Assembly (NCBI GenBank): GCA_051294905.1
Contig: CM119374.1
Coordinates: 9,362,001 to 9,426,000 of the forward strand
DNA: 64,000 bases
Source of the DNA: Botryllus schlosseri
Lineage: Eukaryota
Direction: 5' to 3'
The notes under the pieces were generated by a model. The model was not told the DNA's origin. It did no database searches and was given only the letters and a program-made list of their open reading frames with translations. This document shows positions 1 through 64,000 of the stretch, one piece after another. How positions within the stretch are numbered: the first letter of the stretch is position 1; the number at the start of each line of letters is the position of its first letter. Position numbers and translations under genes: made by a program.

Positions 1-150
1 TAATCGTGATTAGTGATCGTTATCGATTACGACAATTACAGCATTTTCAAGTAATCGTATCGCAATCGATTACATTCGAAAAAATCCGAAGTAATTGTAA
101 TCGTAATAGATCATTTCGCATATCTAATCGATTTGTGGAAGAACGATTAC
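1..150. repeat. GTAATC/GATTAC motif array, probably subterminal repeats of a DNA-transposon end; continues beyond the window
   Basis: Dense TAATCG/GATTAC repeats. The same motif recurs at 1590-1738 and about 30583-30660. Confidence 0.6.
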
Positions 151-496
151 TTTTTACTTGTAAAAGGACTATGACAATTGACTATTCGTGAAGAAGGAAA
201 AGTGTAATATTATATCAGGTTATAGATCGCAAATATGTAGGATTTGCAAACTCCATTGCTCAATATTACCTCAACAGTATTAGCTTTGCTCGTCATCGCG
301 TAATGAATTATCCACAAGTAGTAAATAGATACTCGATGTGTACATGTAGTATGATGCGATTGTATAAGAATCACGCATGTCGTTACGTTACGCATGTTTT
401 TTGTTCAACTGCCGAAATATTATTCTTATGTAGCCATACTTGAAAGGACCATCAATCGTTAATTCGCAATTCTTTACTCAACACTTAGATCTTAAA

Positions 497-909
497 CCAC
501 CATCCTCTTAACCGCCGGTCCGTGGCAAGTTTCCTGCCGGTCCGCGACGTCCAAAACGAGTGAAGATGGTCGCTTGTCCATTATTGAGGGAAATAAAACA
601 TCGAATTGTAAATTTATTGAAAAGTTATATGTGAACGCTGCGGAAGACTTTTAACAATCGTCGTTTAATTCCGACAGTGCAAATACGCGATACTAGCACT
701 ATAATAAGGCCTGGTAAACAGCATCTAATGGTTCAAGGGAAACCGACAAATCACGATCCACATAGTGGTGATTAGCAGGACTTCGCAAACCTCGCCTTGT
801 GTAAACTTCAACAGAATCACCCAAAAATATTCGAAGGTTTACCGGTCCGAGACATTTTTGTTTTGAAGTTTTAGCCGTCCGCGAGATCACAAAAGGTTTA
901 GAACCACTG
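497..909. mobile_element. Decayed hAT (Charlie/Buster-type) MITE
   Basis: CCGGTCCG motifs and the right terminus AAAAGGTTTAGAACCACTG (891-909) resemble the ends of the element at 24526-26086. Left end eroded; no TSD seen. Confidence 0.55.
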
Positions 910-1589
910 TGAATCTATACCATATTAGAGAGGGTTGTAGCCAGAATCAGGGCTGATACAGCACTTCTTCAACCCTTCCCCAAAACGTCGGTCTTGGACC
1001 CCCATAGGATGAGCAGCCCTTATTAATGTTGGTCTTGCCCTCCCCCCCCCCATAGGGTGATTATTCAATCTTCTGATTCATGAGTGAATTTCGTCAATAA
1101 CTTTGGTAAATTATTAATATTATTGTAGATGGTAAAACATGAAGTGGTGCAGCATATCACCATGAAAGGTATGCTGCACCACTTGCAAAGTTAATCGTAA
1201 AGAATAGTCAATTCATGACAAATACATATGAAAAGGTTAAATAAATCACAGCAAGGCGTGACAAAGGTCTACGAATTCGGTGACAGCACTAAGAAGTTGT
1301 GGGTTAATTAGAATGTTATAAGTAGTGGACGGGATATTTAGTCCATCACAGTAGGATACTGTTTTACCATATGTCTATGGTGAGCGTATTTACAACAAGA
1401 TGAAAGAAAATGATCGACAGTGTCTGGTACAACATTGATAAATGAATATATTATTATTTTCTGTCGTCTCACATACCATGTGGTCAGATTTACCGGTAGA
1501 GCAGAGAGAGGTAGTAACTGCGAAAATTTAGGGCACGTAATTAATAATGCTATCATATTCGGGCAAAGATAAATTCTAAGAAGCAAAAT

Positions 1590-1738
1590 AAATGTACTCG
1601 TGATTACTTTTCCAATATAATCGTAATCATAATCGTAATCGACTACTTTCAGATTTTGCTGTAATCGTCATCGTAATCGCGTGATTAAGAAATAATCGTA
1701 ATCGCTATCGATTACATTCCTGAAGTAATCACCCCATG
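1590..1738. repeat. GTAATC motif array ending in a CACCCCATG terminus-like sequence
   Basis: Repeated GTAATC/TAATCG ending in GTAATCACCCCATG. The mirror image CATGGGGTAATCG opens the array near 30583. Confidence 0.55.
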
Positions 1739-3839
1739 TCCGTATGTGATAGGCGTATTTACAACATGATAAAAGTATCAGGAGTATCAGAAAATGAACA
1801 TAAGTACATCCAAAATGCACTTTCAGGCGGCATTGGCCGGAACGAAGCCGAAACATCATACTTCCATGATGGCACGATAAACGCGTTGACGGTATTCTGT
1901 CAAATACTGAGGCTTGAAATTTTCGATAATGGCATCATTTTTCATCAATCCTGTATTCAATATCCCATCCGGAGTGGTTAATCTTGTGAATTTCATTAAC
2001 CTCCGAGAAGTGGATGGTTTGTGACCGGAGAGGCGCGGATTGGGTAGCTCTAGTCCGCGCTAGTTCATACTTAATTTCATTTCTTGGAATGTCACCGTGG
2101 CTAAGTATCCTTCCGAGGAATACGTCAATGAACTTGAACTGCACAATAATAATGACATCTTCCACATATAATCTTACTGGTTTGAATTCCCATGTTTAGT
2201 TTACCCATTTTACATTAGCCTCCTATATACACGTAAGTGTGTATTTCAGGGTGGCCATCACGTCGATCACGATGACTACACTTCGATGAATACAAGTTGC
2301 AGGTTATTAGGGTGCATAAATATGTTTTAATTTTACCAATATGATGTATAGCCGGTCACTTCACGGATTCAATATTTGGACAATACTGGTCACACCATAA
2401 GAGAAATTAATCATAAACTTGTTAATATCTAGTGTTATACTTTTCAAGTTATGACTCATAAGGAAGCGATTGGAACGCTACAAACGTAGCATTAGTTCGC
2501 GGGTACGGGCAGAAATAAATCGACTATAGGGATGATAAATTTCAGATTTGGTCTAGAATCGCTATGCCAGACTGTTTTGCCGAATGCTGCCTGCGTGTCA
2601 GGGTTTGGACCATCCTCATATGATATAAGGCGCAGAGGAGGGGGGATTTTGCTTTAGAATTGTAACGGTTACACCAAATTCTTCATGTATGAACTGTCGA
2701 GTAGTCATCTGGTAATTTTCGAACACATGTTCCTTTTGGTTGCTATTTTGTTGACAATATGTCCGAATTTGAAATTTGAAATCTCTCCTTTACCCACAAT
2801 CTCCCCCTTGTTTTAAAACTAGTTCGGATGGGCCAGAAGTGCAGTTCGCGAGACAATTATGTTCGGCCGGTGACGGCCTCTGAACCAACTTTTTCATAAA
2901 CTGACAAATGTTTTGCCGAATCCATCACAACGAGAGTAGCACCATGGAAGTATTTATCTCATTTAGGTCAATATTTTTCCTATAGTGAAAAAATATTCCT
3001 ACGCCATCGATTAAAGTAAAAGAGATCGCAAGTAAATTTGCTTTATGTTTAGTGAAGAGCTACCCGAGCGAGAAAAAATATTTTGAACCTGGTAAAATGC
3101 TTCCGAAACGGAAAGTGACGAACTAATTCATTGTGCCATATTTATTATCCAGGCGGCAAAAGGGACCATGCCTCCAATTCGTTTGTAATTATTTAATGAG
3201 AAATATATAAACTATTTTGAGGCTAATTCATTTCACCGTAAATATTGCTTCGCGCGCTTTGCACGATTTAGTGTCACTAGACAATTAAAAATGAAAGAAT
3301 AACGCATTAATTACACTTGTTTTACTGAAAGGAGTCAAACTATATTCGCAATTATGAAAGGACCGTACTTTCCCAATATAACTTACAAAAATTGAATGCG
3401 ATCATGATTCGAGAAGAATAAAGAGAAAAATACAAACAAAGTTAGGCCTACGGCGAGGAATACTGAGGGTTTCGCTGTTTCAGTAAATTGTCAACGGGGA
3501 CAGCAACTTTATTTCAATTCGTTTTCATAATCATGTACGTTTCTGGATGTATAAATGGCCTTCCTGCGCGATAAAATTATTATTATGACTCCCAAAACTC
3601 AAATGAATTCATATCCCATGCGTTTCTGCATAGGATGTCTCATCTCATTTAGTAATTGTGATTAGAAGCTGCATGTAGCCACATAATCTTCAAAGGTGAG
3701 AAATATGCGTCGCAATTCTTGCAACGTATACGAGACGTAGAAGGAGCGATACAGATGTAATTTCTCGTTGCAGTTTAAGATAATCAGCCAATCTCTATAA
3801 ACGATAGATACTTTGGACTTTGAAGCGATCAGTCTAAGG

Positions 3840-4538
3840 CAGAGGTCGCCAACTCAACACGGATCGCGGGCCACTGTTCAGATTTCGTAGCGGCCGCGGG
3901 CCGCATGAATTCAATATCAATATAGAATATAGGCCACATAGCTTAGCAACGACGTTTTAAAACGTTATGCCAGTACAACGCTTTGCTATCTAACATAGGC
4001 GATGGGCATTATAGTTAACTCAAAATATTTTATTAAAGGAATACAAATACAAGAAAAATCATGATCATCAATCTCATTATATTCTGAACTTCGAGCTGTG
4101 CACGATACCAGGCAACACTTCTCGGCGACTAAGGAATCGATATCGGGGCTTGCGAGAGACGTAACTAGCTGAAAGACCATCTCCACGTGAAGCTTGGTGA
4201 TGGCGAAGCCCGAAGCCGTCTTTTATGCGCCCATCGGTCTTGGCAGTGTTTGGGCCATCGCAGTTAAAGCAGTATGCCTATGCCCAATGGCCATCCATAT
4301 CAGCTGATTATCAATCGATTGAATGCTCTTGCCATCGCCAAAGCCGTTCGTTTTAGTTAGTCAGGAATTGTGATGTTGGGCACAGGAAAAAATAGTCTAT
4401 TTTGAACCAATAACAACAATATGTTGAAACTGTAATCAATTTCAGCATTTCAAAATGCTTTTCTTAGCATTCTTCCAAAATTTCAAATCAAGTCGGGGGC
4501 CGCAAAATATGACCTGGCCACGTGCTCGTGACGAGTGA
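3840..4538 (-). mobile_element. Internally deleted Charlie/Buster hAT element carrying the transposase C-terminal remnant
   Basis: Starts CAGAGGTCGCCAAC with GCGGGCC motifs. The minus-strand frame VFQLVTSLASPDIDSLVAEKCCLVS resembles the Charlie/Buster transposase C-terminus. Homologous to 20345-20993. Right end degenerate. Confidence 0.7.
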
Positions 4539-5569
4539 CAAGTTTCGCGCTCGGCTCGGTGTAGCACAGGTGAAAGGCTTAGCATTGCGAGTAGAGATCG
4601 TGAATCCGGATCTACGAACCATAAATATATGATATACGGTGATCGATCAAACTCGATAATTATGAAAAATTTATTTTGCTTTCATTGACCGTACCAATGT
4701 CGTCATATCAGGGTCCTAGCTCCTAGATCCTGTGATTTTGATAATTCAATCAAATCGACCATTACTGTTTTTGACGTTTCATGCTACGACAACATATTTC
4801 GGTTACCAGTAAAATCCATAGAAACTGGGTCGGAAGAATTGCTTACAATTTATCATGAACCTGAATTATTTTATTGTCTACTTTATGCAGACTGATTTGC
4901 TCCGTTTATAGTTCCGTTGAAATCAGTGGTTCCATTTTTGTTCGTGACTTAAACGTGATAATATTGGCGATCTTAGTGTTGATTCACAAATGAATCATGA
5001 TAAGTAACAAACGCAGAAGCTCCAGCTCCAGCACTTATCATCAAGCCTGGTGTTGTCGACGCCGAGATAGAATAAATACTATATTATATTGACATGTATC
5101 GCCGTTGCTGCGACCCAATAATTCCTTGAAGTAACAATGTTGAACGTTTCAAATCCATACATTTATTATATTCACATAACGTAAAAAAGCAGACAATAGC
5201 GATTGACACAAACCTTCACGTAATCAGGCAACGTACAAAAGATACACAGCTTTAGGCAAAGCCCATGCATACGGCTCCATGAACATCAAAGTCAGCAGCA
5301 ATTTCATTCACATAATTAAGAACTCCTAACTGGGAGCTGTCATTCCAGACTATGGCACTCTAGTACTTTCTGTCGTGAGTGATTTTCCATGATCAACCAA
5401 TCTTTCCATGGACATAACCAACCGGTGTATAGCCTACATACCTTGGCTGCAAATACTAGGCAAATTCCCTACTTCCATACTGACTACACACTACTACTTT
5501 ATCTGCAACATCCCAACACACGCTCAAATACAGCCAACTCCGGTATACTCACTTAAAAACTGACACACG

Positions 5570-5594
5570 CATCCATCCATCCATCCATCCATCC
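5570..5594. repeat. (CATC)n microsatellite
   Basis: About 6 direct units of CATC. Confidence 0.95.
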
Positions 5595-5993
5595 ACAGTC
5601 CACACCCACTTCCACTCTGTCGGTAGCATCAATCCAAACGGCACTCTTGAACATTCTCGAAACCAGGAGGCCACAGTACAACAAACATGCAGCTCATTTG
5701 AAATAATAATATGACTTTGTTTTACTCATACATACTGTTACTCATTGTATCACTATACGAAGAACTATTCCCGTCATGATGAAATCGACATTTCTTAATG
5801 TGGTACTCGGACAATCAGTAATAATGTCACTCAAATGAGAAGACACGTAGTTTATTTAGTCTACTCCAATATAGAAGGATTATCACGAATTGCAATGTGT
5901 ACTATTTATCATACGAAATTCCGTACGTGATCTTGGAATCCACAAGCCTTATGGTTACATTTTTCTATAGCCATCAACTACTAGAATCTAGAT

Positions 5994-7097
5994 CAGGGGT
6001 GGGCAAACTTCTGAGCTCGCGGGCCGCATTCAACATCTGAATCCATTCGCGGGCCGCACTGTATAAAATTGGGATTATAAACCAAACGCAATATTGATAT
6101 TTGATTATATAGTGAGGACATGGAGATAATACAGTTATGCTTATTTAAAACAAACCAAACAAAACATTGCATTGATGATATCGTACACGCGTCAGAAACA
6201 TATATAGTGGTGAGATCTCATAGGCTGTAGGACCTCAATAACCAATTTGTCAAAACTATAGAGATCAAAGTCGGTTGAGCCGATTGTTTGAACAGGATTG
6301 AAATTTAAATCTGAGAGAAGCGATCTGCTCATTGATTTACCAATTCCACTTTTGGTTCAGTTCCAGGACACACAATGCTGACAGTATCCATGTTAGCATC
6401 AAACACGCTTCTACTATGTGTGGATAAAATATAAATACCCCAATTCTACGCATACAGACAACGAACCTACCTAAGACACGCCCGAATCGTTTTTTTATCA
6501 GCACAACACTAAAATTATTAAAAATGGAGTGGCCAATCTGAAATCCCTCTCGTGATCCAAATTATTTCAATCTCGTTGCAGCTAACTCGCTGTGATATTA
6601 AGTATTTTCCTTAGATCAGTGGTTCCCAAACTTTTTAAGGCAATTATGGTGGTGAAAGATCTTGCGCCCCCTTATCGTCATATCACAAAACGCATCCAGG
6701 TTGCTAGCAAACCTAACGGGTAGTTTGATGGCATGGAAGGTTACGACTGTGGATGAGAGATTTGTAGATGTAATTCAGACTAAAGACAGAGCAATATCAT
6801 TGAACTGGACGTAAATCGCGCGGAGCGCGAAAATTTTTTCTGTAAAGCGCAGCTTAGCGCCTCCCTTCAGCTGCTTTCACGTCCCCAGGGGGGCGCGCGC
6901 ACCAGTTTGAGAGTAACTGTCTTAGAATTATCATGGTGAAATATACTAATAAAAAGTTAATCAAGTCACTGCATTAATTCGATTTTTAGTACCCATTTTA
7001 TCAATATTTTTAAAAAGTTTTTTCAGACTCTCGCGGGCCGCACAGAACGGTGTGGCGGGCCGCATGCGGCCCGCGGGCCGTAGTTTGCCCACCCCTG
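5994..7097. mobile_element. Non-autonomous Charlie/Buster hAT element with a nested MITE
   Basis: TIRs CAGGGGTGGGCAAACT / AGTTTGCCCACCCCTG; perfect 8-bp TSD ATCTAGAT (5986-5993, 7098-7105); GCGGGCCGC subterminal motifs. Homologous to 35344-36204. Confidence 0.92.
6617..6919. mobile_element. MITE nested in 5994-7097
   Basis: Ends CAGTGGTTCCCAAAC / GTTTGAGAGTAACTG; imperfect TSD CCTTAGAT vs TCTTAGAA. Confidence 0.7.
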
Positions 7098-7223
7098 ATC
7101 TAGATGATACGAGTTCCCCAAATATAAATTACAGGCGTATGTGGTGACACCATTGATAGTATAAATGGTGTAGCTAACTTCATTGTGGAAACCGTTCTCT
7201 ATACTGCAGTCTCTTTGAAATAT

Positions 7224-7418
7224 TCAAATTTCTTTTTCGCAAATTATTCCGTGAACAGCGTATGTTCGCACCCAATTGAACACGCCGAAATTTGCACCAC
7301 TTCTTCGTGCTGCCAAAAACATTTTTATATGTGTAGACGTGGATTTCGGGTAAGTTGGATGCCAGTGAAATCCACTTGTATCCACCTCGGTTCCAGATCG
7401 GTAGATTACGGTAGACGT
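7224..7418 (-). CDS. Collectin-like exon 4: C-terminal half of the CTLD
   Basis: Acceptor TTTTTGACAG; TSTVIYRSGTEVDTSGFHWHPTYPK...HGIICEKEI*. Same length (195 nt) as, and similar sequence to, the paralogous exon 21588-21782. Missed by the ORF track because it has no start codon. Confidence 0.88.
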   Translation of the reverse strand, partial: TSTVIYRSGTEVDTSGFHWHPTYPKSTSTHIKMFLAARRSGANFGVFNWVRTYAVHGIICEKEI

Positions 7419-10400
7419 CTGTCAAAAATAACGGATGATAGCTTTCCGAATATCACACGCATATTTTTCCCAATACAGAATCAACTCCAATCTAATCCTT
7501 CTAATCAAATATCTGCTAGAATAATTTCCAGTCAGTCAAGAGCAGTAGGCTACGCCACGTGAAAAGATATTGAAATAATTCAGAGTATTCCACTTTGTTC
7601 ATTGTACTTGTATATATCGCCTATCCCATTTTAGAAATGGTAAATAGAGTATGTAATTTTCAGAGTCCGTGAATACCTGTGCCAACGGCAAATAAATCCA
7701 CGGATTACATCGTTTGAGAGAAACTGACATAAGCACCAGCAGAATCCAACCAAACCCGAACCCTAACCCAATCTTAAAAGGGCACTGCACTCTAAAAATG
7801 ATGTGGTCTCAAAATGAAGGCAAACGAAAGAAAACTTTTGGCCGCAGCCGTTTTCTTCAGAACGCCACCGTATAATAGGGCTCTTCAAAAATGACTTTTT
7901 TTCTCAAATCGTACTGGCTACTTGATAAAATTGTTAAGTTACCTAATTTAAGCCTACACACAAAATTTGGTTCAATTCCAGCCAGTAACCGCTTTGCTAC
8001 AGGAGAAGAAAGTTTCTATTTATTATATAAAAATAAATGGTAAAAAATTTGGAAATTTTCTGTTTACCCCATGAAAGTGTTAGGCTGTCTATACAAACGA
8101 TGCTCACCAAATTTGGTTCATTTCCAACCAGTGGAAGCGGGGTTATTGCCATCGAAAAAATTTGGATTTGAATAAAATAGTATTTACGGTGACCGATTCT
8201 TTCTTCATTTATTATAGTTGTGCTCACCGTAAATACTATTTTATCAAAATCCAAATTTTTCGACAGCAATAACTCCGCTTCCACTGGTTGGAAATGAACC
8301 AAATTTGGTGAGCATCGTTTGTATAGACAGCCTAACACTTTCATGGGGTAAACAGAAAATTTCCAAATTTTTTACCATTTATTTTTATATAACAAATAGA
8401 AACTTTCTTCTCCTGCAGCAAAGCGGTTACTGGCTGGAATTAGACCAAATTTTGTGTGTAGGCTTAAATTAGGTAACCTAACAATTTTATCAAGTAGCCA
8501 GTACGATTTGAGAAAAAAAGTCATTTTTGAAGAGCCCTACCGTATAATGGAGCTGTATTGTATTGAAATTTCCGCAGATGCATCACGCTCCAGCAGTCAC
8601 GCAGAGATCGATTGAGATCGCATCATTTTTAGAGTGCAGTGCCACTGTAACTCATAGCAAAACTTGAATCAAACTCTAAAGACGAACAGGCGCTTACTGA
8701 ACCCGACGCTAAACTACTTTATTATTAAAATCGCTGTTTGAATGTGTCGCAATTACGGCATTAACTATTTCTAGACAGTAGCCCTAATGAATGAATCAAA
8801 ATTTGACATGGCTCACTCATATGAAGCTCGCTAATTTGGCATTAGATATTACTCTTATGAAGCTCGCTAATTTGACATTAGATATTATGACTGAAACGTT
8901 ATTAAGAAGTGGATAATTTGAAACGCACTGTTTTGAAACCGGCTGTTTCACCGGAATGCCATTTTTATGACAATACATCCTTGTGCATCAGGTTTTGTAG
9001 GTTTAAAGGTCTTCTTCGTAGTGAACATTCTACAATTACTGAACCTTTTAGCGGGGTTCGAAACATAGAACACAGTGGACGGCACAATAGATTTGAGTAT
9101 CTGTTTCGAGGGGCCCCCAGATTACCGAAACTTTTGAACCGCTTGCCTTAGTGGCGCAGTGACGGGCCTCACTAACTTGGCGGGTTCCGGTACTTCGTAT
9201 ATGATCAATTGATCAGTATGATCAGGGAATAGCATCGTCGACCTGCGTCGTCTGATATAGCAGCTATAGGAATGGTGTGAACGTGAGGTTCAGGTTTTCG
9301 TTCTGTCTGTGAACCTCGGAAATTTATAGGTTCACGTTCAAAAACGAACCTTGGTAGGTTCTGCACTGTGAACCTTTTTCATGTATTACAATTTTCACTT
9401 CATTATAACATCTTTGGATGAAATTTATTGCATTTCAACTTCAACTGCGGACCACTCTATGCATGGCGCTGGCAGCATAAAAAATCAACACTAAACGACC
9501 ATGCACCTTGACAATCTCTAAAGTTTACTTGTTTTGTTACAAACGTTTGCTCGAAATATCCAGCTTTCCATTTGTGAATATTTCTCTCTGCTGGTGAGCA
9601 TGACCCGCAATCACACAACATCGAGAGCGAAATACGCGACATGTAGTCAGCGAATGATGCTTATTCAACCAATCAATGAAATTATTACCGTTTGGCTGAT
9701 GTATAAAAATCTATCTTGCGTACGGGGTCAATCTTGACTTCAATGGGGTAATATAGGTAGCAAGTATAGAAATCCGGTTTACACTCTGCTCAATGTCAAC
9801 GTAGCAATATTCAGACACCGAATACATTGTCCGGTCTGGCCTACCGATAAGGCGTATGCTTATATTCACTTGCAAGTCCTCGTCGAAATTATTGGTAAAG
9901 TGACGGAAGATATTGATTTTATGGGATTATTATATCATTTGATTGCCCCAGATGATACATCTGGCGAAGTTTAAGACGTCAATATGTACTACAGCATTGT
10001 GCCATTATGGGGCCCGAGTCGTTGATAGGTATCGTGTACATTAATATTATAGATAGTAGGGATGGTGTGAACCTCTGAAAGGTTCAGGTTCGTGTGAACG
10101 CGAACCTTTTTGAAAGGTTCTGTGTGAACGCGAACGTGAACCTCATGACGTCACGCGACGGATATTGGCAGTTCCCACCCTATATTTCAGTGAAGTGATA
10201 GCCTATATTAATGTACACGATACGGAGCGACGACTCAGGCCACATAATTCCACAATGCTGAAGTACATATTGACGTTTTAAACGTCGCTAAATGTGTCAA
10301 CTGGGGCAATCAAATGATTTAATAATCCCATAAAGTCAATATCTTCCGTTGCTTTGCCAAGAATTTCGACGCGGCCTTGCAAGCAAATATAAGCTTACGC

Positions 10401-12960
10401 GTTAGCGGTCACGGCCAGACTAGACGATGTATTCGGCGTCTGAGTATTTCTACGTTAATATTGAGCAGATTTGGTTTTTATGATACAGTAAACATATGAC
10501 CCCGCACGCTTGTTAGATTTTTTACATCAGACAATGATATCAATCTCATTGATTGGTTGAATGAGCCTCATTCGCTCACTAAATGTAGTGTATTTCGCTC
10601 TTGATGTTGTGTGATTGCGGGTCAAGCTCACGGCAGAGAGTCATTAAATATATTCACAAACGGAAAGCTGGATATTTCGAGCAAACTTTTGTAACAAAGC
10701 AAGTGAAATTTTTGAGATTGTCAAGGTGCATGCTCGTTTAGTGTTGATTTTTTGTATGCTGCCATCGTCGTGCATAGAGTGGCCCACAGTTGAAAAGTAA
10801 TACATTTCAACCAATGATGTTATAATGAAGTGAAAATTGTAATATATGAAAAAGGTTCACAGTGCAGAACCTCCCAAGGTTCGTTTGTGAACGTGAACCT
10901 CTAAATTTCAGAGGTTCACACATAGAACGCGAACGTGAACCTCACGTTCACACCATCCCTAATAGATAGGCTCTCACTTTACTGAAATGTACGGTTGGAA
11001 TTAACAATATGACGTCACGTGATGTCATGATGTTCACGTTGGCGTTGATACGAACCTGAACCATTTAAAGGTTTACACCATCCCTAATAGCAGCCGGTTG
11101 ACTATTGTGCTCGGACACCTGCCGTGGACTCTCCCAAGTTCGTGGTAGGGTTTAAGAAACATATGGCCTAATTTGGGAATATTCTACGTTGATATATTTG
11201 TAAGCTATAGTCACGAGTAATATGAAATCAAAGCTCTTTGATTTCGGTTGCCGCCATGAGCGCAACCACGGCACGTGATATCACCAAACTTTATGTTTGA
11301 GCCGTATAGTTACGCCATCAACATTGTAGGATGATCTCTTTATAATTTTTTGCCCTATCTGATTTATGTTCCGAAGAAGCACTATTCTTACCGCATGACC
11401 AAGTTGTAGAAATATTTGAAAGGTTGAAACTAGGACTGCATTTAAAATAAAAATCAAGTTAAAACAAACATGTTCAAAACGTCGCCCTTGTTTAAAACAT
11501 TGTTTTGGTCATGTAATCCCAGTTGCAGAAGGTCGTTTATAGATATAACGGTATGCGACTATACCAATGGCTTGTATTCCATTCCAATAACGAACTCGGC
11601 GTACTCCAGAGCACGTGGCATTTTCCTGAGAGCAAAGTCGTGTAAAGCGGATTGTTGAGGTTGATCACGAATTTCTGCCAGTAAAGCCCCGCTTCTCGCA
11701 CATTCTGCAACAGCTTGATCGAAATTTGTATGCCTTGACGATGACACTTGTTGAGATATGGTGAAACATTTGCCAGCATTAGGCAACCCGCCTTGTCTAA
11801 TGCAGTCAGACTCTGCAACGCAAGCATATTCAAGGGCGTTGTTCGTGAGCATCGATGACAGAAGATGGTATGCTAACATTGCTAAGTATGGTTATTTAAG
11901 CTTTCCTCGATGGAGCTGTAATGAATTGAAATTGTGAAATGTATGGCGTAGGGCAGTGACTCTAAACCTTTTTTAAACAAGCCTCCTTTATGATAGTGAA
12001 AATTTTCGAGCCCCCCTTATCGTCATATCACAAAATCCAACCGGGATGCTAGCAAACCCAACAGATTGTTTGACTACATGGAAGGCTATGATGGTCATGG
12101 GGTAATTAAAAAATATGAAATTCGGTCTATATATAGAGAAACATGCGTGAATTGGAGGTAAATCGCGAAGAGTCGGCTGCTTCTTCGGGCCCTCTTCAGA
12201 TGATTTCACGCCCCCAAGGTTGGAAACCGCTGGCGTTGGGTGTGGCGACAGTTCGTCTCAAAATGTCCTCCGAGGACGCCTAAATGTCCTCCTTTTGGAA
12301 ATTCGTCCTATTTCATACCTTTGAAAGCCAGGCTAATTCGATGACATAGCTGGATGCAACAAAACTCCGAGACGTTCTTTAATGGGCCGGGGATGATGAC
12401 GCACATAATCTTTGACATATGGATTACTAATGGAATGCACACTTAATCATATTCATATATAAAATATTCCTTGTTTGATTAATATTTTTTAAATTTAGAA
12501 TTGAAATTTTAGGTCAATGCTACTTATTATAATCAGACTAATAAATTTATGTCATACCTGACAACAAAACTGACAGATTTCTTGTAATTTCATCAATTGT
12601 ATTCTTTGTTTTCGCCAGCGCTAGAATTGAATCATGGTTGTCATTCGTTAAATAAATTCGGAACAATCTAATGATAAATATAATCTTACAATTTTCAACC
12701 TTCGCATCAATAGCGTCATTAATGATATCGTAGTCGACTGTTGCGGATGGCCCAGCATCGCCCGGCAATCCTCTTAATCCAGGAAAGCCACGTGGTCCCA
12801 TCTTGCCAGGGGGTCCTTGATGGGGTCTGATAGCAGGTGATTCGCTTTCAACGAAAACATCTGCGATGGTCTTGCAGACAAAATGTTGTTGGTTGCTCAA
12901 AGCTAAGCGCAAGCTAATTGATGCGACCAGGAAAAATCTCCAGATGAATATTGACATCAT
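7224..12960 (-). CDS. Collectin-like secreted protein, 4 coding exons, about 258 aa: signal peptide + Cys + 8 Gly-X-Y + neck + non-canonical CTLD
   Basis: Exons 12960-12690, 12620-12558, 11812-11565 and 7418-7224 have GT-AG boundaries with compatible phases (1,1,0) and give one open frame: MMSIFIWRFFLVASISLRLALS...QGPPGKMGPRGFPGLRGLPGDAGPS...SLAKTKNTIDEITRNLSVLLS-ESDC...GKCF...AVAECARSGALLAEIRD...FVIGMEY...WHPTYP...IICEKEI*. Confidence 0.9.
7778..8646. mobile_element. Kolobok-like TIR MITE (host of the foldback element)
   Basis: TIR GGCACTGCACTCTAAAAATGATG / CATCATTTTTAGAGTGCAGTGCC; flanked by TTAA (7774-7777) and GTAA (8647-8650); purine-purine start. The superfamily call is inference. Confidence 0.6.
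7876..8539. mobile_element. 664-bp foldback (almost fully palindromic) element
   Basis: Arms 7876-8192 and 8224-8539 are reverse complements with few mismatches; 31-nt loop; termini TAGGGCTCTTC; perfect 8-bp TSD CCGTATAA. Confidence 0.95.
9265..11086. mobile_element. Ac-type hAT non-autonomous element (TAGGGATGGTGTGAAC family), split by a second copy of itself
   Basis: Ends TAGGAATGGTGTGAAC / GTTTACACCATCCCTA; TSD ATAGCAGC (9257-9264, 11087-11094) with a 2-nt offset at the left end. Confidence 0.85.
10057..10961. mobile_element. Ac-type hAT non-autonomous element, complete 905-bp copy in opposite orientation to its host
   Basis: TIR TAGGGATGGTGTGAAC; perfect TSD ATAGATAG (10049-10056, 10962-10969); GTGAAC/GAACC subterminal arrays. 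Confidence 0.92.
11565..11812 (-). CDS. Collectin-like exon 3: N-terminal half of the CTLD
   Basis: Acceptor GTTGCAG and donor GTATAG; long-form Cys pair (DC...KCF), AxxxC...GAxLAxI, and a WIGL-equivalent FVIGM. Confidence 0.9.
12558..12620 (-). CDS. Collectin-like exon 2: coiled-coil neck
   Basis: Acceptor TTCTAG and donor G|GTATGA; 63 nt, phase 1-1; heptad-like LAKTKNTIDEITRNLSVLLS; 69-nt upstream intron. Confidence 0.8.
12690..12960 (-). CDS. Collectin-like exon 1: signal peptide, N-terminal Cys, collagen segment
   Basis: Hydrophobic leader; GXY x8 at 12745-12816; donor T|GTAAG at 12689. Confidence 0.9.
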
Positions 12961-13100
12961 TAACAAACTCTGTAATATAGAACACATGTCAGCCGATGGA
13001 TCATGCTTGTCATCGACCTTTTTGTGATTTCATAAAGCTAAGGAATGATATCCAACTTTCCAATTATGAATATATTTCGAGACTTTCTACTGTGAACTTA

Positions 13101-14056
13101 ACCCTCAACCACACAATATAAAGAGCTAAATACGCTTCATGTAGGTAGTCAGTGAGTGATGCGAATTCAACCAATCAACGAAATTGCTACAAAGAATACA
13201 TCGTTGTCTAATGTAAACAATCTAGCATGCGTACGGGATCCATCTTGATTTAATATATCTATTGTATCATAAAAACCAAATCCCTGCGATTGGAGTGTTG
13301 CTTACTGCATAACTTGTCAATGGTGTAAGATCCATAGCAAGTATCGAAACCCGTTTAACACTCTACCTCAATATCAACTTAGACAGCCGACGAATACATC
13401 GTCCGGTCAGTGACGAGATAGCGCAGTGGTATAATCCGCGGCTGCAACACCTTTGGGTGCGGGTTCGAGTCCGACCGAGGTCGACTTCCGGATTCCGATA
13501 CCTATGTGTTGGAGGTTTACCTAGGCTCCTCCTCGCCACCTCATCCGCGCCGGCGGTGTCTTACAAAAGCCTAGAGGTGGCCGTGCTGTAAGTCGGCAGT
13601 TCCGGAAAATAAAAAGAATATCGGCCTTGTGTAAATGACCATAGTAGTTGACAAACACCATGAATACCCCCAAAAACAAACAAACAAACAAACATTGTCC
13701 GGTATGGTCTGGACCCTTACTTAATGCGTAAGCTTTTATTCCTTTCAAGTCCCCAGTCGAAATTGTTGGCAAAGCGACGGAAGATAGTGATTTTATGGGA
13801 ATATTATATCATTTGATTGCCGTAGTTGATAACTTTGGTGACGTTTAAAAGTCAGCATGTACTTCAGCATTGTGGCATAAAGTGCCCTGAGTCTTCACCA
13901 GGCATTGTGTACATTTCACTGAAATATAGAGTTGGAATGGAAAGAGCAATATCACGTCACGTGACGTCATAGGTTCACGTTCGCGTTCACACATAACTTT
14001 CCAAAAGGTTCGCGTTCACACGAACCTGAAACTTCCATGGGTTCACACTGTCCCCA
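13101..14056. mobile_element. Truncated copy of the TAGGGATG family just upstream of the collectin-like gene
   Basis: Internal sequence and one GTTCACAC-rich end match the other copies; the other end is missing; interrupted by a SINE. Confidence 0.8.
13408..13691 (+). mobile_element. tRNA-derived SINE, family 1
   Basis: A box TAGCGCAGTGG, B box GGTTCGAGTCC, (AAAC)n tail; TSD ACAT(C/T)GTCCGGT. The empty site AATACATTGTCCGGT is visible in the sister host copy at about 9821-9835. Confidence 0.9.
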
Positions 14057-15467
14057 GTATCCTGTAAAGTCGGACTGAAGTGTATTTGATGTTGGATATG
14101 GCACTGTGGTAGGTCATGTTATAGTAACATAAAATAACGCTAATTGCAAACTAGATCAATTATCAACTTCTGGTGGAAATATAGGGCACCCTCACCAAGA
14201 ATCCCAAAGAATCGCGGATTTAGTGCAGCGCATTTATGCGTAAAGTCAGCCTGCCATCACACTATTACTTATATGTATAGACTATATTACTTTGTTGAAG
14301 TGCAGAAAGAACGTCTTTACATGTTACAGGTTGGGTTGTCGTAAAAATCACTTTGTTATTCACTCTGTCGTAACACTTACTGACTGCAGCTATCAATTCA
14401 TTATCAAAGCGGGTGGAAATAGGAGCAGTCGATGTTTGATGGCATAGGCGTCGAGTTACGGGGTGGCGGCCACCCCATACAGTTAGATTAAACGCCCGCC
14501 GTCTGCGATTTTAAATCATCAGCGCTGTCAATTAGCGAGTCCGTGATAGCACGTAAATGCCAACTGTTTACCATTAACGGATACGAGCGCGAATAATTGA
14601 ATACGCAGCTTCGTCGACGACACGAACTAGTGCTTTTGCGCCTCAATGAATTATAATCCGTGATTAGTAATCAGACAATCGAAGCACCCTCGTTTACGAC
14701 GTCGATTTCGACACGCATGCGCTGAGAAACACCACCTTCTCTCTCGACAAGACGAGCGAATTGACGTTCTCCTTCTCTTAATTAAATTGTATTTGCGACC
14801 ATATTCGTTCACAAAATAATTCTGGAGGTAGTTCCGTGATAGTATCTTTAATTGGAGGCTTGGAGCGCGAAATAGGACAGTGTGTTTGTGCATGCCTGCG
14901 AATTGAAAGTCATTCCTGCGCAAAGTGCGCATATTTATTAGTCTAACAAGGCTTTGCCAAATTTGATCGGAAAATGTAACAATGCAGCTCAATCGTCGTT
15001 ATAATAGGCAAACAATTGTCGCAATGTCAGACGTTGAACCCCATTGTGCTGTACGCAAGTTGAGGAATCACTGATTAGATGCGCGCTTTCTCGTTAGCTA
15101 TCATCTGTAGGCTACTAATCCTTGTATTGTGCAGAACAGAGCGTAGAATTACGTTGCCAAATATTGATGCAACACGAGTCGACGCGCAAATTCTGAATTT
15201 ATTCGACTAGTTTGAACGGGAACCTTATATGTTCCAATAAATTTCATTGCTGGACGGACTTTATCGAGCGCAACCATATCGCGGCTCGAATTTCAAACCT
15301 TTGGGATATGTATTTCTATTGGTAAGTTTGCGCCATGCGCCCATATTGCTCTTACTGCAATAACACGTGGTTGATTAAAAGCGCACCATTTTACTGCTGA
15401 ACGGAGCCTACGTATAGGCCGAAGGCCCCGGCTGATATTACCCAGCGCGTTGTCGGCATTAAAACCC

Positions 15468-16721
15468 CAGGTGCGTAGCCCGGGAGTTTCTCATTTATAA
15501 CTAGAAATCCCCTCCTTTTGAAATGCCAATTCACTAATTCGTATTACCGATGCTGTGTACTGCGAATTAGCGAGAATTATTTTTATGCGAAATGGGCAAT
15601 CTATATCTGATGTGCACTATCGTCGTTGGTTTGATTTGGCGTGTCCGCAGGCAGGCCTGCTACCGTCCGCAGAAACACTTTCGCCAAACAGTAACAATCT
15701 CTGAGTGTTATATTGTTTGTGTTTATGTAACTTTTTGACTAAAACTTATGCCCGCGTCTCAAAAATTGTGCTTGTTGCCATTGCCGAATCCGGGTATTTG
15801 GGTATGACGAGCGTACCATGTAATTGTAATTATCGCAGGTTTGCGGCATGTCTGCAATTTCGTTATCAGCGCAACCTTGCCGGCCGATTGTACAGTCCGA
15901 TAAAATTAATCCCTACTATATGTATTTCGCATAGCGTGCTGAACCATTTTTGTGTAAATATTCTCGGAGCGCAAAGTTGAACAGTGTTTTATTGTGAGTG
16001 CCTGCTAGTTGGAATTTATTCCAGTGCCCATCAATGTTCCCTCTAATTTCTGACGAGTCTGCGCACACTCACCAACTCACTGCGCAGACCCTTGGACAAC
16101 AGTGCGTAACGACTAAAAAAAGGTCATCACTTCGGATTTTTTGTGCGCAACTTAGATTTTCTGTGCGCAGAGATCGTGTCAGCACTGCGCATTTGCGCAC
16201 GTGCGCAGCTTAGAGGGAACATTGGTGCCCATAATATTAATCCAATTATGCTTTGCGCACGTAAATCAGGAAATGCAGCAATGCAGTCAAAATCGATGTT
16301 TTGATCAGCAACAAACTGTCGCGATGCGAGCTACACAATGCTAAGTAAAAACCAATTGTGTTGGCGGCAAGGGATAATTACTGATTGGCCACGCGCGTTT
16401 GTAATCATAATTCTTGTGTGTCCTTCGTGTTCCGGAATTGTCGCGCCGTGTTACTGCTCAGTCCAGCGACGAATGCCGAGCACGCGGCAATGAATGACCA
16501 AATTTATCAACCATATCAGCGGGAGATCGCGTCGCGTTACATTGTGCGATGCAATATGCGTGCGCAGACGAGTCTGGCTAATTGGACGCGGCCCCGCATA
16601 ACACTGATAATACGACTTGTTTGATTGCAACTGAATATTAGCGTCAGAATGGTCATTTTAAAAGGACTGAGTTTTGCGTTTTAAAAGGAGGGGGTTTCGA
16701 CACCCCCTGGCTACGCGCCTG
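15468..16721. mobile_element. Nested element with CAGGTGCGTAGCC / GGCTACGCGCCTG ends
   Basis: Inverted termini are clear, but there is no matching TSD; the right end abuts the host subterminal region. Confidence 0.5.
16032..16224. mobile_element. 193-bp hAT MITE
   Basis: TIR CAATGTTCCCTCTAA; perfect TSD GTGCCCAT; TGCGCA subterminal motifs. Confidence 0.92.
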
Positions 16722-18340
16722 CCGCCACCCCATGCAAAAATAAAAGTCGGCGCCTATCGTTGATGGATATAGACATCTTTGGTAACCACACTCACATTGA
16801 TCTCAATTTACCAAGTTTGCTGGCAATCTTTAAAAGCATGATAACTAGCGAAAATTAGAGTTTAATAGAGTTATACTGCGTTTATGCACGTAGCTGCACA
16901 TATGATAAGTAAAGAACAAAATATATCTGTAAATAGAATACCAAGATATATTTTGATCATAGCCAATCCGTGTTTTGTATTATAACTAGCACCCGATATT
17001 TGGCAACACGTTGCTGATTGCTGTGACTGAGGAGTCAGTATTATGTCAAATTTCACGCAGGGATCGCTTTTGTCACGGTCGTTTGCAAATGCTGCTCGTC
17101 CACCTTGGTAAGTTGTATTTATATTAATCAGAAACGTGTTAGCTTTCGTTATCTTAGTTCAGATCCAGTGATATGTAATTGCGTTCACTGCGAGATTAGT
17201 GTCTTTGAACGCAAGTATAAGACAATTACTGCTGCTGTAGGTCAGTTGCTGGATTACCGCATGGTGTGTCACTCTAAAAACCTAGTACTGCGAAGCAAAA
17301 TCCACTTCATTGCTGGTCGCAGAATGGTTAGAGTTGTGGCTGAATTCAATTTTTATCTTAACTATAATGCGGATCATTGCTACCCTGTGATAAGCCGTAC
17401 AAGGGAAAATGAGAATGACAAAGAAGATTCTAAGTTACGCAGTACTTCTACCTCAAACTCTGCTATGCGTTCCAGGCTGCGCAATGAAAGAAAATAAAAA
17501 TAAGCGAGCTTATATAGCTTGGGAATGCGATCGCCATGTGTCTGGTGTTGCTGGATTAACCTCTTATCGCATAACGCAATTAATTTGGAAACAACTATCA
17601 TGTTACCCTGTCAATCAAACTTTAACAGCAGATATTTCGTCTTTAAGTCACGTTTACGCTACATACGTATTTGATGAGATTAGTGTATCTTCATAACACG
17701 CCCAATCTACAGAGAGCAGAGCGCTGTATCAAATTCAAAGTAACATACCTATCTATATAACTAACTACTTGCAAGCACAGTTGTAGAGCGCCAGCTTTAT
17801 CGATAAGTAATGGGTCGAACCCTGGACCTCACGAACCATCGGCTAACTACCCACGACGCCACCCCTAGGCGGTTGGCGCATAGCACACTACGATTAGTTG
17901 GAGAGGAACATGATGGTACTGAGTCCGCAAGCTAGCGGTTGGTCCCCTGGGGGACTTTAGCGACTTTAAAGCGGCGCTAGCTACGAGACTGGGCGACTGG
18001 GCGAAGGTGCTGAGATCGAAACGGGGTCATGTATACTATAATATTAATATACATACATATGAATATCTGGTCACGTCCTTCGCTAGTGTACTAGGCGAGT
18101 TCAATCTGAAATCGGCACCGACGCTGCGAATAGATATTCATTTGCATGTACTATTGCGGTCTTTAACCAATCAACATAACGAACAGCATTCTAAGCCAGC
18201 GAGAGGTATTGTGCACACGTTTATAAACACATGCACAACGATTATGATGAATTCTGAGGACTTGAAGCACCAAAATGAACTACAATGATAATTGAAGGGG
18301 TATTAGCTTTCACGATTTTAGTCCTTGATGACGTCTTTCC

Positions 18341-19225
18341 CAAGGTTGTAATGACTCGAGTCATGACTCGACTCGAGTCCGACTCGAGTCACGATTTTCT
18401 GATGACTCGAGTTGAATCGAGTAATTTTTTTAAAAATATGGAAATGACTCGACTCGATTCGAGTCAATCTGTGTATTGACTCGACTTGGACTCGAGTAAT
18501 TGCGCATGACTCGAACCAATTCATTGACTCGAGACTCAGACGGCCAAGACCGACATTTCATTGTAATTTCGATGAATTGTGAAGCAACCACCCTTCTGGG
18601 ATTTCATCTGATTGGTACTGGTACTTGAAAATGCGGCCAGAAACTGCTAAAAGTGAGGAAAATTTATATTATAAATGCGAAAGATTCGATATCACCAAAT
18701 ATAGTTATATAAAGTGAGTTTACCAAGACTTTAACTGGAAACTGAGTGGCGAGATAGCGCAGTGGTGTAATCCGCGGCTACAACACGAATGGGTGCGGGT
18801 TCGAGTCCGACCGAGGTCGACTTCCGAATTTCGATACCTAAGTGTTGGAGGTTTACCTAGGCTCCTCCTCGCCATCTCATCCGTGTCAGCGGTGTCTTAC
18901 AAAAGCCTAGAGGTGGGCCGTGCTATAAGTCGGCAGTTATGGAAAATAAGAAAAATATCGGCCTGGTGTAAATGAACATAGTAGTCGACAAACACCATGA
19001 ATACCCCAAAACAAACAAACAAACTGGAAACTGAGCAGTCAACATAATGACTTGGACTCGGACTCGAATCATAATACCATGACTCGGACTTGACCCTCTG
19101 CTCGATGACTTGGACTCGGACTTGACTCGGGGGTGAATTGAAAATGACTCGTCTTGACACGAGTCAAAACAATAAAAGGGAATTTGACTTGTGACTCGGA
19201 GTATTGCGACTTAGTTACAACCCTG
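18341..19225. mobile_element. hAT-type element with GACTCGAG/GACTT subterminal arrays
   Basis: Ends CAAGGTTGTAA / TTACAACCCTG; perfect TSD GTCTTTCC; carries a SINE. Confidence 0.9.
18746..19021 (+). mobile_element. tRNA-derived SINE, family 1
   Basis: Highly similar to 13408-13691; A/B boxes, (AAAC)n tail; 13-bp TSD AACTGGAAACTGA. Confidence 0.92.
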
Positions 19226-20344
19226 GTCTTTCCTGAGATCTCCCCAGAGTTGTGACTCAGAGTTACATCATATTTCAAAAGCGCGTTGACTTTCAGATTG
19301 TTGCATTCAAAAATTCTCACTAAAACATTCAACTTACTGCACGGAAGTCGGTGAATAATACTTCTATTTTACTGGTAAATCATTGACATTCCGGTATACA
19401 TCCCATTAGCAGTATAGAAATACGACAACACTGGTTAGAGGTAGCATTCATCTTTCTGTACAGTGCACACATTCGAGTTAATGAGAAAACAGACTACAGT
19501 TGTGTTGCTCAGTGCTGTGTTGACGGTTCCCGTTCATCGATCGCAACTCCGACTTCGAATCCGACTCGATACATCCAAGTTATGTCGAACCCAGCTTTGT
19601 CACCTATTTCCAAGGGTCTCTGAGAAGCTAATGTTGAGTCATGCAAATAAATTATGTCAACGGTATCTTCTGGTGAAATGAAAATCACTATATACGACAT
19701 CTGTCAGTTACCCGACTGCTCGTTTGTTGCAATAGGACATCTCAGTTCTAATGAAATTATAAAGATATTTGATGTCACGAAATTGCCTCATAAATAAATC
19801 CCTTGTAAACACCTCGCGTTAATGCATTATATCAGTCCGCAGGTATGAGCCAACTTTCCGCAACATACTGCAAACTTTCTGATCAGCTCTTACTATACTG
19901 CTGTATGGCAACAACTATCGAATGAAGAGCAATATTTCCTTAACGACAGCCACAGCCACATCACGAATTTATGTTTATCTTCGAAAATTGTAGAAAAAAT
20001 GCAATTCATTTACATCCGTCAAAATCTACTACTTCTGCTACTTCAACATGGCCAGCTTTCATTTCTCTGAGAGCCATACGCCACCATCAACTGAGTCATA
20101 TATGTGGATCGCGAACCATAGGTTTCCGACTCCTGGCGTAGAGCGACAACGTATAGTCTATTTCGAAGAATCAGGATCATGTCTTCGACAAGATCGTTGT
20201 TCGCTGGATACCATCTGTGCATAGCCGATGACATGGGGGAGGGACGAATCGGTAACAAATGGTGGGGCAAGACGTCACGAATATCCATCGCGGCGCAGTG
20301 AAAACGAATGATGTCACAATGTGCAATGTACTAACAATGCAAAC

Positions 20345-20993
20345 CAGGTGCCGCCAACTCTATGACTCGCGGGCCACTTTTATAATTTTATTGAGGCTGC
20401 GGGCCGCATGAATGCCATACCGATTAAAAGTATGTCACACTGTTTAGCAACCACGTTGTGACAACTTTACGTCAGTACAACGCTGTGCTCTCTAATATGG
20501 GCGATGACCATTGTTATCATAATGAAATGATATTTTATTTATGAAAGACGAACACAAAAAATATCATGATTGTCACTTTTATTTTGAACTATGAGATGCG
20601 CACTATGACAACGCCATTCAGCGAATAATAAATAGATGCCGGGACTAACTAGACACGGTACTAGCTGGAAGACTATCATGTTGCAATACTTGAATTGTGG
20701 GAAGCCCCAGGCCGTTTTCCAGGCGTCTCGGTCCATTACGGTGCCTGGGCCATTGCACGCCAAAATAATATATCCATTCCTATCAGCTGATTCGCCATCG
20801 ACAAGCATTTTCAGCTAGTGCGGAATAGCGATGTTGAGCACAGTAAAGAGCCTATTTTAACCAAACAACAATATTTTAAAACTGAAGTCAATTTCAGTAT
20901 TTCAAAGGGCTTTACTAATCCTTCTTCCGAAATCTGAAATCAGATTGAGGTCCGCAAAATATTACATCTAGGACCGCGTGTTGGTGACCCCTG
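20345..20993 (-). mobile_element. Internally deleted Charlie/Buster hAT element (sister of 3840-4538)
   Basis: Ends CAGGTGCCGCCAAC / GTTGGTGACCCCTG; shared internal sequence; minus-strand VFQLVPCLVSPGIYLLFAEWRCHSAH resembles the transposase C-terminus. Confidence 0.75.
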
Positions 20994-21587
20994 ATATCAA
21001 CAACGAAAGTAGGGTATTCATCAACGAATGGCTTCATTAAGATCTCTTTATTTCAATATAAAATATTAGGACATTCGTCAGCAGAGTGTTGCCTGTTTTA
21101 ATATGGACTCGATCCTGTTTCGGGTGAACTTTTGTGATCCGAGACCAGGATTATCGTATATTGTAATTATACCAACTACACTGTAATCACAAATGCTGCG
21201 TCCGAATGTGATACAAATTCTGCAGCCAATCGACTGTTTTCGAAACAACGTGACAATCATGCCAAAGCGCTTACGATGTGGCGAATCATATCTGACAAAC
21301 CAGTTGATTTACAGTTCCACCTCACAGGCACACGTGATGTAACAAATTGACAACAGCTAGTTAACTTGATTAAAAGCTTAATAAACTATGGGCTTACTCG
21401 GGAAAATCGTTACGCGAAACCTTATCTGGCGTTGTGCGATGCGATTAGCAGCTTTGGGCGATGAGCCAATCTTCCGGATATGATGACTAACTATACATCA
21501 TTTCTCTACTAAAAGTTGTATTGGAGCTTTGTTTGTGAATACGTTCATTAGGAAGGCTTGACATCCCCAGTGTAATCAGCAGTTTAC

Positions 21588-23688
21588 TCAAATTTCTTTT
21601 TCGCAGACTACTCCGTTAGCAGCGTGTGACGGTGTATAATTGAATTTGCCGAAATTAGAACCACTTCTTCGAACTGCCAAGAAAACAGATTTATGTTGAG
21701 GATTAGAAGTCGGGTAACCGGGATGCCAGTGAAATTGACTTTTATCCATCTTCGTTCCAGAACTGTATAGCATGGTGGAAGTCTGTCAAAAAACAAATGA
21801 TATAAATTCGAATATCACCAAAATATTCTGTATGAGACGCAATCAAGTCCGATCAAATCGATAAGAGAATTCACTCCAACCACGTATAATCTAATGCAAC
21901 AGTGGCTCCTGTCTTTTCGTTTTATTTTCAGAATCACATTACCCCAACACATTTGTCAATGGAAAATAAATCTGCGAGTTAAAATGTTGAGTAAAACTGA
22001 CAAATGCTCTAGTACAGTGATTCGTAATCATTTTCCTCATACGCACCTTTTCTATTTGTAAATAGGAACAGGAAACGAAATTCCAAGTAATTGCAATGCA
22101 CGACTCGGGTGGAGCACCACTGCATTATATGACTCGTGCACAACAGTTACTCTTGACGAATATCATAAATTATTCTCGTATAGGTACATTTGTAAGTTCG
22201 CGGACACACAAAACACATTCCGTGAACTCACTTCTTGAGTCCTCTGGCACGGGGTTGGGTTACATGGTTTATTTTACTTTGATGAATTTGGAAGAAAGAA
22301 TCACGATTGAAATAAAAAATAAAAGCTATGTGACTTTGATTGTTGGCAGCAGTGCAGCCATGAGAAGAAGATGCCATCGCATTTATAGACTGATCCGTGC
22401 AGTTACAGCATTGTAATTTGTAGCATGGCTTATTATTAGGGATGGTTTAACCCTCTGAAAGGTTCGGATTCGCGTGAACGCAAACCTTTTTGATAGCTTA
22501 TGTGTGAACGCGAACGTGAACCTCATGCATATTGCTAATTTAAACCCTACATTTCAGTGAAGTGATAGCATATATAGCCTACCTAGCGGCGACTCGAACC
22601 ACATAATGCCACAATGCTAAAGTACATATTGACGTTTTAAACGTCGCCAAATGCATTAACTGGAGCAATTAAATGATCTAATAATCCCATAAAATCGATA
22701 TCTTCCGTCGCTTTGCCAACAATTTCGACGAGGACTTGCAAGGGAATTCAAGCTTACGCCTTAACGGTCTAGGCCAGACCGCACAATGTATTCGGGGTCT
22801 GAGTATTGATACTTGATATTGAGCAATATTACCCCATTAGCAAGTTATACAGCAGTAGCCTACGCGCCAATCGCATGGATTTGGTTTTCATGATACAATA
22901 AACATATGTAATCAAGATTGATACCGTACGCCTGCTAGAAATTTTACATCAGACAACGATATCCACGTCATTTATTGGTTGAATAAGCATCATTCGCTGA
23001 CTACCTATACACGTAGTGTATTTCGCTCTTGATGTTGTGGGATTGCGGGTCAGGCTCACAGCAGAGAGTCACTATATTCGAGCTAACTTTTGTAACAATG
23101 CAAGTTAAATTTTTTAGATTGTCAAGGTGCATGCTTGTTTAGTGTGGATTTTTTATGCTGCCAGCGCCATGCATACAGTGGCCCGCAGTTGAAATGCAAT
23201 AAATTTCAACCAAACATGTTATAATGAACTTAAAATTGTAATATATGAAAGAGGTTCACAGTGCAGAACCTACCAAGGTGCGTTTGTGAACGTGAACCTC
23301 TAAATTTCTGAGGTTCACACACAGAACGCGAACGTGAATCTCACGTTCACCCCATCCCTACTTATTATCATACGTATCATTGCTTAAAGTCGGTTTTTAT
23401 GCATGCAAACCACTAGCGATATAAAGGCTTGCAACTATACCGATGGGTTATATTCCATTCTAAGACGTAACTCGGCGTAAATGAGGCCAGCCGGCATTTT
23501 CCCGAGAGCAAAATCGTACACATTGTTTTGTTAAGATTGATCATGAATTTCCGCCAATGAAGCTCCGGTTCTCGCACATTCCCTAACAGCGTGTTGCTGG
23601 AAATGTACATCCTTCCTTGATGAGAACTGAGGTATGGTGAAACATTTGCCAGCATCAACCAGTCCGCCTTGTCTCTTGCAGTCAGATT
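21588..23688 (-). pseudogene. Paralogue of the collectin-like gene: only exons 3 and 4 found; premature stop in exon 3
   Basis: Exon 23688-23441 (248 nt, same size as in gene 1) has an in-frame TAA at 23531-23533 where gene 1 has CAA, and FVIGM changed to LRLRM. Exon 21782-21588 is open (TSTMLYSSGTKMDKSQFHWHPGYP...VVCEKEI*). No signal/collagen/neck exons seen between 23.7 and 29.9 kb. Confidence 0.82.
22437..23360. mobile_element. Ac-type hAT non-autonomous element (TAGGGATG family), complete copy
   Basis: Termini TAGGGATGG / CCATCCCTA; perfect TSD CTTATTAT; collinear with 10057-10961. Confidence 0.92.
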
Positions 23689-24525
23689 CTGCAAATAAAC
23701 ACATATCCAAGAGCGCAGAGAAAAAGGCGGAAGATTAAGAGCCTTGAACTGTTACACCATGTGGTTCTTAACTTTGTAAACCATGAACTAAATTTGAGTT
23801 TTATTGACATCTCACGATGGAAGTCTCAGACATCCAAACGAATGCAATTTTACTGTTAGTATGCTACGTTTTTACACGCAGCATGTATGAATTAAAGAAG
23901 GTGCAGACAGCCAGTAGTAAGCAACGCAATTCTATGAGACATGTATGACACACGCGATTTTAAATTGTGGTGCAATATTTTCCCAGTCGCTTTTGTAGTA
24001 CTGTGGGTTCATGTTGCCAGCACAGGACTGTTTGGTGCCGACCAATTCGACGACGGGATATATTATTATCGAAGGATTTAGTCAAATAACGACAGTCATT
24101 TTGAGCAAATGTTTTATCGCAGCCGTTTTTTTTTGCTTCACGCATGTCGCCCAAAACTTAATCACTTCACGTGTCCCGGCGCGCGAACGGAAAACCCCGG
24201 AATACCTCTGTCTCATATTCTCGCATGTTGCACACCCCAGACAAAGTCATCCCAAAGTCTATCCAACTCCGCAAGGCGACACATAGCAATATACACTTGT
24301 CCTACAATTGTAAATGTAATTGGATTTTTTTTTTGTAAATTATGCGTATTCAAAAATAAGATGGTGTGCGAAAGATCCAGCCCCGCTTTTTCCCTTCCCA
24401 TACCTTGCTCGAGTTTTACGCGGGAAAGTTAGAGCTTTTCAGAGAAACGAATGTCGGTCAAACCTTATCATGGCATCAACACAATTTGTGAAGTAAAATT
24501 GTCGGTTCATTTTCATGATCTAGAG

Positions 24526-26086
24526 CAGTGGTTCTCAACCGCCGGTCCGCGACGACTTTCCTGCCGGTGAGGTACATTAGGATTTTATCCCTAAATTTTA
24601 AGATGCAAGATTTTGAAAGCTTGTTCATTGGTAAAATAAATAAAGCGTCAAATCCTAAACTGATGCAGAACCTCGTGAGATAAGATCAGTCCTGGAAACA
24701 TATTCGATCTGACTAGAAGTTCAAGCTGCCGCCTTTGACGAGCTGGCGAGCTGACTCGCTGAACCACCCAACTCGTACTATCATTCGTTTTCGATTCAAT
24801 AATTCTGTGGATTGACACTGGACAGGAATCGCTTTTGTCAGGTGTTCTCGTGTGCCGTATTGTATACTCATAGTATACTCGTACTACGTCTGGTAGTAGT
24901 GGAAATTGGGAAGATAGTTCGAAAATGTGCTTGGTCCTATTCTAAAACGCTTCATCTCTGGACAACGTCCAAGAGAAGAAAAATATTTGAGTTGGCGCGG
25001 TCGGTTATTCCATGGATTTCGACGCGAAATTAGCCCATGTTTATCTGCATATGTGAATTAAACATCTACTCAGCACTCAGCAGACACTACCCTAAAATCA
25101 CATGAGTACTATCATGAATATATTTAATTACAAAACCCTCAGAATTTCACTCTCTAGTACAGGGGTGACCAAGCTGCGGTCGTAGACACGTAATTCAATT
25201 AGTATGTGTTGGCGGCAGTCAGCATGAAAATTGAATTTACGAATTGACTCCCGAATTTTAGAGATATTTAAATAATTCTTGAAATTTTCTTCGCCCTTGG
25301 CGACATTCAATGCGAGTTCATTTTTCGATTTTAATATGGTCGTAGCGCCCTTTGTAATCTGATCCCCGCAGTACAGATGCGAACAGCGGAGGAAAATGAT
25401 GCAACCCATATAGAAATACGAACATGGAATCGTACTCTCCTCATGGAAGATATTTGTTTCTTGTAGGTTTGGGAGATTCCAATATCTTTTCATTATACAG
25501 TCAATCCCGATGGGAGTTCTAGAAATAACAAAACGCAACAAAGTGATTACAATAACAATTGACTCACCCGAAGATACATCATCATTTGTAACTTGCCCCA
25601 AATTTCGAAAACACTCCCCCCATCAAATCTAATTATAACTCTGATCACATTGGCAGAGAAAGGATAAATAATACATAGCAATATGAGAAACTACGAATAT
25701 AAATGACCAAATTTGTTCGTGAATTTGAAACAAATTTCGCGCTTGGTGCAACCATAACCTAACTATTGATAACATGACCGATTTGTCTGCGTTTAGTAAG
25801 ACGATAGATTAGTCCGGAGTTCTCCAGTAATGAACATGGGTATTTCCCGTCCAGTTGATTCACTAAGACTATGTCCTCGAATGCGGTCGTAGACGATAAA
25901 AAGTAAGCAGAATGCAGCCGCGAATAGAAAAAAGGTTGGCCACCCCTGCTCTAGTACCATACCGGCCGAAAAACGCCTGCACGCATTACATTTTGGGTTA
26001 ATTTAATTTTTTTAAGATTCAGTGGTCCGCCAAATTACTTTTGAAATTTTGCCGGTCCGCGAGGTGAAAAAGGTTGGGAACCACTG
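24526..26086. mobile_element. Charlie/Buster hAT element with a nested insertion
   Basis: TIR CAGTGGTTCTCAACC / GGTTGGGAACCACTG; perfect TSD ATCTAGAG. Confidence 0.9.
25160..25948 (-). mobile_element. Nested Charlie/Buster hAT derivative with a possible transposase C-terminal remnant
   Basis: TIR CAGGGGTGACCAAGCT / AGGTTGGCCACCCCTG; perfect TSD CTCTAGTA. The 157-aa minus ORF loosely resembles a hAT dimerisation region (weak). Confidence 0.85.
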
Positions 26087-27966
26087 ATCTAGAGCCCTTG
26101 ACACATTGTCGTACCAATTCTTTTCCTGTCTCGCATATAGGCTGTAGTACCCAAAAACCGAACACAGTGAATTCGCATATGCACCAATCATCCGCGGGGG
26201 ATCGCGCAAAGCGCGAAGAATTTTTTGTTGAAAGATATTCAGCTTATATTGCAGACATGTTGAAAGATCGCTCGGTTACGGTCGCGACCAAAAATTGTAC
26301 CCTTCGCGATCTATACTTTAAGAACTCCTGTCCTACTTGGTGTTAACCGTATTGAAATAAAATGAGGAGATTTCGACCGTGTGTTAATGTGTCGCATTAT
26401 TTCACGCACGCTTCACATGTGCACTTTACAATCAAAATAAACTTACACTGATATATTTCACGAGAACAAGGCATATTTGCAGTTCCAGTTTCTTGTTAAC
26501 GCTGCACGGAATTTTGATTGTGTGAGATCGAAGAATGTGACGAAACTTTGGGACTTTGATTAGTGATGCCCAGGCCTGTTTATTTTTGGATATTGGGATT
26601 TATTTTTGGAGAATCTCCAAAAATAAGATTTGAAAACATTCAAAAATAAGCTTTTTTGGATTATGATTTTTCAAGTTTTTAGTGAAATAAACGAGTCAGA
26701 GCAGTGTAAATGCTGTTGAAACAACCAGAAAACTCACAAAAACACGCATAAAAACGGCATGTGTGTGAGGAAGGGGTCTCCGAAACGCTAAAAGTACTTT
26801 TACTGACTGGAAGGATCAGAGGCGTGGCGACAAGGGTTTAAGAGGCGGCATGGTATGAAATCGTGCGAATGCGGTGCTCGTTGGACCTTGTGGCTCAGGT
26901 CGAATACCGCCACCTCTACAACAATCACTTCGTCCACACGTTGATGGGACTGAATGGCTATACATACCTCATACGACTACAGGATTTGGTCCAGGAGATG
27001 AAAAGTACGTGCCCAAGTTTGTTGACACCTGCTGGTCGTCAATTAAGAAAGTGACCACTTGGTTGACTAGACACTAGACTAGAATTATCCCAGAAAAAGT
27101 AACAAATATGCATGATTTTAATCCGCACTAAACCCGCGCCGCGTTCGTCACCCACACTGCAATTTTTTCTGTGCAAATGCGTGCAATCCAAAATGTTGAC
27201 AAGCACTGGTGTAAAGGATAAATTGGAACTGGAGGTTTTCATTTCAACAGAATTCTGGTTCCATCATTGTGATATCGAAACTATTATGGAGCAGATTTAA
27301 CAAATTCAGGTGCTATTTCTGTTAACCGACTGCAGTGTGAGAGATGGGGAAAGAGATTGTTTAGTGGGCAAGTAGTGCATATTTCTTGTAATTACGTGTT
27401 ATCGTGAACTCTGCATATTGCAATGACGGTAAATTTAAAGTTACACAAATCTACCACGAAATAATCAGCTTTATTCTGATTTTCGATTTAATTTTTGTCT
27501 CTCTCAATGTTCGGGTTTCGGTTACGGCAGTTACGGCCGTGCATGGTCACAACCGTAGCGATTTCCATTTATATTATAACGAATTTCAACTCGTTGCTGT
27601 TATCCTATTTCGTCAACATGCATTTGACATTCACGAGCGTATTCAATAGTCGCGATTATGAAATAAGCTTGAAACATGATTTCGCACTATGAATAGACGT
27701 TTGTTAGAATTATGAGATAAACAAAACTTGGCTTTGCACCATCACTGTCGCCATTGTTCCAAATGATATGTTGCTAGTGGCTTGGCTACCTCGAAACGCT
27801 CCCACCGGTTGAAACCACTGGCATAAAGCGTGTCAAAAGAAACCTACACAATGAAAAGTAACAGGAGATAACATAAATCAACAGGCGAGAATGATTAAGT
27901 CGCATGAGACGCTAAACGAAGACCATATGTCATATTGTGATCGGGTATCTCGAGTAGCCTATTTAC

Positions 27967-28879
27967 TAGGGATTGTGTGAACGTGAGTTCCCGTTCGCGT
28001 TCTGTGTGTGAACCTCTGGAATTTGGCGGTTCGCGTTCACAAACGAACCTTGGTAGGTTTTGCACTTTGAACCTCTTTCACTTCATTGTAACGACATTGC
28101 TTGAAATTCTTCGGATTCACACTTCGGACCTCTCTCCGCGTGGCAGCATGAAAAGACATTCAGCACTAAACGAGAATGCACCTTGCCGATTTCAAAAATT
28201 AGTTGTTCGAAAGTTTGCTCGGAATATTCAGCTTTCCATTTGTGAATCTTTAGTGCCTCTCTGGTATGAGTTTTGCCCATAATCACAAAATAACAAGAAC
28301 GAATTGCACTACATGTTGAAAGTTACTGAATTGTGCTTAGTCAACCAGTCAGTTATTTATATCAACAAAATTGATAAGAAGAATGCGTCGGTATCTAATG
28401 CAAGAAAAATCCATCGTTTGTACGAGATCTATCTTGACTTGATATCCTTATTTTATCATAAAAGCAAATTCACCCAATTAGGGTGTTGGCTACTGTAAAA
28501 CTGGTTTGTGAGATAATATCTAGCGCAAGTATAGAAACCGGTGAAGAATACATCTGTCCCGTCTAGCCGAGTCCTCGTCGTAATTGTTATCAAAGCGATT
28601 TTGTGCGAATATTAGAGCATTTGACTGTTCCCGTTAAAACATTAGGTTGCGTTTAAAAAGTAATCACGTACCTCAGCATTGTGGCATATTGTGTCCTAAG
28701 TCATCGCCAGTTATCATGTACAATAACATTACCATATAAGTTTACGGAAATGTAGGGTTGGAATTAGCAGTATGACGTCACGTTACGCCATAGGCTCACG
28801 TTCGCGTCCACACAGAACCTTTCAAAAATGTTTGCGTTCACACGAACCAGAACCTTTCCGGGGTTCGCACCATCCCATA
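27967..28879. mobile_element. Ac-type hAT non-autonomous element (TAGGGATG family), older copy in reverse orientation
   Basis: Ends TAGGGATTGTGTGAAC / GTTCGCACCATCCCATA; degenerate TSD CTATTTAC vs GTATTCAC. Confidence 0.85.
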
Positions 28880-29951
28880 GTATTCACAACATCAGACCGC
28901 ACAAACCAAGCCATATATTGTGTAGGCGATAGGACAAAGGATTCCGCTATTATGCACGTTGGCATGCCTACATAGCCTTTGAGGTGTAACGCACCATCAT
29001 ACATTGGAACAACTATTCCCATTACTCCATAGCCATTTTTCTTATTGCAGTTAGCCTATCGCGCACACGAATACTTACCACGCTCTATAGATTTATGTTC
29101 ACACTGTTCTTTTCGTGTGAAAATCATATTTTAATGATTTTGTTCTAAAATTCTGGTGATGCTCGGTTCATGTTGTGCGCCAGTAATCTACAGTAATATA
29201 GTAGATTTTTATTGTGGTAGATTCCTGTTTTTGTGTGACTCAGCAAAAAGTTCTTGCACCACTAAGGCTGGCAGATTAGTGCATGGATATCCCAGGTCAT
29301 TAAGGGAACCACAGTTCTATACATATACAGGTTTATCCATAGATTTTATTCCTACGAATCTCAAGAGAGCTACAATCATGAATCCGAGAACTCGGCTCCA
29401 AGGCCCAACCCGATTTATATACACATAATCAACGCAGGCACAATACTGATGTAACGGATGTGAAAGCAGTGGAATATACGCAATGTAGGTATAGTCGTGT
29501 TTCCCGCTCCAATAGAATTCCAGTTTCGAAATTATGCTAACGTGGATGCATATAGCCTGCTGCATCAAGAAGTTATCAGAATATTTCAAACGTGCGAAGC
29601 GACATCGATTTACATTCATTATACGATTGATTGTGTTCACGGAACTATGGGTATCTGTATAACGCGAAATATTGGTACTGCATACAGCATTAGTACAGAG
29701 GTATATGCATTCGTCGCCTACATAAAATGACGCATTACCTTCCTCTTTATTGACTAAAGAAACACACCTGAGTTGCCTGACTGTCTCAATGCGTAGTAAT
29801 AGTCACTTAGTTATCATTGCTTGATTTAAACGCAAATCGCTGTATGCATGGACGAATTCTTTCTATCGTTATCAATGAGTGTATTGTAAACTTCGTACTG
29901 TAATCAAAGCGAGTCGGATATCAGCTATTTACACGGGACAGTAACGGAATT

Positions 29952-30017
29952 ATGGCCGGAAAAACGCCGGACGACTTTATGGTTTCGAAACTACTGGGAG
30001 AAGACGCCGATTCAACG
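29952..30017 (+). CDS. PDPK1: PDK1-like exon 1 (MAGKTPDDFMVSKLLGEDADST)
   Basis: Matches the PDK1 segment KxPEDFKFGKILGEGSFST; ATG in ATTATGG context; in-frame stop upstream at 29901; phase-0 donor GTAACT. Confidence 0.82.
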
Positions 30018-33000
30018 GTAACTTGTATACTATTCTCAGTTTAACATAACCATTAACCATAGTTTCTATGGCTCACAATCTTTGTATTGGTCGATTATCG
30101 TTTTCACTGATTTCAATAAGCAGTGTTCCTGTATGGTTTACCAGTCCTTTCAGAAACTGCCATCAAAATTGCGTGCACAGTGGACGTTACTCGACGGAGT
30201 GAAAGTAAACGTAGGTCTTGTGGTAGGCATGCATATGTGACACGTTCCTCTTCATCAGATATGCGAGGCCTAGTTTTCCAGAAAGTTTCATCACGCTACA
30301 TTCTCACACAATGCGGTTAGGAGAGTCTACCGATCCATATTTCCGCATAGAAGATGACAATTATACAGCCTTTATATCCCTTATATAGTACGCTTGGTGA
30401 TAATTCATAAAAATTGAAAGTCATTCGAACGCCAAAGAATAGACTTCAGAATAAATTCGTGTCGACAAACGATCTGATTTTCGGAAGTCGTATTTGGAAT
30501 ATGATTGCGTTGCATAAATTGCCCGATTTCTATACATGACGAATAAATTTCAAAAACATAGAATTAACTTTGTCATTCAGACATGGGGTAATCGTCATGT
30601 GTAATCGCAATTGATAACGTTAGCAAGAAAATTCGAAGTAATCGTAATCATACTCGGTTATATGGCCTATGTAAAAGGTTTCTTGGTAAATGAACGAATA
30701 TTTTCACTTCTACGAGGAATATCACAAAAACTGAACATTTATGAACCAGTATTATTGGGTCATATCAAGTTATTGATAGAAGAAACGTCGGATTTGTAAA
30801 CATCGCTGCTCATTATTACGCAACAAGCATTAGCTGTGCCAATCCCGTAAATATTCAATGTAGTAGTATGAGTGATAGAGCCGCCGTCTTGCTTTACATG
30901 TGGTAATCTACGTAAAAGGAGGATTATATTCACCACTCTGCTTGGATTCAAACAGTATGGCAAATATTTATACCCGTCATATAAATCATGACAATTTCCA
31001 TATCAAATCATTAGAACTCAAGCATTGCTGTTATAAATCACTACCGTGCTGTTATATTCCGTTACTCTTAACGGCGACTCGCAATATCCGGATTGCCGGT
31101 ATGTGTGTTCGTTCAACTATGAGAATCATTATTCGTTACGGCAGATTTCTTCTGTTTACGTCATTTTAATTCACTTACCGCCCAACTTTAAACGGACATA
31201 AATCGTTATTATTGAATTCTATGCTCAAAATTGGGACCTGTCGTAAGACGTCCACTTATACTCCATGCTAGTTTTGGTTGCAGCTATAAGAAATGAAAAC
31301 CACTGGGGGCGAGACGTCGTCAGCTATACATCTGAACTATGGATATATTATTGCAACGAACAACACATTCATATTCACAATTTATTCAATATAAGCTTTT
31401 CAACTGACCCTCGTCGGTAGTGGCCGTCAGTATAATACGGAGATTGCAATTCGAAATGTAAAGAAATGTAAAGGGTCAGTTGAAAAGCTTATAGTGAATA
31501 AATTGCGAATATGAATGTGTTGTTCGTTGCAATATTCAAATTCTGTACCACAAGGAACCTATTTGGATATATTATTATGAAGTAACAAACAAATGACGTC
31601 ACATTTTCAAAAAATAAAATATTCTCTCATCCTCTCATCGCATTTGTTATATTATGTTGTCTCAAAATATGTGTTCAAGCAAGAAAAAAAATTACATTGA
31701 TGCAGTAACCGCCCCATGTCTGCTGCCACTGCCGGTCATCCTAATCAATCAACGAAGTTATCACGAGTCTATGGTAAATGTGACATATTACGGCGTTGCA
31801 CGTAATCCAACCCAATGACTCTTTGCAATTGAATGGGTGTGAGTTTACAATGCTCTGATCCGCATTGTCGAGGAGTAAAATGCGAAGAGATCACGCGCTC
31901 TTAGCTTTCCTAATTCACAAATACGTGGACTTATTGCAACATCATATTGCGACAAGTAGTCGACACCATTCATACCGTGACTTATGATGCATGCAATATA
32001 CACATGCCACTGTGATTTCGTATCTTATGGTGATAATTGAGCGATAACCCAATTGACCACGTGATATATCAAACAAGGCAGATATTTTTATCTCATAGCT
32101 TTTTGAAATTAAAGTTGTTCTCGATTACCCCATCGTCAAGGTTACTTTTTGCTAATATTTCCTATCATCGTTAGTTGTGGGATGATCCAGGTTATAAAAT
32201 CAAAGAGGTGACTTAAATAGGGGACACTGCAAGAGGTTTGTAACATGTGAAAATCCAAGATCTATTTATTAAAATTTTGGTGCTCCTTCGAAGATGCCGA
32301 AAAACTGTTCATGGCGTTATTCACACCGTCATAATACCGCCATTTCTGATTTTGTGAATAAGCTATACTAACCATAGTATGTCGTTGAAGTGTTTATAAG
32401 ACAGTAGCCCGTTATGAATTACAACAGTATGAAATTCGTTTATTTGTATATATTCCATTATCCTGACTACATATGCTCATTAATTGAAGCTCCAAACTAC
32501 ACTTCAACGAGCAATCGTGTGCTATAACAATGGTACATAAACTCTTCCCTAAAATTTGAGAACTGTCGAAATGAATTACCAACTCTATACAGGGGTTTCC
32601 CAACCTGTGGGCAATGAACCTATTTCAGCGGGGGTCATGAAAAAATTAGGAAATTATCATCTCTGAGTAAACTTTACTGTCACAAAAGATATTGCATGCC
32701 TTTACTTCTGAAGACAAAGAAGCGTAGTATCTTGGATGTTCAATATGAATGCGATTGGCCCGTTCCATCACTAAATCGGCAATTAAGACATTTTCAGAGC
32801 AACAACAAGCTCAACTTCACAATATACTGAAGATATATTAGTAATTAATTCCCAATCATATTTATTGTGTGTTGTATTTATATCATGTTGTTATGCCATC
32901 TAGCGGTTACTGCTTAAACACCAGTATTTTTAAATATAATAACGCTTCCTAAGGATCCATTGATTTTTACGAATTTTCAAATGAGGCCACGGTGTAAAAA

Positions 33001-36000
33001 AGGTTGGGGACCGCTCTATACAGATTAAGTGGTTCATGAATCACCTACAATTCTTCGTATAAATGGTTTCAAAATATCAATCGCTTGAAGCTAGCAATAC
33101 TTTGAGCGGTCCACATCTCGTAAAACGTAACTTGTAAGTGAAAGTGTGTCCCGTTCTTTTGCTAGTGTTAAATAAGAAAACTACATCGCGTGCTTATGAA
33201 ATGTTGGCATTTTTCAACACAGTGAACAGGAATGTACAAATACAATAAGAACAGAAATCTCGTAAAATAACAAGAGGCATTACGTAATCAAACGTGCCGA
33301 TAGGAAGATCAAGAATTCGTTATAAGCATGAATTATCGTGAGACACGTTTCTACGAAAATCCAAATTCCACAAAAAATGGGATTATAGGCTCCATGACCA
33401 AGTTATCAAGAGAGGTATTCACTTTTAATTCCGGAGATGCACCGAAGACGATAAAACGATGAATAACATATTTTTTGAGTAAACAGATATAGTGTGATTG
33501 ATAGATTCCAGTTCTAAACTCTTAAGTATTTATATAGGCGATTGTGACGGATGCATACATTCGGATGATGCTACGGACATCGTGATTGGAAGACTATTGG
33601 ATTAGTAGGCGTGAAGCCAGTACTTTCCATTCCGAACTATTACAAGTAGAATAGCGAATACCAAATATACCAAAACTACATCAAGCAGAAGTAGAATCTG
33701 AGATGTCTCAAAAGTACTGAAGTATGAGCAGTTTGAAAAACCAGATTTGAATGAGCCGTCGCGTGCTTTTAATCGTAGTCGACCGTTTTTGGTCCCTTTA
33801 TTCGTAAAAGTGATGCAAACCTGCTGAAAAACTACTTTCTACTCTCCAAAACCTAACGTGTACTAAATAAAGTGTCGTTTCAAAAGCTGTTACGTCAGTG
33901 ATTCTAATCGATTTTAGCGCTCGTAACCCGATAAAATGTCTCGTACCTCCTGTCCATTTTCGACATAGCTTCTGATGGTTGCTATATTAAGATGAATAGC
34001 GCGAAAACAATTTTGTTGTTGAATAAAATTCTGCCAGAAAATATTTCAATTTTGTTGGATTTCAAAATATTTTTGGGCTATAGATACCGTATGTAGCTGC
34101 TGAACCCTTAACCCTTACTTTGTTTCAGGTTGTGTTAGCCAGAGAAATAGAAACCGAAATCGAATTTGCAAGTAAGATTTGGTACTTTCATTGACATTTT
34201 TATGATTCCCGGATAAATTAAAGTTCAGCATAAATTTCCGAGTGAGTAGTCATAAGTTTAAATCCTTATAGTTTAATCAAATGAACTTTCATACTATGAT
34301 ATCCTTCTTCCGATCACAGTCAAAATAATCGAGAAGAGGTCTCTGGAGAAAAGCAGTAGGAAAACGCAATTCGAAAAGGAAAAGGACATCATTGCATTGA
34401 TCGACCACCCGTTCTTTGTCAAACTTCATTACACCTTCGAAGATACAAAGAGATTATGTATCCTTTTTGGCAATGATTGACGCCCAACAATTCGCGACAT
34501 TATAGATTACACACCTGTATAATCACGCCAGAATTTCTTCTCTAATTTCGAAGATAAATAATGTCATCACCTAATCTGACCACAAAACCACACAGTTACA
34601 ACGTAAACACAGGATTCATTTCGGTGTACATAACGGAAGTTATTATTCTCGCGAGAGAGAATACAGAATCACTTACACGCCATGACACAATCCATTACGC
34701 ATGCGTGACGAAACCATTGTGTGAACATGTGAACCGGCATGAATGAAAGATGACAATGATCATATTCGGACAAAGTACCATGATTCCGGCATATTTGGCC
34801 GTGGTAGGCTCCACAGTTGCAACACCGATGTCTTGCGAGTTCGAGTCCGACAGAGGTCGACTATATAATTCCTATCTAATAGTATCACAGGTATATCAAG
34901 GTCCCTTACAGCCGCCCGATCCACGTCAGCCTAGAACGAATGGGAGCCGTTCTTGAAATCGGCAACAACAGCCACAGCCGACAAGCAACAGCTTAAGCTC
35001 AATAGAAATTTGGTCGATTCTATCAATAACGTGTGTACTTACATATTGATTTTTCACTATATTCAATCTGCTAATCGTAGTAACTCCATTGATTTCGAAT
35101 ATAGGCGTGGCTAGAATAGAAATCCTGTTATCCGTGATACTTTAAATTTATTACACGTAGATCTTGTAATGGTTCCTAATCTTTATTATCCTGGGTAACA
35201 CCGACGCCAATCTGCAAGCCTTCTCAGAACCACAAATTCCCGCTTAGACATTAAAACTAAAATCTTCCACAATACATGTCAAACTTCACATATAATACAT
35301 CGCTATAGATTACTGGTACATAAAATGAACCGTGCATCTACACCAGGGGTGGGCAGTTTGAGAACCACTGTCATATAGTGACCGAAGAAATATGGAGATA
35401 ACATATAAGTGGATCGTCCTGCTGCACTATATAAAATTGGGATTATAAACCAAAACGCAATATTGGCATTTGATGATATAGTAAGGATGTGCAAGTTATA
35501 TATATATTTTTATTTAAAACCAACCAACCATTGATTTGAGAATATGGTACACGAATCAGAAACTCTGGCGATATTTGATAAGGTGCTGGTCAACCTCAAT
35601 ATAACCTATTTTTTTAAAACTAGAGATGAAAAGTCGTTAATCTCGATTCTTAGAACAGGATGGAGATTTGAGTCTGTGTGCAGTGATCTGCTTGTAGATT
35701 TGCTGATTCTACTTTTGGTTCAACTCCAGGACACACAATGCTGACAGCGTCATAACCATGTTAGCTTCAAATATGATGTATAGAGATTTTATAGATATAA
35801 ATACTTCTGCACATATAGAGAACGAATCTATCTACGACATGCGCGAATCGGTTTTTACAAGTAGGCTACAGCACGAAAAGTAATACACTTGCTGGAGTAA
35901 TCAATGTAAAATTACACTCGTGATCTCATAGTCATTCCCATTTTGACTTTTTTTAATGTCTAGCAATTGAAACCTTTTAAAATGCGTGGACCTTTAGGTC

Positions 36001-39000
36001 GGGCTATCGCACCAGCAATGAAATATGAATGTACTAGTAAGGATATAACTTATAATTATCATGGTGAAATATAATGAGAAACAGTCTCTCCGAGTCCCTC
36101 CAGAAATTAGATCTTTACTGCGCATTTTTTCAATATTTTAAATATCATTCATGAGCCTTTCGCGGGCCGCATGCGGCCCGCGGGCCGTAGTTTGCCCACC
36201 TCTGATCTACACAATGGCAAATATCATACTATTAAAATATAATTTTAACGTAATATTGTCTCCCAGGTTACGTAGTAGTGCGACCAGATATATCTGCAAT
36301 ATATTTTTTGAGTAATGTGGTCTGTATACGATCGTTTAGCCTTCGCTTTTCACATATGTGAATAAAATAGTATTATTTCTATTTTCCTTGAAATCGCGCC
36401 TTACTGCGCACTTTTTGCCCTCGCCCGAACGTTGGGATTCAATGTTCGTGCCACAGACTTGTGACTGACTAATAGTGACCATAGCGAGAATGAACAGGAT
36501 TGTAATCGGGCATATATGTTTGAAATGCCTTGGCAGTAGCAAACTAAATCACGCTTTTATGGTATTAATTCTGTATGATTTAATAGCAACCTGATCGCTA
36601 CTCAGCAAACCCCTACACCTACACTACGTTACCGGTAATTGAAAACGTAGTCCAAACGGAGATACAACTACAGTGGGGTGTGCTAACCGACAATACATAC
36701 TGCACGAAAGGTTTGGTACGCAAGGTTACTGTTACTAAGAACCAGTGTTGGGATGACTCGAGTCAACTTTTTCGTATGACTTGACTTGACTCGAGTCACT
36801 TTGCAAAAATAACTTGAATTGACTTGACTCGGCGCTCCAGAAATGTGGATTGTCTCGTGACTCGGAGCAAAATTTTCGAGTCAATTTCAAGTCATTAAGT
36901 AAACGGTGTCGATTAAATCACACTATCTTATGTATATTCGGGTTGTTTGCATACGCCGATGTCAACCAGCCATTCACTGATTTCACTGATCCTCCATTGT
37001 TACATCACAAATAAATAGACGATGAAATGACATATTTCTCCCTTTTCGAGTTATAGTAATGTGCGAAAGTGTAGATTATGGCCGCTTACATCTACCAGAC
37101 GCATAATTCGTCAACAACAGGAAGTTTATCTGACCGAAGCATCATTCGGCATTTACACATGTAAATTGATGCTACCTCGCTACATTTGGACAAATTTCAA
37201 ATTCTTCCTATTTTCTGTCGGCCTAATGTAGCCTACATTTCAAGGAGGTGCAGCATTGCTTTTACTGTCACCAGTTCACTGCTCATTAATTTTAGTGCGT
37301 GATGTTTAATTCTTGGGTTCGTAACGTCCCCCAATAGCAAGTCTTTACAAAACAACTTCTTACCCAAATATATTGGAGGGAGCCATTTTAAATGGTGCGA
37401 ATATAGATTTCAGGTTATGGGGAATGAAGAAAAAAAGGTTGCACCAATCTTCTAATTTGACAATACAATTATTTTATGTAATTTTGTAAGTGATGTTGCT
37501 GCTAGCAGTGTGTTACCACACTAGATTTAGGCTACATGACATGAGATTCTGTTGTGATCCCCAAATATTCCCGTGTGTATATATTATACGTTCCAACGAA
37601 TCTTAGTTTTATAGACGGCTGAGTGCTTACATTGCGCAGTGCTCACTTTAACCAACCCTCTTTCATGATTTAAATCGAACGAATATAGTTTATGCGTTTA
37701 TATTCTCACTAATGTGTAGATGGGTAGCGTATTGTACCACATAAAATTGTTCAACTTCTCGAGGCTGCGTATCCGATCCTCTATATTGACTGATAATAAA
37801 AGATGTATAGTATGTACCTATACAGTTACTCGCTATTTTATTAACGTGTACGTGTGCGGGAGCGATACAATACCTTTTTTGCTTGAATATTTACCTTTAT
37901 ATTCGTTATTTCATTCAAGATAAATGGTTAATTAATATGCCTTTCACCCAATCAGTAAAAGGTGAGGACCTTCTATCATCACTCATACTTCGAAAATTGA
38001 ATATGACTTGAATCGTGACTGGACTTGACTTGACTCGTCTTGACTCGAGTCACCTCCAAAAATCGAGTGACGTGACTTGACTCGAGTCAAAATGTGCAAT
38101 GACTCGAGATGACTCGTGACTCGAAGGTAGTGACTTGATCCCAACACTGCTAAGAACCATAATCCCCAGACCCAAGCTCCAGCATACACATGGGCCTACA
38201 AATAGCTGTCTGCAGCAGATCGAAGTGACATTTACGTATTGCATCCAACTATATGGAACAGCGTAGCCATGCAGGAAATTGTTTGTTTTGTTCTATTCAC
38301 AACATTGGCGCTTATCGCCTATAAGGTAATTTGCGCCCAGCACAGTAATTTCATTAAGATCAAAGTCTTCTGCGGTCTTTATTGTCATATTACCGACGGC
38401 TTCCATTCTCACGCTCGCCCACCATCGGTCACTCTCATTTTTCGTGCATCCGTAATCTTCAGTCTTTGCTGTCGACTTTTTGGCTCGGCTCACTTCGGCC
38501 TTTTCATACACTGCAATCGCAACGAGGATTGCGATGAGGAGCCCAGATTCGAACCCCTTCCATTTGTGTTGTGACACTCTTAACCAACTGCGCCACTGGC
38601 TTCCCTGTGCCGGAAATTAATTTTGTTTTCTGATCCCGATCCATTCCGTCATGGCTTGATGGTTATATTATGTTCAAAGGTGAATTCCTTAGTTCTTCAA
38701 TTATAGACTTTTGCCTGAGTTTCGCCAGTGGAGGTGACTTACTGTCATACATTGAAAGTAACGGAGGCTTGAGTCGAAACTGTGCGAAACACTATGCCGC
38801 GGAGCTGGTTCTTGCGTTGGAATACCTACGGAAACTTAACGTTGTTCACAGGTGATACTAGTTCCCATGAAAGACTGCGAGGAAGCAGTCAATGCTTTTT
38901 ATGTGTATAGGCTTCCTGAGATACAAGACTTGATCATCGAAAGAAGCAATATGTCCAATCACTCATACTGCCAAAGTCGTTCCACTGGATGCTTTTCGAC

Positions 39001-42000
39001 TGACTCTCATCTGATGAACCCAACTTGAAATATAGAAAAACATTGTCTTGGTAACGTATTAGTTACGAGTTTTGAGACTCGTGAGCTACCCAATTTGCCA
39101 TTTAAATATGCTCCGCGACGCAACTCTGAAATTAGTAAGCTATTGACTACAAAAGGTCAACACCTTCGCCCAACCCTACTGCCGCCCTTTTGGGTGAGCT
39201 GAATGCTATACCAACAATCAGCTCCTCCGCTAACACCGGATAAATGCAAACGAACCACCGGGGTCACAACACTCTGGTTGAAAACCAATGCTACAACAGA
39301 AAAGAGACCGATTCAGATATAAAATAACCGAATATCTACACGGCACTAATGAAATATTAACAAAATAGCCAGAGATGTCCTTTATGTCGCCAGATTATCG
39401 GATGCTGCACCTATATAATGATGGACTCAAGAACCTTTAAATGAAAAAGGGAGCGATCATGAGCAAGGACAGAAAACTAATTGTTATTCCCACTATAGTA
39501 TTGGCACATTCGGAGTTTTTTGGGGGTGTTGTCCAATGGGAAAGTTGCAAGCCGCTATATTATCAAAGTCGCGCATGACAACTATAGACTGCGATGATTG
39601 ATCAACCACATTTACTGACCTTTGACCTTAATGAGAATCAGTTGAAAAGCTTGGAGTGGAATAAATTTGACAACATTAATGTATTGTTTGTTTCGATTTT
39701 CATATGTACGTTCGTAATGTTTAGTTTTGACTATTGAGCATGTCAGATGTTATGATACACAGTTCGCTAGGCTATATGACGCGTTGGGAATATGGAGAGG
39801 ATCGGTATCTGCAACTATTGCGACGAGAATGAGACGTCTGCAGATGCTGGTTGGCCATGTTCAGTTCATGCATTCGATCATGTGGCTAACACATTCATAT
39901 ACCAACTCCTACAGAGTTATATATCAGGACAAACTATTATTCACACCTGTTGACGAAAATCCAAATCTCACAATGATCTCCACTTTTCAAGGAACTTTCA
40001 TTCATTTTATATTACAGTGATTTCCGGTCACGAAGCATCTTACCTACAAATTATTCGTGTACAATTGGCATGTTGTTTTCAGAGATCTGAAGCCAGAAAA
40101 TGTCCTTCTGACTTCTGACATGCACATCAACATTAGCGACTTTGGGGGTGCTGTGAAGTTCAAACGGGAATCGAAGAAGGACTATAAAAGTATGTCTAAA
40201 TTATATTGTAGGCGTATTTGTTTCAAACTTTCTTGTGAACAGCAAACATATTCATGTTCACATGTATCGCAGTGACTAGCAATATCGAAGTCCATAATGT
40301 TGAGCAATGATTATAGTCATATGTAATGGATTCATAATCCTATTTGGATTTTATTTGTGGCGAGTTCGTATGGTCGCGTCACTCATTCTCATATTTACTT
40401 GAAATTGTGACCGTACGTGTCTTAAGCAGTATCGTACTATTCAGTGAAATGTGGTCAGGGGAAGCAAGTGAGCCAGTGTCTCACCGGTAACCGGGTTGAG
40501 TAAAAGAAAATTATGACTCCTTCAACGATGGCAACACCAATAATTAAAAGTATTAACCATCAATATTCATGAATGGCCGTCCTAACCTCATCTGTGATAG
40601 CGCAATTCATCGTGAACGGCTCAGAATTTGTAATAGATCATATATATCGCGAATGCTATTGTCACACTGATTGTGGAAATCTAAATACTAATAATGTCAG
40701 CAAACCAGAACGCCTGAAAGTCTCCAAGGAATGCGAAATTTGGCATTGTTACGAACAACGGCGGCACAGACGACCAATGACCAAATGAGACACAGATGGG
40801 TTTGCCTCACCTATACTCAAGGGTTCCCATCGACATGGATCCAAAAATAAGGACACTCGAAAAATTAGATTAGCATTGAAATAGCGTTTTGTAAATACTT
40901 TGTATTTTTACGATCCGTAGCATATCATATTTCATACTTTTTGCCAGAAACAATCTGCTTCAGCAACTCTTGTTTATAAAAAGTGCTTCATTGATCTCAC
41001 GACAGCTCAGGTCTAGGTTTACCTTTAATTGTAACTGGGTTTTGACTGTCATTTCACTAAGTCTGTTCCATTCATTGAAACCCTTCGCCGAAACAAGAGA
41101 GAACATGACTTAACTACCCAAATAATTTCAAATAACTTGCACATAAATGCAACTTTTTACTGCAACTTTGTGAAAAGCAACTTTTTACTGCAACTTTAGT
41201 GAAAAATAAATGCAACTTTCCACGGATTTGACTGTAACAAGAACTGGCCCTGGTAATCAGTATTTTGTCTGGGTTATGATGAGTGCAGTATCGTATTGAG
41301 TAGCTCGCCTCGCGCAACTGTTTTCTGATTATATCGACGAGGTCGCGTGGATTCGCCTAATTACTAATTATTGGGGCGTTTGAGCATTTTGTACGATGTG
41401 ACCGCCACCTCGTAAATATAGTGATGAGGTGGCGCACGTAACCTCGCAAGTTGGTGCCTATGCTACCGTTTACTGCTAAAATGATGTCCTCTGCGATGGT
41501 AGGCTACAGCTCAAACTGTTATACCACGCACTGCCCTAGCCATCTCACCACTTAGAAGTCATATCCTGTGGTGTGTACGCCACGGGAATTCCGTTCATTT
41601 ATAATGTGAAAAGGTCTTGACGCAAAATGGAGAATTTTAGAATATTATGCAACACAGATACCAGAGGAAAACGATCGAAGTTCTGCAGTTGTTAAAAATA
41701 AGACAAAAGAAAGACGCAAGTTGAAAACAAGGACATTTCTGAGAAATAAGAGCAGCTGGGTTTTCTAAGACCTGGCCCTTTAAAATAAAGACGAATCTTA
41801 GAAATAAGGACGGTATGGCAACCCTGCCTATACTATTAGCTGACTATCCGACAATCCCAGCGCAGTTACAAAATGCGCAATGTACTTCGCAAATCGCCAG
41901 CGTAGTATGAATGATGTATTTATAGTTGCGATGCCCAACATGTTGTGCAGAGCAAATATATTCCCTCACTGATCTAGAAGTTATGTATTTTCTACTTTTA

Positions 42001-45000
42001 CCTATGCCTTCAATTGTTGATATGTACAGGACATTTTTTCGCATATCCTGCGTGTGAAGAGTGATAATGTAATCAGAAAGAAATCTCTAACTAAATCTGC
42101 TACCATATCGGGTATATATGTTTTTTTTATATATATATTTGTAAATCAGACTATAACGAGTCAGTGCCTCACATGAATATCACCGGACATCACTAGTATT
42201 ACTATGTAGGCCTAATACCTTATACGCAAAGTCGTCGTATCGGCAGACAGATACGCAAATTTCGATGTGAAGTTTGGTAGTTTTCACCATGACAATTCCG
42301 TTAGGACTGATCATCAAACTGGACTTGATAGTTCTGATACTTAGGCCTATGTTTTATTGTGACTGAGCGAGTAGGCTATGTAAATATGAAAAAATTATTC
42401 CTTCAAATACTTTAATTCAGAGGCTCTACCGGGAAGCGGCTCATCAAATTATGCAGCGCCAGAAGTAGTCAACACGAAAACATGCAATTTCAAGTAAGCA
42501 TTCATTTTATTCGACTAACCTTCTGCACTATAGGCACAGTGATGTGGCAGTCACTTGGCGATTCTGGCTCTGAGCCAGGGGCGGCAGGCTGCAAGGGGAT
42601 GGGAAAATAGGGCTGCACAGTGCACACAGCACAGAGAGAGTGCTGATCACGAGCTACAGCGTTACATGTTTAACAGTAGTTAGCTAAATTACACTAACTT
42701 GATTCGACACCATATTTATGCTTGTGTCTGAAATATTATTATACCATTGGTGTCTCAATTACGAGTTGTCAGAGGAGTTACTCCAAGCCGAAAATGATAA
42801 ACTCGTATATTTACGTTCTACCATGAATGACGATCGGCTATCAACTCTACCGATTCTTTCTGTAGATTAAGAGACTACGTTCCAAAACATGATTTTGAAG
42901 ATAATATCCCTGGTTTTGCTTCGGTGAAACCTCGAAAGGTTCAATTTTGAGGCAGCTATTGATCTTCATTTGCACATTTGCTAGAGATTTTTTGTCTTTT
43001 ATTTTTGGTCTTAGTGCTAAGGCAGTGAGGCTTCTTTCTTAAGCGATATGCAACTGCTGAGACGCATAACATTATTTGTAATTGTTTTTATGAAAACATA
43101 GCTTGAACGTGAAACTATTTTAAAATTTGCTATATTCTACTTGGTGCGGCATTTCCAGCGAAAGCCAGGGGCGGCAGAATAAGCTCCTACACCACTATAT
43201 AGGCGGACTGCAATCAATGATTATTATAAACCGCTTCAAATCAGTTTGGATGTAACTTCTTTCAATTCGGATCTCTCTTATATCAGGTCATATGATTCGG
43301 GCGGATCATCAGGAATGGTCACACCGATCTCATTTTGTAATTTGTCATTGTACAAAGCTGTGTCCAGATGTGGTCAGTAGCGAAGTACTTACACTTATCC
43401 TTATACACTTATACTTGTACTTTTTACTGAACTGGTTATGTTTTTAAACCACTCCCACTTGTACCGGCCAGCTTCTAGGCAAAACTGCATACTTTGTACA
43501 CTATGAGATTTTCGAAGTATATGATAGTGTTGTTATATGTTGGCCTGCCTTTATGAGTAATAGCGACATCATGATCGGTTTGAAGAGACCCTATATCACG
43601 CACAATTAACATATTTTCATAAATACTTTCTATTTGTGGTGTCATTGGTCATTATACTTTGGTCGCGAAGATGCACCCGGGAATTTGGAAAGTGGCCAAC
43701 TCCGATGAGCTGCTCAAGTCATGCGACCAATCGGCCAATCTACTTTCGACGTGTATTTCAAATTGTTACTTTTACCTTTAATTGCTGCCTCTACTTGAGT
43801 AGCAACTCCGGCTACTTCGACCACGCGTCTTCTGAAATCCAAGCCAGGGGCGGGCAACTTCTCCTGTCGGCGGGCCGGATATACGAAAATTAGGAACTTG
43901 GCGGGCCGGATTGCTGAAGATTATTCGCCCATTTATCCATATATACAAGGAATAAATCGTATTTAATCAATGAATTTCAACGACAGCAATGTAACTTCAA
44001 AGCCATTTCTCGCCAATAATGACGAAGACAATGTGGACTTGAGAACAGCATTGTCATACAGGCACCACCATGTCTGTTTCTCTCTGATCAATCAACACAC
44101 GGTGAAATCTTTAATTAAGACTTCAAGGCGTTCGATAAGCCCGGAACCCCAAATGTACCAAGATATTAATTCATTAGGGTTTAGTAGGTGACGAGATAGC
44201 GAGGTTGTTCAACTGTGCGGCCTATTTTATCTCGATATTCAATTCATGCGGTCGAGGCCTCTACGAAATTTGAAAGTGGCCCAGACCCGTGTTGTGTTGG
44301 CGACCCCTGGCATAAGCGATGTCTTACAGAAGCCTAGAAGTGTGCCGTGCTGCAAGTCGACGGTTACGGAATCAAAAATAAGAAATATCGGTCTGGTGTA
44401 AATGACCATTGTAGTCGACAAAAACCATGATTACCACAAATGCCATTTGGGTTGAGTACATCGTAAATGCCGATAAGGCGATAAGTCTTCTCGATTCGAC
44501 GAACTTACGCGTATAAGCTCCACCCTCGCTCGCTGCGCAGTGTGCATGCATGTGTATAATGAGTAATGACATACAGGCACTAAAATTTGACGTATGTAGC
44601 CTAAGCAAGTAGTGGGGAATCTCGGAAGACTGGGGCCGCGGGCCCCTTTATCTTGTAAGACGGAAAAATGTCCGCCGGCCGTATGTTACCCACCCCCTAT
44701 CTAAGCGATATGAACATGCACCACACACACCTATTTTATATTAATCATATATAACTGGTGCATGATCACTGATCACACTGTGGGTCTAATAAGTATATGC
44801 CGGGTTCGGTTGTATATGCTGCTGATTAGGCTTACATTCACGGTAAAATAATCACAATCTTGTTATTTCAGCTCAGATTTATGGTCTCTAGGATGCATAT
44901 TATACCATATGTTATCCGGCAATCCCATAATCGAAGAATCCGTGAATAACGAAAACTATCACAAAATCATTAAAACGAAGCTGAAAAGACCAGACGTAGC

Positions 45001-48000
45001 GGACGAGGAAGCAATGGACTTGATCTCATCTCTTCTGGTCAGTGCTTTTCAACCTTTTCGAGCTCTATTCACACTTTTGTTGCGAAATAAATTTTATTCG
45101 TCCAAACTAACCGAAATTGTTATACAAAAAGAAGATGGAGATACTTAACAACGTTTTTTCAGATATGCAACAAATTAGCTACTATGTAGCTTAAGCTATC
45201 AACTGTCATCAAAAAGGCAACTTTTTTCGCTCGTTTCTAATTCAAATATTTCACTAAAACCCTTTCTGGGTTTTGTACAAGAACGACTACTAGTGCTTGG
45301 ATGGCCAGGTCATGAAATGTGTTATGCACTCCTATCAAAAACACAGCGTATTTTTCGTGAGTGAAAGATGCTTGCTGGCAGAAATCGTTTTTTAAAGCTT
45401 ACAGAAATGTCCCGGAGGCTCCAGTTCGTCGAAAGGGTGAAAAAACCACCTACTTGTGTTGAGGCTTTTGCCTTATGTCTTGGAAAATAAGGTCCAAAAC
45501 GACCAAGGAGAGTAAGCACATTAGAGCTCGTTACATTGTGATATACGTCGTCCAACTTGTGTTCTGTTTTTTTTCTTTCGATTTCCCATTTTCTGTCTCA
45601 CGAGAATAAGAGAAGAGCAAATAAACTCACGATACTGTGTGTTCTGCTCTTTAGCTGAATCCAACTTGCTAATTCATAACAGTTTAATTACGGTAAAGCA
45701 GCTTTTTAGAGTATCACCAAAATTTGAGTTTTTGTGGCAACTTGCGACCCGAGCCTCACCCATGAAAAGGAATTCATTTTTAATATTACAGTAGTATGCT
45801 ACGATTTTACGGGCATGTATGACATACAGAACGCGCACACCACAATTCTACCAAACACAGCTCTACAAAACATGTCTGACGCACGTGATTTCAGATTAGG
45901 GTGAATTGAATTCCTCTGCCTGTCACAGTTTTACTACTGTCTACTCAGATTGCATGAACTGGACTATTCCGTGCCTACAACGGAGCATATCCATTTAGAA
46001 AGGTTTGGCCATCCAGCAAAGGTAATTTTTTTGACCAACGTTATGTCGCTGCTTATGTTTTGACACCGCACTTTGTAAGCGGTTTGTTGGCCAAACCCAG
46101 GGATATATAGAACTACGGGATGGCTGACTTCATTTTGGCCTTTACCTAAGTAGGTCCAGAAAGTTACCTGCAATCTGCCTCGAAATATCCACTTTTCTGC
46201 AAGCTAGCGATACAGCTGTTTCTAGAATAACGATCCTCAACCTTTTGCGGAATAGTTAGTGAGTAAGCTAGACATTCTTCCCTTATCACAACCTTACTGC
46301 TGTATAGCCAACCTAGTAAAGTATGACACTGCCGTATAGCCAACCAAGTAAACTATGACAACTCTGAATTTCAGTAAATCATGAATGTGTTTAATTTCTA
46401 CACGTCATATAATTTGCATCAGGCCATAAATAACAGGGTGAATAACGAATAATATGAGCGTCTTCTACCTATTTACAAGCCATTGTCGGAAACCTTGCAG
46501 CTGGGAAGGGGGGGGGGGTAATAGGATTGATTAAATCAACCTTTTCAATTCGCGTTAATCGACAATTACCATGGAGTATAGGGTTGCATTCAAAACAAAC
46601 ATGTTCAAAACCAGGCCCTTGTATAAAAAATACTTTTTTAAGCCATGACGTCAAGAATATTCAATAGTGACGTCATATTGGATTGACATTGACAATTGAA
46701 AATATAGTGTAAATATAGCTCCTTTGACGAAATATCTGTGCTATTGCTATTGAACCGACTATTTTGAGGGTTCCAGCCATCCCATATCGATATTAGTCGG
46801 CTATATCGGGTGGTAATCGTCCGTAGGCTCATACAACACGTATTTTGGAAAGTATTTATACAATTATGGCATAATTTTACAACGCAAAAAGAATTTTTTT
46901 CAAGAGGCCTTTGTTTAAAACACTGTTTAAAGCATGTTTTAAACATAGTGTTTCAAACACCGTTTGTTTTAAATGCACCCCTACCATGGAGCATTTCCAA
47001 TAACGAAAAGATAGCACGGCCTGTAAGGACTCGAAATTGCGATGGCAGCATTGTCAGCTTCTATGTCACTCAATGAAAGTTGATCAAGAAATCAACACAC
47101 CATTGATAATTATCTTCAGGTTCAAATGTAGCCAGGGTAGCAGTTTGGTACATATCATTTTCAATTTAAGAAGCATTCGGTAGACCCAGTTGTTGAATTC
47201 AGCTGATATTTTGTTCACCGAGAAATAGTTTCATGACCGCAGTGAAGAAATTACCACCATGGCTTAACGGTACATCACGAATGGGCCTCCTGAAGCATTT
47301 CATGCCATTTATCAGTTAAGAAATATTCAGTATCATTGTCTTGCAGATTTTCCGATAGAGCGATAGATGATTCCATGTCAAAAAATCATCTCGGTGAGGA
47401 GGCACGAGATCCAAATATTCAGATCGTGGCCATCTTTGCCAAGATTTCAATGGCATGTGCGCAGTATAATATACCAGGATATCCACTGTTGACGTGATGC
47501 AAATGCTGGAACATCGCGTTTGTTTTTCCGGAATCTGCAACAAAAATGAACAAATGATGTATTTAGAGACACAAATTAATATTAAGAATATATATAGATG
47601 TATGCAGAGTTGGTCAGTAATGAAGAACTTCTACTTCATTGCAGTACTCAAGTAGGTGTTGCCTATTTTCGAAGATACATCTTGTAATTTTGAAGCAGCC
47701 ATCTCTAAACTTAAGTACCTTGCAGGCATTTCACTTTCTACAGCTACTTGAGGAAGTTCAAATACCAGTACGCCCGGGAATACAACTGTTACTTGAGTAG
47801 CAATGCAGACTACTTTAATCACATCAGGATTAATGTAAATCGCTCATTTAATAGCGTATCACTAGAATCAGCCAAACTTACCTTGGGCCGACTGAGGAGA
47901 GGTCCATGTGTTATTGCGACGATTTGACTAATCCTTGCAAATTAAAAGCAATCTTCAGAGTTTTCTCTTCCTCCATCGTACAGGTCCATAGCCTATAGGC

Positions 48001-51000
48001 TATAACTGTTTATATGGTAAAGACAGGCCGTATCTCAGGGTCGTATCGTGTCCTGACGATTGTGTTGGCTTATCCATTCAAGGGAGTGAGCATCTTCATG
48101 GCTTCAGTAAGAGCAAATGGTCAACAAATGCTGTGGCCATATACTGGGAGTCAGCCATTGGCAGTTCACAACAGTGCACTTCTGTTGAAGTATAATTCCA
48201 GTACTGTAGCATTGAGGTGCCGTTCATTAACAAACATATGCCTGCCTTGTTTTACCAGACATGTAACTGATGAATAGTATCTGTAACAAGAGGATTGGAT
48301 TCAACAGTTGTTATGGACACTTACAACTGCAACGACCTTGACGTGTTGTGTTTGTATTAGATTCAAATGTTTGGTTATCCTTAATTGAAATGCCTCTTGA
48401 ATCTTGCACACCGGTGGTGTACTCAGTGGCTCCAATTCTTACTAGGAATAATCCAGCAATGATCTGGAATACCGGTAAGCCTGCAATACCAGCACTACCA
48501 GCATTCGTACATTAATCTATAGTACAAGATCTTAACTGACGAAGTCCCTCCTAACGGTCGCCTTCATAGTTGACACGGCACAGTGTAATTGTACACTTGT
48601 ACAGCCTTGGATGGTGACATACATTCGAATAACATACCGGTTAATGAAAAACATACCGCAAGGCGTAATCAAAATCATACGGCGGATACTAATGTTAACG
48701 TTGGAAATTATTCTACATTTTGTTATCTTCTCACGATTATCAGCGCAGCGAAACATGTTACATAAGATACTACAGGAGCAGAGATATTCCGAAGGCGAGT
48801 AAATGACCGTACCGGTATACCGGTAAATTGCTGCTGAAGGAATAGGGCTAATACCGCAAAGTTTCAGACTACCTGAACATCTTATAACCTAGTTAACCTC
48901 TAGCTTTATATAATAACATAAACATGGATATTATATGCCTCTACCGCTCTCAAAAACTTAAAATTACACACAGCTGACACACGGCTGACCGGAACGTGCA
49001 TCAAAACTGAATGCGCGAATCTGGACCCACTTAGGTAATACCGCGATGACGCAATTGACGCAGTCAGCCATCCCGGAGTTCTATATATCCCTGGCCAAAC
49101 CTTTACGTCTTCATGTGCCCCGACGCAGAAGGGGTTAGCCTCGAAATGAATGAGTCTCATAGTCCTGATCTCGCTCGTTGCACACCCGTAAGCCTACACT
49201 AGTTCATCCCAACGGTATTAGGCCATGTCTTCCAGTAAAAACCAGTCGGACAAATCTTATCATGAATTCTCATGATAAAGCCACATTTTTCGGCATGTCT
49301 CGCTTATTGGCAACAGTACCCAACACAGTGACCTTGGATATGTAAAAACTATTGCAGGATTTTTTGCAATATATTCAACAAATATTACAATATTACATGC
49401 ATCATTACAGATAGCTCTGTCACCGTGCTGACCCAAAACCATACCATGCGGCATTTGTCGGCATGTCTTTTTTTGACCTAATCAAACTGAATTTTGACCA
49501 AATTTTGACCTAGCGCATGCAAATTAGGTGGTTTCCCATATAATGTTCAAATTGTAACACTTATCTACATTTCTGGTTGGAACTGGCAGTCCTAACGAAA
49601 AAATTTGGCCTGAAAAAAGTTTTGGGCTTAGAAACAGGCAACTTTTAACATGAAAAAAAAAACAATATTTTAACGAAATCTGGCCCTATGTAGACTTCCA
49701 GTGGTTACAATACGTATAATGGTGGAAATAATAAAAAAGAAATTGGTACAATGAGAGATGCTTTCCTAAATTCTTGAGTAGAAAGTGAATGTCCTTACTA
49801 TGAAACATGCCAAGGACGTTCAACAGCAGCAGTTTTTGGCTGACAACACTCAAGTTGTGCGTACACTTCTGATGACAAACCATGCTGCTTCATTCTGACC
49901 ATGTTGTCTACATCACAATTTTTCATCATGAGCTTCTCAATATAAGAATGATGCAATGTCCAAAAAGTCTTTCTTCAGTTAGGATATTGCGGTACGTTGA
50001 CCATAATACCATGTCTACATATTTGTTTTATTTGGCCGTTTATGATTCACAATGAGTAGTGAATTAGCTGTTTACAACGGTAAGCCTATAAAGTAGGCTA
50101 CAAGCTGTATAATATCAATAGATACGTCCACCGATCGTGCAAAATTCACGATACAAACGAAATGCAGAAGTCAAAAAAAATTTGACTTTATGAACAAATT
50201 TGACAAATTTTGACCTAACGCTACAAGTTTGACAAAATTTTGACATGTAAAAAAAATCGTCCTAATGATCACTATTACATCTCCATCGACGGGATTTTGT
50301 TTTTAGAAATTCGCAGCCAAAGAGCGACTGGGAAATGAGCAAGCGGGAGGATTCGACGCATTAAAAAATCACAAGTTTTTCACCGGAATGAATTGGGAGT
50401 TTCTACCCACAATCAAGCCTCCGTCCACGGTCAGAACATTCTCATCGATAAGCTCAAAGACCGGAAGCGAACAATCTCTATCGTGCAGAGTATATAAATA
50501 TGACCACAATGATTGGAGTTCATTACATGCCCGTATTACTTTTTTTACCAGCATATGTCATCGGCAGAGGCGAGACTATCACCCAACAAAGACGGTACCA
50601 TGAAAAGGGAATCTAAAACTTTAACACCTAGCGCCGTAAGGTAAGTGGGGAATTACGACATTGGTGGGTTATACCCAGAGGTTAGTAACGAATACCTAAA
50701 ATATTTTCATTGATCGATCAGATACATCTTGCAATTTGGAATCATCGATGAACTGCTAAAATTATGTGATCCCCTGACTAAATCTACTTTTTCAAACTAA
50801 TTACTTGTGTACTTCTGACACGTTTCACACTCGAGAGGTTATGGGAAATCTTTAACTCGTAAAGGTGGTTCCCAACGTGGGCGATAACTGTAAATGTTAG
50901 AACGTACGGTGACATATATTTAATTATCACGGCCAAACATGACCGCGAAGACAGCTTATTTTGCATATGACGCGACAAAAAGGTCAACTCAGCGGAAGCC

Positions 51001-54000
51001 GACGCGTAAACCGGTTCTCGAGCTCCAACTATATAAAATAACCTTTTGTTAGTCAATTGACCAACGATCACAGTTACGTGAATAAATTCCCCGTTTATAG
51101 GTTTTCTTTTTCGGATCCGTAAATATGGGGAGGGCGAAAATTTGAGTCGAGCTCTTAAAAGTACAGTCACGCACTTTCAGTTTCCACCCGGCGTTACTTC
51201 CACTTCTACTTTAGTAGCAATACTGGTTACTTTGCTCACCTCTGGTTATAGATAAACACACTCCATTCATATATCAAAGAAAGCTGTTCCCCATCATATC
51301 GCTATGCATCGGCTGTCACGGAGTACGTGCGCTATACGTCTTGTTTAAATTTCCTGCAGAAATTTAATGCCATCAGATCCGGATGACATCGAAGGATTCG
51401 GGGTGCCCGTCCATATTTCAAGCAGTGAAAGAGAACAATGGCTGAAGCGACAACTGAACTCGACATGGTGAGCAATTGGACGCTTACAAATTGCAGTAAA
51501 CGTGATAATCAGAGCATAAACATATTATATTACTGCAACTGTAACTATATACGTAACTGTTCTGAATCATTTTTCGCCACCATCGAGTCGATCCCAGTCA
51601 TTAGCATTTCTACTATTTTCTCCTCTTTTGTGTTACTTATTGGTCACTTTTAGAGAGACGGTTAACGAACCTTTCTTCCGCAGAAAGTTATATTACTTCC
51701 ATATCTACCTCTATGCAAACGTATCTTACTAATAGCGGCAGAGATAGTCTAGGACTGGTAGCCACCATAGGTAGTTGGTACTCGAGTATAAAATATGTGT
51801 AACGACGTAAATTTCTACTAAATTTCAGTGGTGTCATGTAAAAACTAAAAAAAGTAATATCAAAACGTACATTCTGGCGAAAGGTCTCAAACTATTAGCA
51901 GTAGATAAGATGCAGCTAGTCTGAAATTACGGGATGCATCTTCGCGACCAACTTGAAATGAAAAAAATACTACAAATATGTGCAATTACGGAATTATAGT
52001 CGGGTACTAATATATAGAGTTACCAGATGTTCTCTTTCTAGAGGATTTGTCCTCTTCTCTCAATCCAAGCAAAGTGTTGTCCGATAGAACGCTGAAATTT
52101 CCTATTTTTCGTATGTCTTCCTCATTTTTTCTTTAAACGAAAAATTTAAGTGAACAGACAGCAAAAAGAGGTGAAACCCGCACAATCTACTCGTGGAAAT
52201 CGGGTTTGTCCGGCCTTTCCACGATGTGTTGAATAAAATTTTAAAAACGTTCAACTGTGCTACGATTCGAATAATGTGTTTAAATTTCGTGTTTTAAGGT
52301 ATGTCACCGAAACTTTTTTCCTGTATCCATCAAACTTGATGCAAAGAAAAAACTTTCCTTATTGGTTCCGAAACTATGGTGGGCCTACATACAGGGGCGC
52401 GCTCAGTTGTTATGACAATTACCATCGTGAAATTTTCTCACATATATATTTATCCTACTTTCTACGTTACAAGCTGTAAAGTGTGTAAAGTAATTACTCT
52501 TGTCAAAATAAATGTCAATTAAAGGCAGAGGTTGTCAGTAGCGAAGTAGTTCTACTTTTTCGAAGTACTCAAGTAGTTTTCCTCTACTTCTGGTACTTAC
52601 TCAAGTAGATCTGATTTTCGCTACTTCTACTTCTATTTCGTTATAATATGTGATCTACTTACTTACTTTTCGCTATTTTCAGTTTGTCAAGTAGAAGTAG
52701 CTCAATCTTCCAATCAGGAAGATAGCCTGAGGAATTTCGGGGGTGTTTTTCAGAGCATTAACATTTAATTTTCATAAAAGTTGAGTATAGCCCAGGATTT
52801 TCGTCGTGCTTCGCGCGCAGTGGATACGGAGTTACCAGTATGATTTCACGAAAGTATCGATTAATATAATTTAGGTAGCGGGTTGGCGTGATTCCGTTCA
52901 CACCACATTGTCGCTCGTCACCCATATGAATTAATTCATCACAGTATATATGGCACATCATATCGTTTGAAATTGATGTTTCACAATCTATCATTTACTT
53001 GTCATATCGTAATCTACCATGTCCGTGGCACGTCCTAACCTGAAAAAGTGGACTCTGACTTTTTTGTTAGTTTTAGTGCTGTTTAGCAATTCTGCCTTTG
53101 AAACTTTCTAGACTGAAGGCATGAAAAATGTGTTCCGCTTTTAGAAGTAGTATTTATGTTTTATTTTCAAGTCCCAGTATCATATACTTTGAGTTATAAT
53201 TAATATCAGTTCTTTTGTCTGGATAGAATACATGTTGAAGTATAAAAGCAGGTGTGGTAATGCCTTTAATTTCCGGAAATAAAGCTACACAACATGGCAT
53301 TATTACGGTCCCCCATATTTTTATTAACGTTTACTAATCGCGCAAAGTGTTTACACCGTATCCTATTCAACTTCTTCGTATTGCTCTTCGACTAAACTAC
53401 GGACCTTATAATATGGGGGATGGCGCCATACCATGCTATTTTCTAAAACGTGTTGTTCGAGAAAACAGAGGATAAGTATCGCATCTCCATAATAATACTA
53501 TAATTTTCATCCTATGATGTGGACGAATGCTTATGCTGTCGAAAATTGGATACCTGCTGGTATGCATCAATATGAATCAAGCTCGTCACCTTTCGCATAG
53601 CTCAATTTGCACCTTTTTCAAAATCCATCTGAACGAATTAGGATCGTTTTCACAACTACTTACTTACTTGAGTACTTTTGAAGTCAGTAAATTCTACTTC
53701 TACTTCAAGTAGTTTTAGGTTGCTTATGGAAGAAGTACTTCTACTCGTACTTGAGTAGATTTTTTCGTCGCTACTTCTACTTCTACTTGAGTAGCTTTCT
53801 TGACTACTTTGACCACCTCTGATTAAAGGTGCATAGAGGTAGTCAAACAACATAATCACCTGAGTATTTACTTCGAGTAGGAAAAACATAATTCAGTATT
53901 CTCAAAAAGTAGTAGTGACCACTTCCGAATAAATATCAGAACTTCCTAGCGCAATAATGTATTTTATTCACATATCTTGCGTGCCATATCACCGTAAGAT

Positions 54001-55423
54001 CCAATCACTGAATATATTAAATATTTTAGGCACCATTTTACAAACGGAGCCCTGATATTGAAGAGAGCAGAGCTGGATAAAAAGCGAGGCATATCCGTCA
54101 AGACCAGACAATTTCTTTTGCTCGAAGGACCGCGTCTTATTTACGTTGATCCAATAAGTATGGAACAGAAGGGCGAAATACCATGGTAGTAAACAACAAT
54201 TGGTGTTGGGCGATTCTACGTTAGATCATACCATTGTTTTGCAGGTCGCGAGAACTTACAGTTGAAGTAAAGTCTTTCAAATCGTTCAACATATACGTGG
54301 TAAGATTCACTCATGGCGATTTCTGTAAGATGTTCAAATCTATGTATTCTGTATACATTTATGTCAAAGGCACAATAATTTAAATCAGCTACTATAAAGA
54401 TTGGGTTACACGGTGAAAAAATCTAAAACGTATGCTCAAGATATAAATTTTGGAGGAACTAGTGTAAAATTTCGAGGGAGAATGAAGGATTTTAAATAAT
54501 CATAATGGCGTTAGCAGGTCACAAAAATATCGCCGTGATGGATGGGAATGAGATAACTTAGCCTCAATCACGTTTTGGCTTCCGGTCTGCGCCGTTTTCC
54601 GCATATTATATATATTGAGTAAGTCGGAGTAGCCTACACTTGGTGTCAGGCGAAGTTTAGCTAACATTACGATATGACCAGGGCACGATGTTCTATCATG
54701 ATCTATTATTGAACTGTTGTTTAAATTTTAAAAATTGAGTTTAGTCGCGTCCAATACTATTGGGCTGATCAGAAACTCTTCTAGGTATATAAGACTTTGT
54801 GAGTGGATAATCCAAATATGCCACCGTCACTGTGCCATTGCGAGGGAATACAAGATCATGATCTCGGATTAACCTGTTTCTAGTGATAGAGTAGAGACAA
54901 CTGTCATAAGCTACATTCTTGAGTATAAGTAGATATTTCTACTTTACTTTCTTGCTGTGAAGAACGTGGTAGGAAGTTGTAACTCGAGGAAGTCTGATCA
55001 CAGATGTTAAGAATACTGTAGATTCCCTATAAATTCAACAAATCTTTTCACAGTGTAGAACCTTTCAAAATTAGTTTGCGACACCAGTCCATAAAACTTG
55101 AAGGTTCGCATACCAAACGCGGCCGTCAACAGAATGTCCGCATCGTCCTTATTACGTATAGTATCATTTTCGACAAATCAGGTGGTTTAAAAATTGTGGA
55201 GGAAGAAGTTAAAAGCATATATAGCTCCTCTATCCATGGCCCCGTGATCTTCTTATTGGGTTTGATGCGATTATGTCAGTCAATTATTAACAGTAGATAT
55301 GATATGTATCTTTCGGTTTTTCAGCCAGGAAGAACGTACCATTTGGTCGACCGAAAAGGAAATGCGTTGAAATGGTGTCGGAAAATCGAAAATGTTAAAC
55401 AGTATTATTATGGAAAATCGTGA
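29952..55423 (+). CDS. PDPK1: Divergent 3-phosphoinositide-dependent protein kinase 1 (PDK1)-like gene; AGC kinase + C-terminal PH domain; 13 coding exons, about 455 aa
   Basis: Exons 29952-30017, 34129-34171, 34320-34457, 38707-38851, 40083-40189, 42421-42493, 44872-45037, 50307-50429, 50552-50640, 51360-51467, 54030-54185, 54245-54299 and 55325-55423 join in frame (1368 nt) through GT-AG introns. Motifs: VVLARE, FAIK, DHPFFVKL, HRDLKPEN, DFG, APE, SDLWSLGC, and PH segments KGEIPW and RTYHL...KWCRKI. The kinase-then-PH architecture is diagnostic of PDK1. Confidence 0.92.
31349..31534. repeat. Inverted repeat with 63-bp arms and a 60-bp spacer (MITE-like hairpin)
   Basis: 31349-31411 (TATTGCAACGAACAAC...CAACTGACCCT) mirrors 31472-31534 with about 2 mismatches. 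Confidence 0.9.
32590..33015. mobile_element. Charlie-type hAT MITE
   Basis: Ends CAGGGGTTTCCCAACCT / AGGTTGGGGACCGCT; CTCTATA on both flanks. Confidence 0.7.
34129..34171 (+). CDS. PDPK1: PDK1-like exon 2 (VVLAREIETEIEFA)
   Basis: Acceptor TTTCAG and donor GTAAG; 43 nt. Confidence 0.92.
34320..34457 (+). CDS. PDPK1: PDK1-like exon 3 (IKIIEKR...DHPFFVKLHYTFEDTKRL)
   Basis: Contains the catalytic Lys and the alphaC Glu; followed by a U12-type donor. Confidence 0.95.
34795..34990 (+). mobile_element. Diverged tRNA-derived SINE related to family 1
   Basis: GTTCGAGTCCGACAGAGGTCGACT B-box region matches the family 1 head; body diverged. Confidence 0.5.
35344..36204. mobile_element. Charlie/Buster hAT element (sister of 5994-7097)
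   Basis: Ends CAGGGGTGGGCA / TTTGCCCACCTCTG; perfect TSD ATCTACAC; shared internal sequence. Confidence 0.9.
36743..38149. mobile_element. 1.4-kb hAT-type element with GACTCGAG/GACTT arrays
   Basis: TIR CAGTGTTGGGAT; perfect TSD CTAAGAAC. Confidence 0.92.
38281..38608 (-). mobile_element. tRNA-derived SINE, family 2
   Basis: Minus strand has A box TGGCGCAGTTGG, B box GGTTCGAATCT and a CAAAACAAAC tail; flanked by GC(A/C)GGAAATT direct repeats. Confidence 0.75.
38707..38851 (+). CDS. PDPK1: PDK1-like exon 4 (YFCLSFASGGDLL...LNVVHR)
   Basis: Hinge to HR; acceptor TATAG and donor GTGATA; 145 nt. Confidence 0.95.
40083..40189 (+). CDS. PDPK1: PDK1-like exon 5 (DLKPENVLLTSDMHINISDFGGAVKFKRESKKDYK)
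   Basis: Catalytic loop and DFG; acceptor TTTTCAG and donor GTATGT. Confidence 0.95.
41148..41219. repeat. Short tandem array of TGCAACTTT units
   Basis: Five (T)GCAACTTT units, including a duplicated unit of about 28 bp. Confidence 0.8.
42421..42493 (+). CDS. PDPK1: PDK1-like exon 6 (KALPGSGSSNYAAPEVVNTKTCNF)
   Basis: P+1 loop and APE; acceptor TTCAG and donor GTAAG; phases match its neighbours. Confidence 0.88.
42741..42950 (+). mobile_element. hAT transposase C-terminal (dimerisation domain) remnant, frameshifted
   Basis: Across frameshifts: TSCQRSYSKPKMIN / LRSTMNDDRLSTLPILSVD / HDFEDNIPGFASVKPRKVQF*, matching the hAT pattern SCERSFS...LRSTM...RL...L...F...K.RK. Confidence 0.75.
43845..44698. 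mobile_element. Charlie/Buster hAT element with a nested SINE
   Basis: Ends CAGGGGCGGGCAAC / GTTACCCACCCCCT; TSD ATCCAAGC vs ATCTAAGC. Confidence 0.8.
44188..44440 (+). mobile_element. tRNA-derived SINE, family 1, decayed
   Basis: GTGACGAGATAGCG head and body collinear with 13408-13691; B box and tail eroded. Confidence 0.8.
44872..45037 (+). CDS. PDPK1: PDK1-like exon 7 (SDLWSLGCILYHMLSG...AMDLISSLL)
   Basis: Subdomains IX-XI; acceptor TTTCAG and donor GTCAGT. Confidence 0.93.
46579..46983. mobile_element. hAT-type MITE
   Basis: TIR TAGGGTTGCATTCAAAACAAAC / GTTTGTTTTAAATGCACCCCTA; CCATGGAG repeated on both flanks (2-nt offset at left). A related fragment lies near 11440-11520. Confidence 0.75.
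49745..49960 (-). mobile_element. Decayed hAT transposase C-terminal remnant
   Basis: Minus-strand frames NCDVDNMVRM...EVYAQLECCQPKTAAVER / KDIHFLLKNLGKHLSLY resemble the hAT pattern QPTSAxVERSFS...KDRxF; stops and a frameshift are present. Confidence 0.55.
50307..50429 (+). CDS. PDPK1: PDK1-like exon 8 (KFAAKERLG...LKNHKFF..MNW...PPST)
   Basis: RLG...LK.H.FF...W motif at the end of AGC kinase domains. An alternative in-frame donor is possible after 50489. Confidence 0.85.
50552..50640 (+). CDS. PDPK1: PDK1-like exon 9 (linker)
   Basis: Acceptor TTTTTTTACCAG and donor AG|GTAAGT; phases 0-2 fit; no conserved motif. Confidence 0.65.
51360..51467 (+). CDS. PDPK1: PDK1-like exon 10 (NLMPSD...SEREQWLKRQLNSTW)
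   Basis: Matches the PDK1 pre-PH helix ending in W|HxF; acceptor CCTGCAG and donor GTGAG. Confidence 0.85.
52526..53821. mobile_element. 1.3-kb hAT-type element with AGTAG/CTACT subterminal arrays
   Basis: Ends CAGAGGTTGTCA / TGACCACCTCTG; perfect TSD ATTAAAGG. A decayed relative lies at about 43365-43834. Confidence 0.9.
54030..54185 (+). CDS. PDPK1: PDK1-like exon 11 (PH domain: HHFTNG...DKKRG...TRQFLLLEGPRLIYVDP...KGEIPW)
   Basis: Clear PDK1 PH-domain signature. Confidence 0.95.
54245..54299 (+). CDS. PDPK1: PDK1-like exon 12 (SRELTVEVKSFKSFNIYV)
   Basis: Follows a 59-nt intron; acceptor TTTTGCAG and donor GTAAGA. Confidence 0.9.
55325..55423 (+). CDS. PDPK1: PDK1-like last exon (PGRTYHLVDRKGNALKWCRKIENVKQYYYGKS*)
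   Basis: Matches the PDK1 segment PNRTYYL...A.KWCRKI; acceptor TTTTTCAG; TGA stop. Confidence 0.93.
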   Translation, partial: PGRTYHLVDRKGNALKWCRKIENVKQYYYGKS

Positions 55424-56223
55424 TCGGGATACGAAAGACGTTGTTCGGTTTGCGGCAAACGATTTCAAATTTCCAAAATAAGGTTTTCCAGCAGAGCACT
55501 ATTTTTAACAGAACGCATGAGTTGGCTTGTCGGAAAATTACATTTTTACTGCATATACGTGTATTTGTATGATTACGCATGTGGCAAATGGGAGACACAA
55601 TACAATCCGTACAGTAATATAGCTTCAGTCTGATACGGCGCAGCAGTATATCAAAGAACGCGGTAAATTACCCTGCAGAGATATCTAGATTGCGGAAAAT
55701 GTGTCTACCTGACCTGGAATCGAACTGGACATGTTGTCTCGGTCCACTGCAGTCAGACACTAGTACCTACGGTGAGTGTGAGTGGACGGAAAAACGCACT
55801 TTCAATCAATTTCCGTTATTGCAAAGTCATCTAGTTCATCACTATGTTTTCGTGGTGGGATGGTGCAAACACCTCAGAGATTCTGGTCATGATAAAACAA
55901 AGTATACATATAGAAATATACCGACTCATATCGCCGATAGAACCACTGATATAGCGTTTTATAATTTATTCAATCGGCCAACCCTCGCATATTGGCCAAT
56001 TCTATTGCCAATTCTGTGGCTACAATGGAGCTCCTACGATCCGTAACATACGATTATGTATAAGGCTTGGTAAATAATCAAGTACTATATTAATGTGAAA
56101 ATCGAGGGTATGAATATGAACATAACAGTCTGATCCATCTGACTGGTCCAGCCCGCAATTGATCAATATAGGTATGAATCCAGCCCGCGACCCATGTTGA
56201 GTTTGACACCCCTGCCTTGACTA

Positions 56224-56700
56224 GTCCCAGGGATTCCATGGAGGTCACGACACACACGCAACTCATTCATATGATGTGTGATGATTGGTCCGAATTGCTC
56301 ATCATTGGTTGTGTGCAAGTGTAAGCCCGATTAGTAATCTAATTTGTTGTGGTGGTAAGACGTGTGGCGTGTCGTACGGAGGGGAGGTCGGGGCTCCAAA
56401 TCGGAACCCAGTGTTTCTGAAATGCCGATTCTATCACCAATATTATTAAGCTGATTTGTAATTAGGCAATTAATACCACGATGTGCGTTTCGTCCTAACA
56501 ATACGATGTCACATTCCAAGATGAAGCCTCGCATTTCTGAATTGATATATGGATGGGAACAGCAGACGAGGCATGGATTTTGAATAAATGCCCATTATGA
56601 TGTTTGCGTTTTGAGTGAAAATAATATTTCAATGGTTTTGGTCTTTTAATACTTCGTTGATGCAGAGTCAGTTTATGCACTAGTAATTTAACGGAATAAC
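56224..56700. repeat. Dispersed repeat homologous to about 63190-63640
   Basis: Both begin TCCCAGGGATTCC.TGGAGGTCA.GA.ACACAC.CAACTCAT and share downstream blocks; boundaries approximate. Confidence 0.5.
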
Positions 56701-58066
56701 GCTTAAATGCCTAGTGACATGTTTATTGTTACATGACTCATCTCAAATTTGGGTTCCGCGAAAGCGTCCGAATTATCGTAAGTGTTCCACAGGTTCAGGT
56801 TCGTAACAGCACTTCGTCAGGCCTCCCCCAAAACGTTGGTCTTGGGCCACCCATAGAGTGATAAACACAACTTCTGGGGGGCGAAGCCCCCCAGACCCCC
56901 CTCAGGCTGTACGCAGATTACCGCTACTAACCATCTATATTGGGTGTCCGTTTAGTGTCTACGATTTCTCGACAGACTGCGCTTATGCTGATACATATAG
57001 GTTTAATTGTCCATAGGCGCCTAAATGACTGGTGACGAATATTCCTGTCTTGGCAATCTGAACCTCACAAGACAAATACCACCCCGCACGGAAAAATTAT
57101 ACGCCGGTGAAGAAATACCAATATGAAATCGTGTGCGTCTTTTAGTTTAGTACGTTTATGCGATTCTGCATTTTTGATATTGCCGAGGTCACGAAATATT
57201 GCCAACGGGTCCGCCCGCCCGAAGATGTTTAATTATTATTTACGGGCCCTACAGTTCCCAAGACACCTCAGTCAGCTCTAACGGTTAATCTGATTACGCG
57301 AGCAGAGAGGACAAGAAATTGATAGCAATATAGGCTACATGCAATTCCCGATCTTATTGACCGATTCTATTATGAATCCTCGAAAATTTTCGCGCTTGGC
57401 GCGTTCTCACTAAAGATTGCAACTGATTTCGTGGTAAAAGAGAACAACGTGATGAGGGGGGAGGCGGTTTATCACCCTATGGGAGCCCACGACCCAAGTA
57501 CTTTTTTCGGGCCTGACGAAGTGCTGTTTCGTTCCTGCCGACAGGTATACGCCCGGAGATCTTTAATTATTATTATTGAGTGGTCCTACCTTTTGAAACA
57601 CACCTCGCTGCCGATCGTTCTGGCACACCTCTTGGAGTCGCATGTTACATGGCCTAAAACTTTATATCTTCGTGCGTCGTGGCGCGGTAATGGCCAACGC
57701 CGATATGCCTATTTCTATAAATCTTGCGTATATTTTCTTTGGTGAAGAGTACCCAATAATTAAGATCTTTGGCAACTTGAAATCGCGCGGAGCGCAAATT
57801 TTTTTTGAAAAAGCTTCATATATTTTCAAAAAATACTCCGTAATTTATGCTAATTCACGAAATAATTTTGGGCCCCCTTCGAGCTCGCCCCACCCAATTG
57901 GGGGGTTTGGGGTGCGTCAGTTACGGTGCTGCACAGGTTAGTACAGGTTAAGAACCTCTGTTCTAAGAACATGCGAATATACATTTAATAATGCTCAGCC
58001 AGGTCAAACGGATATAGAAGGGACTGAAAATAGATTTGCCTCGACTGCGAAACTCATTACCTAGGC

Positions 58067-59212
58067 CAGGGGTTCTCAACTTCCGTTGTATAACGGGCCG
58101 CATTTTATCAGCAAAATACCCTGCGGGCCGCAAAACATTATTGTAATGTATTTGTGGACTACCAATAAATTTAGACTACTGCAGCCTATTTACCAGTCGT
58201 TTACGGGCATTTTTATGCATTATAATGCATTAATGAACAGTGTTCGTAAGTTTGCCGCTGATGGATTTGTGAGAATATGTATCTTCCAGCGGCGCAATTA
58301 TAAATCCCGTCATTGAGTCAAGTTAAAGTCGGTATATATACCATCAAACCCTTCCACCAGAGAACCGAACTCTTTGTTTCAATGAGTGAGCGAGCAAGTA
58401 TAAAATTACCTTAACTTATTCGTTGCAGAGGTTAATATCACTTTGAGCTCTCAGTGATATGAGAAGAAGTTTGGTGTTCGGGGTCATTTCTGAAGAAACC
58501 AATCAACCCTTCTCCTTTCCTTCATGGATGAAGCCCTGCACCAATAGTTACAGAAGTCAGCTTTGTCAAGTTGATGTTTTTCGCTGGTCTCCTCCCAACG
58601 TCTTCCCTACCAGCATTTACTCTGCAAATATGTCCACTCCTATAATCTACACCCAGATAATTAGCTATGCAATGTTTCGGGAGTCGGCGGATTCGTCCAA
58701 TGCTAGGCTAAAGTAATTTGCGCGGCAACGTGTTTTGGAACATGGGATTAAAGATCGACTGACATTGCTGTTACTCTGCTGGACACGGTCGAATCAGACA
58801 CCTGCAGCTTCGAAATATGGTAGGTGATGCCGTCTGTGCTGCTAAGTTCCGGAAACAGCGAATATTCGCACAGGATGTTGAAGTTTTATTGAAATACACC
58901 TTCTCTAGCAGATTTCTTGGGTTTGGCGATATTCCAAGCAATTTTGAACGATACGTATGTAACTTCGCCGGAAATTTTAACAATGTCTCGAAATATGGAT
59001 TCTATGCTTGACACCTAGTAGCTAGCAACGTTTTTTCCAAGATCAGGCGATATGTGTAACTCCAGAAGAAACTGTCGTAGTAACGTTTTGAGAGAGCCAA
59101 ATAGCTAAATTATTATGTAAAAATACTGTGCCAGTACAGAAATTGCGTACATAATGAAAGATGTCGCGGGCCGCAAAATAAACGTCTGCGGGCCGCGGGT
59201 TGAGAACCCCTG
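58067..59212 (-). mobile_element. Internally deleted Buster/Charlie hAT transposon
   Basis: TIR CAGGGGTTCTCAAC; perfect TSD ACCTAGGC. The minus strand from about 58715 reads YFSLALDESADSRNIA*LIIWV, the first catalytic Asp motif of Buster transposases. Confidence 0.92.
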
Positions 59213-59227
59213 ACCTAGGCGGTGTCA

Positions 59228-59309
59228 GCTGCGATGACCGAGTGGTTAAGGCGTTGGACTTGAAATGCAATGGGATATTCCCGCGCAGGTTCGAGCCCTG
59301 CTCTTAGCG
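59228..59309 (+). pseudogene. tRNA-Ser(TGA)-like gene, probably a pseudogene
   Basis: 82 nt, 6 differences from 62559-62640; mismatches in the acceptor (C:T), D (A:C) and anticodon (G:G) stems; A/B boxes recognisable; TTTTT terminator at 59311. Confidence 0.8.
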
Positions 59310-59605
59310 ATTTTTCAAGCATCCCGGTTACGGACGTCACTTGAAAATCATTCTCGTTCTTTTAAGAAAATTAAATTTTATTATTTTAGTGAATCACAGT
59401 AGGCCCTACTTGGCGCATGTATCACGATATCTAATATTGTGACGTGTATATTGCGTCGTTTGCCACGTCATGTCACGCCTCTATACTTTCAATTCAATAA
59501 TTCACTTCAATAATGCAATTCGAGAGCTGAGGCCTTGCCGCACCGTTCTTTCTCAGCATGGTGCTCACGCCAAAGACTTTCGCTGCTAACGAGTAGTGAC
59601 TACAC

Positions 59606-61578
59606 CAGGGGTTCTCAACCCGCGGCCCGAAGAGGTTTATTTTGCGGCCCGCGACATCTTTCATCATGGACGCAATTATTACTGACAGGGCGTTGTTAGA
59701 TATTAATTTATCTGCTTAGCTATCTTATCGCACCGTCTCTGGTTCGTTTGATTACTCATTTTTGATGTGTTCTGGTTTCTTGATATATGCTCGACCTTAG
59801 ATTTTTATTGTTTTGAATCTCTATTAGGTTGGACTATGTTTCAAGAGAATCCCGCTACGTATTACATTTTTTAAAGAGTTTTTCACTTACCGCGAATAGT
59901 TTGAACAGAAACAGAACAAGGAATGGGAAATTAAACGATGAAAACTTGGTTTGCAACTTTGCGTGGAACAATGAATTTGCTTTCCCAGATAATGATGGGA
60001 AACCGATGTGTCATATGTATCGAAAAACAGTTTTCATAATTCGTAACGAAGCGTTGAACCTTAAAATGAAACTGCGAAAGTTTCGTCTGGTGTTATAGAT
60101 ATCGCCTGATCTTGAAAAAAACGTTGCTAGCTAGGTGTCGAACTCAGCAATTCATATTTAGAGGCACTGTAAAATTGCCGACGAAGTTGCAGACACATCG
60201 TTCAAAATTGCTGGGAATATTGCTGAACCTAAGAAATCTGCTAAAGAAGGCGTGATTTCAATATAACTGTGCGCGTATTCACTGTTTCCGGAACTTAGCA
60301 GCAATTATAACACCACCTGACATATTTCGAAGCTACAGATGTCCGATTCAACCGTGACCAAAAGCAATTTCTGTCGATCTTTTATCGCATGTTCTGAAAC
60401 ACGTTGCCGTGTAGACCGCTTTAGCCTATAGCAGTGGTTCCCAACCGGGGGGAATTCCCCCCTTGGGGGTAATTTTGAAATTTTTAGGGGGGAATCTGGC
60501 TTTGGCACCGTATCGGAAGATACACTGGGTTTACAAGGTTTTCAGATTTTTATGGTATAGAACTGTTAAGTAGAAATTAGTTCTTAAGAATTGTATGTTT
60601 CTTTGGCGGATTTCAAGCTAGGTGTAGGGCTGTAGGCCTATGTTTACTGCCTTCCGTAGATATTAAACCCCATGATAAATGGAGGCTCACGAGACGATTT
60701 TGTTGGGCCCGCGACAGCCTCTCGACCAAATTACTACTAAGCAGGAAAACGTCAAGCCGAATTCAGCAAGAATGCTGCAAGTGAAATTGTTTAAAGTTTG
60801 AAGCCAACATATGAGCTAACGTGAAAAACATACCAAATTCATCGATTCAACTCAAGTCCATAGCAAGCGGACTTATTGATTTATTTCTCGTCAGCGGCTA
60901 CATGACCGGTCAAATTTAACTGTAGAGTACTTTACCAAAGTTTAGTGCGATCCGCATTCGACATCGTTCGGACATATCTGAATATGTTTGGTCATTAACT
61001 GCTCAGTCAAAAACAGGTTTCGCGTTAAAAAGCACATTTTTTCAGTCAGAGGTAACTTTTTCATAGGGGGGGAATTTTAGCTCAAATATTGGCCAAGGGG
61101 GGAACGAGACAAAAAAGGTTGGGAACCACTGGCCTATAGCATTGGACGAATTCACCGACTCCAGACATTGCATAGCTAATTATCTGGGTGCATTTTATCA
61201 GAGTGGACAATCAGGACATATTTGCAGAGGAAATGCTGGCTGGGCGAAAGTCGGAGGGTGACTAGCGAAAAAATTCAACTTGACCAAGCTAACTTATGTA
61301 ACTAATGGTGCAGGGCCCCCGCCATGGATAACGACCTCTGTAACGAAAAAGTGGCCGTAATTTTATGCTTGCTCGCTCACGCTTTGAAGCAGAGAGTTCT
61401 GTTCTCGGGCGGAAGGGTTTAAAGGTGCATATACCGGCCCTTATGCGACAGGTAAATAGGGTATAGTAGTCTTAAGTTCATTGTAGCCCACAAATACAAG
61501 GTATTAATGTTCTGCGGCCCACAGCGTCTTTTGCTGGTAAAATGCGGCCCGTTATGCAAGGGAAGTTGAGAACCTCTG
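59606..61578 (+). mobile_element. Internally deleted Buster/Charlie hAT transposon (inverted sister of 58067-59212)
   Basis: TIR CAGGGGTTCTCAAC / GTTGAGAACCTCTG; perfect TSD GACTACAC. ORF 59829-60098 contains KLNDEN...AWNNEFAF..NDGKPMC, like the Buster N-terminal zinc-finger region; the LDE motif lies just after the nested MITE. Confidence 0.92.
60432..61131. mobile_element. 700-bp Charlie-type MITE nested in 59606-61578
   Basis: TIR CAGTGGTTCCCAACC; perfect TSD GCCTATAG. Confidence 0.93.
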
Positions 61579-61622
61579 GACTACACGATCGATTGAATTT
61601 AATGTGCAGTTTGGGATATAAT

Positions 61623-62065
61623 TGGGCTTACCATACGTCCTCTTTTAAGAGGATTTGTCCTCTTTTTTGACTTTTGTGAAAGTGTCCTCGGAGGACGCCT
61701 TTTTGTCCTCTTTTTGGAGATTTTGTCCTCTTTTTTGAAAATTTAGGTCAGATTTAGAGGAAATAGCGAGTGATATGCCGCAAATTAGCGCAGAAGTGAA
61801 GCTCCGGCGGGCATTTCGGAGGGTAAAGCGGTGAATTTAGCTCTGAGCGAAAAAAAGATCTTTATTATTTTATTTTAGTCATCCACCTGGCGATGTGGAG
61901 AGAAAAACGTTATTTGACCTTTTTTTTTTTTTTTTTTTTTTTTTAGTCAACCGATGGCGAAGTGGGAAAAATTTACCGGCTTTTGAGAATTCTTCTCCAG
62001 TTTTGCATGTCTGAAATTTCTGAAAAAGTGTCCTCTTTTTACATTTCCAAAATATGGTAAGCCTA
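61623..62065. mobile_element. hAT Blackjack-like MITE containing a T25 tract
   Basis: Ends TGGGCTTACCATA / TATGGTAAGCCTA; TGTCCTC subterminal motifs; TSD GATATAAT vs GAAATAAT. Fragments of similar ends near 12240, 41800 and 52020. Confidence 0.8.
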
Positions 62066-62558
62066 GAAATAATAATCTGTTACCGCATTACTGGGTATAT
62101 ATCGCATGTTATAGCTCCAGCTTTGGCAATGCCTAGATCACTTACTCGTGACGTACTTGGAAATAACTAGTTCTGCTAGTACTGTAATTGGAATATGAAT
62201 TGGAATTTACGACGTTACTTCTTCTTCAATACTCAAGTATACGTAAGATGACTGATTTGACCCCTTTGATAACCATTAGAGAAAGCGGTGTAGGCCTACA
62301 CAAAGTCTTACTCTGGGAGCTACGGTCGAGGTGGTGCGTGGGACGTACCGTGATAGCTATTTATATATACTGCGACAACCACATCACAACAAGTAGAAGA
62401 CATATGACGATAAAATAAATTGACCGGCGCGGCATGGCCGTAATCGCCAGCTTGCACATGCCGTTTTCTACATGCTGCTTTTCTTGCAAATTTCCCAGGT
62501 GGTAGTTACTTTGGTATAATTCCTTGTATCAAGCGGTTTGATGTTGGCTGCCAGTGTG

Positions 62559-62640
62559 GCTGCGATGGCCGAGTGGTTAAGGCGTTGGACTCGAAATCCA
62601 ATGGGATATTCCCGCGCAGGTTCGAACCCTGCTCGCAGCG
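62559..62640 (+). tRNA. tRNA-Ser(CGA), intact, no intron
   Basis: GCTGCGA/TCGCAGC acceptor stem; TTGGA-CTCGAAA-TCCAA anticodon arm; long variable arm; GGTTCGAACC T-arm; discriminator G. Confidence 0.97.
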
Positions 62641-64000
62641 GGTGGCTCATGCGTGTCCACTGTCCATGAGCGGTGATTTTGATTTCGATATCACTAGATG
62701 TCATCCTGGTAATGGCGATGAATGTTTTATTATTCCGTTAGCATAATTCGAACTGATACCATACTATCTAAAACTGATATCTTGGTAGCCTGAAACAACT
62801 TTATTACGTCCACTTCAATTGAGCAAGGCTATCCCCAGTACGCGAGCGTTTTGATTTGTGATCAACGACCTGTCTATCGACTAGTAAGAACTATCGGTAT
62901 AGTTTTGTGTGCAATCTTTGAAACCATATTCTGCTATAGTACCACGCAATATAAATCACCTGGTTGATCAAATGATTTCCCCATATAAAAGGCGTGAAAA
63001 TATCATCAAACACTACATTCTGTCGACAGAACCTAAAATGCAAATTGCAAAGGACCACCTCCGACTGAATTTATTACTTTTTAGGTACAATAATGCAATA
63101 TTAATAGACAGGAAAATTTGGCGGTACAATACACTATCGCAGTAGCTCTCAATCGGTGTTCCACGGAACACTAGGGGTTGCATGAACCAATCCCAGGGAT
63201 TCCGTGGAGGTCAAGATACACACTCAACTCATGAAAGCATGGTCTCGGTCATCAGTGGTTGCAGGCAATTACACAGGATCAGAAGTCGAGTTGTGACGCC
63301 AGTGGTGGTAGGCCTACACCGTGTACAGTGGCGTATACAGGAGAGGTTGTATTTTGAAATCGAAACAGTCACACATGCCAATTTTTTCTCCATCTATAAG
63401 CTTATTTGTAATTAGCCAATTGATGCCACATTTCTGAACTGTTGAATGGGAACAGAGAAAGTCACACTGATTGTCCATAAATATCCATTATCATGTTTTC
63501 GTTCGGTGTGGAAATAATATTTTTAATGTTTTGTTCTTTTAACACTCCTTTAAGGCACGCAGCTCGTTTTATGCACTGCATAGCATCGTGTCACCTGTCT
63601 ATTTAGATGTTTATTTTGAGCATTTTTGTTTTCATCGAAAATTTCAGGCTCCTCGAAAGCTTGCGAATTATAGTTCTACAGGTTAGTAAAGAACCAATGT
63701 TCTATATCAGTGTTTCCCAAACTGTTTATGGTGTCGACCACAAACTTCGATTTGAAAATGTTGCACGACCCAAACTCGCAATTCGACTTGCTGCAGGTTA
63801 CTATAAATGGTTAGCACCTTCGCCCAAACCGATACTCACGGCTTGTGCGCGATTCTGGCGAGTATCTGCGCAGTAACAGCAATTATGAACACGCCAACCT
63901 CCGTCGTTAGATTACGAAACTCAATCAAGACTATAGCAACGTATCTATATCAGTTGTTAGGCCTTCCCGAGCGTGTGTTTAAGTATTATACTGTTAACGC

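Follow-up and report, generated by a model that had tools for sequence, protein, structure and literature searches.

A collectin-like gene on the minus strand

The window, i.e. the whole stretch of 64 kb that was analyzed, contains a collectin-like gene at 12960-7227, for which the minus strand is the coding strand. The gene consists of four exons separated by introns that all carry GT..AG borders. Its predicted product is a secreted protein of 258 amino acids, in which a signal peptide is followed by one cysteine, eight Gly-X-Y triplets, a neck predicted to be helical, and a C-type lectin domain (CTLD), in this order. A plus-strand reading of 12745-12816 was rejected: Its translation is meaningless and contains no collagen. 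The gene is laid out as follows:

12690-12960, minus strand: exon 1, with the ATG at 12960; signal peptide, Cys segment, collagen, and start of the neck
12895-12960, minus strand: predicted signal peptide, residues 1-22, ending in ALS before NQQ (by the -3/-1 rule only)
12558-12620, minus strand: exon 2, 63 nt; middle part of the helical neck, seen in joints of spliced contigs and in paralogue matches
11565-11812, minus strand: exon 3; end of the neck and N-terminal half of the CTLD (cysteines C0, C0', and C1)
7419-11564, minus strand: intron 3, 4.1 kb, with dispersed repeats that have copies elsewhere in the window
7227-7418, minus strand: exon 4; C-terminal half of the CTLD, with the stop codon TGA at 7226-7224

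Exon 1 ends at the donor AAAATT/gtaaga in phase 1, and spliced contigs stop at 12690 and resume at 12620. Both this joint (12620/12690) and the subsequent one (11812/12558) are present in transcript contigs of runs X1 and X3, which stem from two studies, and the joint of exons 3 and 4 (11567 to 7419) is present in one X3 transcript contig. The contig covering exon 3 differs from the window at four sites, compared with 12 sites for the neighbouring copy of the gene, only two of which are common to the contig; consequently, we assign the contig to an allele of the present gene. A direct connection of exon 1 to an acceptor near 11890 was rejected, as the contigs contain an exon 2 of 63 nt and begin exon 3 at 11812. 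In two bulk RNA-seq runs (X23 and X24), of which subsamples of 6-13% were examined, none of the reads mapped to the exons; this does not count as evidence of silence. With all three junctions found in spliced contigs, the four-exon structure put forward in the original prediction is borne out: The gene is real and expressed. Exon 2 encodes a conserved N-L-S sequon (12579-12571, minus strand), and exon 4 encodes WHPTYP at 7364-7347 as well as the final cysteine, which lies inside ICEKEI. The window also holds a truncated copy of the gene with a stop.

The collagen segment and its lysine in the paralogous family

Translation of the minus strand yields, after the signal peptide, NQQHFVCK and then QGPPGKMGPRGFPGLRGLPGDAGPS. 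This region comprises the following elements:

12874-12876, minus strand: Cys29 (VCK), the sole cysteine upstream of the collagen and a candidate for an inter-chain or inter-trimer disulfide
12745-12816, minus strand: collagen-like segment of eight triplets, GPP GKM GPR GFP GLR GLP GDA GPS
12793-12810, minus strand: PGKMGP motif, with Lys53 at 12804-12802

Read on the coding strand, the eight triplets (12816-12745) and the embedded PGKMGP (12810-12793) are exactly as had been claimed, and they form the sole run of at least five GXY triplets in all frames of the 64-kb window. Pfam Collagen matches the segment with E=2e-4 and 21.5 bits, a score that is under the 27.2-bit cut-off because the segment is short. 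As in a collectin, a Gly-X-Y domain, here of eight uninterrupted triplets, is located between the Cys29 segment and the neck. Most paralogues have nine triplets; in the present gene the ninth Gly is an Ala. In the docking motif of the PGKxGP type as published, the lysine is the essential residue (PMC2856262, PMC2592599). For the residue that follows, only two cases are reported: Ser is tolerated and Glu is not (PMC2856262). In P-G-K-M-G-P, the lysine occupies the X position and is succeeded by methionine, which is non-polar and absent from the residues named in these two papers. The stalk has no portion N-terminal to the Lys site. The further claim that the collagen is reduced almost to the docking site goes too far, as six to seven triplets follow the Lys triplet, compared with nine in a newt MBL-like protein.

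The same genome contains at least 32 such collagen exons, 26 of which have a lectin exon downstream on the same strand, so that the predicted architecture of short collagen plus CTLD recurs in at least 26 genes; the family members mostly lie inside approximately 0.65 Mb. In total, the family would amount to some 32-56 loci. Among 29 aligned paralogous exons, VCK is retained in at least 80%, and QG(P/A)PGKMG is, besides the Gly columns, the only collagen stretch that reaches this level; the remaining X/Y positions vary. Of 30 collagen exons of paralogues, 24 retain the lysine, with the motif at one fixed position; together with the variable X/Y positions, this makes the motif more than a chance match. 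Moreover, the Q, G, P, and K codons of the motif differ synonymously between copies. The motif has thus been kept despite synonymous codon changes, which indicates purifying selection on the lysine site across the family. Among the copies in which the motif is broken, some appear to be decayed: The exon 4 that is paired with L010 contains a stop, and the collagen of L028 is broken. In recent pairs, dN/dS amounts to 0.22-0.34 for exon 1 versus 0.5-1.0 for the lectin exons, i.e. the lectin heads diverge faster than the N-terminal cassette. The neighbouring copy, which is 91% identical to the present gene, carries a TGA in exon 4.

The lectin domain and relatives in other ascidians

The original prediction had described the CTLD as devoid of EPN/QPD and WND, and this holds: In an alignment with the newt MBL-like protein, EPN is replaced by YPK (7352-7344, minus strand) and WND by FNW (7280-7272, minus strand). 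The Ca2+-dependent sugar site that is typical of collectins (EPN or QPD, plus WND) is therefore missing, and the C2-C3 disulfide is absent in the present gene, in six paralogues, and in five homologues from other ascidians. The missing EPN and WND do not establish a non-carbohydrate ligand. The C-type lectin-like fold at the C-terminus is found by homologue alignments, Pfam, and Foldseek. Pfam Lectin_C scores above its cut-off in the homologues P0072, P0104, P0044, P0050, and P0023, and end-to-end alignments of the full product are obtained with P0043 (3e-41) and P0072 (4e-33). The family assignment is based on such full-length relatives; single-exon Pfam matches (Collagen and Lectin_C, the latter with E=0.024 for exon 3 alone) are sub-threshold. 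In a profile comparison, collectin CRDs are no nearer to the CTLD than are CTLDs of the mannose-receptor family.

Fold and trimer formation were analyzed with the homologue P0072, which is 32% identical to the product of the present gene. Its AF2 model (pLDDT 84.7) comprises a 43-residue helix (93-135) that is followed by the CTLD. The top 50 Foldseek matches of this model are all CTLDs (TM 0.62-0.77) and include neck+CRD trimers of SP-D, SP-A, CL-K1, and tetranectin. Modeled as a trimer, P0072 scores 0.46 versus 0.22 for the best control, with heptad-spaced contacts, a run agreement of at least 93%, and a pLDDT of at least 85; the score may reflect memory of collectin structures. Of 30 solved homo-pairs, 21 attain the mark applied to this score, and of 23 single chains, none do. 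For the present copy, a trimer is presumed.

Relatives from other ascidians have Lys or Arg at the same triplet, and the residue after the lysine, M in the present gene, is R, K, or T in other species. The Styela clava protein XP_039273844 (P0104), automatically named 'pulmonary surfactant-associated protein A-like', aligns end to end at 25-27% identity, and GIPGKRGPQ opens its collagen of ten triplets. In one sequencing run of one other species, the N-terminal cassette occurs with two different heads, a CTLD in P0072 and a discoidin domain in P0155, which would be expected if it served for effector docking. No match to the discoidin part of P0155 was present among the loci read in the own genome, which has candidate discoidin-headed genes at C2:30.32 Mb, C2:30.39 Mb, and C10:22.63 Mb. 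In addition, the collagen-less relatives P0044 and P0046 have the same N-terminus and the same type of CTLD. The newt MBL-like protein is the sole named vertebrate match of the family profile (E=1e-9), in a search that returned few matches and did not recover several of the sequences that had been its input, so that blanks mean little. Likewise, blanks mean little in word-based homologue searches with the exon-1 ORF and the N-terminal cassette of P0155, which gave no matches.

Candidate docking partners and functional readings

MASPs, C3, and Bf are widely reported from ascidians (PMC5465252). The complete layout of a MASP is CUB-EGF-CUB-CCP-CCP-SP. On C14 of the own genome, matches to CUB (3479139-3479366), Sushi (3471799-3471957), and Trypsin (3464818-3465090) are collinear on the minus strand in MASP order within 15 kb, which makes this region a candidate MASP locus. 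A second cluster of CUB/Sushi/Trypsin matches, likewise a candidate, lies on C15 at 7.62-7.89 Mb, and many loci on C9, C8, C14, and C11 have CUB beside Trypsin and no listed Sushi match.

We favor, with a probability of roughly 0.5, the reading that the gene product is a secreted, trimeric recognition protein of collectin-like type that docks a MASP-like protease and thereby leads to C3 proteolysis, with a repertoire of heads. Three chains would be joined by the helical coiled-coil neck and by a short triple helix of collagen, 8-9 triplets in length, and the upstream cysteine could link chains or trimers. At the start of the triple helix, Hyp-Gly-Lys-Met-Gly-Pro, with a presumably hydroxylated proline, would offer its lysine to a MASP-like CUB-EGF-CUB protease, in which the Ca2+ site of a CUB domain would accept it; binding of a target by the divergent lectin heads would then trigger C3 proteolysis. 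In CUB1/CUB2 of vertebrate MASPs, the lysine of the collagen is held by Ca2+-binding acidic residues and Tyr/Ser. As the heads are devoid of the canonical Ca2+/sugar site and diverge more rapidly than the N-terminal cassette, the at least 26 tandem family members would constitute a repertoire of heads on a common effector-docking stalk. The protein probably acts as a complement sensor of sea squirts, though of a kind that has been recognised before. This part of the original prediction is backed by the collectin-like architecture, the minimal collagen, the selected lysine, the missing canonical Ca2+/sugar site, and the locus in MASP order. Its designation as an undescribed system was overstated, as collagen-bearing MBL-like lectins of ascidians have been published (PMC5465252, PMC11312191) and the S. 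clava homologue is already auto-annotated.

Judged from the sequence, MASP docking by the PGKMGP lysine is plausible. The following features count against it: The motif occupies triplets 1-3, i.e. the extreme N-terminal end of the triple helix, where fraying is possible, whereas the docking motif of MBL is situated mid-stalk, beyond the interruption. With one N-terminal cysteine per chain, oligomers higher than trimers are not assured, and MASP dimers need oligomers above trimers. Finally, Met in the present gene and Arg, Lys, or Thr in other species stand in place of the aliphatic residue of the vertebrate motif.

The position at the helix end, where the motif adjoins the assembly region, would also suit a role as opsonin or agglutinin, in which no protease is recruited and Gly-Pro-Pro-Gly-Lys serves a haemocyte collectin receptor or assembly, e.g. 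by nucleating the short triple helix beside the cysteine or setting its register. A looser requirement of this kind fits the Yaa residue after the lysine, which differs by species (M; R, K, T), and Styela collectin-like proteins are described as secreted in inflammation, with no link to a protease in the review (PMC5465252). Structural roles, however, seldom fix a Lys at an X position, all other X/Y positions of the helix vary freely, and the exact sequence is identical to a motif that is known to serve docking (PMC2856262); we regard this alternative as doubtful. The lysine might instead dock another Ca2+-CUB protein, for instance one of the many CUB-serine proteases or a metalloprotease of the BMP-1/tolloid-like kind, with a role in remodelling of the tunic or matrix, in metamorphosis, or in coagulation-like reactions and not in complement. 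The same Lys motif is indeed bound by CUB domains of BMP-1/tolloid, and MBL requires its Lys55 in order to bind BMP-1 and mTLL-1 (PMC5717261); MASPs have been linked to ascidian metamorphosis (PMC5465252), and the loci with CUB beside Trypsin and no listed Sushi match are numerous. Yet the large tandem expansion and the fast-evolving lectin heads are more typical of immune recognition, and such a partner appears rather improbable to us. A chance match of the motif or a decaying copy devoid of function, to which the truncated copy with its stop, the TGA in the neighbour, and the lack of reads in the two bulk subsamples could point, is highly improbable and largely refuted already by the intact frame, the canonical splice sites, the spliced transcripts, and the fixed position of the motif with its synonymous variation.

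The reading as a protease-docking recognition protein can be extended. An ascidian-specific 'defence-collagen cassette', composed of signal peptide, one cysteine, a minimal collagen with Gly-Pro-Pro-Gly-Lys at its start, and neck, might couple interchangeable heads to one CUB-protease partner and so produce an expanded germline repertoire of complement-activating receptors. The heads would be non-canonical CTLDs in the at least 26 tandem genes and discoidin domains in others; they would no longer use the canonical Ca2+/sugar site and would diversify rapidly. We put this extension forward tentatively and consider it unlikely as a whole.

Among known systems, MBL and CL-K1/CL-11 have the same order of signal, Cys-containing N-terminus, collagen, coiled-coil neck, and C-terminal CTLD. 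The present family differs from MBL and CL-K1 in its collagen of 8-9 instead of about 20 triplets, in a stalk that has no segment N-terminal to the motif, no interruption, and one cysteine only, and in a CTLD that is devoid of EPN/WND and the C2-C3 disulfide. The MBL-like collectins of ascidians (Ciona, Botryllus MBL, Styela plicata), compared by description only, share the animal group and the architecture; the reviews on them make no mention of the family size, the conserved Lys site, or the lost sugar site (PMC5465252, PMC11312191). According to a survey from 2024, it is not yet clear how the collagen-bearing MBLs and ficolins of urochordates function in complement activation (PMC11312191). 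Among ascidian lectins, only GBL from Halocynthia roretzi has been shown to cooperate with MASP; it is a C-type lectin that associates with MASPs and activates C3 and that has a coiled coil instead of collagen (PMC8605247). Since GBL binds MASP although it has no collagen, MASP binding in ascidians can do without a collagen segment. The likeness of GBL to the present family is one of description only, and no named GBL was found among the homologue matches of the family. Against this background, the family offers a clean, testable case, in which the stalk consists of little beyond the docking lysine and six to seven triplets and is combined with dozens of head variants; it could reveal whether the Lys-CUB docking mode is older than the vertebrates. 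Ficolins and C1q, too, combine one type of collagen stalk, equipped with a Lys docking site, with different recognition heads. Their heads are fibrinogen-like or gC1q, however, and their stalk is far longer, whereas the CTLD and discoidin heads of the present family could show how diverse recognition arose on an effector stalk that stayed the same.

Gene structure and transcripts

Minus-strand translation yields, in order, a hydrophobic leader, NQQHFVCK, QGPPGKMGPRGFPGLRGLPGDAGPS and a helix start DYD..I; the collagen segment is the sole Gly-X-Y run of at least five triplets in all frames of the 64-kb window. The original prediction had placed this collagen at 12745-12816. Its coordinates hold, but the gene lies on the minus strand and the plus-strand translation is noise; PGKMGP does lie within the segment, at 12810-12793 (minus strand). 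Contigs from two older runs and raw reads from two new RNA runs were aligned to 7100-13050. The predicted four-exon mRNA was borne out by three exon-exon joints in the contigs, GT..AG introns and an open frame of 258 codons across the joined exons.

Exons (from spliced contigs and translation) and introns (GT..AG, from spliced contigs) of the collectin-like gene
12960-12690, minus: exon 1
joint 12690 to 12620, minus: intron 1, 69 nt
12620-12558, minus: exon 2, 63 nt
joint 12558 to 11812, minus: intron 2, 745 nt
11812-11565, minus: exon 3
joint 11567 to 7419 in the alignment, minus: intron 3, 4.1 kb; shifted by one mismatched base, true edges 11565 and 7418
7418-7227, minus: exon 4, stop codon 7226-7224

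Since the contigs lack the introns, they derive from RNA (runs X1 and X3, from two studies). Between the exon-3 contig and the window there are 4 mismatched sites, whereas the neighbouring 91%-identical copy departs from the window over the same stretch at 12, only 2 of which are common to the contig; the transcript therefore represents an allele of the main gene and not of its neighbour. No reads fell on the main-gene exons in 6-13% subsamples of the two raw-read runs, in which we take expression to be low or tissue-restricted. Intron 3 is packed with dispersed repeats (7700-8700 and 9270-11080), further copies of which lie at 13048-14061, 22434-23360 and 27956-28876 with 71-84% identity; the transcript-contig runs cover these repeats very deeply, so we regard them as probable expressed transposable elements. 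The plus strand also holds a pair of tRNA-Ser genes, at 59228-59309 and 62559-62640, with anticodons TGA and CGA and a spacing of 3.3 kb.

Protein anatomy and lectin fold

Segments of the 258-residue product
residues 1-22: putative signal peptide
residues 23-48: N-terminal segment with a single Cys29
residues 49-72: collagen, 8 triplets; Lys53 is the X position of triplet 2
residues about 73-113: putative helical neck, bearing an N-L-S sequon and encoded from the end of exon 1 through exon 2 into exon 3
residues about 113-258: C-type lectin-like domain (CTLD), divided between exons 3 and 4

The N-L-S glycosylation sequon (12571-12579, minus) is kept in the paralogues with a detected exon 2 (TRNLSVL, TRNLSIL, MRNLSTL). 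Assignment of the CTLD is safe, because the alignments of the product with the database proteins P0043 (3e-41) and P0072 (4e-33) run over the full length, several such relatives pass the Pfam Lectin_C cut-off, and the AF2 model of P0072 (pLDDT 84.7) comprises a 43-residue helix and a CTLD. Every one of the 50 best structural neighbours of that model is a CTLD, and neck+CRD trimers of SP-D, SP-A, CL-K1 and tetranectin are among them. Both fold and trimer tests used P0072, which is 32% identical to the main-gene product. Three copies of its residues 58-273 scored 0.46 versus 0.22 for the best control, above a mark that 21 of 30 solved homo-pairs attained but none of 23 single chains did, although this may reflect memory of solved collectins; runs agreed to at least 93% at pLDDT of at least 85, with contacts along the collagen segment and heptad-spaced along the helix.

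A newt MBL-like protein carrying the canonical HHGEPNN...GKWND...C served as reference for aligning the lectin domain of the main gene with those of six paralogues and of five homologues in other ascidian species. The main-gene product has YPK in place of EPN and FNW in place of WND, in agreement with the lack of EPN/QPD and WND motifs noted before, and the divergence exceeds what had been claimed: both cysteines of the C2-C3 disulfide are substituted across the ascidian family, while C0, C0', C1 and C4 are retained. Judged from the alignment, this loss of EPN/WND and of the disulfide rules out sugar binding of the canonical Ca2+-site-2 type, but is no proof that the ligand is other than a carbohydrate. 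In profile comparison with solved sequences, the family comes nearest to CTLDs of DEC-205, PLA2R and the mannose receptor, not to collectin CRDs.

Paralogues, relatives and the lysine motif

The exon-1 peptide matches 32 places in the B. schlosseri genome at E<1e-4, 16 of them in C4:9.18-9.85 Mb around the window, and the exon-4 peptide matches 56, with 24 in the same interval. The collagen exon is the one counted in what follows: 32 places in all. Since 26 of these 32 are each followed, 2-31 kb downstream on the same strand, by an exon-4 match of their own, the combination of collagen cassette and WHxxYP-type CTLD, for which the original prediction had proposed a family count, is a real repeated architecture. 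Across 29 aligned exon-1 peptides of paralogues, conservation of 80% or more is confined to the leader Leu, Q.H.VCK...D.F, the Gly columns, VDY.R....I and QG.PGKMG; outside the last, not one collagen X or Y position reaches 80%. Of 30 copies, 24 have Lys in triplet 2 and 20 have Met next to it, whereas Lys is rare at the X position of the remaining triplets. Synonymous differences between copies occur in the codons for Q, G, P, P, G, K and G (CAA/CAG, CCC/CCT/CCG/CCA, AAG/AAA etc.), showing that selection, and not recent copying, has preserved these residues. In a small sample of two recent pairs, in which one partner may be a pseudogene, exon 1 has a dN/dS of 0.22-0.34 against 0.5-1.0 in the lectin exons. 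PGKxGP is thus specifically conserved among paralogues and not merely as common as in random GXY segments, and a chance match of the motif, or a decaying gene copy, appears very improbable.

Some copies do look decayed. The near-duplicate L002 (G000:C4:9339814-9343074), about 33 kb away with 91% identity over the locus and 96% of amino acids in exon 1, carries a TGA in its exon-4 match (G000:C4:9335551-9335742) and so may be a recent pseudogene or contain a polymorphic stop; L010 has a stop in its paired exon 4 and a Gly-to-Ser change in the collagen, and the collagen of L028 is broken. A second minus-strand copy in the window consists of exon-3-like and exon-4-like pieces (23715-23418 and 21859-21585) that match the main gene at 72-74% of nucleotides and include WHPGYP (21728-21711). 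An in-frame TAA interrupts this copy at 23533-23531 and neither exon 1 nor exon 2 could be detected upstream of it; it is probably a 5'-truncated pseudogene. Four exon-1 relatives with 8 triplets, GPPGKRGAHGEKGDRG, lie on another chromosome (L029, L030; G000:C1:19.49-19.79 Mb); no lectin exon of the WHxxYP type lies within 35 kb of them, and they may bear another head domain.

A profile of exon-3 peptides retrieved 243 proteins from 1.84 billion representatives, 72 at E<1e-10. All full-length ones have short collagen or none and share their N-terminus and type of CTLD with the main-gene product. Relatives that carry a name are Styela clava XP_039273844 (annotated "pulmonary surfactant-associated protein A-like" or "uncharacterized") and a Clavelina lepadiformis C-type lectin. 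The collagens of the relatives comprise 5-10 triplets and open with GPPGKRG, GIPGKRGP, GPPGKTG or GPPGRRG; a basic residue, mostly Lys, is retained at the motif position across ascidians, and the residue after it is variable. In P0155 and P0157, the same cassette (Cys, short collagen opening QGPPGK(K/R)G, DY.(R/K)I neck) is joined to an F5/8-type-C discoidin domain in place of the CTLD; P0155 (L031) and the CTLD-bearing P0072 (L032) come from one sequencing run. We know of no described collagen+discoidin class of defence collagens. Three weak exon-1 matches in the B. schlosseri genome, at C2:30323432, C2:30392076 and C10:22637369, are followed 2-7 kb downstream by same-strand discoidin-exon matches.

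Loci with a weak collagen exon and a discoidin exon
C2:30323432-30330555
C2:30392076-30399444
C10:22631350-22637503

Proposed docking of a CUB protease

Ascidian collagen-bearing MBL-like lectins are already known (PMC5465252, PMC11312191) and a homologue had been auto-named as a collectin, so the suggestion of an undescribed system cannot be upheld. These two reviews make no mention of a fixed Lys site under selection, a minimal collagen stalk, family-wide loss of sugar site and core disulfide, the tandem family size or a cassette common to CTLD and discoidin heads; with these features the family is well suited to experiments on the open question of whether urochordate collagenous lectins activate complement via MASP.

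In the best-supported reading, to which we assign a probability of about 0.5, the product would be a recognition protein built as a trimer, and the lysine of its stalk would dock a MASP-like CUB protease. In the MASP-binding motif the Lys is essential and the Pro after it dispensable, Xaa is mostly aliphatic with Ser tolerated and Glu not, and SP-A with three motif-creating substitutions binds MASP at near MBL level (PMC2856262, PMC2592599); the main-gene collagen appears to fit this motif, its Xaa being Met, a non-polar residue that those studies do not name. Against MASP-type docking, the motif sits at the extreme start of the helix and a single Cys is available for higher assembly. An opsonin devoid of effector, or a role in assembly, seems rather unlikely to us. 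The same lysine of MBL also binds BMP-1/tolloid (PMC5717261), and the H. roretzi glucose-binding lectin binds MASP without any collagen (PMC8605247), which likewise count against MASP-type docking; that the lysine serves another CUB partner is a decidedly unlikely alternative. MASP-like docking is favoured by the motif fit together with MASPs, C3 and Bf being widely reported in ascidians (PMC5465252) and with candidate loci in the genome: on the C14 minus strand (G000:C14:3464818-3479366), CUB, Sushi and Trypsin Pfam matches follow one another in MASP/C1r-like order within 15 kb. A similar CUB/Sushi/Trypsin cluster occupies G000:C15:7.62-7.90 Mb, where five CUB matches spaced about 30-80 kb apart suggest a tandem cluster of such proteases.

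Follow-up and report, generated by a model that had tools for sequence, protein, structure and literature searches.

A PDK1 paralogue with an acidic glycine-rich loop in Botryllus schlosseri and other ascidians

A gene on the forward strand of a 64,000-nt stretch of the Botryllus schlosseri genome (assembly GCA_051294905.1, contig CM119374.1, positions 9,362,001 to 9,426,000; the window) is shown by phylogenetic comparison to be PDK1-B, an ascidian-specific paralogue of the kinase PDK1 that arose from one duplication before stolidobranchs separated from Ciona and Clavelina. Judged across the orthologues compared, its acidic glycine-rich loop (G-loop) is a hallmark of an ascidian-wide PDK1-B clade and not an oddity of the window gene. 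The reading we favor, at slightly better than even confidence, is that this loop would strongly impair phosphotransfer, that PDK1-B would act as a PIP3-recruited and mainly non-catalytic protein, and that the window copy would be pseudokinase-like. Akt, S6K, SGK, PKC and related kinases share PDK1 as their single upstream activator, and to our knowledge only the canonical form of PDK1 has been found in the animals studied so far. Sea squirts are the closest invertebrate relatives of vertebrates, and Ciona is a tractable model. By placing an acidic phosphate clamp beside preserved catalytic residues, adenine pocket and lipid-binding domain, ascidian PDK1-B offers a natural experiment on the glycine-rich loop and possibly a new regulatory layer of PI3K signaling.

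The loop is encoded at window positions 29997-30014 (+ strand), where the codons GGA GAA GAC GCC GAT TCA read G-E-D-A-D-S. These residues occupy the positions of PDK1 G89-S94, with Gly91>Asp, Ser92>Ala and Phe93>Asp (human numbering), and the exon 1 peptide MAGKTPDDFMVSKLLGEDADST aligns residue for residue with PDK1 ...DFKFGKILGEGSFST. The first-pass annotation had read GEDADS in place of the PDK1 loop, with the VAIK Lys (here FAIK), alphaC Glu, HRDLKPEN, DFG and APE all intact, and both statements were borne out: exon 1 holds the loop codons, FAIK with its Lys is divided between exons 2 and 3 and HRDLKPEN between exons 4 and 5, the alphaC Glu falls in exon 3, and DFG and APE are encoded by exons 5 and 6, respectively. 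Chance is not at issue for GEDADS, because six orthologous proteins carry matching exon sequence.

The assembled frame runs from 29952 to 55423 in 13 exons (1428 nt, 475 residues), with GT-AG introns throughout, and encodes a kinase domain followed by a PH_3 domain. Splicing evidence came from contigs of two older runs, X1 and X2, which are probably RNA. Boundaries of exons 8-10 were set by homology to orthologues (Styela and the transcript P0226) and by frame, not by RNA, and the same homology revealed an additional 89-nt exon in this region. The features are as follows:

29778..29951, + strand: minimum 5' UTR (X2 contig over 29778-30019; in-frame stop at 29901-29903 before the ATG)
29952..30017, + strand: exon 1, start codon, beta1 and G-loop (MAGKTPDDFMVSKLLGEDADST); GT donor, N-terminus collinear with the Ciona, Styela and Clavelina orthologues
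29997..30014, + strand: G-loop codons G-E-D-A-D-S, from the sequence and alignment to PDK1
34129..34171, + strand: exon 2, beta2-beta3 (VVLAREIETEIEFA and the first base of the Ile in FAIK); AG/GT, joint 34171>34320 in X1 and X2 contigs
34320..34457, + strand: exon 3, beta3 Lys, alphaB/alphaC (PIF-pocket region), alphaC Glu and DHPFFVKL; PDK1 structure matches, spliced contigs and 2 raw RNA reads
38707..38851, + strand: exon 4, beta5, hinge, alphaD-alphaE and the HR of HRD
40083..40189, + strand: exon 5, DLKPEN catalytic loop, DFGGAV and the start of the activation loop
42421..42493, + strand: exon 6, degenerate T-loop and P+1 loop (ALPGSGSSNYAAPE)
44872..45037, + strand: exon 7, alphaF-alphaG (SDLWSLGC...); a 55-aa Logan fragment is 98% identical
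50307..50489, + strand: exon 8, alphaH-alphaI, end of the kinase domain and start of the linker; AG/GT with frame kept, boundary by homology (Styela, P0226)
50552..50640, + strand: exon 9, linker (..AEARLSPNKDGTMKRE..); homology, consensus donor AAG/GTAAGT (splice at the slash)
51360..51467, + strand: exon 10, linker (..SDPDDIEGFG..EREQWLKRQLNSTW); homology and frame
54030..54185, + strand: exon 11, first half of PH_3 with the PIP3-binding basic residues (DKKRGISVKTRQ); PF14593, E 3.6e-16
54245..54299, + strand: exon 12, middle of the PH domain
55325..55423, + strand: exon 13, end of the PH domain and stop codon; PF14593, E 1.3e-6

Several lines of evidence identify the encoded protein as a PDK1. 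Pfam assigns Pkinase to its kinase exons and PH_3, the PDK1-type PH domain, to exons 11 and 13; for exon 3, the top-ranking solved structures are all of PDK1 (E about 2e-9), followed by RSK at 3e-5. In a maximum-likelihood tree, the protein falls inside PDK1, within an ascidian clade (100/100). It has the same architecture as canonical PDK1 from human and ascidians (AGC kinase domain, linker, PH_3), aligns with it collinearly and shares Lys111, Glu130, HRDLKPEN, DFG, the adenine pocket and the PIP3-binding basic residues. PDK1-B differs from the canonical form in its GED-x-[D/E]-S loop and in its PIF pocket (I119, V124, Q150), and in the window copy Lys228, the T-loop Ser241 and the DFG+1 Thr are missing as well. 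Over the kinase domain, the window copy is about 44% identical to human PDK1, compared with 60-64% for the canonical ascidian paralogue, PDK1-A.

A search of all 495 Mb of the assembly, using three exons and PF14593 as queries, turned up a single further PDK1 locus, which lies on C16, and only two PH_3 loci in total. The C16 gene encodes ...DFRFGKVLGEGSYSTVILAEEKTSKREFAIK..., matches structures of human PDK1 at E 1.5e-89 and is canonical (GEGSYS, DFGTAK, SSFVGTAQYVSPE). The first-pass annotation had taken the window gene for a PDK1 paralogue and had suggested looking for a second, canonical locus; this locus, together with the placement in the PDK1 tree, confirms that assignment. The C16 loop codons are GGC GAG GGC TCG TAT TCA, so each Asp in the window loop is one base change away (GGC>GAC, TAT>GAT). 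Candidates for further PDK1-like loci were rejected: the next-best matches in the genome are an intronless Aurora kinase on C11 and an intronless RSK on C2.

The two PDK1 genes are built differently. In PDK1-A (G000:C16:12486600-12500300), the kinase domain lies in two exons and the PH match in a single open frame; the kinase domain of PDK1-B is divided among eight exons. The sole kinase-domain intron of PDK1-A (after ..ERKTKQ, in alphaB/alphaC) is absent from PDK1-B, which implies that intron positions diverged strongly after the duplication. The C11 locus at ~28.02 Mb (L017 787-1773) holds a complete Aurora-type kinase of 328 aa, and the C2 locus at ~19.27 Mb (L020 781-3021) holds a complete RSK of 746 aa with two kinase domains. 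Each is one uninterrupted ORF, while the vertebrate counterparts have many exons.

An exon 7 query against 1.84 billion representatives returned no orthologue, only the 55-aa Logan fragment (98%) and unrelated kinases; the orthologues were reached via the canonical paralogue and then via Ciona PDK1-B. Their G-loops, and that of the window gene, read as follows:

Ciona intestinalis orthologue: GEDEES
Ciona savignyi orthologue: GEDEDS
Clavelina lepadiformis orthologue, isoform X1: GEDEDS
Styela clava orthologue: GEDNDS
Logan-derived transcripts P0226 and P0228: GEDNDS
Window gene: GEDADS

The signature of PDK1-B is thus G-E-D-x-[D/E]-S, versus G-E-G-S-[F/Y]-S in canonical PDK1. Conservation of GEDADS in related species had been proposed as a check, and all B orthologues listed here have an acidic residue both at the second Gly and at the loop tip. 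In a 236-sequence alignment of the PDK1 family, Gly occupies the second position in every one of the ~186 non-B sequences that include the loop, and the tip is Phe or Tyr in nearly all of them.

All ascidian PDK1s form one clade in the tree (A+B, 100/100), which splits into a canonical A subclade (93/88) and an acidic B subclade (100/100). Each subclade mirrors the species tree, with Ciona and Clavelina on one side and stolidobranchs on the other, and a single change suffices to account for the acidic state. A recent, lineage-specific duplication with convergence was rejected, as forcing the window gene to group with the stolidobranch A copies gave an AU p of 3e-30. The split between stolidobranchs and phlebobranchs plus aplousobranchs has been dated to 389 +/- 32 Myr (PMC5899321); because the duplication predates it, the acidic loop has been kept for ~390 Myr. 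Since every sea-squirt order sampled retains it, the loop is a feature under selection in an undescribed subfamily of PDK1 rather than a local defect. Public databases label the orthologues simply "PDK1" or "PDK1-like", and our search of the literature outside subscription journals found no report of a PDK1 paralogue in ascidians or of its loop. One Clavelina lepadiformis entry, PDK1-like isoform X2 (P0232), has an odd N-terminus, MIFLFYECWAKMKIQRWFWRKTLEPTR, that looks like a +1-frame reading of the exon encoding ..DDFLVLRVLGEDEDSTVVLAKDIRTN.. in isoform X1; judged from the protein letters, P0232 is probably a splice or annotation variant without the G-loop.

We compared the remaining functional residues across clade B. 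The window copy and all of its B orthologues retain the beta3 Lys, alphaC Glu, HRD Asp, catalytic Asn and DFG Asp, and more broadly K111, E130, H203-R204-D205, K207, N210 and D223-F-G are kept in all B copies. So are the adenine-pocket residues L88, V96, A109, V143, L159, A162 and L212, and the two pocket changes in the window copy (Y161F, T222S) are conservative. The PH basic residues at 465, 467, 472 and 474 are likewise kept (K, R, K, R in the window copy; K465, K467, R472, R474 in PDK1). The window gene therefore lacks the classical mark of a pseudokinase, loss of the equivalent of Lys72, Asp166 or Asp184: K111, D205 and D223 are all there, and motif-based surveys that score just Lys, HRD Asp and DFG Asp would miss PDK1-B. 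Its loop is neither the canonical PDK1 GEGS[F/Y]S nor a match to the (G/S/A)xGxx(G/S/A) consensus for kinase competence (Scheeff et al. 2009, PMC2639636), the second Gly being Asp.

Changes elsewhere fall into two groups, one shared by the clade and one specific to the window lineage. The PIF pocket (34320-34457 in the window) is remodeled across B (I119>E/S/R, V124>K/L/N, Q150>E/D); in the window copy, the PIF/phosphate pocket typical of the PDK1 family carries I118L, I119E, V124K, V127F, R131K and Q150E, with K115, T148 and L155 kept. The P+1 loop of the clade reads A[E/D]YVPPE, and Ciona, Styela, P0226 and P0228 retain both DFGTA[K/R] and SFVGTA[E/D]YVPPE. Specific to the window copy are T226G (the DFG+1 Thr), K228V, S241P, F242G and T245S, so that in the Ser241/Arg204/Lys228 set only R204 is kept; loss of the T-loop Ser and Lys228 (40138-42464) is confined to the window lineage. 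The T-loop Ser is kept in the other B orthologues except Clavelina (S241A), and its loss in Clavelina B is, from the residues and the tree, independent of that in the window lineage. Relative to stolidobranch B orthologues, the window copy is 82% identical in the PH domain and 79% in beta1-beta3, versus 27% in the activation segment and 42-45% in alphaF-alphaI (sister species, 73% in each). Its end branch is 0.68-0.75, compared with 0.05-0.18 in sister B sequences, and it evolves about three times faster than its sisters.

These comparisons underlie our favored reading of PDK1-B as a largely non-catalytic protein. The first-pass annotation had proposed a low-activity or pseudokinase-like PDK1 paralogue serving as scaffold or decoy, or else a kinase that handles nucleotide differently, and these proposals would fit the comparisons. 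In PKA, the loop backbone at the second Gly (Gly52) binds the gamma-phosphate, and this is the most sensitive position of the loop (PMC4718504); in human kinases, the loop consensus is violated by 84% of pseudokinase domains versus about 4% of active ones (PMC2639636). With Asp at the second Gly and an acidic residue at the tip, the backbone clamp on the ATP gamma-phosphate would be lost and negative charge would lie over the phosphate site, so that phosphotransfer would be strongly impaired, although nucleotide could still occupy the pocket. Recruitment to PIP3 membranes through the PH domain would be retained, and at the membrane PDK1-B might act as a competitor, scaffold or allosteric partner in PI3K-PDK1-AGC signaling, mainly without catalysis. 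A conserved PIP3-binding PH domain together with an altered PIF pocket makes a membrane-recruited, largely non-catalytic modulator of PDK1 signaling the simplest reading. The window copy appears to be furthest along this path, having lost the T-loop Ser, Lys228, the DFG+1 Thr and much of its activation segment and alphaF-alphaG; with the N-lobe and PH domain conserved, these losses lead us to read it as a pseudokinase-like PDK1.

Known kinases with altered loops provide precedents on several sides. VRK3 also has Asp for the second loop Gly (TRDNQG, D175 = PKA Gly52), and this Asp occupies the phosphate site and helps form an acidic, ATP-repelling pocket (PMC2639636; PMC4718504). VRK3, however, has lost HRD and DFG and has bulky residues in its adenine pocket, whereas PDK1-B keeps these sites intact; we therefore rejected a VRK3-like occluded, nucleotide-free pocket for PDK1-B, in which nucleotide binding may persist. 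RYK resembles PDK1-B in keeping the three main catalytic residues while lacking the G-loop consensus, and it is inactive by experiment (PMC2639636), but it belongs to a receptor tyrosine-kinase family and deviates at the beta3 motif, where PDK1-B keeps [FY]AIK. Together with the loop-violation statistics, the PKA, VRK3 and RYK precedents suggest that PDK1-B should position ATP poorly for transfer. In ILK and BSK8, as in PDK1-B, side chains stand at the Gly positions, and there the non-Gly residues at the Gly50/Gly52 positions join in nucleotide binding, through phosphate contact in ILK and Mg coordination by Asn71 in BSK8 (PMC4718504). The residues in those two proteins are Asn rather than Asp or Glu, and both have degraded HRD and DFG motifs. 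CDK1 and CDK2 are inhibited through phosphorylation of the G-loop at Thr14 and Tyr15 in GEGTYG. The charge so introduced falls at loop sites that carry acidic residues in PDK1-B, with F/Y93 at the tip equivalent to Tyr15 and residue 92 (Glu in Ciona) to Thr14, but it is reversible in CDKs, which keep the second Gly, whereas in PDK1-B it is hard-wired and the second Gly is Asp.

The conserved catalytic residues appear compatible both with a nucleotide-binding pseudokinase and with an atypical active kinase, and the possibility that PDK1-B is still a working kinase, with the acidic loop as an adaptation, is one that we consider unlikely but take seriously. The E-D-x-D cluster might hold an extra divalent cation, the preference for nucleotide or metal or the turnover might have changed, or the loop might be a built-in brake relieved by a partner. 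Lys111, Glu130, HRD, Asn210, DFG and the adenine pocket have been strictly kept in B over ~390 Myr, which argues against simple decay, and the conserved DFGTA[K/R] and SFVGTA[E/D]YVPPE segments of Ciona, Styela, P0226 and P0228 speak for activity as well. Such long retention of the catalytic residues and T-loop is unusual for classical pseudokinases. With the T-loop Ser and P+1 loop present in four of six species, some activity may have been under selection, a counterpoint to the non-catalytic reading. Precedents are available in the Asn side chains of ILK that touch the ATP phosphates from both Gly positions, in the Asn at the Gly52 position of BSK8 that coordinates Mg with AMP-PNP, and in the roughly 4% of active human kinase domains that break the consensus. 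Set against this, the side chains directed at the phosphates in PDK1-B are acidic and not polar and give the loop a net charge of -3 to -4, and the PIF pocket, which docks PDK1 substrates, is remodeled clade-wide. Loss of the T-loop Ser in the window copy and in Clavelina, taken with the 27% conservation of the window P+1/activation segment, is hard to reconcile with normal substrate phosphorylation.

The acidic loop might instead be a gain. On this more speculative proposal, which we hold to be doubtful, E-D-x-[D/E] would clamp the phosphates via an extra divalent cation or would be a hard-wired mimic of inhibitory phosphorylation of the G-loop, and PDK1-B would be a PIP3-recruited, nucleotide-binding pseudoenzyme that pairs with PDK1-A and tunes PI3K output. 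PDK1 dimerizes and trans-autophosphorylates. Were the proposal true, a kinase/pseudokinase pair unique to tunicates would stand at the top of the AGC cascade.

The window gene is transcribed and spliced. Contigs from both X1 and X2 contain the exon 2>3 joint 34171>34320 (GT..AG), and a 1011-nt X2 contig places just 163 nt in a 5.3-kb stretch, as for a spliced mRNA. Another X2 contig covers 29778-30019, comprising 5' UTR and exon 1, with the GEDADS codons unchanged and three differences in total (29957, 29960, 29978), all synonymous third-position changes. It ends in "GT" plus 4 letters unlike the intron; exon 2 starts with GTTGTG, so this end is as expected for exon 1 spliced onto exon 2. Two bulk RNA runs yielded two raw reads over exon 3 and no read over exon 1. 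An X1 contig in which exons 2 and 3 are spliced together starts 16 nt inside intron 1 (34113-34128), and X1 has no depth on exon 1; this contig could derive from unspliced pre-mRNA or from a transcript beginning within intron 1, which would lack the G-loop and an early in-frame ATG. Given the few raw reads and this contig start, both the expression level and the exon 1-2 joint are supported indirectly. The + strand from 15 to 36 kb contained no other G-loop-like exon. On the verification of exon 1 usage called for in the first-pass annotation, exon 1 is transcribed and no canonical alternative was found in that interval. In a further sample, the Logan contig P0001 (SRR25569784) contains a 55-aa ORF that matches exon 7 at 98%, with one Asn>Ser, and continues into letters unlike the window intron, so that another sample or a close relative has a conserved exon beside a diverged intron.

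These data also bear on whether the window copy is a duplicate in plain decay, under relaxed constraint and on its way to becoming a pseudogene, with an odd loop that serves no function here. Its long end branch, the heavily diverged activation segment and alphaF-alphaI and the very few raw RNA reads fit such a course, but we find it improbable: the 475-codon frame is intact over 13 exons with canonical splice sites throughout, the PH domain and beta1-beta3 remain 82% and 79% identical to orthologues, and every catalytic and adenine-pocket residue is kept. Moreover, spliced transcripts are present, the exon 1 variants are all synonymous, and exon 7 is 98% identical in another sample in which the adjoining intron differs. 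That the gene model is an artifact, and that the real mRNA has a different first exon bearing a canonical GEGS[FY]S, is very improbable even with the exon 1-2 joint not displayed directly and the X1 contig starting inside intron 1, since no alternative exon was found in the interval searched, the X2 contig joins 5' UTR to exon 1 and ends as if spliced to exon 2, and six orthologous proteins of other species start with ..PDDFMV.KLLGED..STVVLA.

Intron 1 also contains, at 31350-31540, a short inverted-repeat element (aagcttttcaactgaccc ... gggtcagttgaaaagctt), over which X1 and X2 contig depth reaches several hundred and loose ends are numerous. The element resembles a MITE-like dispersed repeat with transcription from some site in the genome.
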